A DNA stretch of 63,942 bases, the filler included, from Collodictyon triciliatum (Eukaryota): NCBI GenBank assembly GCA_043381765.1. It is 4 parts of 4 records of this genome, joined end to end, with 100 filler letters (N's around TTAATTAATTAA, not from the genome) between each part and the next. Parts side by side here need not be neighbours in the genome. Positions count along the whole stretch, not along the records: positions 1 to 20,547 come from JBHJMP010001229.1; 3 more parts are not named here. One strand, given 5' to 3'. How positions within the stretch are numbered: position 1 is the first letter of the stretch; each line of letters begins with the position of its first letter. The notes below the pieces were generated by a model. The model had not been told where the DNA came from. It did not search any database and was given only the letters and a program-made list of their open reading frames with translations. Positions 1 through 63,942 of the stretch are shown here, piece by piece. The position numbers and the translations under genes are program-made.

Positions 1-11
1 AAAAAAAAAAG

Positions 12-89
<78 letters not shown>

Positions 90-224
90 CAATAAAAAAA
101 AGACAATAAAAAAAGACAATAAAAAAAGACAATAAAAAAAAGACAATAAAAAAAGACAATAAAAAAAAGACAATAAAAAAAAGACAATAAAAAAAGACAA
201 TAAAAAGACAACAAAAGACAACAA
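1..224. repeat. Poly-A tract followed by a degenerate (A)nGACAAT tandem repeat at the contig start
   Basis: Directly visible: ~85 nt of near-pure A, then ~10 copies of AAAAAAAGACAAT with variable A-run length. Confidence 0.9.
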
Positions 225-380
225 ACTTGCAATGAAGGATAAGATCCCACAATGGCATGCAAATCTCATATCCAAGACAACTCGCCGAGGTTTTTCGCAA
301 GAGCGTCATGAAACATTGGACGAGTGCAAGTCCGCCATTTTTATTTCTTGGCCTCACAAAGTTTGAAGTTTTGTCTCCCT

Positions 381-1373
381 TTATTCCTCTCGTTGGTTGG
401 CCAATGACTCAGCACTGCCTTTGGGTTTGACAGCACACAGCTCTTGCAAATGATGGCCGAGTAGTTGCACAATCAAAAGATATGTGTTATCTTGTTCTAT
501 GATGTTGGCGTGGAAAGGTAAAGTCCGCATAGAGGCGAAGGCATGATGCTTGGTGCTGTATCTAGTCGCCTGCTTCAAGGCTGAAATGCCAAATGCCATA
601 CACATCACCATCGCATCGTACTTTACGCCAAACAAAATATTGAAGAGGCTTTCTCGGAGCCATCTGCTCGACGCTTTGGGCGCATGGTCTCTTAGCTGGA
701 TATTGCTTCTTGCAGTTCCCTTGAAAAACAAAAGAAAAAGGGATATAGAAAAATGGCAAATGACAAAAGACAAAAGACAAAAGAAAAAAGAAAAAAGAAA
801 AAAGAAAAAAGAAAAAGGGATATAGAAAAAAAGACAAAAGAGAAAGGGATATAGAAAAATGGCAAATGACAAAAGACAACAGACAAAAGACAAAAGAAAA
901 AAATAAAAGGGATATAGAAAAAAGACGTAAGACACAGGGGAATAGAAGGAGTGGTTTCTGCCGTGTGCTGTTTGTAGCCGATCGATGCAGTATCTTTGAG
1001 GCCAATAAGTAGCGTTTGCTGACACAGCCTTTTGTGATCAAAGATCTGTTCCATCCAAAACGATGAATCGAATGTTCCATCCGCCAAACAAGTCAATTAA
1101 TTCACTGACGCGCTATTTACACAGGATATGCTGTCGTGAAGGGCACGCTTCGGAAGGCTGCGTTGATTCTTCAATACAAATAATAAAAGAAAAAAGAGAA
1201 AAGAGAAAAGAAAGAAAAAAAAAAGAGAAAAGAAAACAGAAAAACGTTTGACGAAGTTGCTCTTGGCCTCTAGTAACCAGATCATCCATTTCTATCTCAC
1301 GAAGCCAAACCAAATACAACTTTAGGCGCTCGGATGGAGTGCCGAATCCGCTGCTGTCAGGGTCGGGCAACAT
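381..1373 (-). CDS. Hypothetical multi-exon protein (exon structure uncertain)
   Basis: Balanced-GC coding-like blocks (MLPDPDSSGFGTPSERLKLYLVWLREIEMDDLV...; ...RWLRESLFNILFGVKYDAMVMCMAFG...KPKGSAESLANQREE*) alternate with pyrimidine-rich intron-like tracts with GT/AG ends. No family recognised. Confidence 0.4.
736..926. repeat. Purine-rich intronic minisatellite
   Basis: AAGGGATATAGAAAAA occurs four times; two copies continue as TGGCAAATGACAAAAGAC. Confidence 0.8.
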
Positions 1374-1490
1374 TCAACACCTTACAAGAAAGGGCCTCGC
1401 AATTCAAGGAAGCGTTGGGTGTGGTAATACTTTCTTACTTTATTTCTTTCTTTCTTATAAAAAAGAAATAAAAAAAAAAAAACAACTAAC

Positions 1491-3950
1491 ATGACAAACG
1501 ACACACCTGTTCCATTGCACCTGTTGGCCCAAAGCTTTGTGCACAACTTTTTCAACCTTCGCATCTTAATGCATTTCTGCAGTCACATACCCAGATACAA
1601 TATCATGCACAAACGTCTATGTGATACATGCATCAATAGCGATAGGCTCACAGCAAATGTGTCCATTCTAATCCTATTTTCATTTACGCACCTTCCACCA
1701 CTTCAGTTAGATTACTCTGTCAATGTAGAGACAGCATCCCTGCACGAGAGGTTTCACCTTATACTGGGATTAAAGTTACAGGAGCATTGTGACAACATCC
1801 TTGCCGAGGTAAATACAAAGGAAAAAGGAAAAGAGAGGAGAAAAAAAAAAAGGAAAAGGGTCATGTCGAATCATGGTTCTTTATCATAACTTAATATTAA
1901 TCTCGCTACGTCTTTTACAACCTAGCTTCACACAAACAAGTCCAAAGTCTGCCAACAGTACCTGTCTCAGCTAATTCTCCTGCAAAGAAACCATATCTTT
2001 CTGAGTCAATGGATCTCTCGGACACAGGAAACTTTGAGGGCAATCGGCAAAATTCAAATATGCCCATTTCGTAGAAGAAAGAAGCTATCCGTCATTCCTT
2101 TCGCATTCGGATACTTCAAATACAGGCAGGTTGTTCCTCTTGTTGCATCTGAAGGCCGAATTCATATGGAGCATCCTTGTGTGGCATTTCTCCACGGTAT
2201 AAAGCTACCCACGCAGATGTGTACTTTAACTGGCCTTGTATCAACCAGTATACCAGAGCAAAAGCGAAAGGTTTGTCGTATAATGAAAATGTTCAAGCCG
2301 ATACACGAGACTTCATTGTCCCATGCATCCTACCCATACGATTTTGCACAACATCCGGACTCTGGGGATTTCTTTGTCACAGACTTTGCAAAACATCATT
2401 TGCTCATTGTGTCATCAGACTATCAAGCAACCAAAGTGTTTGGCGAGAAAGGGTCGAGTCCAGGGCAGTTCTTGAACCCAACCGGTGTTGCATTTTCACC
2501 GAGAGGCATCCTAGCTGTAGTTGACCATGGAAACCACCGTGTTCAGCTCTTTGATACCCACCTGGCGTGTATTCATGCATTTGGCTCATTTGGAAACGGA
2601 CCCAATATGTTCATCCATCCTTCTCTTGTTGCGTACGACCGGTTAGGTCATCTATACGTCACAGATATACATACAAAGACTATCCAAAAGTTTGACGGCG
2701 ACGGAAACTTCAAGGAAATCATCCATCAAAACCACATCCGCTCTGCTGCAGAGAAGCCAGTTTACAGCATCACATTCAACTCAAAGACCGAATTTTATGC
2801 CTGGTGCCTGGATTCAAACTCGATACAGGTGTACAACCTTTCTGGTGCGCTCGTGAAGGACATTTCACTGGCGTTTGATGTTCCGGGAGGCTCTCTTATC
2901 ACACTCACATGCGGACCCATGGACACTGTTTTTCTATCTGACAATCAAAATCATGTCTGGCATTGCACATCAACCGGGGCTCTGATTGGCAAGCATCCAT
3001 TTTTAGGCCCATCAAAAGCACTAGTATCAGGGTTGGACAAATTGTACACCCTGTGCTCCAACACAAAATCTCTGATTTTTGGGAACTGGACTTGGGATGC
3101 AGAGAAGCAGAGCACCCATGACCAGTTCCTCGGGAGGCCAAAGAAGGTTGTTGGTGGAAATGGCTGCAGCCAAGGCCAGTTGAAGCGGCCAAGCTGCCTC
3201 TGCATTCACCCAAAGACAGGCGATGTTTATGTGACAAACACAGGCAACCACCGCATCGACGTTTTTTCACCGGACCTTGCATTCAAGGCATCGTTCAGCT
3301 GCTCGAAAGGCAAGTGCAGTGCGTTGTATCATCCTTTTGGTATCTTCATTTCTCCAGACGGCCAGACAATTGGAGTCACTGACTACGGCAACCATTGCGT
3401 GAAGCTCTTTGACGAATCCTTTAACCTGCGGCGCGTGATTGGGTCGAAAGGGGCGGATGCTGGGCAGTTTGAGCGTCCCTCGGGTGGGTGCTTTGATGGA
3501 CACAACAACTTTTACGTAGCAGACTCTGGCAACAGACGCGTGCAAAAGTTTACTGCGCTGGGCGAATTCCTTTGCATGTTTGGTACAGAGACGTGCAGCC
3601 GTGACCAAAAGAAAGAAGACATTTGCAGTGTCTATGTGGATAGAGACAACTGCGTTTCTGTGGTTGGATCTGGGTGCACGCGAATCCGCACATTCTGCGG
3701 GGACGGGCGTCACGTTGGGGATTTGAGAATCGAGCAAACTGGCTGCAGGAGCATCTGCTTCTTGTTTGAGGGAATCGATGGTGGCTATGCAATCTCTGAT
3801 GCGGCAAACAACCGGGTGATGTTTTATTCAAGGAGCTCTGGAGAAAAGCTGGGCGAGTATCCTCACGCGTGCCCATCGGGAGGCGCCTTCAATGCTGAGG
3901 GCGCGTTTTATTTGTTGGGTATGGATGACCACTCGCTATCTTTGATATAG
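1491..3950 (+). CDS. NHL-repeat protein with two NHL propeller blocks and a Cys/His-containing N-terminus (TRIM-NHL-like)
   Basis: NHL motifs FGEKGSSPGQFLNPTGVAF...VVDHGNHRVQLF, GSKGADAGQFERPSG...YVADSGNRRVQKF. The 638-aa ORF stays open upstream to an acceptor at 1925 and splices in phase 0 to the exon ending at 1808 (...HCDNILAE|LHTNKSK...). Start codon uncertain (1491 or 1569). Confidence 0.8.
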
Positions 3951-4729
3951 CAGCCATCCAGAATGCGAGACGTAGAATGGATACCTTGTTTTGTAATGCC
4001 GCCCTTGTCTGTTTCGTATGTCACAATTTGAACGGCCAAAGCCGCGCACATACGCTAATCAATTCTATTATTTAGCTCCCTATTTGCCCTACTTTTGCTG
4101 TTTTATTTTTCTTTTTTCTTTTTTGTTTTCATGATATATATTTCTTTTTTATTCACCACCCAGAGTTTACTTTTCGGTGAAAAACACTAATATCTCCACT
4201 CAAATAAAGAAAAAAAAAAAAGAAGAAACATAGATTCTTTGTGGTTTAATCGTTTACTTTTCATTAATATTTATATTTATATGTTCATTCTGATTCTCTT
4301 CGAGCCTATCTTTTGTGATGTTGCGCTCCTAAAAGGATTTCATGGTTGTTGTTTTTTTTTTTCCACTTCAGTTGATTGAGAGAAAACAAAGCCGAGGAAA
4401 CCGCCTTCGCCTCTAGGACAAGAAATGAGCTGTGGACGAGACAGTGGAAAAACCCCGGATTGTGCGGTTGGAGTTTTTGTGTTTTGGCTGGAAGAAAAAG
4501 AAAAAAGATAAAGAAAATAGAAAAATAGAAAGGAGAGAAGTGTTCTCACACGCAGACTATTCTATCCGAGGTGGTTCAGTTACAACGCGATTTCTGTTTG
4601 TATTCGAGACTGATAAAAGAGCAGATGAAGTTGTCGGGTCGATGAAAGTACGCACATGACAGTTACTTCTCAAATCGATTCCGACGAATCCTTTCAACCG
4701 TCTATCTCAGACAAGGTTTACATCCTATT

Positions 4730-5559
4730 TCATTCCACAGGATGAGTCTTTTGAGGAGACCACGGGTCACTTTCCTTGCGTTTCTTGCTGGGCGACTCTG
4801 ACAAAAAGCGATACATCGTTGTTTGTCTGGAATTATCGGAAGTGACGCTTGACCGTCCCCTGGCATCGGGACCATGCATAGCCGGCAGTGGACTTTGCTT
4901 AGCCGAAGTATGGATTCGCGTCTGTGGTTTTAGAAACATACGCTCCTGCTTGCTCGGATTGTTTTTGGTGTGTGGAGTTCCAAGCTTGGATTCGACTTGT
5001 GGTGTTTGCTCTTGCTCCTTGGTTCTCGGTGCGACGGGCTGGGGTAGGGTAAACGGGCTATCTTTGGTGGGCGCTGGTTCTTGTGTTGCCTTCGATTTGG
5101 AGTATCCTTTCGGATAAGTAACGAACACTGCCTTGTTGCCTCCTATGTTAACCATATTCACGTCAGCCTGAATGGGTAGTTTAAGGGGGGATTTCTTTCG
5201 GGGTTTGGAGATACACTGCTCTTGGGTCTTGCGATGTACGGGCTTGTCCAGTGTTGGCGGTGGAGGGCTCGAGTGCGAGGATTCTGAAGAGGAACCGAGA
5301 TTTCCTTCCATGTCATCGTCGCTGTCGCTGTATGCGCGTATCTGCTGTAAGTCTTGCGGGCTCAGTTGTTGCCTGGCCTTGGCTTCCTTGACCCCGTTGC
5401 TGCTTGTCTGCTTGGTGGGTGTATTCTTTTGCGGGGTTTTACTTGTCGTTTGTTATTCGCGGCTGGTGGACGCTCTTTGAGGGTGCGCTTTGGACACTTT
5501 TTTCCCTTGACCGTAAACTTTGCAGGGAGCTGGTTCTTGTGACAAGGAAGCTTCACCAT
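4730..5559 (-). CDS. Hypothetical basic, low-complexity (K/S/P/T-rich) protein, probably 2 exons
   Basis: ORF 5362-5559 (MVKLPCHK...NNKRQ) joins the frame of ORF 4730-5311 if a ~35-nt GTAAAA...AAGCAG intron is removed. No domain recognised. Confidence 0.5.
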
Positions 5560-5986
5560 GGCCGTGTCTGTGAAGAATCCTTTCTCCTTTTTATTTTTTA
5601 TTCTTATTTTTTGGTTTTTGGTTTGTTTCAGTTCGATTTTTTTTTTAAAAAAAAAAAAGATAATCCCAAATTAAGTATTCTGATGTATGAATGATTTTAT
5701 TGTGGGAAGCGGTGAGGTTTCCAAAGGCAACGCAACTCTTGCTGTGGATTGTGGCTGCTCGGCTCTCAAGGCTTAAATGCTAATGTAAATGATTAACAGG
5801 TATATACTCATACCAAAAATCGCGAAATGATTAATAGTGGAACAAAACTTGTGTATATCTAAAATATTAGGTTTGCATATTATCATGCCTCGAAGGCTTT
5901 TCAATAGCGGAAATCAGCTGTGGAAAGATAAAAAGCGATAAACAAGAATACGTACAACGAGCGACTGACTTGTTTTGCAGCAGCTA

Positions 5987-8900
5987 TTAACCGTCATCAT
6001 CTCCTTCCTCATCTTCGTCATCATCATCTTCATCATCTCCTTCACCATCTTCTTCCTCTCCTTCCTCTCCATCTTCATCATCTCCTTCACCATCTTCTTC
6101 CTCTCCTTCCTCTCCTTCTTCATCCTCTCCTTCTTCCTCTCCTTCTTCCTCTCCTTCTTCCTCTCCTTCTTCCTCTCCTTCTTCCTCTCCTTCTTCCTCT
6201 TCCTCTTCTTCATCTTCCTCTGCTTCGACGGCTTTTTGTCTCCATTCCTGAGCCTTCTCCTTGCTCATATCCACACCCCATCCATTCTCGTAGCACTTTG
6301 CCACCATTATAGCTTGAGGACCAGTAAAAGTTCCCTCTTCACAAAACTTGACAAAGTCTATATCATCCGACACCGCACCAAGAGAAAACAACAGTCTTTT
6401 GTTAAAATCGCTGAGTCCTTGAGTTTTCTGTAGCTTGATGCTTCCTCCTTCCAAGTATCGCAGTCCAAATATACGAACTGTTCTTGCACCGGGTAAAGAA
6501 ATGCCGCTACTGTCTGGAGCCAGCGAAGTCGTGCTTTGCTTTCGAGGCCTGCCCTCTTTCCCGTTCGCCGACTTTGTTGCCAAAGAGAGTTCCCAGACAC
6601 GCACGATGTCATCCACACCTGCAGAAGCAAGCCATTTCTCTCCCTTGGGCCCTGTAACATTGCTTAGCTTATTAACAGCGCCGTCATGGCCTTCAATTGT
6701 TCTAACCTGCGCTCCAGTGGCCAAATCCCAGACAAGAACCTTGCTGTCCTCGCTGCTGGAGGCCAACCATTTTTCTCCATTCGGTCCGTCAATACTACAC
6801 ACAGACTTGAGTTCTTTTGTGAGCCCCTCAATCGTTTTGACTAGAGAGCCATCTGATACATTCCAGATACGAATTGTTTTGTCAATGCTTCCAGAGGCCA
6901 GCCAGTTTTCGCCATTTGGCCCCTGGATGCTGCAGATGGACCTCACTTCGTCTGTGTGGCCCTCGAGAGTCTTCACATGCGTGTTTGTCGATAAGTCCCA
7001 AAGACGGATTGTAGTGTCGCTGCTTCCAGACGCCAGCCAGTTTTCTCCACTCGGCCCTTTGAGGGAACATATATCAAAAACTGTGCTCGTATGGCCTTCG
7101 AGACTTTTGACTTCACTGCAGGAGGCCAAGTCCCAAATGTAGATGGTTTTTTCTCCACCAGCAGACACCAGCCATTTTTCTCCACTTGGCCCTTGAGCAT
7201 CACACATAGTCCAAGCAGTGTGTGTATGAGTCTCAAGAGTTTTGACCTCTTTCCATGAACTCATTTCCCATATACGTATCGTTTTGTCGTCGCTACCAGA
7301 TGCAAGCCATTTCTCGCCATTCGGGCCCTCAATCCCGCACAGGCTCCATATTGTATCAGTGTGAGTATCCAAGGTAGCCAACTGCTTCCCACGCTCCAAA
7401 TCCCATATGCGAACACAATCATCATTTCCGCCAGATGCCAGCAATCTTTCTCCTTGTGGGCCTTGAATATCACAAAGAGCCCAGACAGATTCGTCTGAAT
7501 GCCCTTCATCCCGACCAATCAATTTTACAGAACTATAATCCCAGAGTTCTATTTCTCCACCCTCGCACCCAGTGGCCAACCATCTTTCTCCGTTAGGACC
7601 ATTTACGCTGCAGACACTGGAAATGACTTCATGATTGCTTTCCAAAACTTTAACCTGATTTCCCGTACTTAAATCCCAAATAATAAGTGTCTCGTCTTCA
7701 CTTGCAGATGCCAGCCACTTTTCTTGGTTAGGTCCTTGGAAGTTACATATAGAGTTAACCGTATCAGTGTGTCCTTTCATAAGCTTCACTTGACTGCTAG
7801 TGGCCACACTCCATATTCTAACAGTATTGTCGTCACTTCCAGAAATGATGTAATTATCCCCATCAATGCTCTCGGTACTGCATATGGAAGTTACCCAATC
7901 TGTATGTCCTTTCATATTTTTAACTTGAGTTCCAGAGGCTTTGTCCCAAACGCGTATTGATTTGTCGTAGCTCCCCGATGCAATCCAAGCTTCTCCGTTT
8001 GGCCCTTTGACATTACAAATACTGGTAACTTGCTCCGTGTGGCCTCTGAGTAATTTCTCTTGCTTACCGGTCGCTATATCCCAAATGCGAATAGTTTTGT
8101 CTTTTCCTCCGGAAATTAACCAGTTTTCTCCATTCGGTCCTTTTGTGCCAGCAACTGTTTTGACCCAGTCAGTGTGCCCCTCCAATGTCTTCAAACGATT
8201 ACCGGAGGCTAAATCCCATATCAGAATGTAAGTGTCCCTACTGCCAGACGCAAGCCACGTCTCTCCATTCGGCCCTTGAATATAACATGCACAAAGGACA
8301 GCATCTGAGTGGTCTTTTAAAACCTTGCTTTCTCTGCCCGTCGCTATATCCCAAACCCGAACGACTTTATCATCACTCGCAGAGATCAACCAGTTTTCTT
8401 GATTGGGACCGGATATGTTGCACATGCAATTGATGGTGTCTTCGTGATCCTCAAGGCTTTTGTAGGGAATTCCAAACTTCACATTCCTCAGAACTGCACC
8501 GTTGAATATCGCATGGCTTAAAACAGAGTTGGTAAAGTCTACACCGTCCAAGTTGCCGCCTGAGAAGTCGACTCCGTCAAGAATAGAGTTGCTGAGATTT
8601 GCATTTGGAATTCTAACCTTGGACAGGTCCATCCCACTAAAAGTGACATTCATGAAATTCAGCAATGTAATTGCATCAGAAGCTGCCCTTGACTTACTTT
8701 CGTCGCTCCTTGACAAGTACACAATCTCAAACAAATGAGAAATTATTTGCTCTCGATTCCATCTGCCTTCTTCCTTAAGATCAGGGATGGTTTCTGTTAT
8801 GAATTCTTGATATTTAGTAAACTCAATGGGCTCCTTAATCATTCCGATGATTTTGGAATGATATGATAGATATTCACAGCAGAACAAAGTCTTTGCGTGA

Positions 8901-11900
8901 ATCCATCCGAGCTTCTGTCCGGTATTTTGCATCATCTCGGTCCAGAAATCCATTCCTTCCTTATGGAGCTCTTTCTCAATAAAACTCCCGCCAATATGTT
9001 CGCAAGCATCCCATGTACCGACAAAGTCGTGGCCGTAAAGTTTACCAAACAGATGAATCAGATGCTTGTGTATTTCGATAATCAATTCGTGCTCATCCTT
9101 GTCGACAAACATTTTGGCCATGCCGATGCACTGAATGCTATCCTTCAGCGACGTTCTTGTCAGGGTTTCGTTACGGATTTGAAAGGCTTTTTGAATAAAG
9201 TCAATCGTTTGGGCGTTGCTACATTTAAGTGGAGAATCAACTTTAAGATTTCAATGTATTTTCCTTCTCTATTAGCTTTATTATCATAAATAGTTATAAA
9301 GAAAAGAAAAAGAAAAATATCGTGGAGATATAAATCAACATTTTTCACAAGAATGCTTATTTAAAAAAAATTAAAAATACTGCACAGGTATTATAGTTAA
9401 TAGATTCAATTTAACTCCGGATATACAGAAAATGAATATACCTTCCCAACTCAAAGTTTGCACGACCTACATTCTCAAGAGATTTTGCGTAGTCAGGATG
9501 GGCTTCCCCAAGAGTTCTTTTACGAATGTCTAATGTGACGGTATACGCAGACAAAGCTTTCCGGTATCTTTGATAAATAAAGATCCATTAATAGTCATCA
9601 ACATATGAATAAAGCATTTATTGCAGAAAAATCATAGCTTGACAAATGACAGATAAAATAAGATTCTTTAAGTGAAAACTGTTCGCACTCTTTCAAATCA
9701 TGATTGATATTGCCAATCATCTCATATCCATTGACCACATTGGGGTGATTTTCCCCAAGTTTTTCAACAAAGATCTTCACTGACTTATTGAGGCATGTGA
9801 GGGCTTCTGGTTTTCTGATTATTTTTTAAAATTACTTAGCCTCTGACTTTTTTAAATCGAATAAAGGGAAACTTAGACTATGGCTTCAAACCGAATGGTA
9901 AGAAAAACTAATTGAATGTAATTTAAGTGTTTCATTTTTGAAAAGAAAATGTTTTATTGATGATTCACCTTCCAGTCTCGATGTAAACGTTTGCTAGGTA
10001 TCCAAGCACAGAGGCAACTGATGGATGCTGGTCTCCGAATGATTGCTCAAGAATATTTCTCGCACGTTCGTATTCCGATATGCATTCATCATACCTGATA
10101 AAGTTTAGCATTGATAGACTCGCAATCATTCTTTGTAAGATTAGTTCTTTCCATCCTCCTCACTCCCCTCAAAATATGTGCAACAAAAGCTATTCCTTTA
10201 AAAAGTAAAAGAGACGAACGAAAAAATTTACCTTTTCTCAGCAAAATAGACATGCCCAAGATTCTGAAGTGAGGCGGACATTAATGGGTGATCATTTCCG
10301 ACTTTTTTTGATCGAATTTCCTTTGCCAGTTTATATTCTTTCAAAGCGAGTTCCATTCTTCAAAGTTGATTTCTGTTAGAATTTTTGGCCAAGGAGTTTC
10401 TTCGATTGTTACAGATTTATTATGTATGATGATAAAATTAGTATTGTGGCATTACTGATTTTCTAATAAATGTATGTCTCCAAGACGGTCATGTGACTGA
10501 GCTACGGACAAGTCGTGCTCCCCATATTTTTGCAAACGCAGTTCAAGTGACTTCTTAAATTCGTAAAGTGCTTCGCCTAACCTAAGGTAGTGTTTCATTA
10601 TAATTTTTATGATGGATGATGGATTATAATAATAATAATGATAATAATAAATAAATACAAGATTGAAATATTGCTGTTACTTGTTCTCGTTCATGTACAA
10701 AGATCCAATTTCTTGATGAAGAGACGATATCAGATCGATGTTCTCTTGTTCCCGAGATTCATTGATGTTCAAACACTTCAAAAGATAGGCCTTAGACTCT
10801 TCCCAACTGAAAAAAAAAACCTTAATATAGGAAAGGACACAATTTATTTTAACTAATTATTTATATTATAAGCAATAAAAAAAAATACTTTTGGAGATTC
10901 TTGTAAACACAACCAAGGGCGAAGTAGTCATCAACCTTGGACTCTGTATAATGTAGTGTTTCAGGTGCATATTTCTTTTTTAGGATAAAATATTTAAAAT
11001 AGATGATTGATGAATGTACAATATGGACATACCTTCTGATGGTCGTTTGCTGATTCTTTGTGTGACAGTGGAAAGTAAGAAAGAGTTTTCATACATCTCG
11101 AGAAAGAATCTAACCAGCAGATCACCAACTCTATTGGTTGACTGAGAAATTCATGTGTTAACGTGTATTATTATAATTATATTTATCTAACGCTGTCAGT
11201 AAATATTTTAAAATAGTTAAATGAAACTAAAAAAATAAAAATGCAACCTTAATGAAATGGGCGTAAACATCCTTGTAATTCGTGAGACCTTTATCATGTA
11301 TGGTTCTCCAGCAATTGACAAATTCATAACGATAGCGGCCTTCTAGCATCAGAATCACAACCTGAATTTTATTTTCTAATTTAGGATAAAAGGAGAAAAA
11401 AAACATCATAAATAATTTTTTTTAAAAAAAAAAAGCTGTTGCTTATAATTGTTTTTTTCATATCAGTCATCCTGAAAAAAATCTCATTACGTGCTCTTGC
11501 TTAAGGTATTCCACAAGCAAGTCATAGCTTTCTCCTCCCAGTAATTGATAGCAGATTTCGGCAGCCAGTTCCTCGTCAACTGCAGTGTCCCCAGAGTATT
11601 CACTGAAGAGCCACTCGCCCAGATGTTTCTTAGTCTCGACCAATGCTTTGTGCTCAGAAAGAAAGTACCTTTCCACGGTCTCTGCCAAAAGTTGATGGAA
11701 GTACATATATCTAGCGAAAAGTTAGGGGAAATTGTGCTTCAGTATGGACGAATATTCAAGTCATTCGACCATTCTATGAGTCCAATAAAAGGCAAAAGTT
11801 TATTCAAACCTTCCATTCCTCACGAACAAGGATTCAATCAGTGTAAAAAAGAACGATTTCCTTTTTTTAAAAAAAAAAAATAATGTCATTAGGCAACAGA

Positions 11901-14900
11901 ATTCAACGTAGGTATCTGATTGATAGATGATTTTTGTAAAAAAAAAAAAAAAAAAAAAAAAATAATAATAATTTGGAACTGAAATAGACAATACGAGCTT
12001 AATATATGCTTATACCACTCGGCGTGCAAGAATTTTTTTCCAATCATGTCCTCCATGTAAAGGTCTAAGTTGGCTTCGCTCAGTCCAATACGCGTGACAT
12101 ACAGTGTTTTCATGGATATATCAACCATAAGGGACCCTGGTTTGATAGTTTCAAATGTAAGTTGGTATGTAGTACTCAAGTCAAGAGTAGGATATGTTCC
12201 AGTGTTTAAGAAAAAAAAAAATTTACTGTGTATCGAGCCATACCATCTTTGTTGAACTTCTCCTGCCATCTCTTGATGATGAACTGATAAAGATCGATAA
12301 CGCCATCAGTTGATAAAAGACTGTTCAGTTCCTGATCAAGTTTCTCATATACCCCAAAGACTCTAATTTCGTCTAGGACTATTCGAAGGTACAGTGGGTG
12401 ACCTGAAAATTGGAAATAAAAATAACATAAGTAAGCGTCATTTGAACTTTGAAATAAATAAAACAAAAGTAAAAATAAAATAAATTTTTGAAGCTTAACA
12501 ATTGTGACACCTGTATCTTCGCAGTCAAATAGTATCATATTCATCTGCACTTCGCTTAAAGTCTTGTCGTAACGATAAAGAAATGCTTCGGTGCTTTCTT
12601 TGACCTCCTCGACGGTAAGTCTTAAAACAGGGATGGTCTCCAGGCCACATTCAATGGCCATCTGAAAAAAAAGAAAGATTACAGGTATATAAAGCTAATG
12701 ACAACCACATGATTTCAATCAATATCAACATTTAGATATAAATAGCTTACTTTACAAGATGAGTGAGTATCGATGGTGGAAACAACCAAAGCGACGTTTT
12801 TTGGTGCCTTTTTTGGCAGCCAAGTAAGAAGATGAGGCATTGGAGTCTCTTGAGAAGGGTGAATTTGGTTGATAGCATCAATAAGGAAAATGTATTTATC
12901 GTCTCTATTTTTAAACAAATGTTAGTAAAGGATTCGTTTTGAATATTATTTCATTCTCAGAATGTATGCTGATATGTGGCAACGTGCCCACCCACCCTTT
13001 ATTTTTCTGGATGAGATCAAAAAGGCCTTGAATCCCTTCTTTTGAGAATTCTGTGAGAAAATAAATGAGCATTTCATAGCTTCAGACATAGAATTGAGGT
13101 TTAAACATGATCTTCCCATTCTGTTGGATGGCTTATCTCGTGAAAGAAGTCGAATATACGAAACCTTTTTCTCCTCCATAGTCCACTGTAGAGGCATTTA
13201 TGTTACCCAAAACTAGCTTCCAGAAACGAATCGAGATGCTTTTTAAGTGGTAGAATTAGATTAATGGGTGCCGTTTTTATTTTCCTACCATTTTTGCAAT
13301 TAAGGAGTCGGCGCAGTTGGCACACTATTAATTAAACATATTCTGCGTTTACAAAACTATCTTGAAAAAAAAATACCTTTCAACATAGTTGCTAAGGTTT
13401 GTGCATCCAACGAAATGATAAGACAAGTTCAATCCTGGAATATTCATGCTTTCTAAATCTCTCACTGCAGCAGCCATTAATGAAGATTTTCCTATTCCCG
13501 ACTTTGCTGCTAGCACAGTGATATTCACGCCATCTTCTCCGAGCTGATTTAAAGCCTGCATTTCCAGCAAAACAAAACAAAAATCAACAAAGTATTCATT
13601 AAATTAAGCGTTTGTTCATATTTTTATGTGACATAGATATCGACCGTTCAGATTGAATATTGTTGGAATGATTACTTGGTCACATATGTTTTTGAGGAGT
13701 TCCTTGCGACCTCCAAAACCAGCAAGTCTATGCATTTTAAACTGGTGATGTGCCTGGTCTTCGGGGTCCCTGACCTAAAACAGTAAGAAACTGCTTCATC
13801 AATCTGTCTTTCAGTTAATCATAAATCCAAAAAGAAAAGGTGAATATATATATATCATTTTAAAACCTTCAAATTGGAGAAATCTTTCTTCATGGCGAAA
13901 GTAAGGTGATAGGTTATGAAATCAGAATATTCTTTTGGTCCTTGGTATACGACATGTCCAAACTTGGCTTTCACTTTTTCTTTAAGCTCGTTTTGGCTCT
14001 TGCGCTATTTTTCCAATTTTTTGGTATGAAACATTAATTCTTCGTTTCAAAATATCAGGTAAAATAGAGATAAAATAGACAAATTTATGAAAAGAACACA
14101 CAGCCAAGTATCAAGGCCACATACCGCTTCCTCGCTTTCAGATTGGAAGAGCTTCTTCTCTTCTTCACTGGCTGCATGCGAAACTGCATATTCTTCGTCG
14201 CGAAAGTAGAAAAAGGCACGACTGCAAGCTGGCTTATCAATTAATGCGGCAAATTGAATCTATTTGTTTTCAATTTAGTGAATGAAACAACTAGATTCAA
14301 TTTTCGTTACAAAAAAAAATGAATTCAAATGAGGTATTAAAAGAACCTCGTATTCGGTGACACTTAACCCAGGCATAGCATTTATGAAAGGGAAGCGCTT
14401 GTTTGTCTCTGTACGCCATTCTATCCAGATGTCACTAAGCTTTGCTTCAGGTTTCGTACGTCTCAATTCTTCGAGTCTCTCTGCCATATTGGCCTCCGTC
14501 TTGTTCTGGTCTGGAATCCATCCGTATCTAGCTCCGAGTGAACAAACAAAATAGGGGCATTTTTCAATCGAATCAAGACAACGGATAACAACCTATGAAA
14601 GAATTGTAAATTTAAAGGCGTGGTGGGAAAATATGATTTATTTAAGAAAAATATTAATTTGCAATTGCAATATTATGAATACAGTAGTGTACCCATCCTT
14701 CGTTGCTGTCTTTGGATGTTAACCCCCAACGAAGGTCTATGAAAACAAGCTCAAAGCCAAGCGACTTTGCCAATTTTTTTAATCTAGTAGTTACATAATG
14801 ATGAAAATTTAGGTATAAAGAGCTTATTTAAGGTCGTATATATTGAATTTAGTGATGCAAAATTAGTTCCCACTCGACTGCACCGGTTTTGAAGAATTCA

Positions 14901-16397
14901 TCACGTTCCTTTTGCATGTCACGAAATGTCGAGGATAAAAAAACTCTGATAACCCTTTCATCAAAGATAACCATATCTAAGGGTTTCGGTGTAGTGTATC
15001 TTTGAGGTGCCGGCGCCCATTTTTTGAGCCTTTTTTCTTTCATGGTTTCGATATTGCTATTTAGCTACCCCGATATAACAGGAAAAGACCACAAAAGCGT
15101 TAATTCTTTGCGGATATTTGTTGTTTAAAGTATATGTTGTTTTGATATATATTTAAATCGTAAACAGGATTTAGTGAGCTTCAATATGCGTCTACTATGG
15201 ATATTCATTTCGTGTGGCATTTTTCCCAAATAAAAAAGGAAGAAGACTCACTTTATCCATGAGAATGCATGAGCGAACCAAAACAATAGATCCCTTTTCT
15301 TCCGCATCTAGGTCTAGATAATTACAGTTAATTTACATTATGAGGGATGGTTTCAGAATTATTGGTATAAATAGCATGACACAGGAGAATGCAACTTTAA
15401 TGGAATATCAACCTTCAAATGGAAATGGGATTGCACTCCTTTGGAAAATCTTCTTGGCTTCTTCATACCTGGCTTGGGACATGTGCTAGTAGAAAAAAAA
15501 ATTCATTATTAAAGTGTAGGTGTGTGCTTTCGATTATTGTGTGTCATTGAAATGTTAAAGATACCCCGAACTTCCCAAGATGGTTGATTGTCTTTTCCAT
15601 GAGAAGCCATAGTAAAGGCTGAATGAGATCTGATAGCAAACAATAATATTAAATTTTTCTATATTTATTTAAGAGGAGAGGAATATTTCAAATAAGTATA
15701 TCGTCAAACTTGCTCATATTGCAACTTAAGTGCGTCATGTATATATAACAGTCAAGATTACTCTGAAAAGCATCCTCTTGAGTTTCCGAGGGATTTTTGT
15801 CGGATCTATGTTTATTGAACCAGCCATGCACCATTTTCTGGTTCTCCTCTACCAAAGATGACTCGACGATTGGTTGATCTCTAATATGTGATTTTCGATA
15901 TTTAAAATGGAGAAATTATACACATTAAATATAACAAATTTTTCTTTACATTCCGTGATATCAATATATACTTAAATTTGAGTATATGTTGATAGCAGTC
16001 CGAATAAAGGTTTAATTTTCAGTCATACTTGTAAACATCTGTTATGTATACAGAGTATAAAAGTATCATACTATAATACAACCATTCAATATAATATTAC
16101 GCGAAAAGGCGAGAGTGGTAGTCCTTAAAGCTTTGACCGGTGGTAATGTCGATTAGCATTATCAGAAAAAAGCCGTCTTGGAAGTCATCCATGACATTCT
16201 TAGCGACCAAGTCAATCTTCCCAAGCTGGTAATTGACCCATTGCAGAAGGGCCTGCATTGAAAAAAAAAACTTTGATATTTCATATGGAGCAAAAGATGT
16301 TGTTTTGGCGTGTTGCAGTTCTGTGTATATGATATACAAATATTCATGATGCTGCGGGACGTACCTTGTCGACAGCACCTTCTGACTCAGAGCCCAT
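5987..16397 (-). CDS. Multi-exon NLR-like/STAND protein: CH domain - DUF4062 - NACHT/AAA-type P-loop NTPase - 6 TPR - pentapeptide repeats - 14 WD40 - Sel1-like repeat - acidic tail
   Basis: Spliced by eye. MGSESEGAVDK|ALLQWVNYQLG...DDFQDGFFLIMLI and LIQPLLWLL (CH); IRVFLSSTFRDMQKERD, IDLRWG, LGARYGWIP, SVTEYE (DUF4062 as in TEP1/NPHP3-like proteins); AAKSGIGKSSL (Walker A); YIFLIDAINQI (Walker B); GHPLYLRIVLDEIRVFG; six 42-aa TPR exons; phase-2 junction 9442/9218 leads in frame into the 1044-aa ORF. Confidence 0.85.
5993..6220 (-). repeat. Coding low-complexity repeat (EEEG/DE-rich acidic tail)
   Basis: Tandem 12-nt GAAGAAGGAGAG-type units encoding EEEGEEEG...DDEDDDDEDEEGDDDG. Confidence 0.9.
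15956..15997. repeat. Imperfect 42-bp palindrome in an intron of the NLR-like gene; near-copy of 20105-20146
   Basis: TGATATCAATATATACTTAAATTTGAGTATATGTTGATAGCA; 5 differences from the 20105 copy. Confidence 0.8.
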
Positions 16398-16776
16398 TCT
16401 CTAGTTGAAAAGAAAGGTGTTCTATCAGAGAGCTTTTACGTTTGATTATTAGACGTATAGCTTTATCCTCGTTCATTTTGCATCAAATGAAGGGGAATAG
16501 CAATATATTTTCCAGGGCAGAGGCATAATTAGCCGTCATTTTCGGCATGGTGTGAAAGGCATGGGACATTAAGGACTTTTGTGAGAAAAGGAAGAGTTTG
16601 AGGGGAATATGCATATACGTTTGTTTGCATCCCCGCCGATTAACCAACAAGTCACAACACACGATTCGATAAAAGTGACTCTGCGAGCGAATCGCTTGTT
16701 TTTTTTTTTTAATTTACTTTCTTCTACCAAGTCACTTTTCTTTGACTCCTATGCGATGTGATTCAATCACAATCTC

Positions 16777-16818
16777 AGTCATAGTCACAGTCACAGTCGC
16801 AGTCACAGTCGCAGTCAC
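16777..16818. repeat. Hexamer tandem repeat, AGTCAC/AGTCGC/AGTCAT x7
   Basis: agtcat agtcac agtcac agtcgc agtcac agtcgc agtcac. Confidence 0.9.
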
Positions 16819-16930
16819 TTTGGCTCATCTATCTCGTCCGTATAGATGGTGACTTTGTGACAGAGGGTTATGGGCGGAAAATAAGAAAATAGGTTCGCAA
16901 ATGGAACTGGCAAGAGTCTAATAAATACAG

Positions 16931-17702
16931 GTTGTCGGCTGGTTGACAATTCAGATATGGCAACTCATTTATATAGTCTTTGCTTTTGCATTGCTTTTCT
17001 ACTGCGTCCACGACAAAACACATAATTCTATGGCAAAAATCCTGCTGCTGTGCGGAACAGACTCGACTCTCCTCTGGTTTGTTTGTGGCACCGGGGACAA
17101 GAATCAATCAAATATTTTGACAACCAGGCACCCATAATTCTCAACGGAATGCCATATTTGGATTGCAGATTGGGCATAGAGATGAATATAACTCGTGAAT
17201 AATATTAATGTGGATTACGAAAAAGGAGATTCCCAATGTGCAGCAATTTTGGTTGACTTTTGCAAATGTGTGGGAATTAGTGCGTACAATTAAATAAAAG
17301 AAATTATAATATTATGTATACTAAAAAAATTTAATATGGATTGATACTATATTTGTCTAACTATATAGACAAATATAATATCAATTGATTATATAAATTA
17401 AATAATTGTATTTATTTATATTCCATAAATAGGTATCTGGTTCTTTGCCAGTACCCAGATGCTGTGTAATCTCATCCTTGTCTCCTTCCCTGGCAGCTTT
17501 ATGCAAGCAAACCATCTTTACTTGCCTGGTGGGTGCGATGAAGGGGAGATAGTTGGTTATATTGGATTACTAGGAGGGTACACAATCTATCGAATTGTAA
17601 ACTTTGCCGCTAGTTTTCAAGGTCTCGCCAGTTTTTTTACGAAGATAGTGAAGTGGTGAAGGCTGCCAGGAAAGATCCAACAGCCTATTTTTTTAGAGGA
17701 AG
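16931..17702 (+). pseudogene. Possible degenerate exons of an unidentified membrane-protein gene
   Basis: Hydrophobic coding-like blocks after acceptor-like sites (VVGWLTIQIWQLIYIVFAFALLFYC...; IWFFASTQMLCNLILVSF...GLLGGYTIYRIVNF...). Both need frameshifts to continue. Confidence 0.25.
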
Positions 17703-17737
17703 GTGTATGAATATTTTGAAGGATTAAAAGAACTTTG

Positions 17738-19584
17738 TCGAGTTTATTTTGAGCGCTGTTAAAGTCCCTTGTTAAGAATACACTTTGTTTGCTTTCTGAG
17801 CGATTTCATTCTTTACATATGAGACATCTATACACCTTTTTTTTTTTTTTGAATTTCCTCTCAGTTTCATATATTCCAGTTCTTTTTCGCAGTTGCAACA
17901 CATCTTGGAGGTTCTAAATTCATCTGCACTTACTGTCTCAAAACGTTTAGATAGAATTTTTTCGTAATCCTCTTCCGATTGTTGCATAAAATGTTTCATC
18001 GGAGATTTTCTGCTCCAGTCTCCATACGCTAGTACAACATCCTCGCCAAATGTCTTTTCGATTCGGTTCATAAACAATTGTTCACTTCTTTTTGTATTAA
18101 CATACTGTCTCCATCTCATCTTTCGAAAAGTAACGTGTTCATAAAATCTGGAAAATTCTATCTGGTATCTTGATTTCATAGATACATATTTTCGAAATTT
18201 TTCATAATCGACGGTGCATGAATTATGTTTACTCAGTTCTGTCTCTAAATCGATTAAAGATACTCTTGATGCCTCAAACCGCTGATTCTCTTCAAAAGTC
18301 AGGGAACCAAAAGAAACAGCACTTTGTAAATCCGTTTCCATGCATATCCCTGAAGCATTGTGCTTTTCTTTTTTCTCGAGCAAGAGTATGTTGTGATTTT
18401 TAAGAGATTTGCTATCATGTCTTCTTTGGTGTGCTGTGTAGCGTGATTTCTTACCTGTCTCATTCGCCATGTAAACCAAATTAAACTTGCCTGCGTTCAC
18501 TGACTATATTTTTTTTCGCTAATAAAGATAAATGCTCCTCGAAAAGTTTATCTATATAAACATATTCCTAGGTTTTTTTTTTGATTAAATTGAATTTTGA
18601 ATTTGAAATACCTTTCTTTTCAAACAATAAAGACACCGCCAAGCCGTCTGTTTGTATCATGTATTTAAAATTGTAGTCTTTTGATGAAAGACCCTCTTCT
18701 TCATTTCAAAGAAATTATCCCATAGGGTCTCTTTGCATCCTGATATATTCTTCATTAATAATATTTTTCCCGTTGATAATAACATAACAATCAAACATGC
18801 AGTGTCTAGAGTAATATAACATGGTATATTGTTAGTTCTTATGGGGATTGGTTGAAACAGTTTGGTTCCAATGCCCCAAAAAATGTGATACATGTAAATC
18901 AGACACGGAATGTGCTTATTCAGATTGACTTTGACGTCATATTCATACCATTTACAATATCGCTGGGAATGATACGATTCAGATGCGTTGTAGCCCATTC
19001 TTTATATTGTTCCGGTATTTCGAGTTTCTTGAAGATGGCTTTTTTTAACTTTTGTAACTATGCCTTTTAAACAGCTTCCGTATTATTCTCATCTTTAGGA
19101 ACTGTTTGATTTATAAAGCGCAGTGACCTCTTTACAAAATGTATCTTAATGTTATTATGATAAGCTGTTAGCATTTGCTTCGCCAAGTACGGTAATACAT
19201 GAGACAGTCTAACCAAGGAAAACGTTCTTCTCGGGACAAAGGGAATCGGAAATCATTGAGATAAAAAGTCATCATGTCGATACTCATTTCTGGATGTTTT
19301 TAATCTTGTGGGTCTATCTTGTGAAACTACGACTGTCTTTAAAACATACAAAAAATATTTCATCGATTGTTGGGACCTGTTGTGATTTCAATATGTAACA
19401 TCTTGCAAACAGAAAAGTGTCGGTAACCAAGTTATGACACAATAAAACCGTATCATCGATTTTTTCATAGCCATTCGCATTCTTTACAATCGACTTTAGA
19501 GATGTTTTCTTTTCTTCATCTGAAAGTCTTTTCTTTATTTTTTCCATACAAAACTCTTAAGTTTTCAATTTTAATAAAACTCGA
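17738..19584 (-). mobile_element. Decayed Fanzor1 (eukaryotic TnpB-like RNA-guided nuclease) element; intronless and frameshifted
   Basis: Fanzor1-type motifs in order across frames from the ATG at 19547: KTSLKSI; LPYLAKQMLTAYHNNIKIHFVKR; LFQPIPIRTNNIPCYITLDT; IQTDGLAVSLLF; degenerate RuvC-I (NAGKFNLVYM in place of DPGK); FRKMRWRQYVNTKRSEQLFMNRIEKTFG; VLAYGDWS; DEFRTSKMCCNC; CLICKE*; TRDFNSAQN. Several frameshifts and a stop. Confidence 0.85.
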
Positions 19585-19600
19585 GCCAATTAGTATCAAT

Positions 19601-19602
<2 letters not shown>

Positions 19603-19697
<95 letters not shown>
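19603..19697. repeat. (AAT)n microsatellite
   Basis: Directly visible. Confidence 0.95.
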
Positions 19698-19698
<1 letters not shown>

Positions 19699-20104
19699 TA
19701 TAAAAAGCACCTGCATAAAATCAATTCATGCAAAATTAAGCATCTACCGAGACTCTCAAAATGTGCGCATTGTGGCAAACAAACATACTAAGTTTTTTAT
19801 ATAAGTGATTTGAGACAAAACGCTGAGAGCCGATTCGGCGAGTTCGAAAGGACAGCCACATAGCCATTGCAACTGAAAGTCAACATATCGGCCCCAAACA
19901 ACATGATTACTGCCGCAAGTGTGGGTAGTATGCTTTTGTGAAATGCATGTGTGGTGGCAGGTTTTTTGGGTTGGGTTCTGTCTAGGCCAACGCAAGGACT
20001 TGTTTGTATTTTTTGAATTTTAATGTTACACAAATGGAAAAAATAATTGATTATATGAATAGAATGAGGTTATTAAGTATTTTAACATAATTATATATAC
20101 TAAT

Positions 20105-20146
20105 TGATATCAATATATACTTAATATTAAGTATATATTGATATCA
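20105..20146. repeat. Perfect 42-bp palindrome
   Basis: TGATATCAATATATACTTAAT|ATTAAGTATATATTGATATCA equals its own reverse complement. Confidence 0.95.
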
Positions 20147-20547
20147 CTAATTCCATTATTATATTATTCTGGTCGTTTCTTGGATTCATCAAAGCTCATG
20201 CTTTTGTCAATCCAGATTTAATTCTATGATTGTCTGTGCAATAAAATGGTATAAATTTGTGTACACTTTCGTTGCATAAAAAGTGGTGTGTCTTGAAAGG
20301 AATTAAACCAAGTTCGTCACAACCTTTGTAATAAAGTTTATCCATTTACTGTTGAAAAGAAACCAAAAAAAAAAAAGTTTATCCATTTACAAGCTGAATG
20401 AGACCGAAGAAAAAGAAAAAAAAGAAAAAAAAGAAAAAAAGAAAAAAGAAAAAAGAAAAAAAGAAAAAAGAGAAAAGAGAAAAGAAAAAAGAGAAAAAGA
20501 GAAAAAGAGAAAAAGAAAAAGAGAAAAGAGAAAAGAGAAAAAAGAAA

Positions 20548-20647
20548 NNNNNNNNNNNNNNNNNNNNNNNNNNNNNNNNNNNNNNNNNNNNTTAATTAAT
20601 TAANNNNNNNNNNNNNNNNNNNNNNNNNNNNNNNNNNNNNNNNNNNN
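20548..20647. other. Artificial contig spacer (N44-TTAATTAATTAA-N44)
   Basis: Identical 100-bp structure occurs three times; the 12-mer gives stops in all six frames. Confidence 0.97.
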
Positions 20648-20820
20648 ATAAAATTGTGTGTTAATAGAGTTTTGAAAAAATAAGTAAAAAAAAAAAACAC
20701 ACCAAAAAATAAAAAAAAAAAAAAAAAAAAGGCGGCATGAAAGGTCATTTGCCAAACACTGTAATTCAAATCACACTTCAAAGATGGTATATTTCGAACT
20801 CGAGAAAGATCTGACATTAC

Positions 20821-21382
20821 CTCTCCAACGCAAGCTCGCCAGTGGTATTGAACGGAGTTTTTGCCACCCGTGATTCGTTGGACGACGAGCGTGGCGTAGC
20901 GATGCACGCACCAAGATCAAAAAGCTGATTTGAGATGTACTCCAGTTGCTTTACAACGTATTCAACCTCAGCAGTTTTCCCCACGTTTGCCACCTCTTGA
21001 GTTAGGGCAAGGACGAGGCATAGAGACTCTGTTAGCGTCGGGTGCTGGGTTGGGGTGAACTTTCTTGTTTCGAAAGATTGCGCTGCAATGGCATAGATTT
21101 ACCTCGAAGTGCACTCAACTCTACACGCAACAAAGCCAGGGCCACCCCAATGTGCGCGTTTGTTTCGTCCACAGCGCCCAAAGCTTGGATGTGCGCATCG
21201 TTCTTTGGTGTTTCAGTCGAGTGGGTCAGTTTGTGGAGAGTGAGCCGATAAGTGCACGGCAGACGTTCAACACAGCTGCTTTCGTTTGGCGGTGGCGAGT
21301 GATCAAAACGAACCTTTGGGACACGCGTGCCGTTGAATAAGCTTGTTTCGCCTCCGTCTCCTGTGCGTGTGTAGATCTTCAT
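20821..21382 (-). CDS. MMAB: Cob(I)alamin adenosyltransferase, PduO-type; 3' part missing at the contig end
   Basis: MKIYTRTGDGGETSLFNGTRVPK|NDAHIQALGAVDETNAHIG...QLEYISNQLFDLGACIATP across three GT-AG exons. Confidence 0.92.
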
Positions 21383-22062
21383 CCTGCCTGCAAACAACAC
21401 CTTTGATTCGTGCCAGCCTTAGATGCACCTTGCTTTCTTGCGGCGGCGCATGCAAACTTATGCATATGCTCCTTCCGTGACGTCTTTATCAAATCAAATG
21501 ATATCTACATATAGTAAATTTCTCATATGACCTTTTTTTCTCAGCATATTGAGAACAAATGCGAGAGCTTGATATAAATTCCATAAATATATAAATTGAA
21601 ATACCGCTTATGCACAAGATACCACTCACACTCTGATCTGTTTGAGCGAGATAACACCTGCTTGCATCCCGAAACGTGCTTTGAATGCTTGTGTTTGTCC
21701 ATTCATCTGCGCTCACTCAGCGTTTGACTTGCGCGCTGCATGTGCTGAGTCCTATTGGAATGCCAGCTCGGGGCGCTGTGAATATAAAGTCTGGCTGTGG
21801 GCGTGACTTCGTTTTTCAAAGCCTGCACAGTTCTTCTCCGTCCCATTTTCTTTCTGTGCGAAACTGCTTGCAAGCGGCTGTGCTTTGATCTTGGCCAGCT
21901 TTCATGCGGAGTACAAGGGCGCTGCTTTTGCGTCTTTCTGCTCCTGTGCCTTTCCCTTTCCTTCTCTCCCTCCCTAGTTACGTTTAGTGACCCTTCTTGA
22001 ACCTCTTGGATTCATGTCACGCATCCTTTCCTACTATGGCTTATTCAGCTTTCAGTTTTCGG

Positions 22063-22063
<1 letters not shown>

Positions 22064-22157
<94 letters not shown>

Positions 22158-22173
22158 TACCTCTTTCTTTACC

Positions 22174-22241
<68 letters not shown>

Positions 22242-22255
22242 TACCTCTTTCTTTC
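22064..22255. repeat. (CTTT)n microsatellite
   Basis: Directly visible, with a few ACCT interruptions. Confidence 0.95.
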
Positions 22256-22391
22256 GATTTCTTTCCTTCCGTCATGATTCAGTCTGTCAGTAAGTCGCGA
22301 AACAGCAAGAAGATCTGCCCCATACACAGAACCTCCTCCTTATCACCATGCACCTCAATCATCAACAGGAAATACGAACCAGAGAACTACA

Positions 22392-25300
22392 ATGAGCATC
22401 GGGCGAGCGAATTTGAGCTTCGCAGAGGGACAGAGCCGCAGCCGCTTCTTTTCTGCCCCGGGCTCAGTCGTCTCATATAATCTGGAGCTATCATTTCCTC
22501 AGCTTGATTTTAATCAGGAGTCGAGTTCTGCCATGTCCCAGATTGCAGCAAAATGCCGAGTAACATTCCGGCTGAGTCTAGCAGATACATCGAAGGCAAC
22601 AGCTTCAGGAAATGCTCTCCCTAGGGAAGAACTAAAGATGGATTTCTCTGCTCTCTCCGTCGAACACGCCTTGCTGAACGGCCGCCCCTTTGATCTTCAT
22701 GCCGGATGGAAATCTGGTAAGCTTACACTGCCATCATCTGGTCTAACCTGGGACTTGTCCAGCGAAAATATTCTCTACATCGAGTATACTGTACGCTCCA
22801 CAAACTCCGGCACTAGTCTTCGTCGTATTGCCGATTCCACCACAAGAGAAATTATTTATTACACAGATTTCAAGGTTAGAGTGCATCCCTTGTACCTTTG
22901 TATGATGCAGTTTCTAATCAAATGAGATATTCGTCTTTCATTACTCTGTTTGATATATCCAAAGTTTTCATAGGTTCAAATCTAATTTTACATTTTTGAA
23001 TGGATCTCTTCTCTTCGTTCGCAGCCCTTCGATGCATACGGTCTCTTTCCTTGCTTTGATCAGCCTGATATCGACAGTATTTTCACCCTTTCAATCAAAG
23101 CACCTAACGACTGGATCGTTGTTGGGAATACTCCACTTCTTGGAAAAAATGCTCTAGAGAGAAATGCCGTATGGTCATTCCGACCCTCCCTGCCTATCGC
23201 CACGTTTGTTCATCAATACGTATATGATACAAATCATTACAATGTCCATGTATCTAACTTTTTATAGCTATCTCACCGATGAAACTGTTTCCTTTTAATT
23301 CTCCTGTTGATTTTATTACAACAGAGTACATGTGTCAATTGTGATTCAACTAATTATGCTTCGTTCGATAACAAAAGGATATGGAAAAAATGGGCGTTTC
23401 GTTCTTACATTTTTTTTTAATCGGCGTTATGAAATATTCATATTTAAATTATGAATCCATTTTCTCAGGTCATCCATAGGATTGGCATTAGGCACATTCC
23501 AGACCCTCCATGTAGAGGAGCAAGGAGCTAAGGTGAGGGTTTCTCTTTACCACAGAAAATGTTTGTCTGGTTCACCTACGCTGAATAAGATAGCTATCGC
23601 CGCATCTCAAGGTTACCAAAATTTCATTTTATGCCATGTTTGATTACTCAGCTCTCACTTTGTTGATATTTTCTTTTCATCAATATATACTTTGTCTCAT
23701 TTTGTATCTGCCAAAACATTTTACTTTAAGAATTAAACAATTTTTTTAAAAAATAATCAAACTATGCAAAGCTTTGAACTACTATGGCGAATACTTCCAT
23801 GTCGCATTCCCATTTGAAAAACTCGACATTGTACTCGTACCACATTCTTCACATCCATGTAATTTTTATAACTCAATAAGCGAACTATTCAAGATAGCAG
23901 TAGATTTAAGACATATTGTTGGGAATGGGTACCGATTACTTTTTTATTTATGAAAAAACTAGACAAGACCAATGATGGAGTGATAGTATTTAATGAGACT
24001 GTGTTCCAAGCAGACGATACCTTATCTCTTGATAAAAGAATACAGGAATATATCTATCGATGCATAGTTAGATTGTGGATTGGTGTGGGAGTTCGTTTCA
24101 ATTGGTGGTATGTTTTCTCCACCCAAAATCTATGTAAATAACTATTTTAAAAAAAGAAATGAAAGCTCATGCTCACGGAACAGAACTAAGATGATGTCAA
24201 TCCATATTATTCATCCTCAAAGGGACTTATGGCTCAACCAAGCTATTGTTACTGTTTTATCGTTCATCGGACTGGAGGAAACCCAAATCATTCCAAATAT
24301 TTGGCAGGTTGGTTTTCATTTTGTGTAGCAAGGGGTAAGTCAGATTGCGTAAATCTAAATCTTTTATATTTCTGTTACTGTTTTTTTTAATTTTATTTAT
24401 ATATATCAATTTTATGCAGCAATTCACATCAAAAGTAAAGCCCCGAGCCTTTTTGGATGAGCCACTGGCGTATTCCTCAAATTACCCAGGTACATGATAT
24501 GAACACCTATAAATATAAGTCGCCTATCATATGATTCAAGTACATTGACGGAGTGATCTTTTTGTAATAAAAATTGCTCATAAGTGAGAGCATGTTGGTA
24601 TTTATTTATTTTTAGGCATCAAATGACCGTCTTTCTATTGTATACTATACTAGATGCCAGCCAAGTAACTTTCAAGTATGACGTCCTCTCGGATGCGAAA
24701 GTTTACCTTTTCTATTTTTATTATATTGAACCGCTTACACTTTATACTAGATTGACATTTACCAAATGACCCTAGTAATGAATGTTTTGATATGATTCAA
24801 TCAGTTTCTATGACCTCAATAGCTAATACTAGCTAACTAATCATACATAATACAGGGAGCTGCGGTATTTTATCAACTCTACCATATAGTGTCAAAATCC
24901 ACCTTTAGGCAAATATTTTCAGAATTGTGCCAGAATTATATGCATAAATGTATATTTTCAGAGACCTTGGTCGAGAAATTTGAAGTAACTGTCAACACAA
25001 TTTCCCTCTTCATATATAAATTTTCTTTATTGTCTTCTTTGATTTATTCATTTGAGTTGTATAAAAAAAGCCGTCATTCAGAACGCTGACGTTTTTTTAA
25101 AATTTTTTTTAACAAGACGCATTTCGTATTCGATACCATCGACGGCGATAATGTTGACTTTAGGAGTTGGTGGGAATGCTGGGTATACACAGAAGGTTTA
25201 TATAAAGAGATATTTGATAACATAACTAACAAAGTTCACTTATTATGGTCACCGATATGATAAATGATTTTAATGTCCCGATGATTATATGCAAATGACG

Positions 25301-28300
25301 CACGGAATGAAATATGAACACAGGTGTCAACATGGTGTCTATCAGTATCGATGTGGACTCCAACCATCACATCAAATCCTTGGAGATTGTATGAATCCAT
25401 TTTAATTTTATTTTTCTTTAATTTTCTTTACCATCACACAAAATTCGCACAATCTTTGTTAATTTGTGCAATTGCCAATAAGTAGGCATATTATATTCGA
25501 TAATTCGTAGATTGTATTCATTATATATTCATTTCATTTTCTCTATCGCACTAGCAACAACAAGGAGACGTCGTGCGTCCACATTATCTTAAACTTGCAT
25601 TCTTTGAAGAGGAAAATGGGATGGGTAATTTTTTTGAACACAACACCATGGAGGGATTCCCCTTGTTAAGTTACTCGTGTTCTTCAAAATATATGATAAG
25701 TTATTTAAATTTTGAATTTTTTTTTTTAAAATTAACAGTCCATGAGAGAGACGTGATGCCGATCAAGTTTGCCAAGCTTTCAATAACAATCGACCATCTG
25801 CATGGAAAAATGATGCCTTCATTTATATTCCCCAATTATGAAGACACGGGTATAATCAACTCAAATGATTTATGTCATCAAAATAATGACATAGACCCTA
25901 TCGTACAACATATTTACTAAATATACTTGTGTCTTAATGCGGGTTCTTATAGTTTATAATTGAGTTTTGTATATGATAATTACTTTATGTTTATCAGGTA
26001 TGTTTTCTGTCATAATGGACCCGATATCCCTTGCATACACACTGAAAAACTGCGACAAGATAACCCACAGGCAGACAAAATATATGATCTTCTCTATTCT
26101 CCACGATTTGAGCGGGAATGTAAAGAACCTCAATTTTTCCTTTTGATTTATTTAAGATGCAGTATTTGACCTTGGGTCGCTACAATTAACGCTTTATCTT
26201 AAAGTCGGATTTTATGTATACTTTACTTGATTTAACTCTGAAATGGATTGTAGTCTGATCCAAGCAACCTCGATGATTACGAAGCTGAGAATCGTATGCA
26301 AGAAGTAACTACAAGATCCGGTTCCATAGGCCACAGACAAAAAGTGGAATATGGCTCAAACCCTAGTGATGTATCGCAAGCGAGCATTATCAGAGTTGCT
26401 GTTGAGTCTTATATTGAGCTCCCATCTCCTGCTCTCTCATCGCATGTGCCAACCTCATTAAGACAAGAAGATCAATCGCATATATCCAGTGAAGTGCAAG
26501 CACATGGTATGCAATAGGAGATGGATGGGTTTTTTTTTATTTTCGTCGCCCAATATACGGATATATGTACGTATGTTTATATAGATTTTACGTTAATGTA
26601 TAATGGCTAAACTTTACAAAAATTTCGTCCAAATTTGTAGGGGTTATAGTTGGTACGATGAGGGGAAGAAATCATGCGGATGCTGTGAATCATGAGCCTT
26701 GTGTTTCGAAAAGTTGCTCTGAAACTGATTCAGACTCAGACAGAGGCCGTAATTCGGGCAGCGAAGCGGATAACAGGCCAGCCAATAAACTAGTCCGAAC
26801 AGATGGTGCATACCAACCGAAATCATGGGGTGAGGATAGCACCGATAACCAAACAAGCGATAGTGGAACATACATAAGCTCTGATTTCGAGACAGACGAA
26901 CTTTCTGGAAATGAATTTGAAACCAAAAATCGTGATGAGGAAGGCACTCAAGACGAAGGCGCCGGTTCACATAATTCTACGATGTTTGAGGGTTCAGATG
27001 ACAGCTCTTCGAGCTTTGGAGCTGAATCTATGGATGATGTCGCACTCTATTCGAGTGAAGCCCATATGAGTGAAGGAAAACACGTCACAAGAAGCTTCGA
27101 TGATTTGGTTCCGACTCTGAACTTGGAACGACTGGATACATATATTAAACACGAACCCCAGCCAAACGTGAGCCAGAAACCCATCGTTATCCCTGAAAAT
27201 GGAGAAGGAAAAAGAAGAGGACTGGTTCGTTTAGCAAGTGCTGTCTATAGTAAGAATGAGGATGTGTATCATAAATCTGTTGAATACGGGGAAACATTTA
27301 TTCAGCCTCATAATCGCCAAAATGCAGACCCAAATACGACTACAGTTATCGCTGCAGAAAATACTCTGGAATCGGCGAAGCAATACAATCAACCAAAAGC
27401 TGCACATCAATCTCCACAAATATCTACTAAAAGCCTTGGTATGATGAACTCAACAGATTATCCCGAGATAGTAGAAAAAGGCCATTTGAAAGAGCACCTG
27501 AGCTGGGCAAAAATCAATGTTGACAGTATTTCGTATGTCAGAAACTTCGAGTTGTCGCATCCATTCAACATCTCGCTACTACCTGAATCAAGTTCAGTGT
27601 GGGTAGAGGGATTAAAAGAGCATCTTGCAATTTTACAAGATGGGGTACACCGAGGCATCATGCGCGTTGTAGATGAACAGACCAAGAAGTTGTCCGAATT
27701 GGATGAGAGTTGGATATATCGTGACGGATATACAACTCCTTTACATGTTGCTGCGACTATGAATTTTCTAGAGGTCGCTCAGCATCTTCAAAGTATGGGG
27801 GCCTCTTTGCTTCTAAGGGACCGTGGAAATCAAAAACATACGGAAAACAAGATATGTAACAGACTGCAACAGAGTGAATGTGTTTATCAAGAACCATATC
27901 AATTACCAATAAAAGGAAATAAACCGTTTCACAAAGACGCTATCGTGCCAATCGCAGATTATTCAGCGGTAGATTTACCATTTCTACACCCCACAAAAGG
28001 CACACTACATAGTATGAATGCATCTAGCATCCATGGACATAGAGGTAATCACCAGCAAACACATGACCAAACTTTGCAGGGGCAATGGACAGCAGCCCCT
28101 GCTCTCGAAAAATTGGGCGGGTTTACTCCAATACACATGGCGGCACATGAGGGGCATACCGTTTGGCTTACCCAGATATGCCAGTCCTTGACTCAGGCAG
28201 GAACTCATGACGTTATATTTGCAACAAGTTCTGCCGGATGGAGAGCTATTCATCTCGCAGCATTCATGGGTAGAACATCGACAGTCAGATATCTACTTGA

Positions 28301-30323
28301 GCTTGAGTCCCTGGCATATGAGATGCAACACAAGTTTCACCCAATTCATACGCAAACAAACTCAGGGCGTTCAAAAAAAGAGGCAGACTACAAACAAAAG
28401 CCTAGTCACCGAGATGCTCATTTCCTTGAAAATACACAAAACTCTAAAAGCGTCGATGCATATGTGGAGAAAGATATCGGGCCTCGTGGATGGACGCCTC
28501 TGCTCCTGGCGAGCATGGCTGGCCAACTGGAGACTGTGCAAGCCATTCTAGACTTTGGAGTGGATACACATGGATACGAATGGATAACAAAACAGACTCT
28601 GATTCAAGCGCATGGCAAGAATGCTTTGGAATGGGCTGCATTTCATGGATGGGTCGACATAGTGCAGACATTCATCGAATATAGATGGCCAATATCAAGC
28701 AGAGTGCGAGGAAAGACGTATACACATCCTCTACTTTGGGCTTGTCGTGGGGGTCGTCTGGAAGTTGTTAAATCACTGTTGAGGGCTGGTGCAGACCCGC
28801 TTTCACCTGCTCCAGATGATGGTGGACATATGCTTATACATGGCCTTATTTCAGCAGCGATAAATGCGTCGGTTTCTCAATTACGTGCCCAGTGGAGTCA
28901 ACCGTCCCAAGGAATGCTTCAACCCCTAAGCGTAAAATAAATAACTCTTGCAGATCTCGTTGTTTTTTCTTTTTCAATATACAAATGTTTTGTTTGTGAA
29001 CTCATCTCACTTGAATGGTTTTTAGGTCGTGGCTAATGAAGCAAATTCTCTATTGTCCTCCGTATGTCACGAGCTCCATCAACTAGCGTGCTCATCGCCT
29101 ATAAAATATGCAAAGTGTCTCGAGGCTCTGAATGCTACAGATAGATATGGATGGACTCCCCTTCATTGGGCAGCCCGTGGGGGTTATTCAACCCCTGAGG
29201 CAATTAAAGTTCTCCTCCGGCTTGGTGTGGAGACAGATCCAAAAGATGCAGTAGGATGGACCCCGCTTATGGTTTTATTGGCTAGCTTTCTGAATCCTGG
29301 CATGCTGCAACAAGGAAACCATGAAGATAGATACGAAAAAGAAGACGCATTCCTAGAAGAGTATTCTTCATTGTAATTTGATGCACGCATTCTTTTTTGT
29401 TAAGCTAACCACTGCTAATATGAATCTCATCACCCAATAGGGCTTCTTTCAAAACAAATGTAGATAGATTCGACGTGGTTGGTCAGAAGCAGCAACCCAA
29501 ATCTCGTTGGGAAATCAATGATGTTGTGCGGCAAGCTCTTGTGCCTGAAGTCATCGCGGTGATAGAGGAACTTCTTCGGGCCGGCGCCAATCCAAACAGC
29601 ACTTCTGGCTATGGCCTCAATCCATTGGACATTGTGAAACAATCTGCGATTGCCGGGTCACCAAGGAGTGTTTGGCAGCCCATTACAGCTGTTTTACTTC
29701 GATCTGGGGCAAACAGGCACCATACCCGGTCATTCATCGTGGGTGAAGAAAACCAAAGTAGAACAAGCACAATAAGGCAAACAAATTCGACTGCAGAACA
29801 TGGCACAGCTTTGTCCAAAGTTGTACAAGAACAGATATCGATGAATAATTCTTTATTGTCTCCGCATCGTGTGCTGCCAGAAACTCAGTACAGCAGTCAA
29901 AGTCGCTCGTATGCACCATCTGCAACCACAGAAAACTTGCCGTTCTTTTCAGGGAAGAAAGGAAAAGAGTTTCATAGCGCAAGTATTCCTTGGGTGTCTA
30001 GCTTTGCAACGTCTGCTTCTGTTGCACCCACGGTGCCCAAAGTAGACTTCGATTGGGGACATCGGCATGTAGGAACGCTGGCACAGGTATCCACAAATGA
30101 GGGATATGGGCTGAACAGGAGCTGGTCTTATTCATCCACAAACCCTCTGACAGGCCAAAGGTCTTTATCATCTGAATCAAATCCGCAACGAATTCGAGAT
30201 TTTTATTTGAACACTTCGGCAAATAAAAGTCCTAGCGAATCAAAAGTTTCATTCGGCCGGCCTCGCTCAGGAGATTTTCAATACGCTACCATCCGACAAC
30301 CAGCCTCAAAATTCGGTAAATAA
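22392..30323 (+). CDS. Inactive M1 aminopeptidase N (actinobacterial PepN-like) fused to ankyrin repeats; ~19 exons, roughly 1,850 aa
   Basis: PepN motifs ANLSFAEGQSR, YYTDFK|PFDAYGLFPCFDQPD, APNDWIVVGN, FPFEKLDIVLVP, WWDLWLNQ, AK|GAAV, WWECWVYTEGVN, VRPHYLKL, FPNYEDTGY. Ankyrin motifs GYTTPLHVAA, GFTPIHMAA, GWTPLLLAS, GWTPLHWAA. Splice phases are consistent throughout if an 11-nt exon (26205-26215) is included. Confidence 0.75.
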
Positions 30324-32380
30324 ACCTGGTTAAATGAAATAAGCTTATTATACATAAGAGTAGCAGCGAGTTTCTCTACCATTTTTCCTCATCTCCCTTC
30401 TTTAAGCTCGATTTCTGATTGAAAATGAGAAAAAGGGGATATGTTAGAAACGTGACAGGCGGTTGGCATCATGCCCTTGCATTCGTCGGCTTTGTTTATT
30501 TTTATTCTTGAGCTTTTGGGGCAAAGAAGCTTATTCAAATATGGATATATAAAGCAGAGGCGGGTGCATGCATCACATCATATAAGAAAATATAAATAGA
30601 GAGGATGCATAAATTATGGACTTTATAGGTGCGATAATCCTTGGAGAAGCATTCGGCCGTATTATATAACTGGACAGAGGTGCCACTGCGCTACCTACTT
30701 GATAGGCAAATGATTTATAGAAAAAGCAAGAATAGCAATATTGAAAGTTATACGAGTTCTTACAAAAAGGCAAGAGAAGAAAGAAAAAAATTGCGGCTAG
30801 CAATCATATCCAATCAACCGTTGTTGATATACGCTAGGTCAACGCGGTAACAATCAAAGCTCTGAGGCTTTGGCGTTTGTTACAGATAACATGTGGGTAG
30901 GTATCGGTCTCAGTCATATCTCCATGTTGGACTAACATAGCATAGGCATCTGAAATTGCCCTCTGTTTTTTCGTTTCAATCATTTTGCATCTAGGTTACT
31001 GATGAGATTATTATTTTTTTTTTTAAAAAAAAAAAGAGCATAAAAGGTGAAAGGATGATGATGCAACAATATTTTTCAATTGTGGAGACAAGGTAAACGC
31101 GTACCTTCTTCAAAATGTCATAAAGCTTCACAAACTGCTGGCTATGGAAGTATGCCAGCTGCCTTTGCATCACGGGAAGAGAGTATGTCTGTTGATTTGT
31201 GTCAGAATCTGTGCATGGGGAGTTTGGACACGATTTGCATATTTTGCTTTGCCCAATATCTTGGGTGTTCGAACGATGCTTTTTCTGATGCTGTTTGAAA
31301 AAGAATTCAATCTTCATGTTGGTGTTGAAATATATCGCCAGCTCTTTGGAAGTGATTGGCATGGTAGTATTCGCGGTGTCGCTTATAGTTGTTGATATTC
31401 AGCTTCAGGATTAGACATCAACGAATATGGGTTGGCACATTTTGAGATAGTACAATCATAATTACCAACACAGATAATTTTGATTACCATGATGCATAGC
31501 AATCATTTATCCGGAATGGGACAAGATATTCTAAATTGTGCTTCTGATTAATTCGGTCTAACCAAATATTTCATATAATTCTTTCTCTTTTTTTTTTTGT
31601 TTTGTTAATTTGGATGTGTAAAAAGAATATGATTACCACCTTTTTACTGACAACAAGATATGCATCTTAATTATTTCAAGAAATCTTGAGAGAAAACCTT
31701 CTAGAAGAATACCAATTCAGGATACACTACAAACATCCAGAGAGGATTTTATTTTTATCGCTCGCCTTTTACTTGAAAAAATTAATTGCACAAGAATTTG
31801 AATTATTTTTATATCTAATTTGATTTTATTATACCTTCATGTACCTCGATTTCAGACTGCCCGAAAGATATCGCATAGGAAGGATGACGGTGATGTGAAA
31901 GGCCTAGATAGCCGTTGTGAAGAAGGATGAAAATGAGATAATTAAATGTCATAAATGCATATGTATATTTTACTTTTAACCATATCTTATCTGGATTTCT
32001 GATGAACACTTTCTCTTTTTTGTTTTTCAATCAATCGACAGCTCGGTCAATCCATCTTTGGGCTCTGATTCTGATAAGGTGAAGAAATTAAATCTTTGAA
32101 TCGAATAAATGAAAAAAATGTGAAGAAATTAGATGAAGAGCTAACACATGGCGAAGTGATCTGGTTTATCAAGTTACATGCATTGGCTTTTTTGAAACTA
32201 TTCGATAAATTTCATGTGAAGTTTCGTACTAACTTTTTTATTTCCAGAAACAACTCTCTGTTCACCAGCCTCAAGCCAATGAAGACCTGGCCAGATAGGA
32301 ACAAGACTGCCTAATTCGAAGAGGAGTGATGCGAACTCTGAAAGTTCCCACAAAAAATGACGAAGACCGAGATTCCGTGT

Positions 32381-32494
32381 TTTCATCTCTTTCATCTCTT
32401 TCATCTCTTTCATCTCTTTCATCTCTTTCATCTCTTTCATCTCTTTCATCTCTTTCATCTCTTTCATCTCTTTCATCTCTTTCATCTCTTTCAT
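32381..32494. repeat. 9-bp tandem repeat (TTTCATCTC), ~12.5 copies
   Basis: Directly visible. Confidence 0.95.
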
Positions 32495-32579
32495 AAGCTC
32501 TAGGAACTTGTACAAACTATGGTTCACGAACCGAAGCCTCCATCTCTTGACAGCCACTTTCATCTATAAAAAACAATCG

Positions 32580-33910
32580 GAATACATAATTTCTGTCCGA
32601 GACCTGACATCTGATATTGCGGTATTGGCAAAGAGAGCAAGTCTGATTGTGAAGGAAATTTGACAAAAGAAAGAAAAGGATAAATCCCAAGAGAAGTTCT
32701 TTGGAGTTGTCTGGAAGTAATCTAGGAAACTTTTCGGTAGTAAATATAGTGTCATGATTGTAACACCAACTAATTCTTTTCATGCTTAGTTATGATTATT
32801 GTTGGAGAAAATGGGTCTGGTAAAGCAATGCAACTCACCCAGTACCTGCAGAAAGACGGGTATTCTATGTACAAAATGATTAGATGCACTCAATCACGCC
32901 GTTTTGCAACCGTTAGTGTGGCCAAACACATAAGCGAGAAAAAAAGTATAGCTCGATGATGAAGTCGGATATACATTTTGCTTCGAAAACTGCGCGTCCT
33001 CGAAAATAATTATACAATGGAATATCCCATTTCAATTTCGTTCATTTACCTTTTTTAATTCTCACATTTCTTAATTAACCAATTTACATGAATATTTGGG
33101 TTGCGCCTTATTTTTCTTTTATCCAACATATGACTGATGGTATTCTTCTGAGAGAATCTCTGACTGACCCTGACATTGAACAGCACAGCGCCATCGTGAT
33201 GGACGAAGCTCACAAACGTTTTCTGAATACAGATGTGCTTTTTGTTGTCTTAAGGAAGGGTCTGTTTTTTCTTTTATGAAAAATGTGCAGAGATTTCATT
33301 GTATCACAAAAATCAATACCACTTGGAGATTATAATGATGTCCAAGTAATTTACCAAAAGGACTAGAAAATATATGAATTTTCGAATTCTTATGTTTTTT
33401 TTAATGTGTCATTTTCTTTACCTTGCAATAAAATTAAGCTGACTTTCTGTCCTAGATGTTTTGCGTCTTCAGTATATGAAACTGATTGTTACATCAATCG
33501 CGATGGATGCAGATGATTATTCAAGATTCTATGTAAAGGTCCCTGTTTTTATCATAGAAGGTAAACTAACTATATTCCTAAAATAAAGGTAAAAATAACA
33601 TCATTTCTCTTATAAAAATTTTTTCCTCCCATACTCTCCTAAAAGAGCGGAACTTTTACCTGTGGAAATTATGTTCAGTAAAACACCGGTCGACGATTAC
33701 GTTGATATTGCCGTCAAACTAGTCGATATTCATATAAGGGTATGGGCAATATAAATGCAATTTTATCCGCATCTCCTTATCCCACACAAGAATCGACACA
33801 TCAATCGGTGACCTAGGTCATTGCAATTCATTTGCAACGTGGACCGTGAGATATCCTTATTTTAATAACTGGGTAGGAGGATATCGAAGTCACCTGTCAA
33901 GTGCTTGCTG
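32580..33910 (+). pseudogene. DHX38: Prp16/DHX38 DEAH-box splicing helicase pseudogene (partial, introns retained)
   Basis: [131 protein letters not shown]. Stops, frameshifts and damaged GKT/SAT motifs. Confidence 0.85.
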
Positions 33911-36900
33911 GTTAGACCTTATGGTTCACAAATTTAATTCATTTTCGAGCATTTTGTCTAAACTTCTCCTCCATGATTCTTCGTTCTATTTGCGTTTGAT
34001 TTGTATGATTTGTATGATTTATTGATTTATTGATTTATTGACTTAATCGCCAAGAGCACATTACTGAAAATATTATACCCTAACAGTTAAACAAGTTAAC
34101 AAATGGCTAAATAAACTAACGAATAAAAATATAAACTGCATGCTGGAGTTTTTACTCTAAATGGATGTTTCGACACGAAATGCTGCCACAAACGACACTT
34201 GAAATCCAGCGTACGAATCTGAGGACGTCGCTCTTCTGTTGAACTCTCTTGAAACATATTGTTTGTTTGTTATTCAGGGGCACCCAATATAGTATGAATC
34301 ATGGCCTGTGCCTGTGCCTTATAGGGTCAGAGCTAGGGTTGGGGCCAACGCGTGTTGTGGAAAGGCCGGATATGGCGTAGATGGGCCTTATGTGGTATCA
34401 GATGGGGCCAAAGGTATGGTACCTGAGCAAGGTAGGTAGTTTGGACAGATTCTCTTTTTTTTTTTGTGATGGTGGGTAAGCGGGAAAGAAGGGTACTGTG
34501 TGTATAGGTAGTTGGGGTGTTATTATAGGACAAACAGTCACTACCGAAAATGGAAGCATATGGTGTGGCGTGGGAGGGACACAAGGTACGCAAGACAGTA
34601 CATAGGCGGCAGAGAGGATGACAAGCGAAGAAGCGCAGCATATCGAAGGAGGTGAAGAAGCAAAGGTGGTGAAGCAAGAGACACGGGTGCATGGTGTGGA
34701 AGGCAGATGGGAACAATGGGATAAAGTGCAAATATATGGCAATTGGTGTGCTGATTGATGTGGATTAATGAGAATATGTGCTGATTGATTTGGATAGAGT
34801 AGAAATGATGAGAAACTCTCAGAATTATGCAAATAAATGTGAATTGATTTGAGTTGGTGGGAAATGGCACGCATTGATATGAGTAATGCTGTGCAAGAAA
34901 ACATACAGTATATGCATAAAAAATTAAAATCGCAGATAATAAATTAATAGTATGACATATCATCTATGATTGATACTGACTTTTTTAATTTTCATGTTAC
35001 TTTTGTTGCATCAATAATGTTTATTTATGTTCATAGCGTATAAGGTTGATTATGTTATTTGGAATTCGAGGGAAGTTAATTACAACGACGCTGGTATATT
35101 TTTAGTGAATAAGTTGGCCTCAAGATATTTCATGCCAATGGATTTGTAGAATCTCATATGTCAAAAGAAATACTAGACCCGTGTGATTTGTATTTATATT
35201 ATTTTAAAATAAAGTCTTCTGCACAAATTGTTATAGTTCGATGAAATCTGACCATGGATGATGTTGAAGTCTAGAATCTAGGTTATTGTAGCAATGTATG
35301 TGATGAGATTATTTTGATATATATTAGGCGCATAGGAGGGAATCCCTAATTCAGTTCCTGCTCCGACCTGACATGAAGCCCATTTCAACTTGTGTCACTA
35401 CTTTGTAGCGAAGGCACAACTGTATCATTGGACTGTAGAAGAAAAGGTAATGCATCAAATACAAAACCTCCGTCATTTTGGACAAATTGAAAGGAAGAAA
35501 AAAAATGAAAAAGAAATAGAAAGGCAATTTTGCTAAATCGAAATAAAGTACAAAATGGCTATGCACATGTTATTTATCAAGATATATCGAACTTGAGGAC
35601 GGTGTAGGTAGGTTAAATATGGGGATGCGCTAACGATAAATTGACAAAAAAAATAATTAATTATCGATGAGTTTTATGTTCAACTTTATGTAACCAGTTC
35701 ATTTTTTGTATGGCATAACCTCGCTGCACTTTTAATCGAATAAAGGAAAAATATATTACCAGTTCATCTATTATAATCATTATTATTATTGCTATGATTT
35801 GTGTGTATCAGCAACACCATCATTAATGCGTAAATATTTTGATTTTTTTAAATAAAAATAGTGTATGGGCTGCATTATCATTGTTAGCTCTTGAAGACCG
35901 CGATTACGGTTGTAGTGCGCAGTGGCTTATTTATATCTCAAAATCTTATTTTTTTATCATTTGTCAATGAATTATTAAGAAGAGTCGAATGGTTGAATAA
36001 ATCATGTGCCATTATTATTATTATTTGAGACGAAATGAATATAATATAAAAAGAATATATTTATGGTATGTGAAATATATTATTTGTATAATTCATGTTA
36101 AGCATTTGATTATGTTAAAAAAATCCAGTATGATGAAAGTGAATAACTAGTTTTTGTGCCGGAAATATGCTTTATACTGCACTATCTATTACATATTGGT
36201 CTTTGTGATTAATGGCTTACAGAAAAATGATTGGGCAATTTTACTAGAAAGAAACTGTTTTTGAATTTTATTTTTATTGGAACTTAGTTATCTTTGATAT
36301 ATTTGTTTACTTTTTAAAGCGTTGTGTTTGATTATTTGGTACATTTTTATTTATTTATTTTAAAGCATTAGAGTGATATACTTTTATTACCGATGGTGAC
36401 CATAACACGATTTAAAATAGTTACAAATATCCTTTAACATGCGTTAAACTTATGAGCAGGTTTTTTTGGCATGCTTAAAATACTTTCGAGAGTTTTTCTC
36501 CCTTCATATAGCATTAAGTTGATAGATTTGGGTTTATACGTATTTGCAGTGTGGAGAAATTTTGGTGAATTTTTTAATTGTAGTATTTGGCCCAAAATAT
36601 ATGTATGCTTGAGTGAGTATGGTTCCATAGTATTATGATGCCAAGGCAATATCTTATTGCTATTAAGAATGGGCATTTTATGTTAAGTTATGGAAAATAT
36701 ATAATTATTTTTTTTATGCCTATGTTAAAATGTTCAATGTTTTTTTACTTGAAGACATAATTTGGTATTTTTGTCTAATTTATCTTTCGATTAATTTGTG
36801 TTTCATCATGGTATTATATGTTTAATTATTGATGTATGATTAAAAGGTTAAAAATTACTTGGTTTGCTAGACATATTTTTGTTCTTGAGTCAATTTATTT

Positions 36901-37680
36901 TTCATAGGCCATATTCTAATGCACATACTCTTAACATAACGAATACGTATCGATACTTGAATGATGATGGACATGATTAAACTTAAAGAAAGATTTGTTA
37001 TTGCCTAAGGCATAAATATAATCGTAGGTTAAAGTCGACTATATTGAGTGTGAAAATGGAAGTCGTGTACAGTGCTGCTTGAAAATACCGAACTATTTGA
37101 CGAAAACACACTTGCCCCAGGTTACCAAGCTCAATTTTATTTGAACTTGACTATGAGCCGTCGTGCTTAAATAATTCCATATTTTAAAAAAGTTGTGCAG
37201 AATAAAATTGTTTAGCAGATTACAATCTTAAAACAAATAAAAATGTCTTTTTTTCACAAGATTTTATAATTAGGATATGTCACCAAAGCCAACATCTTCA
37301 CCATCTTGCACAAAATTGAAAGGAAGAATAAAAAAAAATTAGGATATGTCAATAATTGCTCACGGATGCAGCCGACTTGAGGTATGCTTCATGGATGACT
37401 GTGCAGATCTGCTACATAACATGTAAGATTAGCAGTGGGTGGCAGTTTGTAACATCGCTAGTTACCGTTTTATTCCAGCCTTTTCTAGTGTCAAATATTG
37501 ATAAATGCTACAATAGTATAATTATCATTTTTGAATATAGGATGGCGATAAGGTATATTAACGGATTTTATCGAGATATTATGTTATGACTGAATAGCTA
37601 TAAACCCAAATCATTACTTCAATAAAAGCATAACAGAAAGTGTAGATGAGCAAAGAAGAGCGAGAAAATGAGAAACAATA

Positions 37681-37807
37681 TATATAAAATAAAATATAAA
37701 ACAATAAAAAAACAATAAAAAACAATAAAAAAACAATAAAAAACAATAAAAAACAATAAAAAACAATAAAAAACAATAAAAAACAATAAAAAAAAAAAAA
37801 AAAAAAA
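37681..37807. repeat. (AAAAAACAAT)n repeat and poly-A at the contig end
   Basis: Directly visible. Confidence 0.9.
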
Positions 37808-37907
37808 NNNNNNNNNNNNNNNNNNNNNNNNNNNNNNNNNNNNNNNNNNNNTTAATTAATTAANNNNNNNNNNNNNNNNNNNNNNNNNNNNNNNNNNNNN
37901 NNNNNNN
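37808..37907. other. Artificial contig spacer
   Basis: N44-TTAATTAATTAA-N44. Confidence 0.97.
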
Positions 37908-38036
37908 CCTCTCCCCACCCCCCTCCTCTCCTCCTCTTACCCCCCCCCCCCCCCCCCCATTTATGTGATATCTGAATAGCAAAGCACATCTGATTCTAAT
38001 CATTTATTGCTCGTGCCTTCATCTGCGCGACAACAG

Positions 38037-40762
38037 GTGGAGTGGCCGTGCTTAAGCTTTGATATCATCCGTGACAATCTTGGGAGCATCAGAACTTCGG
38101 TCTCCTTTTCCTTGCGCATTTCCCTCTTTCCTCCTCTTCATCAAGATTGGCACCAACACGTGTCTTCTTTCATATGGATATATATACAAGAAATTCATCC
38201 ATTTCTAGCGCTGAGAGTCCCCTAGTCCCCAGTTAGCCTTGGAAAGCCTATTTACAAGAAAAAAAAATACACAATCTATCATTCGTTCATCACCTCTGAG
38301 ATAGCCTAGAAATATTGACAATTATTCAATCCCACAGTTTCCAGCCACCATGTTTCTTGTTGCCGGAACACAAGCCGATCGTCCGAACCTCAACAAAATT
38401 CTTGTCATGAAGCTATCCGAACTTCACCGAACAAAGTACGATGGAGAGAACGAGGGTAAAAAAGAAAACGAAAGGAAAAACCTCAACATTACAAACAGAA
38501 AAGTTTCGCCCGTGACACGATAAGATGCATCACGGATTCTGGAAGCCTGATTACTTGTCAATATTGAATCAGCAGTCCAATTTATAGTCAATTATGCATA
38601 ATCTTATCACGCTCCTTTGCTTGTATCTGTTTATCACCCCTTACTCTCATCGTATATGTGAAACTAAGGCCCTTTTTTTTCTTTTGATTTGTGTTTTTAA
38701 AGAGTCTGGAAGTGATAATAGTGAAGACTTGGATGATGACCCTATCATCGAATCGCGCACTTTCTCCCACCGTGGTGGAGTGAATCGCATCCGCGTATGT
38801 ATCCAATTTCAAATAAAGACATTCCACCACCATCTCCTTGCATAACCGGACCACTATGCCTTGTATCATCTCATAGTGCATGCCGCAAAATCCGCACATC
38901 GTGGCCACTTGGGCAGACCAGCCAGCTGCAGTCCACATTTGGGACATCTCCTCCGATCTCCGTGCTTTGGAGCGACCTGAAATCCATCGCCCGTCAAAAA
39001 CAAAGCCAATTATCACGTTCAAAGGTATATGGCTTACTCTTTGTTTAAAAATCAGCCTGTCCCCTTTAATTTGTAATTTTATATATGAAGATGGGCTATT
39101 TTTTCCGCAATGGATCCTTCTGAAGACTCTAGTATATTCGTGCCCCATTTTATAGTTATTATTTTGACAATTTTTTTGCCGCCCAGATTTATCATTGGGC
39201 AATTGTATTCCTACACCCCACTCATTCAATTTCATCAGCAAAAGTCCTCATAAATGATTGTTGTTGAACACACAGGGCATACAACAGAGGGTTATGGAAT
39301 GGATTGGTCTCCCATAACGGCTGGACGGTGAGGATTGTATTTATTTACAACAATAAACGTTTCTCTCTCTCTCTCACTGATATGGATATTACATGTTTAA
39401 TCTATATAAATATTACCCATATTATGCGTATTCAGATTAGAAATTGATAAACCAGGAATCACCAACATTATGCAAATGTATATTTAGAATGCTCACGGGC
39501 GACTGTCAGAAGTTCATTTACCTATGGAATCCCACAGATGGCAATTGGGTTGTGGACAAGATGCCCTTCACAGGCCACACAGCCTCTGTGGAGGATATTC
39601 AATGGAGCGCATCTGTTCCGGACGTTAGTCTATTTCTACTGACCTAACACACATTATAATGCTCTCTTATGCAACCGTCAATTTTTTTTTCCCATTCATC
39701 ATATGTATGTGAGAGGAACCTACCGATATATACATTCATAATATCAGGCGAAGCAAATAGTACACCATCAAATTATTTACCCACATCAAAGGTATTCGCA
39801 TCCTGCTCAGCAGATTGCACCGTCAAAGTGTGGGATGCACGAGGCAAACGCGCGCCAGTACTCAGTGTCAATGCACACGAGGCTGATGTGAATGTGATTT
39901 CGTGGAAAAAGTATATACTGGTTTTATGCATATTTGTTATCACATGGAAACAATTCACATATGGGGTTCTTTCTTTTTCTCTTATCTTTTAAAAGAGAGA
40001 GAGACACCAAAGCCACCAAAACTACCTAAACTATCTTCAGAAACAATGCGTTTTCATTCAATACACACCAATGCGTCCTCCACTAATGAACGCATCATGC
40101 TGCCTGGTGGACTTTCACGAATTCCTGAGTCTTTCCATGATCTCTATTCACGCACACCTTGCCATTTACCAAAGAGCCGGCAACGACGACCTACTGGTTT
40201 CCGGAAGCGACGACGGCTCGTTCAGAATCTGGGACCTGCGCAACTTCGTCGAGTGCGACCATTTTTTCCTCCTCTTTTCATTCTACCTTTGCCTCTGTCT
40301 CGCATCTGCGATGGCAACGCGAAGCCACACATCTGCTTACGCACCTCCACACGCAGCCCGACCGCACACTTCAAGTGGCACACGAAGGCCATCACGTCTG
40401 TCTCGTGGCATCCGTTCGACGACTCTGTCCTTGCCGTGTCTGGGGCAGACAACCAGATCACAATATGGGACTTGGCCGTGGAGGAGGATGTTGGTGAGCC
40501 AAGCAGCCGCCCGCAGCAGGCCGAGGACGCCCAAGTCCCGCCCCAGCTGATGTTTATCCACCAGGTTTGTCTCGCACGCTGAGCCCCGGCTTCTACGTCC
40601 ACACCCACACCCACACCCACACTCACACTCACTCACACGCGTATTGCGCCACAGGGCCAGCAGGAGATCAAGGAGATCAGGTGGCACCCGCAGGTCTCTG
40701 GCGCACTGGTCAGCACCGCTGCAGACGGATTCAACATATTTAAGCCCGAAAACATCAAATAA
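38037..40762 (+). CDS. GRWD1: Glutamate-rich WD40 protein 1 / Rrb1 (ribosome assembly); 5' partial
   Basis: [86 protein letters not shown]...[12 protein letters not shown]. Confidence 0.95.
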
Positions 40763-41008
40763 AGTATTCATACCCCGCAGAACAAGGGCGGCGGACGAGG
40801 CAGACAACACACCTCAACAAAAAGATAGCCCTGTGCGTTTGTGTTATGCGTGCGTATGTGCTGTGTGTGTGTCTTTGGCGATGCAGATTCCTCGGCAGGC
40901 GTTTGCAGAAACAGAAACAAAAACCAGTAAAATCCTTGACCCAGCCAAACGCAGGGCCGATCCTCCGGCAGACCTCCCTCGTCGTCAAGCCAACAGAGCG
41001 GCGCCTAG

Positions 41009-41153
41009 ATGAGTGAGTGGCAGCTGTTCAAGGAGTCCTTTGAGGACGCAAAAGCCAACCGCGAAGATGCTGGGAAATTGTCTTTGGTCTCTCGCTGCTT
41101 CCAGCGTTTCCATGAGTCGGTCAGGACAGCTTCTTCGTTTTGTCGTTTCTTTC

Positions 41154-41184
<31 letters not shown>

Positions 41185-41839
41185 ATAAATCAGGAAAAAC
41201 AACAAAAATCACGACCAATTTATATGTTTGTGACGTTGGAGCTTATGGATCATTTAGAGTTCTATGATTAACGGACATGTGCCAAAGTCCCAACCAAACA
41301 TAATGTTCACGAAACGGTTCATAGGTTAATGTGCAAGACTTCAATCTGGATATTATTGATCTAATCTGTGATGGATTCTACTCTGAAGACGAGAAGTCTC
41401 TCTGGGATGAGCTATGCCGTTCGGTATGTTACATCAGTGAGCGTGTAGCTGGGCGATGCAGTAACGCACTCGCAAAATAGCGTATCTCTTTGACTTCATA
41501 TGAAACGTATATACGTCCACCATCTAATTCTGTAATTGTCGCTTTCAATTATAGACATTTTTGTGAATGATTATTCATGCATGTTTTCTAAAATGATATT
41601 GGATATTATACTGATGAGCAATGTGCAGATTCTTTGGCAAATATTCAAAGCGAGTAATCCCCGAGAAAATATCATGGAACTCCAACTTCACTTATCACAA
41701 GTTGATCACCCTTCAAAAATTAGATTCATTATCGAATCAATTACAGAAGGTTGTTTAATATATTTTATTTTCAACACCATTCAATGCGTCTCGTCCATTT
41801 ATTCCACCACATGATTTTGTTGTTCGTTTGTGTCTTCTT

Positions 41840-41918
<79 letters not shown>

Positions 41919-43278
41919 TTGTTTTCGTTTCACTGGAATCATTCAACCAAAACTAATTTTATATCTATATTCAAACATGTAGCAATACCGAAGCTCCACA
42001 AGAAAGGAGCTGTTTTATTTGAAATTTTAGCTCTGATAACGAAGTTAATCATACGCGATGGCTCGGATGGAACATCACCCACAGAATGGGGATTCCACGT
42101 GCTTTCCTTGGTCGATGCTATCAATAATAGTCTCGTAAGAATCTGTATCTTCCCATGCAATACTATATATACCTACTGATCGGCACCTTCTTTCGAAATG
42201 TTTACGCATTAGATTCGTAAGCAAAACATACTTTGAGTATAGCGAATAATATTTTGAACAAGACATCAAATAAGACGATAGAATCCCTTATTATTCAGGC
42301 ATTCTTGGATTATATATATGTACATTACTGAAATGCAAATAATTTTTAGGCTTTAACGGCCACAGAGGAAGAAACGATTCGGTTCTTTATGTTTCATTTA
42401 ACAGCAGAGCTCATAGTGAATCATGCATCCTTGGAGAATGAAAGTCGGTTTATCAATTTATATCAGGTTTTCCCCCAGATAGATACCTCATAATATTTTA
42501 ATTTGTATATATATCCTCGAAACTACTTTGAATCGAGTAAAGGAAAAAAATATCCTTGAAATTTATACAGGCTTGCACAGTCTTTCATTATTTAAATGGA
42601 TTTCAACACCCATTATCGCTCGCTTAAAATTTCTCATATTATGTAAAACATGAACTATAGAAACTAATGTCGCCATGTGTACAAAACATTTGGAGTTTGA
42701 TTACATCCCATGTCGCAGATTGCTTTTCAATCGATCCATTCCGAAGCATATCACATTCTTCTTTTCTTAACTGCGAAGGGGATAACTCCATGATTGAATT
42801 TTGCCAAATCCCTCTGAATGGAATATCTGGAATTGTCTACTTGCACATGCCTGATGAAATAATATTTGGAAAGTTCCCAAGTCCGCTTAGCAACCATCAT
42901 GTGTTCTATTCATTGTTACCTTATTCCCACAACCTTTTAGGAAGGTTTGCTGTTTACTATTGACATTAGATTTAAAAAAATACACTTCCTCTATCATTTG
43001 ATAATATATATGTGCACTTCCCTTCCCCTTCCTCTTCCCCTTTTATATTTGTCCGTGGGTTTTTTACTCTGATTTACTTTCTAATTCTCCCGCAGGAGAA
43101 ATTTTAATGCAAGAGCCAAAGGATTGGCCATCTTAAGAAAGATGGTTTCAAGTTTCTCAGAGGCATCGCACACTCGCATTTATTATCACAACGAATCCAT
43201 TTGCAAGGTCTTAACGGTAATGTTTTCATACTAAAGTAACCAGAAACGGTTGATTTTTTTATTAACTTTTATGTTTGA

Positions 43279-43346
<68 letters not shown>

Positions 43347-44030
43347 ATCCAAACCAAGGAACTTTGCAAGTTTATGACAGAATGCCACGTTGGCGAAATG
43401 CGAAGAGACAGCCATAGAGTTCTATTAGCAGCGCTGTCAATTTACACAGTCGCATGCAGATTCCAGATCATTCGCTACTTAATCGTAAATGTAAAGCATG
43501 ACATTATTCACGCAATATTGTGGCACCAAATCAAAGAGGAAATCAGACATGCTTTAAGAAATGAAAGAGAGGCTCTTGATTTGACAAAGAGTTGGGCTAT
43601 TCAAGTGTTCAAAAACCAAGTGGATGAACTTCTTAAAGAAGATAGTCTTGTTGACTCGATTGAAACTGCATTGGGGCTGATGAATTGTTTGCGATTTGTC
43701 ATCATAGCTGACCGAAGCGATGTGCTCCGTCTCAAATCCAGTGGATTTGTGTCAGAATTGAAATCCTCTGTATTAAGACAGCTTCGAAGCAAAGTGGAGA
43801 CTAACTTAGCAAACACAAGACTAGCAATCCAGGCAAAGACAGGAGTTACAACTATCGAAACGAAGCAAATCAGCACTCCAGAGAACTCACTATCGCAAGA
43901 CCAATTAGAGTCCGATCAAATCCAACTCATGAAGCAGCAGTGCTATCAATTGGAAATACTGGAAGAGGTTTTAGATAGACTATTAGAGTCTGTTATAATG
44001 CTATCTGAAGATGCAGTTACACGATTGTGA
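41009..44030 (+). CDS. Glomulin/ALF4/Ybp1-like helical protein (multi-exon)
   Basis: MSEWQLFK...FHES|VNVQDF...; KASNPRENIMEL; FMTECHVGEMRRDSHRVLL...RFQIIRYLI...AILWHQIKEEI; ALGLMNCLRFVIIAD. These resemble glomulin/ALF4 conserved blocks. Confidence 0.6.
41838..41919. repeat. (TTTA)n intronic microsatellite
   Basis: Directly visible. Confidence 0.95.
43279..43345. repeat. (AAT)n intronic microsatellite
   Basis: Directly visible. Confidence 0.95.
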
Positions 44031-45090
44031 GAAATGCGCCCATCAAAGAATGAAGAACAGAAAAAGTGGGAAATAGAAGGAAGAAAATAGGGGGAAAAGT
44101 ATGGGATAATTGCTGATGCCAAGGAGGTTTAGTACGGAGTTATATCGCCATTTCGTAATGCCAGCGTACTATCGGGGAATATCTCTACTTTTGTCCATTT
44201 TTTTCGATTCCATTGTTCCCTCTACAAATGACTCTTTTAAAATAAAATAAAGTAGCTTATCACATACTCACCCATTCATACCAATCGACATGATTTGCAA
44301 AAAAAAGCGGGGAGATGAAAATGATGCTAAACATTTCTAAGCTTCAAGTATCACTTTATTTTTTGAGTGGCACACACGAACTATGGATGCCCTTTTTTCG
44401 TGTCAGTCTGCCGTGTATTGTCATGGGGATAGAGGGCATCCATACTGCATCCTCCTGTTATACTCTCATCCTGGCTGAAGTTTCGGGCATTCGCGCACGT
44501 AGAAGAAAAATGCATTTTGCTCTACCAATCAGAACATTTCTTCATGTGAACGAAGCGTAAAAAAACTGTGTTCGTTGTGGCTGGTCTCGACTTGTGGCTC
44601 CCTTGCGCTGTCATCCACATATGGTTGTGTGTTTGCTTCGCTGCTTTTCTGCCAACCCAATCCGCGGTGCAAATCGTCGAATACTCAAAAGAGGAAATAC
44701 CGTTGAAATATTCATAACACTGCCATAGAATCATAAATTATCTGAATATTCGTAAAAATTGAACATATTTGGAAAACCATCGCAGGGTTTCAGTTCTGTG
44801 TGGACGACTCGCTGCTCCTGTGACAGTGGCCCAAAACAAAGACAAACACTAACCCAAAAACAAACGCTAACTCAAAATCAAACTGAAGCACAAACACAAA
44901 GACAAAGACAAACTCAAAAACAAAGACAAACGGAGGCTACGCTTTCCACCTCGCCCGCAATCGCATCCCTACAAAAGGGGCACCGATCTGACCGACCACG
45001 GAAAAGAAGCAGAAAGAGGGAGCAACAAGGAGCGACGCAAAGAGACCGACGGAGAGCGAGGAAGCCGCAGGCGCAGGGGCACGAGTCTGA

Positions 45091-46055
45091 ATGGGTTGCG
45101 TGCAGTCCAAAGTGACGCACGTCCAGGTATGCCCGCCCCTTCCTTGCCTTCGTCTTTGCCTTTGCCTTTGCCTTTGCCTTTGCCTTCACCTGAAAGCCGC
45201 CTCCTGCCCGCCACCCGACGCAGATCGTCCCCGACAAGAGCGCGCCGGTTGTTCTTGGCCGCACGGACCCGCCCACACGCGCCAGCGACAAGCAGCTGGA
45301 GAAGGACCGTGCCCAGCCAGCAGAGACGCCTGCCACGGACGAATCCCGTAAGCGCCCTGCACACCCCCTGCTTTCTCGCCTCTCGTTCCTGACGCGTCCT
45401 CCGCACAACTCGCTCATCCATGCCTTATCCAGCAGCACAGCGACCCGCCAACGAGCCGCGAAAGGTAAGCATCCCTCTCCGGCCCACCGTGGCCAATGCC
45501 GCGCCCTCTGACCAGGCCTCCGGGCGACCGAGTAACCGGGCAACTCCGTCTGTGCAGGTGCAGGTCCAGACCACAGACGCCATCACAAACGTCGTCAACA
45601 CCGACGTGGTGCTCAACCGCAGGACGGAGATGGGCGCACCAGATGCAATAACAGACCCACCAGATGCAATAGCAGATGTACCAGATGCAATAACAGACCC
45701 ACCAGATGCAATACCAGACGTACCAGATGCCGTAACAGACGTACCATTCGCCGTGGACCAGGCGCAGGACACCGACGCGGCTGCCAAACTGCAGGCGGCT
45801 TTGCGGGCGCAGCTTGCACGCAGACACACGCAGTCGTCGTACGGCAGCCCGCGGGTGCAGACTGTGGCGGGGCGGACGCGCAGCGTGTCGAGCGGGGGCA
45901 GCGCCGCAAAGATGTCGCCGAAGCCGTCGCTGCATCTCGTGCCCACCTCGCCCTTTGTCTCTGCGCTCGGGCGCCACGGGACCAACGCCAGCAACGCCAC
46001 AGACACCTCCGCAAAGGCCTCCGACGCAGAGAGCATCCTCACCGACAGAGGCTGA
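45091..46055 (+). CDS. ~260-aa disordered protein with an N-terminal MGCVQS acylation motif, 7-aa repeats and an IQ-like motif
   Basis: Exons 45091-45126, 45224-45347 and 45433-46055 splice in phase (GTATGC/CAG, GTAAGC/CAG). Contains PDA(I/V)xD(P/V) x5 and DAAAKLQAALRAQLARR. Confidence 0.7.
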
Positions 46056-46100
46056 CGCGCTCCTTTCCGCCTCGGGCGCGTCTGTGTTGGCCTACTGCAT

Positions 46101-46227
46101 GTTTGCTTTTGTTTGCTTTTGTTTGCTTTTGTTTGCTTTTGTTTGTTTTTGTTTGTTTTTGTTTGCTTTTGTTTGCTTTTGTTTGCTTTTGTTTGCTTTT
46201 GTTTGCTTTTGTTTGCTTTTGTTTGCT
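46101..46227. repeat. (GTTTGCTTTT)n repeat
   Basis: Directly visible. Confidence 0.95.
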
Positions 46228-46674
46228 TGCTAAAAGGCCAACTCAGTGCATCGGGCTTGACTGGCAATGCCCCGGCCTATTCGGGTGCGCCCTGGGTTTG
46301 TCAGAGAGCTTGTTTCCTCTCTCCTGGTATCAGTACATTATTTTCTTTGTATTTGTCCTCCCTTCGCATTCGCACCAGCCAGTTGTGGAGCTTACTTTCT
46401 ATGCTTTCTCCTTGTAACGTCACACAACGTAATAAATCATGTCTGAAAAGCCCATGCACTGTGGGTTTGCCCGTTGTCTGGTCAATGCCAGACTTGCACA
46501 GATGGTATTGGGTTGCACACGCAAGATGAGTGCATAGGAAGCTGTGGCCAGGAGACTAGAAATGGATTGTGTGATGCAATATATATTTTCTGAATTTGTG
46601 TGTTCGGGTTGGGAGCGCAATCAGGTATCGAAGCGTGAGTTGTCGAGGATAGTTTAGTCTGAGTTTCATGCCTG

Positions 46675-48781
46675 TTATTCGGCTACGTTTGCTTCCTTCT
46701 CTGGTATATTTTGCCTCCAAACAAATTCCTCCTGTTGCAGGCAGTGTGTAAGGATAAATTAATTACAATAATCAAAAAGGTAGAAACATAGACCAGAAAA
46801 AAAAAAAAGAAAGGAAAACTGTTTGTCGGAAACTGTAGATTCGGGTGCGCAGCTTACCACATATCCGCTTATCTCGCAAGACTTGCTGCAAGAGTATATC
46901 ACTACCGTACCCCAGTCAAGCATTTTCTCAGGATTTTGTTCTCCCTTTTGAAGGAAGTACAACAGTTGTGGGAGAATCTGAAACTCAAACTGCCGTGGAC
47001 TGTGGCATCGCTGACATTCTGGGACGTCCTTCTGGTCGATGCAATCGTTTGCACAAACCCATGACGGGCCAGCGTCTTTAAATCGACCATACCTGCGCAG
47101 CAGATTCAACTTTTTGTTTCAGTGGCATGTATACATATATAGCTGAGAGTCATAGAAAAAAAAAAGGGCTACTTATTTTTTCCTTGGCTTTTTCCTGTAA
47201 ACTTTTTATATATTTATTTTTCTGAGGTAAAGCACAAATTCAATGGTGGCTGCATAAAGGAACATAGCATTTCCATTCCAATAATATATACAATACCTAA
47301 TACATTGTTCCGGGTTCGCAGAAATGAGCTTTTGGAAGCGAGCAAATACTTTGTCCTTTGTGCTTTCACCCATCCGCGCTGCAGTCTCCTCCAATTCCCT
47401 TTCCTCCTCCTCGGTCATCTGTGGTGTTGATTCACTGTAGCTCTGCTGCAACTCATCCTCAACAACACTAGTATGTGTGCGCATGATAGAAAGCGGCTCC
47501 TCGGGTTCTGTCAGAATTTCAAATTGTCTGAACAGAAACGGATTATGTGCTATTTCTATTGATTGAGATTGTCCATGAGTTTGTGTCTGTGTACAGGAAG
47601 CTTTGTGTCCATTAGCCCAATGAAAGCGTTGGTGTTCTGCGCTGCAGTATCGAGTGGATTTGCATCGCCCGCACAAGAATGTTGCTTTGCAACCGCATAT
47701 GGGACACAAGTGAACACCTACGAGGATATGAGTGACATGTCTTCAAAGCAGCAAGGTCAAGAAAATGCATAAGTCCGGGAAAAAAATCCTATTATAATTG
47801 AAAAAGGGCATATGTATTACTGTGAGCCTTTTGAATGGGCACTGTCAAATCTTCTGGATTGGTTTCGGATGTCGAATCGATAGGTTTGTCGGGATAATAT
47901 GGGTTCAAAAGGGGCAGTTGCGACCGATAAGCACGAAAACTGTAGCGAAGAGGAGTATGCGATTTAAAAATTGTTGTATAATAGCAATAAATATGGATTA
48001 TTGCAAAATTGATTGTCTGAGGAATATTTTAAAAAAATTAACAAAACAAAACAAAACAAAACAAAACAAAACAAAACAAAACAAAACAAAACAAAACAAA
48101 ACAAAACAAAACAAAACAAAACAAAACAAAACAAAAAGCAATCTAATTATGTAAAGGTAAACCAATACGAATAGTAAATTGTATAATTTGGATATATTGT
48201 GCTTTTTATCTTTACCCAGAAGAATCGATATTGCATTTTTCATCCTTGCAACAAAAGATAAAAATGGAACGGTGGAATGAATATGCAAACTCTTCAAAGG
48301 GAGCGTATAGCTGCTCACGATTCGCAAAGAACAAATTTAAACATTATATGAGTAAAAGTATCTGAAAAGGTTTGAGTGGAAAGGTAACAAATAAATAAAA
48401 TCATAACTATACATAATGAAATGTGCATTCATTCGATTTTCAAAACAATCACATCGCAGACACATACTTGTAGAAGGAAAGACATCGGCTTCGTGCATTT
48501 CTGACATTTTAGAGAATCGGACGAAGGTAGATTGATGGGGTCGAGCCACGCCTGATATCAAAGGAATTGGGAGACAGAAAAGGAAAGAAAAAAAGAAAAA
48601 AAGAAAAAAAGAAAAAAAGAAAAAAAGAAAAAAGAAAAAGAAGAAAAAGAAAAGAAAAAAAAGAAAAAAAAGAAAAAAAAGAAAAAAAGAAAAAAAGAAA
48701 AAAAGAAAAAAGAAAAAAGAAAAAAGAAAAAAAGAAAAAAGAAAAGAAAAGAAAAGAAAAGAAAAGAAAAGAAAAGAAAAG

Positions 48782-48814
<33 letters not shown>

Positions 48815-49100
48815 GAAAAGAATAGAATCATATGTTGCTGTATTCATTATTTTGTATAAGCTTGCATTTTAGCCCACCGGAGTTCCTCCAACTTTCGAGG
48901 GAAAATACATGGAAGTAAGCCGTGCGCCAAGGCTCGCATCCTCTAGGAACCCCAGCAAGTATGTCTGCAAGGCAAAAGAAAAGAGAAAGCCAGTTATGCG
49001 TTGTCCTTTCAATGCTGCTCCACTTCCACAGAAATAAAGGCAGAAAAAAAAACTGAAAAAAGAAAGTGTTTACCTCTTCACAGTCGTCAGTTGTGCTCAT
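46675..49100 (-). CDS. PDCD2: Programmed cell death protein 2 (MYND zinc finger + PDCD2_C)
   Basis: YFPSKVGGTP|AWLDP...CQKCTKPMSFLLQ|LYAP...FHRSIFIFCC; CPICGCKATFLCGRCKSTRYCSAEHQRFHW; RQFEFQILPQLL; LDWGTVVIYSCSKSC; EEFVWRQ...*. Confidence 0.95.
48038..48135. repeat. (AAAAC)n intronic microsatellite
   Basis: Directly visible. Confidence 0.95.
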
Positions 49101-49394
49101 CTCTCCTTGCGCGAGCTATAAAGAAAGTCTGGCAAGTCGCGTAAACCGAAGGGAAGCTTATCATCCGAGAAAGCCATTTTTATTTTTTTGCGGGGATAGG
49201 AGGAAGAAAAAAAGAATAAAAAAAAAAAATGAGCGGCAGACGACCTTCTCGCTGTGTCCAAACTCGACCAGCCTCTCTTGCTTGACTATCGAGGCTTTCA
49301 CAGTCGAATAGAAATGAAACCAAATGCCACACGAAAACAAATGCGAGGTGTGTACTTTGCGGCCACATATGATGCAGATTTATAGGTGTGCTGC

Positions 49395-52300
49395 TCAGGA
49401 AATAACGCATGTGCGGGTTTGGTGGTTGGCCATATCGCGGACTATGTTGCCCATGCTTCCTTGCTGCTCAAGACTCGGCTCTGCATCCACGGCTGCCTCT
49501 GCCCGTGCGCTTTGAGCCTCATTTATGGGGACTGCACCTGCGTTCTGGAGGGCAGCCTCCTTGGCGGGTCCTGGGGCAAGGTGTGAATCGTGGATGATGA
49601 GAAAGAAAAAAACAAGGAAAAAAAATGAAAAATATTAACACCGCTGATGAACATAGACATGCAGTATCTACGTTGTGATTAAATTAAATAGCAGACAGAG
49701 AGGATGCTTGGACTCGGTTCCAAACCTTCAGGCCGATGTGCCTGCATAATGGGATTGGTTCTGTGGTGGGTATTATGTTGGGCTTCGATGGTCGGTTGGT
49801 GGTGGGGATGTATCTGTGTCTGCGTCTGTGTCTGTGGTTGTGTTTGCGGTTGAGCTTGAGCCTTGTGCGCTTCAACATCTTTGCGAGGCCCGTTTATCGG
49901 AGGCAACGGAGACATCGGCCCACCCGTGCGGGCAGCCGGAAGTGGGGACAACACAGGCTCAGATCTGTTTGCCTTTGCTGACTGCGGCCGCACAACTGGA
50001 TGTGTTATGTCGCACAGTCAGAGATAGAGGCAGAGAGAACGAGGAGGCGAGTCATGGATGCGGGTGCACACATATAAGTATCTTAATGTGCATAGAGATG
50101 CTGAAGTGATGCTTCCGTACAAGCCTCCAAACAAGCGCAAAGTCATCACTCCAGTACACATACCCTTCTTGGCTCCGGCCTGGGTGGCTGCTTCGTCCTT
50201 GGCTTTCGTAGACAGCTGCTCGGGCGTGGTCGGGCGGTTGCCTTTGCCCGTAGGCGAGCCAGGGCGGGAATTTGAGGGCGAACAAGGCGCAGACGTCACT
50301 GCCCCGTCGCCTGATTTCTTGCCTGCAGCCGCCCCGCCTGCATCTCGGCCTCCTCTTTGTTGCCGAGCTTTGTTGGTCTCTTCAAACTGCTGCGCATACT
50401 GCTGCTTATTCACAGCAACCCCGTGCGTTGCAGCAAGCAGTTCCGCAGGCACCTGGTATTCAGCCGATACTGCAGTGATTTCTGTTTGCACAAACCGCGT
50501 CTTTGTCCGCCGTGTCAGTTTGTCGATGTTGGACCGAATCTGCCGCACAAGTTCTGGGTCGACTGTGGGCCGTGCCACACCAGGACGGCTCTGCAGTTGT
50601 TATTGTTTTGAATTAAAAAAATTGAAGTAAATTAAAGTTAAGAAACAAGAATAATACAACAATTCAGCAAGCTGGTCGTATCTCAAAGGGAAGCCATAAA
50701 AATATACACATCAGGGAAAATAGAAGCTCCATCATGTGCAGGAGTATTTATTCTTTGTACGAAATATTGTTTTGTTTTTGTGCAGAAGAGAGGTATTGGT
50801 CATATATTTTGTTGAACAAATTAAATATTATCATGCTGACTTCAACATAAAACAAGTGTCATTTGGCTGGGGAAAAAAAATACCTCAGCGCCGCCATTTT
50901 CTAGTGGGCGTGGCACAGACGGACTCATAGACAACTCGACCTATGCATTTAATTATACATAAATCATATTCATAATTGTCTCCATATCATATGTGCATAA
51001 TATGGACACGTATTCACCTTTTGAATAAATCTAAAAGAAAAGAGTGCATTTAGGAATATTTTAAATTTCAACAGTAAATCTCATATAGGATACCTTTTCA
51101 TATAGTTTCTTCAAGGATTCTAAGTGCTTGATAAGGTCTGTCTTTTCCATCTCCAACTGTTGGATTCGTAACTTACTACGCTCATCTTCGAGTCTCTTCT
51201 CATTCAATTCCTTACGAAGTTGCTTCTGAAAGACATCAGGCCGAAACTCCTTCCCCATTACAAGCTGGTTGAGTTCATAAGACACACGAGGCAACATACC
51301 TTGGTCGCCACTGATGCGAATAATCTAGATGAAAAAAATTATTGTTCACACATGATGAACCCTGTGTTCTTTACCGTGTGTTTACAGGTTTGATGACATA
51401 ACATATATAGCATAATTCATACCTCCGATAAACTATGCAACTGCGTCTCCCCAACACTGAAGTAAAATTTGAGGCGATTTATTTCATCTGTATGTAGTTT
51501 TTGAGTTTGTATTGTGTGATTGTAAAATTTTAAAGAATGCAGAAGGAACAAGCAAATAAATAAATGAATTCATCAACAGCAAGATATGCTAGGCATTTTG
51601 GACTTCAATAAAGACCTTTCATAGCTTTTTCTTTGACAGAAAACTCCTCTTTCATAATTTCCATTTGCTTGGGTGCATTATTATAAAATCGCATAATCAG
51701 TTTTCAAAAAGATACAAGAATTGTTTAAAAAATGACGAAAATATTGCGTTGCGTAACCAAAATAAATATAGTTAACAGAGAAGCCAAAACACTTATTTGG
51801 AGTACCTTGGCGATAGTCGATGAATCAGCATCGGTTTGGGCTTTCTTTTTTGTATTCCCTTTAGAAGAAACATGTAGCGCTAAAAAAATAATAATAATAA
51901 TTATGTGTGTATAGTGTGGATAAATCAAACATGTTGTAAGGCTTTCGGTAGTATGCATCATGAGATTTTTATAACTTGGAATATGTGTAGCAAGCACAAC
52001 TACTTACTACTACCGATGGCCCCGGTTGCAGTTCCAGGATGTTGAATATCGGCATTCGGCTCTGCGTACACGTGAACAAACAAAAACTCCTTGATAAGGT
52101 ATACCAGTATTTCGCGGTCTACCCTAGATAACAATAACAAACGTGGGGGAAATAAGAAAAGGATTCAATATATGACGATTGAAATTTATTTATTTTTTTA
52201 CTGTGCAAACAACAGAAAAAAAAACTACGAATCCATACTTTGGAATGGTAAATTGCTGTTGGAAATTGAACTCTGGGTTGATTGACCCTGATACAACTTT

Positions 52301-55300
52301 AGTAAGAATACTGTCCTGGCCAAACAATGAAAACTGGCAAAACGCATTCTTTGTGAACTTGGCAGGAAGTCCTCTGGCATATGGTAACCGAACTAAAAAA
52401 TCCAATCTTCTCCCTAAAATAAGATAGCACTTATGAAAAGAATTATACATCTCCACCCAGCGGTCAGTTCTGTAACTTTTCTTTGAATGGATAATATTTG
52501 TGTTTTCTATTTTTCTTTCTTGTCATCTTATACAACTTTATATAAATATATAATGAGAGGCTGTGTATTTTCCTACTCGCACAATACTACGCCTAGATAC
52601 TCGATAAGTCTATTTGCTCTATTTTAGGCTAATTTTTCAATTTTCTTAATGAGACCTATTAGTTCCTCGGGTTCATCCACGTCATATTCATCCAGTAGGT
52701 CATCATCAATCACTCGGCCATCAGGGGTGCAGGGCACAACGGCAATCTTTAAAATGCATTGCACAGACGAATGTATTAGTTTCTCATCATCGACGAGAGT
52801 CATCCCACGAAGGAGATGAAATCTGAGAAGTAAATCAACCTGCAGAGAACCCATAGACAAGTTTGAAGCACCTTTAATATCTGTCATCGTCTCAAAATCA
52901 ATCATGTTGGCCAATGATTCTAAAAGAACAGAAGCAGAGCCCAAATGCACCTTACAACACACGGTTAGAAAAAATGGGGAAGAAATGGGCATGTTTCTAT
53001 ATAATTTATATAAAATATTCATTCACTAATAAAAAAAAATTTTTTAAAAAAAACAGGTATGAAAAACAAAGGTTCCTCGGTGATACTAAACAAGTTAATA
53101 TTTCAAATTCAGGCCAAATAGCTCTTCCAAGAAGTATCTCTCACTTTCTCAGGTGGGTCCCAAAACGGGTCGTGGTCGATGTTTATCGATAACTCATCAG
53201 AATCGATGTAATTTTGGTAACTGTGATAAACTAAATTAATCCATGTCCAGCATGCTCTGCGTTTGTAAATATAAGACGGCTGATAATAAGACTAAGAATG
53301 AACGAAACAAAACTCTAATGACACAGCAATCAGTATGAATACTCTACAGGGCTGACTTACAATTCACGCATTAGGTACACTCTATTTAAAAACTTATCCA
53401 CCGACCAAACCCACATCCCACTCTCGTCTTGTGTCTGAATCTTAACTCGTAACTCAGGTACCAGTTGGTTTCCTTTAAGCCGAGATAGTACGTGTTCGAA
53501 TTATTAAGAGACAAGGAAACAATGTGTCACTTTTCAATCAATTTAAATTCAAAAGAAATTTTGTATATCCTTCACCAGAGTATGTTGGCATTATGATTGT
53601 TGAGAACAATAAGCCTTTATCGAGCTCCACTGAAATGTCATTCGCTTCGTTGATCAGTGGGAGGAGCTGCACCTGAAAAAATACAAGAGAAGTTGAGGAC
53701 ATTTATTATTTTTCGATGCCAGCACATATGCATATTGAATATCAACCAGCTGTTCTTGAAGAATTTGATGCCTCTTTTGGGCCTCCGACGATGCACTTGG
53801 ATAGTTGAACCGTTTAATTGAAGTGGGTCTAATTATAATACCGATACTGAATTGAGTGAGAATAAATTACAGACCTAGCTTCACTATCCATCGGAACATC
53901 TATCCCTTTGTCCTTCGCAATCTCGTTCTAATGATAGCACCCACTGTTAGAGGTCCGGATGATAATTACAGCTACACTCAAATACGTACCTGGGCCTCTT
54001 CCCATGAAAAATCATGGTCTCTGGACGGATTCGCTACCTATTTAAATACGTTAATTTCATATACCGAACTAGCTCTCATCCTCAGAATAATCGATAGCAA
54101 AGCCCAGCTATTCGAGCACTCTCACAACAATAATTATATCATTCAAGTAATGAGCTATAAAGACTTCTTGGGGAAATAACTATGTGACAGTGAATCGATA
54201 CCCTGGGGTCGTAAAATATATACAAGTGGTTGTTTCCGAATAGAAGTCTGTCATTATGCTGCAATGAGATGGTTTCATTCTGCACGAGTTGGTGGCCATT
54301 TCGATACACCTTTGCATCCTTAGAAAAAAAAGCATTGAATTACGACACAACTTCGAGACATTACATTCCCATTTTGAACAAACATTATTTTAAGGGCATA
54401 ACAGAGAGAGGGAAAGGAAAATTCCAAAACTTCAAGTCGTCTAATCGAACCTGAATGCAAGTGAGAAGGTAACCTCCGTTTTCCTGACGAATGATGAGTG
54501 CATGCTTGTCTTTTATACTTTGTGTAATTTTAGTATAGAATTGGTGTAGCTAGATTAAAAATGAAAGGGAATAATAGTAATAATAATCATAATAATAATA
54601 ATAAAAAGGAAAAAGGAAAAAAGAGGGAAGAATGGCCAAGTGAATAGAATTTGGCTTCTGTAGGTATAAATTGTAATTTTTGAACAGACACAAATGAATG
54701 TCCAATAATCATTCAATCCTTACCTGAGTCCTGAGAGTTGTATGAATGACATTTCATGAGTATTTTCGCCAACAACTTTTCCAATGAGGGTTCGAGAAGA
54801 TTCAAGAAATTGATAGATAAACTTGCTCAGTGCCGGGTCCTGCATGGATTAAATAAGGAGAAGTATAGAACATGAATGCCCTTATTTGCTGTGGTGATTG
54901 GATGCCGAGTGGTCGAGGCTTTTTTTTTTTTTTTTAATAAAGGCATAAAATCAATTAAAACATAAATTAGTATTTCTTTTACCTCGTTCAAATTGAATAT
55001 ATGTGGGACATTCATTTTCTTCCTCTCCAGTTCGCGGCTCTTCTCTTCGGCCTCGATTTTCTGTGTGTCGAAAATGTTTAAGATACTATTCTATTAGTGC
55101 GCGATATTGTACTATTTAAATTTGGCAGATTCAAATATATTCCATGTTCGCATAGTGTCTTAATAAATACTTGTTTTTCAACTTCCTGAAGTCTCTGTTT
55201 TGTCTCCTCATAATCTGAGCGAAGAGTGTCCATTTGGTCATCCCATTTCTTGTTCTCCGTTTCGAGCATCTTCATATTTTCTGTTCCAATAAGTCGTGTG

Positions 55301-58300
55301 TGAATTGATATTTAATTCAAAAAGGAAATTATAGGAAAATATATGCCTTACATACACATAGTCCTTAATAACAACATCAATAATTGGTATTCCTGAATTC
55401 ATCTCACCCTCCATCTTCGATTTCAATTCTAATTCCATCTTTTCACGAATTTCTGTCATTTCTGTAGATACACATAATAGAATACAAAAAGATATCTATC
55501 AGTTTGACATGCTTTATTGTGTATATTTTTACACATGTATTATTCCTTTCCTTAAGCTACAAATTTCCGAGTGTTTGGTTCTTGTATATTTGTTTATCTT
55601 AAACCTTCTTCTGATATGCCTTTTTGTGGACCTTGACCGCTGGATATTTTCTTGATTTGTTCCAGTAGCTTCATGTTCCTTTTAGACAAATAGTAAATAT
55701 AATATCCACAAAGCTGAATCGTTTTTTTATTTCCTGATCAAAATCGATTTCTAGTAGGGTTTGGTTTTAAATTACTCTTCTTTTAATTTCTGGATCATAA
55801 GCTGTGTTGGGTCAAGATTTACGACAGCCTTGTTTTTAATTTTCTTGGCGCGGTCAGCATATCGCAAAGTTGATAATGTTTCATCGAAATTAATATCGGC
55901 AGGAGAAAGTGCAGCAATCATGATTGTTTTACTGAAATTCAAAATAGTGTATATAAGATTATCAATTTGGTAAATATTTTTAGTAGAGTATATTATCTAT
56001 AAAACAAATACATCATTCAAGAAATTATAGTTGTCATATATAAATAAATCAATTTAAAAATTACCTATTTCCTCCAAGGGCATCTTGCAAAATCATTGTA
56101 AGCTTGGAGTCGCGGTACGGGATAATAATCTTCTTCTTCGGATTCGTGGAAAGCTCAGCGAGAGCCTGAGAGCAATATATATGGTTTCGATTATAATTTT
56201 TTTTTCCAAAGGTGATCTCTTAGTTCTCTTCTTTCGTACTTATTTTGGTTTTTTTTAAAAAAATATTCCCTCACATCAACAGCTGATTTTATGACATAAA
56301 ATGGAATAAATTGAAAAAAAAAAGTAAGAAAATGCTTATGCATTTAGACTCACCTCAATCACATTACCAAGCATAGTTAAACTCAAGTTAATAGCGGAAC
56401 CTTCTTTGAGACGGTCACCTGTGGCACCAGTGCTGTCTGCTCTTTCACTTCCTATGATATTCCATATTGATTGATACTTTTGCGTCTGTGTGGTATCACT
56501 CAACACAAGAATTGTTTCAAATATGACAAAATAAATCTCACATTTTATTCGGATCTTGAGTGAAGCTATTATCAAAATATAAAAGAATCACCAACCTGCC
56601 AGATCTACAAGATTTATCCTCGACTTCTGCTCTAGGTTTTTTCCAGGTCCATTTCCGTCTATAGTGATTTGCGTGAAGTTGATAGCGACCTATGACATGG
56701 CCTTTTCAATTTTTTTGGAAAGAAATTTTCCGAATTCATCTCGTAAATTAATTAGAGTTTTATTTAAGGTGCAGCGCCATTGAATATTTTAATGCTCTGG
56801 TTTTTGATGAGAAAGCCTCTAAATTAAAGGCAAATTGAGGAAGTGCATAAAGAAAAGGTAAATTTCAGTACAAAGTAGATGAATATAGAGAAAAAAAAGT
56901 AGTAAGCGTGCGCAGAAAACAAACCACAGTGTGAGCACGGGAACTCGTGGCATTCATGTTTGTGGATGCAATTGTGCGATTCCGTGTCCCTTCTAAAACT
57001 TTTTGATCGATTTCAGTATAGCTGTTCACTTTAATTTCCTGAAGCCCGATGACTTGAGTCCCCATCTTAGGGAGACTTCGAACTTGAAGACCTCCCTTTG
57101 GATTATCCTTGCTCATCAAATCTCGAACTTGTTCGTTGTAAATCTCAAGCATGGAGACTGTGACAAAGAATTTCTGCGGATATAAAGGGGTATTCATGGC
57201 TGTTAGAAATTTGGAAAATCATATGATTTTTTTTTTTCATATCGCATAGTCAAAAGTAAGTCATCACCACAACCTTTGAGCCATCTGTGTTTCCGTCTAT
57301 AATTTGGAAGAGCTCATCGCAAGTGATTGGGACAATACCTTTATTTCTTCCTATATAAGCGGTATCAATATAACCTCAGAAAACCATTATAGATAAAGGA
57401 AAATAATGTAATCACTATGATTCTACTGAAAGCAAAGGAATATGAGGTGCGAATCACTTCAAAAATATACAATGGCGTGCTTTTACCGTATCCGACCATA
57501 GAGTAGCTTTTACCGGACCCTGTCTGGCCGTATGCAAAGAGACTGCAATTGAACCCTATAAACATTTAAGTTAGATAGGAAATTTCATGTCAGGACCCCA
57601 TACGATTGATTGCACTGACCTCATCTAATAAGAGTAGCAAAGAAAAGAAAAGAAAATGACATAACACATACATCAATATTTATTTGCGTGAGTTTGATGT
57701 ACCTCGTTTGGCATTATCCAGCACAGATGCACCTAGGTCATCAAACACTTTGCGCTGGTCTGCGTATTTATAATCCATGGCAACCATTAAACCTGCAAGG
57801 AGATAAGAAAATGATAATTTTTTGCCCATATTGTACTAATTACTTTTTTTTTTTAGTCAGACGAAGAAGCGGAGAGACATATGAGAAAGTAGTGACACTA
57901 GAAGCATCGTAGAGAGATTGCAGAATATGTATAGTAGACTGCTGTATAAAAAACTAGATCACTCACCATCAGGTTTTGTAGCAAATCCATCATGTGACCA
58001 GTAAGAGTAATCAAAACTAAAGTTCTTCTTTTCCTCTGTAATGGCATTAATACATGTTAAGGGCCACCAAATCGTTTGTTTGTTTGTTTGTTTGTTTGTT
58101 TGTTTGTTTGTTTATTTATTTGTTTTTTTTTTGTTTGTTTATTTGTTTGTTTGTTTACTTCCCATTCTTTATCACCTATATATTTTATATGTGTTGTTTC
58201 GAGTGTAAAGCTAAAACATGTCAACGTAATGCAATACGCACGGTTCACCGGGTTGACAATTGACGTCATTTGCCCTTCCATCTGGATGATGAGTTTTGCG

Positions 58301-58367
58301 CTTCGATCCTTCTCACGCTGGTTGAATGGACGCACACGCACAGCGACACGTACCGAATCGCCACTCA
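49395..58367 (-). CDS. Kinesin-3 family motor, KIF28/KLP-6-like (motor, FHA, C2-like tail, C-terminal CaaX); 5' end at the contig edge
   Basis: [104 protein letters not shown] and [13 protein letters not shown] (FHA); last exon ends TRTCVIS*. Confidence 0.9.
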
Positions 58368-58403
58368 CTATGAAAGAGCGCGCAATTGCATGTGAGTCGG
58401 AAC

Positions 58404-58406
<3 letters not shown>

Positions 58407-58447
<41 letters not shown>
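58407..58447. repeat. (CA)n microsatellite at the contig end
   Basis: Directly visible. Confidence 0.95.
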
Positions 58448-58547
58448 NNNNNNNNNNNNNNNNNNNNNNNNNNNNNNNNNNNNNNNNNNNNTTAATTAAT
58501 TAANNNNNNNNNNNNNNNNNNNNNNNNNNNNNNNNNNNNNNNNNNNN
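58448..58547. other. Artificial contig spacer
   Basis: N44-TTAATTAATTAA-N44. Confidence 0.97.
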
Positions 58548-58655
58548 ATATGGATATTTTTCGTTTTTATGTTTTTCAATTTTCTTTTTCCCCTAATGCG
58601 ACATTTGATTTGTTTTTTTTTTTTTTTTTTTTTTTTTATCAAACCTTGACCATAG

Positions 58656-59313
58656 GCTGAGAGTGTCCTGAGCTCTGAAAACTTGAAGGATGTCATTGGT
58701 CCAAGCATAATCAAGCAGTCACTCACTGTGATTACCAGAGAACCATCTAAAGTTGTTGAACAGACAGCACCATCTACGATTGAAGAAGCTCCTATCGATG
58801 AGGGTGCTTTTTTTCTCTTCATCCCATTGACTTATCTTCATCAATGTAGATATATATTGAAAATGACTTCAAGGGTGGGTGCTGGGTGAAATGTGTTTCA
58901 TATGATTTAGAAATTCAAAACAGAACCATTCTTCTTGCTTGAACATTTATTCTGGACATTATTTAATCCCAACGTAGCAACGGTTACAACCATCGTTCAC
59001 GTAACCAATTTCATGAGACCAGTGAATTTGTTGAACTTAAAAGCTCGGGTAGAGAGCCATGGAGAAATCAAGTTCTTCTGGATGGACTCTATCAAAAGCC
59101 AATTGATAACCTCGGTAAATCTTTTACAAAATAATAACAATGGCAATCACCTGATACTTGACATAATATTTGTCATGTTTAACAATATGAGTCATATAAT
59201 CGGCAACTCGTCTCTTATGTCACATTCGATTTAAACGACTAAGCAACATCCCGTTTACGTATACTATTTCACCAGTTTAATTCAGCCGAATCGGCAAAGT
59301 CGGCCTATAAGGT

Positions 59314-59395
<82 letters not shown>

Positions 59396-60018
59396 ACAAT
59401 GGATGATCATATACGTGTCTCACTCCTTATTACTAACTCTCCTCTTTTATCTTATCCTCTCACTTTCAGAGAAATTTACAAATGCGAATATTAACCAACG
59501 AATAATAATCTAAATAAAAACTTTTGTGACAAAGGCTTTTAACGGGAAAAGGTGGCCTGAAGACCAGATCGAGTGTCGTATATTGAAGTCCGCTTTTATC
59601 GACCAACCTGCTGTGGATGCAATTGTGTCATCACGTGACATAGCCAAGGAATTGAAGAGTCGCGATGAACAATTGGAGTTGAAGCAGAAGCGATTGGAAG
59701 AGGCCCCACAAAGACAATTCGAAGCTAAGAAGCCCGCTGACACGCTGCCAGCAAAGACTTCAGGTAGTGTTCTCAGAAAAGAACCTCCTAAAGAAACCGA
59801 CAGGGACGCAGCCCGAGAGACTGAGAAGGACGCCGGAAAGAAGGAAGAGAGAAGACCTGCTGAGCCCCGCAAGGAGACCGCCCGAGATAACCGCGAGAAA
59901 TACACAAATAGCTCCGGTAATCTGCATGTCATATGGCGAATAGCCATAATAGCTTTCGCGATTTGATCTGTGACAATTAATGCAGCACGATTACATTATT
60001 TACTTAAGGAATCTCAGT

Positions 60019-60052
<34 letters not shown>

Positions 60053-60303
60053 CCATTATCCATTTAGGAAAGTTAAAGCCAAAGGAAATATATGAACTCT
60101 TCACATAAATTTTCTTTCCTTTTTCTTTTATATATATTGCAGCGGTTGTGAAGTTGGGCGATTACTTCCGAAAGACAACCACGAAGCCAATTCTATATTA
60201 CTTGCCGCACTCCGACGCGCAGGTGAAGGAAAAGTATGGAGAAAAAGCTGTCTTGAATATCCATGAGCGCCAAAAGGAGACCACCGAAGCCGCGGCATCT
60301 TAA
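58656..60303 (+). CDS. ACIN1: Acinus (RRM + RSB motif); 5' partial
   Basis: TIVHVTNFMRPVNLLNLK...FWMDSIKSQ|FNSAESAKSAYK|AFNGKRWP matches the Acinus RRM; last exon LGDYFRKTTTKPILYYLP matches the RSB motif. Confidence 0.85.
59317..59392. repeat. (CT)n intronic microsatellite
   Basis: Directly visible. Confidence 0.95.
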
Positions 60304-60942
60304 AGAGCATCAAGCTGCCTCATGCGCCTCTCTCTGGATCGCCAGGGAATGCGGAGATATAAACAAAGAATCGAAACAGTGCCGAGCAGTTTTGAACAGT
60401 CTTTGCTTCTCTACCTCCAAAAAAAAAAAAAATGAAAAAATGAAAAAAAAAAAATGAAAAAACGAAAAGAGCTCGATGTGGGGTTGTCTATGGTAAAGAT
60501 GAATCCAGACCACCTTTCTGATTTAATATCATCGTCATTATATTTATGACTTCTGGGAGGTTTCTTTTCGATTCACTTTCGCTTATCTCTGAGCTGCGGC
60601 TTAGTCATTCTCGCAGCACAGCATTTCAGCGGGTTCAGAATAACAGAAGACCACTCAACAACACGCACGAATATCTACAGGATAATCCTAGTTCACTTCC
60701 ACCAGGCTTGTTAGCTAGTCTGTCACTAACTATTATTTCTTTGGTTTACCTAGATCGCCTCGCGCCAAGTACACAGGAAGCAAATCAACAAACAAACGAA
60801 TATTATTATTATTATTTTTTAAAAAAAAGGCAATAATTACACCAAAAGACCAACCCTACCGAAGAAGGACAAAGCAGAGGAAAGAGAAGACGACCAAACA
60901 GCCGGACAAGCAATCAAGAAAACAGACTCTCATATTACAGGA

Positions 60943-63803
60943 ATGGCTTCAAGTGTAATTGGGGGCCTCTGTGCACTTTGGCATTTGGGAAGCGGGCCCT
61001 TCTTTGTTCTTCGTCTGATAACGCGGCTGTTAGGCACAGACGTACCAATAGCCTTGCGTTGGGGCTGCGCTTTAAGTGTTGGTCATGTTGTGTGGACCTT
61101 CTTTGCTATTGTCTTTGCTAGCTTGCACGGCCGCTTCGATGAAGGGAATGGGTTCTATGCCTCTCTATGGCTGACCGTGGGCGGGCTCCTTTGTCAAAAC
61201 TACACAGTTCCAGTCATGCCTGTTAGTCTTTCATCAAGTGCAGGTTCCCTCAGCGCGTCATGCTCTGCAAAGGATCGCTCAGTAAAGTCGAGTGGGACCG
61301 AAACCCCCAGTTTGAATCATATATCACAAAGCCAAAAGTGGCTGCAGAATGACCCATCTGAAGAATACGTGGCCGAGTCGAAAGGGAGACAACATACCAG
61401 TTCCATATATCGTTTAAAATTTCAGAAACAAATAGCTTATTTCTTGATGATTTATGTGCCATTGGTAGTGGCATACTACAGGCTATTTTCACCGACTTAT
61501 GATGTTGACCAGAATAATCAAAAGGTATGCTTATATTCCCTCCCATGCACATAAAAAAAAATATCATCAAGTGTGGTATTCGCGTTCTGTTGTTTCTTTA
61601 GTTCTATGTGTCACTCATTCCATGGGCCACGTTTAATTCTAAACTTTATTCTATTTTGAATCGAATAAAGGGGAAAAAAGCCTCTAAACTTTATTCCTCT
61701 ATTCAAACGACCAAACATTAGGATTTGTTTGGAGCTGTTGATAGAAACGTTGACAATAAAGAGGGTCATGGAGATGAAATGACGCTCTTTGACGACCTCA
61801 ATCAACAAATTTGGAAGACATCAGACGCAGCATGGGAATCGGTAGCATACCACTCCACACTAACGCACGCAGTGAGATATGGTCGTATGTCTGTTTGGGG
61901 TGTCATATGGACATGGGAAAGTCCTCTGCTTTCTGGCACACGCCCATCACACCCTATGCTAGCTGATGTACATGCTGGATTGTTCATGCATTCGACTGGA
62001 ATGAGCATATCAAGTGTTTGGGTGTTGTCGGGCGTGGTTTTACATATACCCGCCCTGATTATATCTTTGGTTCACCTAACACACCGCATTGCTCCTGATG
62101 CCCCTTCGTCCTTATCTTTGTTATCTCCCCTTCTCTTCCTTGCGGCAGGAAGCGACCCCATCGACCAGGCTGCGTCCTTGTACTGGCCTTACGTTCTTCG
62201 AGATATCTTGTTCCCTCAGAGGTCGGCGCTATATGCGTATCCTATAGGTAAGTTATTTTTCTTTTTCTTTTTTCTTTTTCTTTTCATCTGCCCTTATATT
62301 TTTTGAATGGTCTTAATTAAAAGACATACGAATTCGACCTTATCCACACAAAGATTTTTATACTCGTTTCATCTCAACTACCACGATACCAATACTGTGG
62401 GTGTTGCAATAAAATAAAATTTTTGAATTGACTCTAAATTTACAATTATCATTATTTCCCTATTCCCCTCTGGATTTATTGATGTAGTTATATGTGTCAT
62501 CAATCTCGCATTGTTGGCGGTATCACAAAAGCATAAAATTCGAAGACAAAGGATATATGTAATAGCAGGACTGTTCACTGGAACACTGACAACACTTATT
62601 CCACAAGCTTACATTGGAACACAAGTTTTCGTTTTGGGACTAATATGTGCATTTCATCAACCTGATGAATCACGCACCGTGGTGGTATACACAAAGAAAC
62701 CAAATAGTTCACTTAGAGGGTTGTGGCAGGATGTCGGATTCTTCATGGGGTGTGCCTCATTAGTAGGATTACCATTTCTATTTTCTTATCTACCGCACGA
62801 GCCACACCTAGAAACAGCACGATATCCACGGTTTGGTGTTTCCATTTGGTCTGATATTATGGAATGGGTAGCCGCAAACAAAGCCAAGCTAGGGTCTCAA
62901 TTAGACAGTTCAGAGCCACAATCAGCTCTTGAGTATATCTGGCACACAGCAGGGCTTCATATTTTCATAACGACGTATGGTTGGAGATACCTTGACTCGA
63001 GACAAAAACGAATCTCAATTGCAGGGTGGGCTGTCTATATTTTCACATGCGGAGTCCCTATGCAACCAAATCCAGGAGCTCATGCCCTGGCTCAGTTAGT
63101 TTGGCTCATAGTGCAAACATCAATAACCGGCTACATATCCCTGCAAATGATTTTCTCAGCTTCGCAAACTCATCATTCTGTGTTACAAAAGAGTCCTCAA
63201 ACCCAAGGAAAATCTGATGAGCAACCTTTCTCATTGACATCTACGGAAAAAAGGCCTCAATTTGGTCGCGCATCCCCTTTTCAAAAGCCAGTCATGATAT
63301 TCGTTCTTGGGTTAATGGTCGCACAAGGGTTTTTTGCTTTGCACTCTGACTTGCAGGACCTCTATGTTACTCACTCGAACGAAGACTTGGCTTTGGCTGC
63401 TTGGGTTAGAGTCCATACAGACCCAACAGCCAACTTTCTTCTTTCTGTTGACGACCCTGACACCATTTCTGAGTTTCATCCTGTTTCTAGCCTGGCAGGA
63501 CGCACTCGGTTTGTCTCTCCGGAAATCTGGCTTTGGCCTGACAAACCCGCTGTTGCCAGGCGTAATCGGGAGATTCGCTCTTTAAAAACAAACACTGACC
63601 ACGAAAAGTTCATTCGCCTGCTCGACAAATACCACATCGATTACATCGTAACACCTACAAGAGAAAATCATTCAAGAAGTGCGCCGATGATACCATGGGT
63701 CCTTCTTGAGGCGCTGACAGATTTGAAATACAGTCAAAATGGATACATGGTCTGGGAGTCGCGCCATATTGTCCCTCCGCCTGAAAAGAATAAACGGGAT
63801 TAA
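60943..63803 (+). CDS. Multi-pass membrane protein, putative GT-C-like glycosyltransferase; 3 exons, ~800 aa
   Basis: Exons ~60943-61524, 61722-62247 and ~62488-63803 splice in phase. Many hydrophobic segments, LFPQRSALYAYP, and a C-terminal LAAWVRVHTDPTANFL...HPVSSLAGR...LLDKYHIDYIV domain resembling bacterial GT-C-like membrane proteins. Confidence 0.6.
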
Positions 63804-63846
63804 CAAAACAAATAAATGACCTTGACGCACCATTCTTTGACTTCCA

Positions 63847-63878
<32 letters not shown>

Positions 63879-63942
63879 AAAAAAAAATCCTACATGTTTC
63901 AAAATAAAATAGCTCCGGCCCGAATCCCTACAAACCGGAAAA

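Follow-up and report, generated by a model that had tools for sequence, protein, structure and literature searches.

How does a single protist gene come to carry two kinds of repeat, and is it a single gene at all? The window analysed here is a stretch of 63,942 nucleotides from Collodictyon triciliatum. In an initial annotation, open reading frame fragments on its minus strand had been joined into one frame, read as an NLR-like protein with both TPR and WD40 repeats. Is the joining genuine? What would the parts do? Are there really two sensors? Judged from its sequence, 16397..5987 is a single intact protist gene, predicted to encode an NLR-like switch protein. The exon model was built by hand from three-frame views and guided by P0010 of Diphylleia rotans, with which it is collinear. 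It starts with an ATG at 16397 and stops with a TAA at 5989-5987, all of its introns (30/30) are GT-AG and 79-223 nt long, and the product has zero internal stops. The exons and features are as follows.

5987..16397, minus strand: whole gene, 31 exons, 6831 nt of CDS, 2277 aa
Minus strand, exons 1-8: 16397-16365, 16252-16101, 15880-15762, 15629-15565, 15485-15413, 15313-15252, 15064-14874, 14783-14693
Minus strand, exons 9-16: 14592-14347, 14259-14125, 14004-13867, 13774-13676, 13555-13377, 13238-13165, 13050-12996, 12904-12751
Minus strand, exons 17-24: 12661-12511, 12402-12244, 12136-12016, 11860-11810, 11710-11491, 11361-11248, 11141-11033, 10943-10889
Minus strand, exons 25-31: 10806-10681, 10581-10456, 10357-10232, 10094-9969, 9814-9689, 9567-9442, 9218-5990
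15565..16252, minus strand: calponin-homology (CH) domain, exons 2-4, model aa 12-123
14957..15485, minus strand: CH-NIR linker, exons 5-6 and the start of exon 7
14125..14956, minus strand: DUF4062/NIR TIR-like putative NADase domain with C-terminal extension, exons 7-10, model aa ~205-389
11033..14004, minus strand: pre-NTPase helix region and STAND (NACHT/NPHP3_N-like) NTPase with helical/winged-helix part, exons 11-23
9442..10943, minus strand: TPR arm, exon 24 and six 126-nt phase-2 exons, each one 42-aa unit
9219..9441, minus strand: intron 30, 223 nt, gtatat...tgtag, the junction proposed in the initial annotation
8651..9218, minus strand: seventh TPR-like unit and all-helical linker domain, model aa 1201-1390
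8471..8650, minus strand: pentapeptide-repeat beta-helix, ~60 aa, model aa 1391-1450
6590..8473, minus strand: fourteen WD40 units of 42-46 aa, model aa 1450-2077
6509-6589, minus strand: low-confidence spacer between WD40 and the C-terminal domain
6230..6508, minus strand: conserved C-terminal domain with one Sel1-like repeat, model aa 2105-2197
5990..6229, minus strand: acidic E/G/D low-complexity tail, 80 aa

The TPR part meets the WD40 part at the junction of exons 30 and 31. It had been proposed that the last TPR exon ends GGA AG at 9442 and that an acceptor at 9219 supplies 1 nt and 32 codons in frame with the 1044-aa WD40 ORF, and both ends are found exactly there. The donor reads ...GGAAG/gt with 9442 as the final exon base, the acceptor reads ...tgtag/C (AG 9220-9219), and the exon starting at 9218 gives the one nucleotide, followed by 32 codons (9217-9122) in frame to the ATG at 9121. 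An in-frame TGA (9253-9251) lies 11 codons upstream of the acceptor, and the terminal exon has no ATG between it and residue 33. Could such a fit arise by chance? Exons 25 to 30 are each exactly 126 nt long, the length of one 42-aa TPR unit, and 6/6 start in phase 2, and so does the terminal exon, which picks up at the same point of the TPR repeat. Homology to D. rotans P0010, P0011 and P0009 begins at terminal-exon residues 2-7, the earliest start, at residue 2, lying 31 codons before the first methionine. The phase and length series, the homology ahead of the methionine, the open 31-exon model and an alignment with P0010 that is ungapped at both E6/E7 and E30/E31 take the 9442/9218 junction beyond chance and, as far as sequence can tell, it is real. 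The CH part is joined to DUF4062 across a canonical, in-frame intron of 187 nt (gtgagt...tag, E6/E7, 15252/15064) within a linker 35.8% identical to P0010 295-375, and this junction is supported because a single P0010 alignment spans it ungapped. The fragments thus join in one frame, with coordinates and frames as first written.

Might there instead be two or three separate genes whose in-frame splices are coincidental? Their units would be a CH gene from 16397 to ~15197, a DUF4062-NTPase-TPR gene from an ATG at 15043 and a pentapeptide-WD40 gene from the ATG at 9121. Read-through of the exon 6 donor does meet a stop after 21 more codons (TAG 15199-15197), and the two ATGs are available, one 7 codons inside exon 7 and the other within the big terminal ORF. 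However, D. rotans homology crosses both junctions without a gap and is already present upstream of ATG 9121, CH and NIR share one ORF in 2 independent Trinity genes, DN6756 (P0010) and DN2288 (P0034), TPR, linker, pentapeptide and WD40 do so in 5, and the terminal exon carries on the 126-nt phase-2 series, all of which makes separate genes very improbable. A pseudogene, that is, an unexpressed or decaying member of an expanded family, would be another way to read the locus. NLR-like expansions often include pseudogenes, and the searched protein collections gave no self-match for the window protein; yet 6831 nt stay open over 31 exons, the splice sites are canonical throughout and the conserved motifs are intact, so that decay has hardly any probability left to it.

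Is the layout peculiar to this single intact gene? It is otherwise seen only in transcripts of D. rotans, a freshwater protist, represented here by the Trinity transcript ORFs of EukProt EP00002 (P0010/P0032, 2619 aa, P0010 being a complete ORF; P0034, 2401 aa; and the partial forms P0036, P0011 and P0009). The model and P0010 align in one blastp HSP (model 10-2083, P0010 187-2299) with 47.3% identity over 2122 columns, and overall identity is 47-49%. Ten segments are shared (CH, mid, NIR, pre-NTPase, NTPase, TPR, linker, pentapeptide, WD40 and C-terminal domain); P0010 and P0034 hold all ten in the same order, and the partial forms hold five or six of them, those at the C-terminal end. NIR and NTPase are 60-71% identical to P0010, as against 38-44% for the TPR, the linker, the pentapeptide, the WD40 array and the C-terminal domain. 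P0010 has ~186 additional residues at its N-terminus; a matching exon could not be located in the window, where the 5' end of the gene is a predicted one. It further differs from the window protein in its 19 WD40 units and the missing acidic tail. The D. rotans family is multi-copy, with a paralogue, P0035, that has a different tail, and its members may be paralogues rather than orthologues of the window gene. The architecture had not been recognised when first annotated. This still holds for the literature, where no description of it, or of the unannotated D. rotans ORFs, was found, but it does not make the gene a singleton, as the layout is conserved in at least five D. rotans Trinity genes. 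The broad class of NIR-NLR-like proteins is already described; this particular architecture was not found described.

What are the parts? In order they are CH, linker, NIR, a NACHT-class NTPase, 6-7 NPHP3-type TPR, a helical linker, a pentapeptide beta-helix, two putative WD40 propellers, a Sel1-like domain and the acidic tail. The CH domain had been placed ahead of DUF4062, and a single CH of the alpha-actinin/filamin CH1 kind indeed stands there: exon 2 alone matches Pfam CH with E 1.1e-4 (22.8 bits, under the cut-off, which is 26), P0010 189-284, which shares 36.6% identity with the segment, itself scores 42.9 bits, and among solved structures the CH1 domains of alpha-actinin and filamin come closest (E ~1e-5). 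Actin binding is predicted from this likeness. Pfam DUF4062 matches exons 7 and 9 (exon 9 alone, 26.8 bits; cut-off 24.7), and the segment is 71% identical to P0010. The suggestion that it is a TIR-like candidate effector agrees with two 2026 preprints, which show that DUF4062 is a TIR-like NADase (NIR) and that, in eukaryotes, most proteins carrying it are NLR-like with the NIR at the N-terminus, TEP1, NWD1/2 and NPHP3 among them. The window gene has the motif S-V-T-E-Y-E at model aa 338-343. Across 17 aligned NIR domains, 16 keep the second Glu of S-x-T-E-x-E, those of the window gene and of three TEP1 sequences among them, and 13 keep the first. The preprints give E1008 as the catalytic Glu of the human TEP1 NIR; because this residue maps to 1007 or 1009 in the macaque TEP1 sequence used, which Glu of the motif is catalytic has to be inferred. 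The window gene and P0010 also have a 24-aa NIR insertion missing from P0034, P0035 and TEP1. Would the domain cleave NAD+? As toxicity in E. coli is reported there for TEP1's NIR only, among 5 eukaryotic NIR domains screened, NADase activity of the window NIR cannot be assumed and the domain is best treated as a candidate.

The NLR/STAND-like layout first proposed is backed by a P-loop (Walker A), GIGKS, in exon 13 (13555-13377) and a Walker B, IFLID, in exon 16 (12904-12751). Exon-level Pfam matches to NPHP3_N, nSTAND1 and NACHT are weak, exon 13 reaches only E 0.25 against NB-ARC, and P0010, 60% identical over the NTPase segment, lies just under the cut-offs (NACHT 25.3 vs 26.7, nSTAND1 24.5 vs 27.1, NPHP3_N 23.0 vs 24.8 bits). 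The NIR-NTPase part of P0010 (375-1100) does match TEP1 orthologues, at 23-27% identity (E ~1e-25 to 3e-15) over 67-91% of the query (at least 75% in most rows), and its matches to metagenomic DUF4062-NACHT-TPR proteins reach E 1.6e-53. Since Walker B is followed by A-I-N-Q in place of the acidic pair usual in NACHT, nucleotide hydrolysis may be slow or absent.

The TPR arm is 42% identical to P0010 1074-1387, for which TPR_12 scores 136.5 bits and the NPHP3-type family PF24885 is listed. The helical linker, 38% identical to P0010, forms ten helices across terminal-exon residues 2-188 in the AF2 model. It has only three strong relatives among 1.84 billion representatives, all from D. rotans, and its weaker matches include TPR proteins (2 that were looked up are so named, and 8 match the window TPR segment by blastp). 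Of the remaining annotated modules, the pentapeptide region scores far above its Pfam cut-off (51.5 vs 20.2 bits, E 6.9e-14), with a predicted beta-helix that has a strand each five residues (terminal-exon 197-250, AF2 model), and the WD40 units do number 14 (Pfam WD40, 322 bits). These can be read as two seven-bladed propellers. The terminal-exon model (mean pLDDT 82) runs from helices through a beta-helix and 14 blades to a small helical domain; the structure it matches best is 2ymu, a double propeller with 14 blades (E 1e-47), and it also aligns over 844-895 columns with full-length Apaf-1, whose propellers have 7 and 8 blades. Of the Sel1 module, what stands is a conserved domain with a Sel1-like repeat: it is 44% identical to P0010 2523-2612, is found in 5 D. 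rotans proteins and is modelled as four helices (pLDDT 77-92). As a Pfam Sel1 it falls below the cut-off (one repeat, 14.5 bits vs 30.7, E 0.057), and the Atlas lead is weak (score 0.92; Sel1 in 15% of cluster members). Counted over the window gene and its D. rotans relatives, TPR units number 6, 6, 6, 5 and 6 in the five genes bearing the array, the gene with 5 detected units covering the same 251-aa span as the six-unit arrays, and WD40 units number 14, 19, 11, 12, 7 and 31. A fixed repeat number is compatible with ligand binding by the TPR.

Are there then two sensors, as first claimed? This is not demonstrated. Because the WD40 count ranges from 7 to 31 and the TPR count is fixed at six, the WD40 array appears to behave like a sensor that varies, and the TPR like an arm that stays constant. 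In a true dual-sensor receptor, TPR and WD40 would each bind a different ligand and two cues would be integrated. Both repeat classes sense in other STAND proteins (Avs TPR and Apaf-1 WD40), TPR (42%) and WD40 (41%) are similarly identical to P0010 and more diverged than NIR or NTPase, and the tandem arrangement is preserved in 6/6 family members that reach that far. Against this, besides the constant TPR number, the TPR occupies the position of the helical spacer of Apaf-1, TEP1 and NWD1, and outside the family matches to TPR, WD40 and NTPase together occur in only 3/159 collected relatives (P0046, P0053 and P0154), with the TPR N-terminal and non-tandem. A dual sensor is therefore unlikely. 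A separate case is P0015, which looked like DUF4062-TPR-WD40 by blastp; its WD40 was taken as spurious, as the best 25 of its 38 Pfam families are mostly TPR kinds and DUF4062, with no WD40 among them.

How might such a protein work? The explanation considered best, and held to be probable rather than firm, is a 2277-aa STAND/NLR-like switch protein, the product of a single expressed-type gene, with an arm-and-propeller mechanism proposed on the model of Apaf-1, bacterial Avs-NIR and TEP1. In the resting protein, the repeats at the C-terminus would keep the NTPase closed. A ligand on the WD40 propellers, whose repeat number varies among paralogues, would free it, the NACHT module would exchange nucleotide and then oligomerise, and the clustered NIR heads would hydrolyse NAD+, leading to cell arrest or death. 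The fixed-length TPR, the helical linker and the pentapeptide would most likely form a rigid arm or latch joining the NTPase to the propellers. They would correspond to the helical domain that Apaf-1, TEP1 and NWD1 have, and not to an additional, independent sensor. The CH domain would most likely tether the protein to actin or another cytoskeletal partner, as TROVE/vWA puts TEP1 in the vault. Is an immune role, which this scheme suggests, the only one conceivable? The protein could be a non-immune housekeeping scaffold, a regulatory ATPase of cytoskeleton or cilium comparable to NPHP3 (cilium) and TEP1 (vaults, telomerase), with a regulatory or inactive NIR. The CH domain points toward the cytoskeleton, the TPR are of NPHP3 type, and human NPHP3, NWD1 and NWD2 are reported to have shown no NADase activity as purified full-length proteins, while the functions of mammalian NIR proteins are called largely unknown. 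Yet the NIR Glu motif is retained, and a multi-copy family with variable WD40 numbers and a different tail in P0035 follows a pattern seen more often in conflict genes than in housekeeping scaffolds. A scaffold is possible, though doubtful, and the switch protein is preferred.

How does this putative switch compare with known systems? Apaf-1 likewise has an N-terminal effector or adaptor, a STAND NTPase, a helical arm and two trigger-binding WD40 propellers, but its head is a CARD rather than an NADase and its NTPase is NB-ARC. Bacterial Avs2-NIR, Swarozyc and other NIR defence proteins also set a NIR NADase effector on a STAND-TPR sensor and deplete NAD+ when they sense a phage protein; they differ in being prokaryotic and in having a single repeat class, with neither CH nor WD40. 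TEP1, NWD1 and NWD2 share with the window protein a NIR with the same Glu motif, an adjoining NACHT and C-terminal WD40 propellers. These have an Apaf-1-like helical domain where the window protein has TPR, and no pentapeptide, and TEP1, located in vaults, has an N-terminal TROVE/vWA rather than a CH. The NPHP3/TTC41-type proteins and the metagenomic P0037 and P0038, the best non-D. rotans matches to the NIR-NTPase part of P0010 (E 1.6e-53 and 3.7e-42), likewise have a NIR head, a NACHT-class NTPase and, directly after it, 42-aa KLC/NPHP3-type TPR, though the NIR of NPHP3 fell under the significance threshold in one study. They terminate with the TPR and are without pentapeptide, WD40, CH or Sel1-like domain. 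'Chimeric', as an account of origin, is an evolutionary reading only; in composition, the window protein is an NPHP3-type NIR-NACHT-TPR backbone to which a pentapeptide region, 14 WD40 units, a Sel1-like module and an N-terminal CH domain are added.

In this stretch of eukaryotic DNA, whose introns are short and AT-rich, a 1087-codon open frame on the minus strand (9250..5987, TAA at 5989-5987) encodes a helical stretch followed by pentapeptide repeats, WD40 repeats, a short conserved domain and an acidic tail. Numerous short open pieces upstream of this frame are recognisable as fragments of TPR, NTPase, DUF4062 and CH domains. Do all these pieces belong to one gene? A model built by hand from three-frame views, with a Diphylleia rotans relative as guide, joins them into 31 exons running from the ATG at 16397 to 5990, with a coding sequence of 6831 nt (2277 codons) containing no stops; all 30 introns are GT-AG and measure 79-223 nt. 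Exon chaining by a codon-score dynamic programme gave a first model that was far too short and a second that was over-extended, and a hexamer version was mostly right, yet missed or mis-framed seven exons; the hand model was used in place of all three. Two suspected frame clashes of one base, one in the NTPase part (13377->13324) and one in the pre-TPR part (11033->10974), disappeared with the right acceptors (13238, 13050 and 10943), which were located with P0010, a D. rotans transcript ORF, as guide. An ORF piece at 13325-13289 with the typical look of a NACHT helix is left outside the final model. The open piece at 13325-13207 (minus strand), inside introns 13-14, resembles the helix commonly found after the P-loop of NACHT proteins. 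With neither an in-frame join nor a counterpart in P0010, it may be the remnant of an earlier exon. Intron 19 holds a run of about 27 T (~11935-11962, minus strand), and several further long T or A runs occur in the introns of the gene.

The initial annotation had joined the TPR pieces to the WD40 frame at 9442/9218, and its account of the last TPR exon, the acceptor and the following 32 codons is exact. The last TPR exon has its final G at 9442, followed by gtatat; the AG acceptor of the terminal exon lies at 9220-9219, and the exon begins with C at 9218 and runs for 32 codons to 9121, where the frame has its first ATG. Exons 25-30 measure 126 nt each, the exact length of a TPR unit of 42 residues, and each of them begins in phase 2. 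The terminal exon begins in phase 2 as well, at the same point of the TPR repeat, so the TPR register continues over the junction of exons 30 and 31. Could the big frame encode a protein by itself? An in-frame TGA is found 11 codons upstream of the acceptor and the first ATG comes only at exon residue 33; the frame therefore cannot begin a protein at its conserved start. Residues 1-190 of the terminal exon, searched with HMMER against 1.84 billion representatives, returned 23 proteins at E<=1e-3, only three of which reach 1e-10: P0009 (7e-31), P0010 (5e-28) and P0011 (2e-23), all Trinity transcript ORFs of D. rotans in EukProt. These three matches begin at query residues 2-7, well before the first Met, and the matched region lies deep within long proteins (residues 1375-1563 of P0010, for example). 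By blastp, the model and P0010 form a single alignment (model 10-2083 to P0010 187-2299, 47.3% identity over 2122 columns), and their global alignment is gap-free at the boundary of exons 30 and 31. An assembly chimera is unlikely, since five independent Trinity genes carry TPR, linker, pentapeptide and WD40 in one frame. The phase series, the lack of an early ATG, the upstream homology and the gap-free alignment with P0010 together confirm, at the level of sequence, that the TPR pieces and the WD40 ORF are one spliced gene.

At the other end of the gene, the CH family (PF00307, a profile of ~109 residues) scores 22.8 bits on exon 2 alone against a cut-off of 26, the window having been scanned exon by exon; the orthologous stretch of P0010, 36.6% identical to aa 12-123 of the model, reaches 42.9 bits against the same cut-off. 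Among solved proteins, this segment is closest to the CH1 domains of alpha-actinin and filamin. CH is the only family found N-terminal to the DUF4062 domain, both in the P0010 prefix and in window exons 2-3, the sole upstream exons scanned. Is the CH part truly joined to the rest? Exon 6 ends in GATAAA, followed by gtgagt, at 15252, and exon 7 starts at 15064, giving an in-frame splice whose TAG acceptor (15067-15065) is also the stop that closes the frame upstream. Alternatively, the CH exons could form a separate gene, with the DUF4062 gene starting at an ATG within exon 7 (15043); read-through of the exon 6 donor does meet a stop, TAG 15199-15197, after 21 further codons, but P0010 and P0034 (a second D. 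rotans transcript ORF) hold CH, the same linker and DUF4062 in a single ORF, and the model aligns gap-free through the junction of exons 6 and 7. With CH and DUF4062 read as parts of one gene, how complete is its start? P0010 has 186 residues more at its N-terminus than the model. Searching the window with P0010 1-200 and P0034 1-135 for further exons at the N-terminal end gave nothing above chance, with the sole exception of the overlap of both queries with CH exon 2 at 16252 (E 0.6-1.2). The stop that closes the frame upstream of exon 1 (16403-16401) is itself the TAG of a possible acceptor, which leaves room for an undetected exon further upstream. An imperfect hexanucleotide array of GTGACT/GCGACT units lies at ~16770-16825 (minus-strand view), ~400 bases ahead of the start codon at 16397, presumably in the promoter or 5' region.

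The head of the protein is DUF4062 (PF13271), placed N-terminal to the NTPase and detected at 26.8 bits in exon 9 alone (cut-off 24.7) and at 21.7 bits in exon 7. Two 2026 preprints show this domain, renamed NIR, to be a TIR-like NADase that provides the effector function in bacterial Avs and further defence proteins. They find that eukaryotic NIR mostly heads NLR-like proteins, TEP1, NWD1, NWD2, TTC41 and NPHP3 among them, and give E1008 of human TEP1 as the catalytic Glu. The NIR segment of the window gene is 71% identical to that of P0010, which scores 42.5 bits for DUF4062. Its motif S-V-T-E-Y-E (aa 338-343) aligns with S-V-T-E-M-E in three TEP1 sequences; among 17 aligned NIR domains, 16 retain the second Glu and 13 the first. 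One of the two would be the equivalent of E1008, and with macaque TEP1 numbering off by one relative to human, it may be either. An insertion of 24 residues (aa ~295-318, exon 9, 14592-14347) is common to the window gene and P0010; the paralogues P0034 and P0035 lack it, as do TEP1 and every other NIR domain in the alignment.

The NTPase carries a P-loop GIGKS (Walker A) and a Walker B motif, IFLID, without the usual acidic residues after it. Pfam NACHT, NPHP3_N and nSTAND1 all fall just under their cut-offs, in the window exons as in P0010. The NIR-NTPase part of P0010 matches the NIR-NACHT region of many TEP1 orthologues (23-27% identity over 67-91% of its 726 residues, best E ~1e-25) and, better, metagenomic DUF4062-NACHT-TPR proteins (E 1.6e-53). 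NB-ARC gives at most E 0.25, in exon 13, and CARD was not found by Pfam in the scanned window exons or in P0010. The C-terminal part contains superstructure-forming repeats, with TPR units numbering six or seven and WD40 units 14. The TPRs are of the 42-residue KLC/NPHP3 kind (TPR_12 at 136.5 bits in P0010, for which PF24885 is also listed), and the sixth TPR exon is followed by ~1075 more residues comprising the linker, pentapeptide repeats, WD40 repeats and C-terminal domain. How far may the NADase analogy be taken? According to the portions of the preprints that deal with activity, TEP1 alone was active among four full-length human proteins assayed as NADases in vitro, NWD1, NWD2 and NPHP3 being inactive, and toxicity was reported only for TEP1's among five eukaryotic NIR domains screened. 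These two results, the 24-residue insertion and the atypical Walker B all speak against over-reading.

In the terminal exon, Pfam Pentapeptide (PF00805) scores 51.5 bits (cut-off 20.2, E 6.9e-14) and WD40 scores 322 bits on the big frame. An AlphaFold2 model of the exon minus its acidic tail, made from a shallow alignment of 6 sequences (mean pLDDT 82.2, pTM 0.53), follows the chain through ten helices, a beta-helix with a strand every five residues, fourteen four-stranded blades, a disordered spacer and a small four-helix domain. In Foldseek the top match is the 14-blade double propeller 2ymu (E 1e-47), and full-length Apaf-1 is matched too, over 844-895 columns. The fourteen WD40 units initially annotated are borne out both by the repeat count and by the blades of the model. 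The Sel1 domain proposed for the C-terminus fares less well: PF08238 matches a single stretch at 14.5 bits, below its cut-off of 30.7 (E 0.057), and an Atlas lead to Sel1 (score 0.92) goes to a cluster in which 15% of the members carry it. A single weak repeat resemblance and a lead of this kind allow no stronger label than 'Sel1-like'.

Two other long frames of the window contain recognisable repeats:

1926-3947, plus strand: NHL-repeat ORF, a single frame of 674 codons (Pfam NHL 98 bits), shortly past the 3' end of the gene and on the opposite strand

26604-28937, plus strand: ankyrin-repeat ORF of 778 codons, with ankyrin in its C-terminal part

Residues 1 to ~600 of the ankyrin ORF have no Pfam match, nor do seven other long ORFs scanned in the window, and no functional link between the gene and its neighbours was seen. 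The block of highest GC (0.53) lies at ~44000-46500, where long open frames overlap in several frames and on both strands; tblastn gives chance matches there to a repeated low-complexity translation of the K-Q-K-Q-T-K-A-N-K type. Runs of 44 N, paired 12 bases apart, occupy the filler positions at the record joints (20548-20591/20604-20647, 37808-37851/37864-37907 and 58448-58491/58504-58547; 264 N). A word-index search for long relatives of the linker yielded nothing but unrelated pentapeptide proteins, the 82-aa NIR exon as query matched only one fragment of 167 aa, and tblastn gave no second copy of the gene (0 matches outside the locus) within the 64-kb window. Two sequencing runs, presumed to be RNA, contain 0.34 and 0.28 of the sampled words and a freshwater metatranscriptome contains 0.07, shares that are not taken as a sign of expression or habitat.

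How widespread is this layout? A second search, this time with the NIR-NTPase part of P0010, brought in three more paralogues from D. rotans: P0034, P0035 and P0036. The model was then cut into ten segments (CH, mid, NIR, pre-NTPase, NTPase, TPR, linker, pentapeptide, WD40 and C-terminal domain), each blasted against the D. rotans proteins. P0010 and P0034 match all ten with the order kept; P0036, P0011 and P0009 match the C-terminal five or six, also in order; P0035 has NIR-NTPase-TPR and then a different tail. The closest proteins in the searched collections are those of D. rotans (47-71% identity). Among 159 fetched proteins, 82 combine DUF4062, NTPase and WD40 (mostly TEP1 orthologues), six combine DUF4062, NTPase and TPR, as does P0035, which has the pre-NTPase segment too, and three metagenomic ones have TPR N-terminal to DUF4062-NTPase-WD40. 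In this set the tandem TPR-linker-pentapeptide-WD40 tail occurs in D. rotans only, and the full ten-part layout only in P0010, its isoform P0032 and P0034. Another fetched protein, P0015, looked like DUF4062-TPR-WD40 by blastp; its WD40 match was taken as spurious because the best 25 of its 38 Pfam families are mostly TPR kinds and DUF4062, with no WD40.

What might such a protein do? Judged by position and homology, the window gene most likely encodes an NLR-like switch with a NADase head. By analogy with Apaf-1, Avs-NIR and TEP1, the C-terminal repeats would bind a trigger, binding would release the NACHT module, oligomerisation would bring NIR domains together, and the clustered domains would hydrolyse NAD+. 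But which repeats would bind the trigger? Counted with HMMs built from the window gene's own repeats, WD40 units number 14 in the window gene and 19, 11, 12, 7 and 31 in the rest of the family, and TPR units number 6, 6, 6, 5 and 6, the five being spread over the span of six. The TPRs also occupy the place of the helical spacer in Apaf-1, TEP1 and NWD1. The variable WD40 count and the position of the TPRs suggest that the propellers act as the variable sensor and that TPR, helical linker and pentapeptide form a constant arm or latch. The spliced NLR-like gene with a candidate NADase head is supported; the two sensors of the initial annotation are the less likely reading beside a near-constant TPR count and a variable WD40 one. 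Identity to P0010 is 38-44% in the TPR and WD40 regions compared with 60-71% in NIR and NTPase; since the two repeat regions have diverged about equally, the TPRs could still bind a ligand. A bolder reading, which we regard as improbable, is that Diphylleia and its relatives, a lineage of deep-branching phagotrophic protists, evolved a cytoskeleton-tethered NADase immune receptor, an NPHP3-type NIR-NACHT-TPR protein fused to pentapeptide/WD40, in which TPR arm and propellers take two cues and CH positions a death switch at phagocytic or cortical actin. The cues would be, for example, a pathogen or prey ligand and the state of the cytoskeleton. If true, this would be a two-input NLR, a type without prior description.

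Domain shuffling around STAND NTPases is common. In this family a single chain combines the TPR and WD40 tails, the two types known, with an added CH domain, which makes it a natural experiment on which part is sensor, which is scaffold and where in the cell the protein acts. The curated exon model describes a gene absent from the searched collections, from a part of the eukaryotic tree where sampling is sparse. NIR/DUF4062, whose NLR-like carriers in eukaryotes include TEP1, NWD1/2, NPHP3 and TTC41, gained recognition as a TIR-like NADase only in 2026.

In the fungal NLR surveys, as far as their accessible text goes, the repeat domain is one of WD, ANK or TPR. No published description of the tandem layout was found in the literature available in part: the main text of Le Mouellic et al. 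mentions neither WD40, calponin, pentapeptide nor Diphylleia, and its Table S5 of EukProt v3 hits may list the D. rotans proteins. The tandem layout is likewise absent from the passages on these terms in two eLife papers that combine NACHT, pentapeptide repeat, WD40 and TPR, and the listed papers that name both Diphylleia and NLR concern unrelated matters. A layout seen in one family only, for which no published description was found, argues for a new architectural variant within a just-described class, not a new kind of system. Apaf-1 and the AP-ATPases have an NB-ARC NTPase and a CARD head; in the scanned exons of the window gene NB-ARC reached no better than E 0.25 and no CARD was found. 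TEP1 begins with TROVE and vWA and has WD40 directly after its helical domain, whereas the window gene has CH as the only family found at its N-terminus and a TPR array between NTPase and WD40. The NPHP3/TTC41 type ends in the TPR array only, whereas the window gene continues with linker, pentapeptide, WD40 and C-terminal domain. Its nearest backbone is thus the NPHP3/TTC41 type, and the module added to it resembles the tail of TEP1/NWD.

Follow-up and report, generated by a model that had tools for sequence, protein, structure and literature searches.

Are modular repeat exons used for isoform diversity, or are they a fossil of exon duplication? The locus described here, at which six consecutive TPR exons form part of a predicted NLR-like gene, is suited to this question, and also to asking whether the layouts of brown algae and of this protist agree in phase and register. 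Our analysis of the window (the whole 63.9-kb stretch of DNA analysed) confirmed that the six-exon array of 126-nt TPR exons is a real feature. The array in the window gene is conserved and its splicing probably constitutive, and combinatorial use of its exons is unproven.

Geometry and composition of the TPR exon array

As described in the initial annotation, six consecutive minus-strand segments are all 126 nt long, each with AG directly before it and GT directly after it; a geometry check and the Pfam TPR matches both bore this out. The sole open frame in every segment is 1 nt + 41 codons + 2 nt, and a phase-2 intron therefore lies on both sides of each TPR exon. The exons are listed below with their best partners in P0130, a transcript-derived protein of Diphylleia rotans.

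10681..10806, minus strand: TPR exon 1 (E18), 126 nt, phase 2-2; Pfam TPR_8 only, E 0.017
10456..10581, minus strand: TPR exon 2 (E19), 126 nt, phase 2-2; TPR_12, E 7.6e-4; best partner P0130 unit 2
10232..10357, minus strand: TPR exon 3 (E20), 126 nt, phase 2-2; TPR_12, E 2.5e-5; best partner P0130 unit 3, 49%
9969..10094, minus strand: TPR exon 4 (E21), 126 nt, phase 2-2; TPR_12, E 6.3e-8
9689..9814, minus strand: TPR exon 5 (E22), 126 nt, phase 2-2; TPR_12, E 7.2e-4; best partner P0130 unit 5
9442..9567, minus strand: TPR exon 6 (E23), 126 nt, phase 2-2; TPR_12, E 2.6e-5; best partner P0130 unit 6, 56%

The peptide that had earlier been quoted as an example is encoded by TPR exon 4.

In exon-by-exon Pfam scans, TPR_12 was matched by five of the six exons (E 6e-8 to 8e-4), which map to positions 19-21 through 57-59 of the 77-position profile. 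Both features of a TPR_12-type 42-aa TPR (kinesin-light-chain type), namely the 42-aa period and the profile match, are present. Open 126-nt segments bounded by AG and GT are common in the window (36 on the minus strand and 42 on the plus strand); among these, only the six TPR exons match a TPR profile that was itself built from them (E <= 4e-20), the next match having an E-value of 1.8. The six exons are colinear and in one register, and their GC content is 0.38-0.44, versus 0.20-0.34 in the introns. Seven phase-2 introns in a row flank them, the remaining 16 introns of the gene being of mixed phases, and exons outside the array measure 51-246 nt in the 24-exon model.

That any subset of the exons can be removed without a frameshift, as had been pointed out, follows arithmetically from this geometry. 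Most of the exons had been described as missing from the ORF track; stop-to-stop ORFs of at least 60 aa cover TPR exons 2, 4 and 5 and leave the other three uncovered.

Predicted gene and domain organization

The TPR exons are exons 18-23 of a 24-exon predicted gene. The gene model is homologue-guided: ungapped tblastn blocks to P0130 were followed by junction choice, assembly and translation. E1-E17 thus rely on P0130 as a guide, and the start ATG at 15043 is a prediction; P0130 has 347 extra N-terminal residues without a match in the window. This model replaced one from a codon-usage dynamic programme, which had recovered TPR exons 1, 2 and 4 but missed exon 3 and put two donors in the wrong place. 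The gene and its parts outside the array are as follows.

5987..15043, minus strand: whole predicted gene; 24 exons, introns all GT-AG, 2083-aa ORF, single terminal stop
14125..15043, minus strand: E1-E4; DUF4062/NIR (TIR-like NADase) domain; E3 ends in an SVTEYE motif
11033..13555, minus strand: E7-E16; NACHT-type STAND NTPase and helical region, with Walker A GIGKSS (E7) and Walker B IFLIDA (E9)
10889..10943, minus strand: E17 (55 nt); helix A of the first TPR, with 2 nt at its end (phase 2)
5990..9218, minus strand: terminal exon E24; seventh degenerate TPR-like unit, helical linker, pentapeptide repeats, at least 12 WD40 and acidic tail

The predicted protein order is DUF4062/NIR (TIR-like NADase), NACHT-type P-loop, TPR, pentapeptide repeats, approximately 12-14 WD40 and an acidic tail. 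The DUF4062-STAND backbone proposed in the initial annotation was supported by Pfam matches on exons and on homologues. Two exon ORFs match DUF4062 (E 9.7e-6 and 2.6e-4), of which only the former, at 26.1 bits, passes the curated cut-off of 24.7 bits; homologues match it at E 3.4e-11 and 2.4e-10. The SVTEYE motif aligns opposite SVTEME of the TEP1 domain (PDB 11gz_A) in a weak match (E 0.21), which gives the two proteins a common S-V-T-E-x-E pattern. Alignment A1 shows no variation at T79 or E82, and either of the two Glu residues in the motif may correspond to TEP1 E1008 as the candidate catalytic glutamate of the NADase site.

The Walker motifs were read from the translations. Exon-wise Pfam matches in the NTPase are weak, and the best of them are to NACHT (E 0.006), NPHP3_N (0.011) and nSTAND1 (0.022); NB-ARC, at 0.3, fits less well than NACHT and NPHP3_N, although scans of single exons instead of the spliced protein are a weak test of such an assignment. 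The homologue P0138 matches NPHP3_N at 1.2e-6 and also TPR_NPHP3, and homologues match NPHP3_N, AAA_16 and nSTAND1.

For E24, the acceptor tgtag|C at 9218 was chosen, with which the exon starts with 1 nt, phase 2 is kept and the sole junction gap against P0130 is removed; its reading frame ends at a stop codon at 5987-5989. Pfam WD40 matches 12 stretches of E24 (E 1.8e-99). Searched against proteins of similar length, E24 gave generic WD40 matches (26-40% identity), and its residues 1-230 matched only bacterial pentapeptide-repeat proteins among longer proteins. TPR exon 4 gave no match at E <= 1e-3 among longer proteins. These searches covered proteins of up to 2000 aa, a range below that of the full-length relatives (2083-2619 aa).

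No Rfam family reached its gathering score across the window, and a MIR815 match in intron 3 was dismissed as a chance hit (24 bits versus a threshold of 63). A neighbouring 457-aa ORF retrieved only bacterial look-alike clusters in a protein atlas search. Of eight sequencing runs, two contain 0.39 and 0.32 of the words sampled from the window (their kind is a guess), and freshwater or aquatic metagenome and metatranscriptome runs contain 0.05-0.12; these values support no claim, including any on habitat.

Comparison with Diphylleia rotans relatives

The closest relatives of the predicted protein are transcript-derived proteins of D. rotans. When spliced in silico, the TPR region is colinear with P0130 and aligns to it gap-free across all seven junctions, which provides independent support for these junctions. 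Identity to P0130 is 39% in the TPR region and 61% in the N-terminal part (DUF4062 through the helical region). For P0130 units 2-7, the same-numbered window unit is the best partner in all six cases (unit 4 being tied), and the match is reciprocal for all but one of the six window units 2-7. Window unit 1 is without a clear positional partner in P0130 (0.20 on the diagonal), and window unit 4 is slightly closer to a paralogue unit (0.39 versus 0.34).

Paralogues, which the initial interpretation presupposed, do exist, at least in D. rotans, the nearest sequenced relative: several DUF4062-STAND-TPR proteins were found there, and their unit counts differ. Within the shorter ones, unit identity is higher (maximum 0.49-0.56), and P0151 and P0153 have best-matching units at different positions (e.g. 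P0151 unit 3 with P0153 unit 5), which shows that the family has undergone some unit turnover. Together with unit boundaries that three or more paralogues have in common with the window gene, these features could reflect germline shuffling over evolutionary time, of the sort inferred for Ectocarpus. Uniform exons would permit unequal crossing-over and unit exchange among paralogues, which would have reshaped the family while the window gene itself stayed stable. However, even the most similar units are only ~50% identical, so that any exchange must be old, and unit order is conserved between the window gene and P0130; we therefore consider this explanation unlikely. As regards exon order and duplication, the window gene shows a positional match and the short D. 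rotans paralogues show out-of-position matches, so that the family as a whole may follow either pattern.

Variant ORFs in three D. rotans paralogues stop or diverge exactly at 42-aa unit boundaries, which indicates that the exon design is family-wide. P0167, P0163 and P0164 end at three successive boundaries of the 988-aa form (residues 783, 825 and 867). A boundary is also where P0134 stops (885) and where P0135 begins to diverge (843), and P0140 diverges in the split codon (866). Five of these six variant ends are on a boundary, where chance would place each with a frequency of 1 in 42. This pattern looks like intron retention, and it raises the possibility of a truncation ladder, in which retained introns stop translation and yield graded NIR-NACHT-(TPR)n proteins without the WD40 arm; such forms might be regulatory or act as decoys, by analogy with truncated plant NLR isoforms. 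In the window gene, I18-I21, the first four of the five inter-TPR introns, would give a stop right after the split codon if retained, because each has a phase-2 GTAA or GTGA donor. Nevertheless, a stop after a phase-2 GTRA donor is a trivial outcome of the donor consensus, and unspliced pre-mRNA, which is routine in Trinity assemblies, would give identical-looking ORFs. A functional ladder is thus very unlikely in our judgement.

Signs of shuffling and exon skipping

Hallmarks of exon shuffling were not found in the window gene. Its units are divergent, with identities among the six of 29-48% at the nucleotide level and 10-32% at the amino acid level, 32% being the highest value for any pair within the gene. 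A six-frame profile search revealed no orphan or inactivated TPR exons elsewhere in the window on either strand (next E 1.8), and tblastn gave no match below E 0.03 outside the array within the window. The array introns contain only short AT-rich matches, with no repeats or complementary elements, and unit order has been kept.

The symmetric layout would lend itself to exon skipping, in which uniform TPR exons are used for alternative isoforms. Not only is every subset frame-neutral, but the profile coordinates also place the exon boundaries between helices A and B, so that a skipped exon would leave an alternating A-B solenoid. Teng et al. are said to have reported splice variants of this kind for brown-algal NB-ARC-TPR genes (Plant J, 2023). 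Brown-algal LRR exons of the same design yield several splice variants (PMC11378527). However, among 18 isoform ORFs in five D. rotans gene clusters, none has cleanly lost 42 aa, or a multiple of that length, from its interior. The splice sites of the TPR exons resemble the gene's other sites and are neither weaker nor different, and intronic elements able to steer exon choice, whether complementary or repeated, are absent from the array introns. In addition, the units are distinct and positionally conserved over a deep divergence, which argues that each of them is needed. Use of the array for skipping is, on this evidence, distinctly unlikely. Frame-neutral skipping and duplication are a latent property of the symmetric layout and not a demonstrated mechanism of diversification.

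The initial annotation went further in proposing active combinatorial diversification. For the window gene, this proposal is not supported, given the low identity among units, the lack of orphan exons in the window and of intron repeats, an exon order and number that are the same as in P0130, and the 18 D. rotans isoform ORFs, none of which shows exon skipping. Any claim of a combinatorial receptor system should wait for RNA data.

Origin and putative function of the array

The TPR array of the window gene gives the impression of an old, fixed structure and not of one under active shuffling. The explanation that we favour, and hold to be somewhat more probable than all others together, is that the six exons form a modular core within the TPR arm of an NLR-like STAND protein, and that this core originated by tandem duplication and was then frozen and constitutively spliced. 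Each exon would encode helix B of one 42-aa TPR_12-type repeat, the linker and then helix A of the repeat that follows. The most likely origin is that a single unit of exon plus intron was duplicated in tandem, which would account for the identical lengths and identical phase-2 boundaries. Thereafter, the units would have diverged strongly while their number and order were kept relative to the D. rotans counterpart, and the six exons would most likely be joined constitutively, as we assume, into one solenoid.

The protein would have a DUF4062/NIR TIR-like NADase at its N-terminus, followed by a NACHT-type NTPase switch and, at the C-terminus, a TPR/pentapeptide/WD40 region. By analogy with Avs, NLR and Apaf-1-type proteins, the TPR/WD40 arm may keep the NTPase inactive and bind a ligand, upon which oligomerisation would switch the NADase on.

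Several observations count against a frozen array, namely window unit 1 without a partner, window unit 4 with its closer match in a paralogue, and the turnover in the shorter paralogues. Evolution is also faster in the TPR region than in the N-terminal part, which is what one would expect of a diversifying sensor. Against the presumed tandem duplication, bacterial DUF4062-TPR genes contain the same TPR repeats in intronless form, so that the introns may instead have been gained in parallel.

Comparison with known systems

The 126-nt/42-aa TPR exon layout itself is already known from Ectocarpus. The brown-algal precedent cited in the initial annotation is closer than was stated there, since 13 of the 24 Ectocarpus NB-ARC-TPR loci are reported to have TPR exons of 126 nt and 42 aa (Zambounis et al. 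2012, PMC3341825). These genes form a multigene family of candidate intracellular immune receptors (PMC3341825) and, as in the window gene, the STAND NTPase that they encode precedes a TPR arm with one such repeat per exon. In contrast to the Ectocarpus NB-ARC, the NTPase here is NACHT/NPHP3_N-like, and the protein has an N-terminal DUF4062/NIR and a pentapeptide and WD40 arm. According to the same report, introns in Ectocarpus harbour inactivated TPR exons, exons have been duplicated locally, and exon order is hardly conserved; none of these features is seen here. The hosts also differ: Ectocarpus is a stramenopile, whereas the present host appears to be a diphyllatean-like freshwater protist.

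Brown-algal LRR-ROCO genes likewise have one repeat per exon, of uniform length (all 72 bp) and all in phase 2, and their transcripts combine different exon sets (PMC11378527). They differ in their LRR repeat and ROC-COR GTPase switch, and in that alternative splicing and shuffling are documented there and not here.

In a literature search within one paper collection, no report of the one-TPR-per-126-nt-exon layout outside brown algae was found. The present locus extends the layout to a distant, poorly sampled protist lineage and to a different backbone, whose N-terminal domain (DUF4062/NIR) was shown to be an NADase immune effector only in preprints of 2026. One might go on to propose that diphyllatean-type protists have a NIR-STAND receptor family that uses uniform TPR exons for graded isoforms, by skipping or by a truncation ladder, as a counterpart of the brown-algal NB-ARC-TPR genes in a lineage close to the base of the eukaryotes. 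Such a system would be either convergent or descended from a very ancient TPR receptor with one repeat per exon; this is speculative and, in our view, unlikely.

DUF4062 is the NADase effector of bacterial Avs and human TEP1, and it is N-terminal in eukaryotic NLR-like proteins (bioRxiv 10.64898/2026.09.04.749371; 10.64898/2026.05.01.722283). The predicted protein has the features of an NIR-NACHT NLR-like protein, with an N-terminal DUF4062 and a P-loop STAND NTPase followed by a repeat arm (TPR_12, WD40). It thus resembles NWD1, NWD2, TEP1, NPHP3 and TTC41, for which both preprints describe an N-terminal DUF4062, a NACHT-type NTPase, and then TPR and/or WD40. Unlike these proteins, it is predicted to carry TPR, pentapeptide and WD40 repeats together, and, as far as tested, the window gene is not the orthologue of any named animal protein.

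Bacterial DUF4062-(STAND)-TPR defence proteins (Avs2-NIR, Vulcan) have the same effector domain with TPR repeats. Among 80 metagenome loci fetched with alignment A1, TPR matches were found in eight, each inside one ORF of 205-1652 aa, and no exon-type TPR arrays were present; one of the loci (L031) encodes DUF4062 and 18 TPR units. Bacterial DUF4062-TPR genes are single uninterrupted ORFs, whereas the exon-per-repeat organization of the window gene is a eukaryotic overlay.

Gene model and structure of the TPR exons

The model of the predicted NLR-like STAND gene was guided by ungapped tblastn blocks to P0130, a transcript-derived homologue from Diphylleia rotans, and the GT/AG pair best fitting P0130 was chosen at each junction. 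The resulting 24-exon model, extending from 15043 to 5987 on the minus strand, yields 2083 aa with a single terminal stop. The minus-strand stop-to-stop ORFs include DUF4062 pieces upstream of the TPR exons, a P-loop (GIGKSS) with a Walker B motif (IFLIDA), and a terminal ORF of 1087 aa that contains WD40 repeats and has an acidic tail. The DUF4062-STAND backbone proposed in the initial annotation is present, and P0130 has the same domain order. The six TPR exons correspond to E18-E23 of the model:

10943-10889, minus strand: E17, the last 2 nt of which belong to a split codon
10681-10806, minus strand: E18, TPR exon 1
10456-10581, minus strand: E19, TPR exon 2
10232-10357, minus strand: E20, TPR exon 3
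9969-10094, minus strand: E21, TPR exon 4
9689-9814, minus strand: E22, TPR exon 5
9442-9567, minus strand: E23, TPR exon 6
from 9218, minus strand: E24, the terminal exon, beginning with 1 nt of a split codon

The geometry described for these exons was borne out in all six segments: each is exactly 126 nt long and lies between an AG and a GT, and its sole open frame consists of 1 nt, 41 codons and 2 nt, which places phase-2 introns on both sides. The codons split across the TPR-exon junctions encode K, Q, R, R and E. Because E17 ends with 2 nt and E24 starts with 1 nt of a split codon, seven phase-2 introns occur in a row. The remaining 16 introns vary in phase, and internal exons other than E18-E23 are 51-246 nt long. 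The donors and acceptors of the TPR introns are indistinct from those of the other introns of the gene. A second run of symmetric exons is formed by E3-E6 in the NIR/linker region (14004-14592, minus strand; 246, 135, 138 and 99 nt, all phase 0-0), which are not repeats of one another.

In an exon-by-exon scan, five of the six exons matched Pfam TPR_12 (E 6.3e-8 to 7.6e-4), all from profile positions 19-21 to 57-59 of 77. We take this layout to mean that each exon encodes helix B of a repeat, followed by the linker and by helix A of the succeeding repeat. TPR exon 1 matched TPR_8 alone (E 0.017). Open 126-nt segments between AG and GT are not rare in the window (36 minus-strand and 42 plus-strand cases), but the only TPR-like ones are these six, which form an uninterrupted series in a single register; elsewhere in the 63.9-kb window, neither strand has a TPR-like stretch. 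The GC content of the TPR exons is 0.38-0.44 versus 0.20-0.34 in the five introns between them, which are 98-154 nt long.

Relatives and conservation of the array

With the best DUF4062 exon as query, a sensitive search detected 21 proteins at E <= 1e-3, and seven of the ten clusters looked up were EukProt transcriptome ORFs of D. rotans. As a lead from best hits, this suggests that the window gene may come from a diphyllatean-like freshwater protist. The closest real relative is P0130 (2619 aa, 67% identity across the DUF4062 exon), in which six TPR_12 stretches precede 14 WD40 stretches. Two further relatives, P0138 and P0134, combine DUF4062 with NPHP3_N/AAA_16/nSTAND1 and TPR_12. Three environmental ORFs (P0131, P0132 and P0137; 73-85 aa) show 48-72% identity to E3 (14347-14592, minus strand) and continue beyond the exon end (...TEYE|GT) into intron-like sequence, indicating that relatives with an equal intron position exist in environmental assemblies. 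P0131 also has a 40-residue insertion in common with the DUF4062 domain of the window gene.

The peptide spliced in silico from E17 to E24 aligns to P0130 across 366 residues; the sole internal gap, 1 residue long, is inside unit 1. With the E24 acceptor at 9218, no gap falls at any junction; the candidate acceptor at 9221 was dropped in its favour. Identity to P0130 differs along the protein:

N-terminal part (DUF4062 through helical region): 61% (462/753)
TPR units: 39% (99/252)
250 residues after the TPR units: 39%
WD40 part: 46%

When both proteins were cut into 41-aa units in exon register, the same-numbered window unit was the best partner of all six P0130 units from 2 to 7 (with a tie for unit 4). 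The reverse held for window units 2, 3, 5, 6 and 7; window unit 4 was closer to a paralogue unit (0.39 vs 0.34), and unit 1 had no clear partner (0.20). Within the window gene, unit-to-unit identity is 10-32% at the amino-acid level and 29-48% at the nucleotide level. The number and order of the units are thus older than the split between the window gene and P0130, and the array is free of recent unit duplication. It would have originated by tandem duplication of one exon-intron unit, the origin with which the initial annotation had associated an invariant exon order; the order is indeed the same, as far as these two homologues go.

Isoforms and unit boundaries in D. rotans

The six exons had been read as a cassette ready for shuffling and skipping in receptor diversification, a view to which a lack of paralogues or a single constitutive isoform was considered contrary. 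Together with the exon order, the outcome on these points is mixed: paralogues do occur in D. rotans, and its isoforms, taken as Trinity ORFs grouped in 90%-identity clusters, were truncations and not skips. Three ORFs of DN6427_c0_g2 are identical to the 988-aa form until their ends at 783, 825 and 867, which are successive boundaries in the 42-aa register, and a fourth departs from it at 866, within the split codon. The short form of DN4896_c0_g1 stops at boundary 885, and one form of DN6178_c0_g1 diverges at boundary 843. Thus, five of the six breakpoints lie exactly on a boundary, for each of which the chance is 1 in 42. The boundary is that of the window gene, after G/x-[K/R/E] and before [Y/F]xxA, and the exon design extends across the family in D. 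rotans.

These breakpoints are consistent with phase-2 introns at every unit, and also with intron retention; in the window gene, if any of the first four of the five inter-TPR introns were retained, translation would stop immediately behind the split codon. None of the 18 ORFs of the five multi-member D. rotans clusters showed a clean internal loss of one or more 42-aa lengths. Internal gaps in P0135, P0152 and P0156 were rejected as exon skips, being alignment artefacts from divergent tails. In short D. rotans paralogues, the maximum within-protein unit identity (0.49-0.56) is higher than in the window gene and the best unit partners between paralogues are non-positional; the family may therefore have undergone some unit turnover, but long ago. 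We consider it unlikely that the six-exon cassette is used for isoform diversity; its exons would be spliced constitutively.

Other features of the window

An ORF of 243 aa at 17772-18503 (minus strand) has a CxxC-type motif at its end and no Pfam match. In a protein atlas it most resembles Zoopagomycota, Mucoromycota and giant-virus clusters (scores 0.94-0.97), which in part carry Cas12f1-like_TNB; by this resemblance, it may be a remnant of a Fanzor/TnpB-like transposon nuclease, located some 2.7 kb 5' of the STAND gene. An ORF at 16100-16435 (minus strand), which lies 5' of the start predicted for the STAND gene, has a weak calponin-homology match (E 2e-4, under the curated cut-off). It may be a gene of its own or extend the N-terminus of the STAND protein, as P0130 carries 347 additional residues there. 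Other long ORFs encode an NHL-repeat protein (1926-3950, plus strand, E 1e-28), an ankyrin-repeat protein (26604-28940, plus strand, E 1.5e-27) and a MYND plus PDCD2_C fragment (47206-47742, minus strand). Long trinucleotide or low-complexity tracts occur at 19594-19700 and many other sites, such as an ATT/AAT run that translates as poly-Asn or poly-Ile, and GC content is very uneven (0.27 to 0.53 per 2 kb). The stretches 20548-20647, 37808-37907 and 58448-58547 each consist of two 44-N runs with 12 bases between them and resemble masked or withheld sequence more than assembly gaps.

Comparison with known systems

In two 2026 preprints (bioRxiv 10.64898/2026.09.04.749371 and 10.64898/2026.05.01.722283), DUF4062 is described as a TIR-like NADase, named NIR, that acts as an effector in bacterial Avs and further defence systems, shows activity in human TEP1 and occupies the N-terminus of most eukaryotic NLR-like proteins carrying it. 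SVTEYE of the window protein lies opposite SVTEME of the TEP1 domain (chain 11gz_A) in a weak match (E 0.21). The TPR/pentapeptide/WD40 arm would sense a ligand in an NLR-like manner, and sensing would release the NACHT switch and activate the NADase. Bacterial DUF4062-TPR genes on metagenome contigs are uninterrupted ORFs; one of them (locus L031, 9725-14680, plus strand), a single bacterial-type ORF of 1652 aa that matches DUF4062 and has 18 TPR-unit hits, represents the NIR-TPR architecture of the window gene in intron-free form.

The brown-algal precedent invoked for the exon layout is sound. Zambounis et al. report 24 Ectocarpus NB-ARC-TPR genes, 13 of which have TPR arms built from 126-nt exons encoding 42 aa (124 such exons in total), with local exon duplications, an almost unconserved exon order and inactivated TPR exons in introns (PMC3341825), whereas neither pseudo-exons nor intron repeats were found at the window locus. 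Teng et al. (2024; PMC11378527) describe ROCO genes with 72-bp phase-2 LRR exons and multiple splice variants, and refer to a 2023 article in Plant J on alternative splicing of NB-ARC-TPR genes. Our literature search found no account of such TPR exons outside brown algae. The six-exon array forms the TPR arm of a candidate STAND receptor in a layout already known, with one repeat per exon; what is new here is its lineage and its NIR-NACHT backbone.
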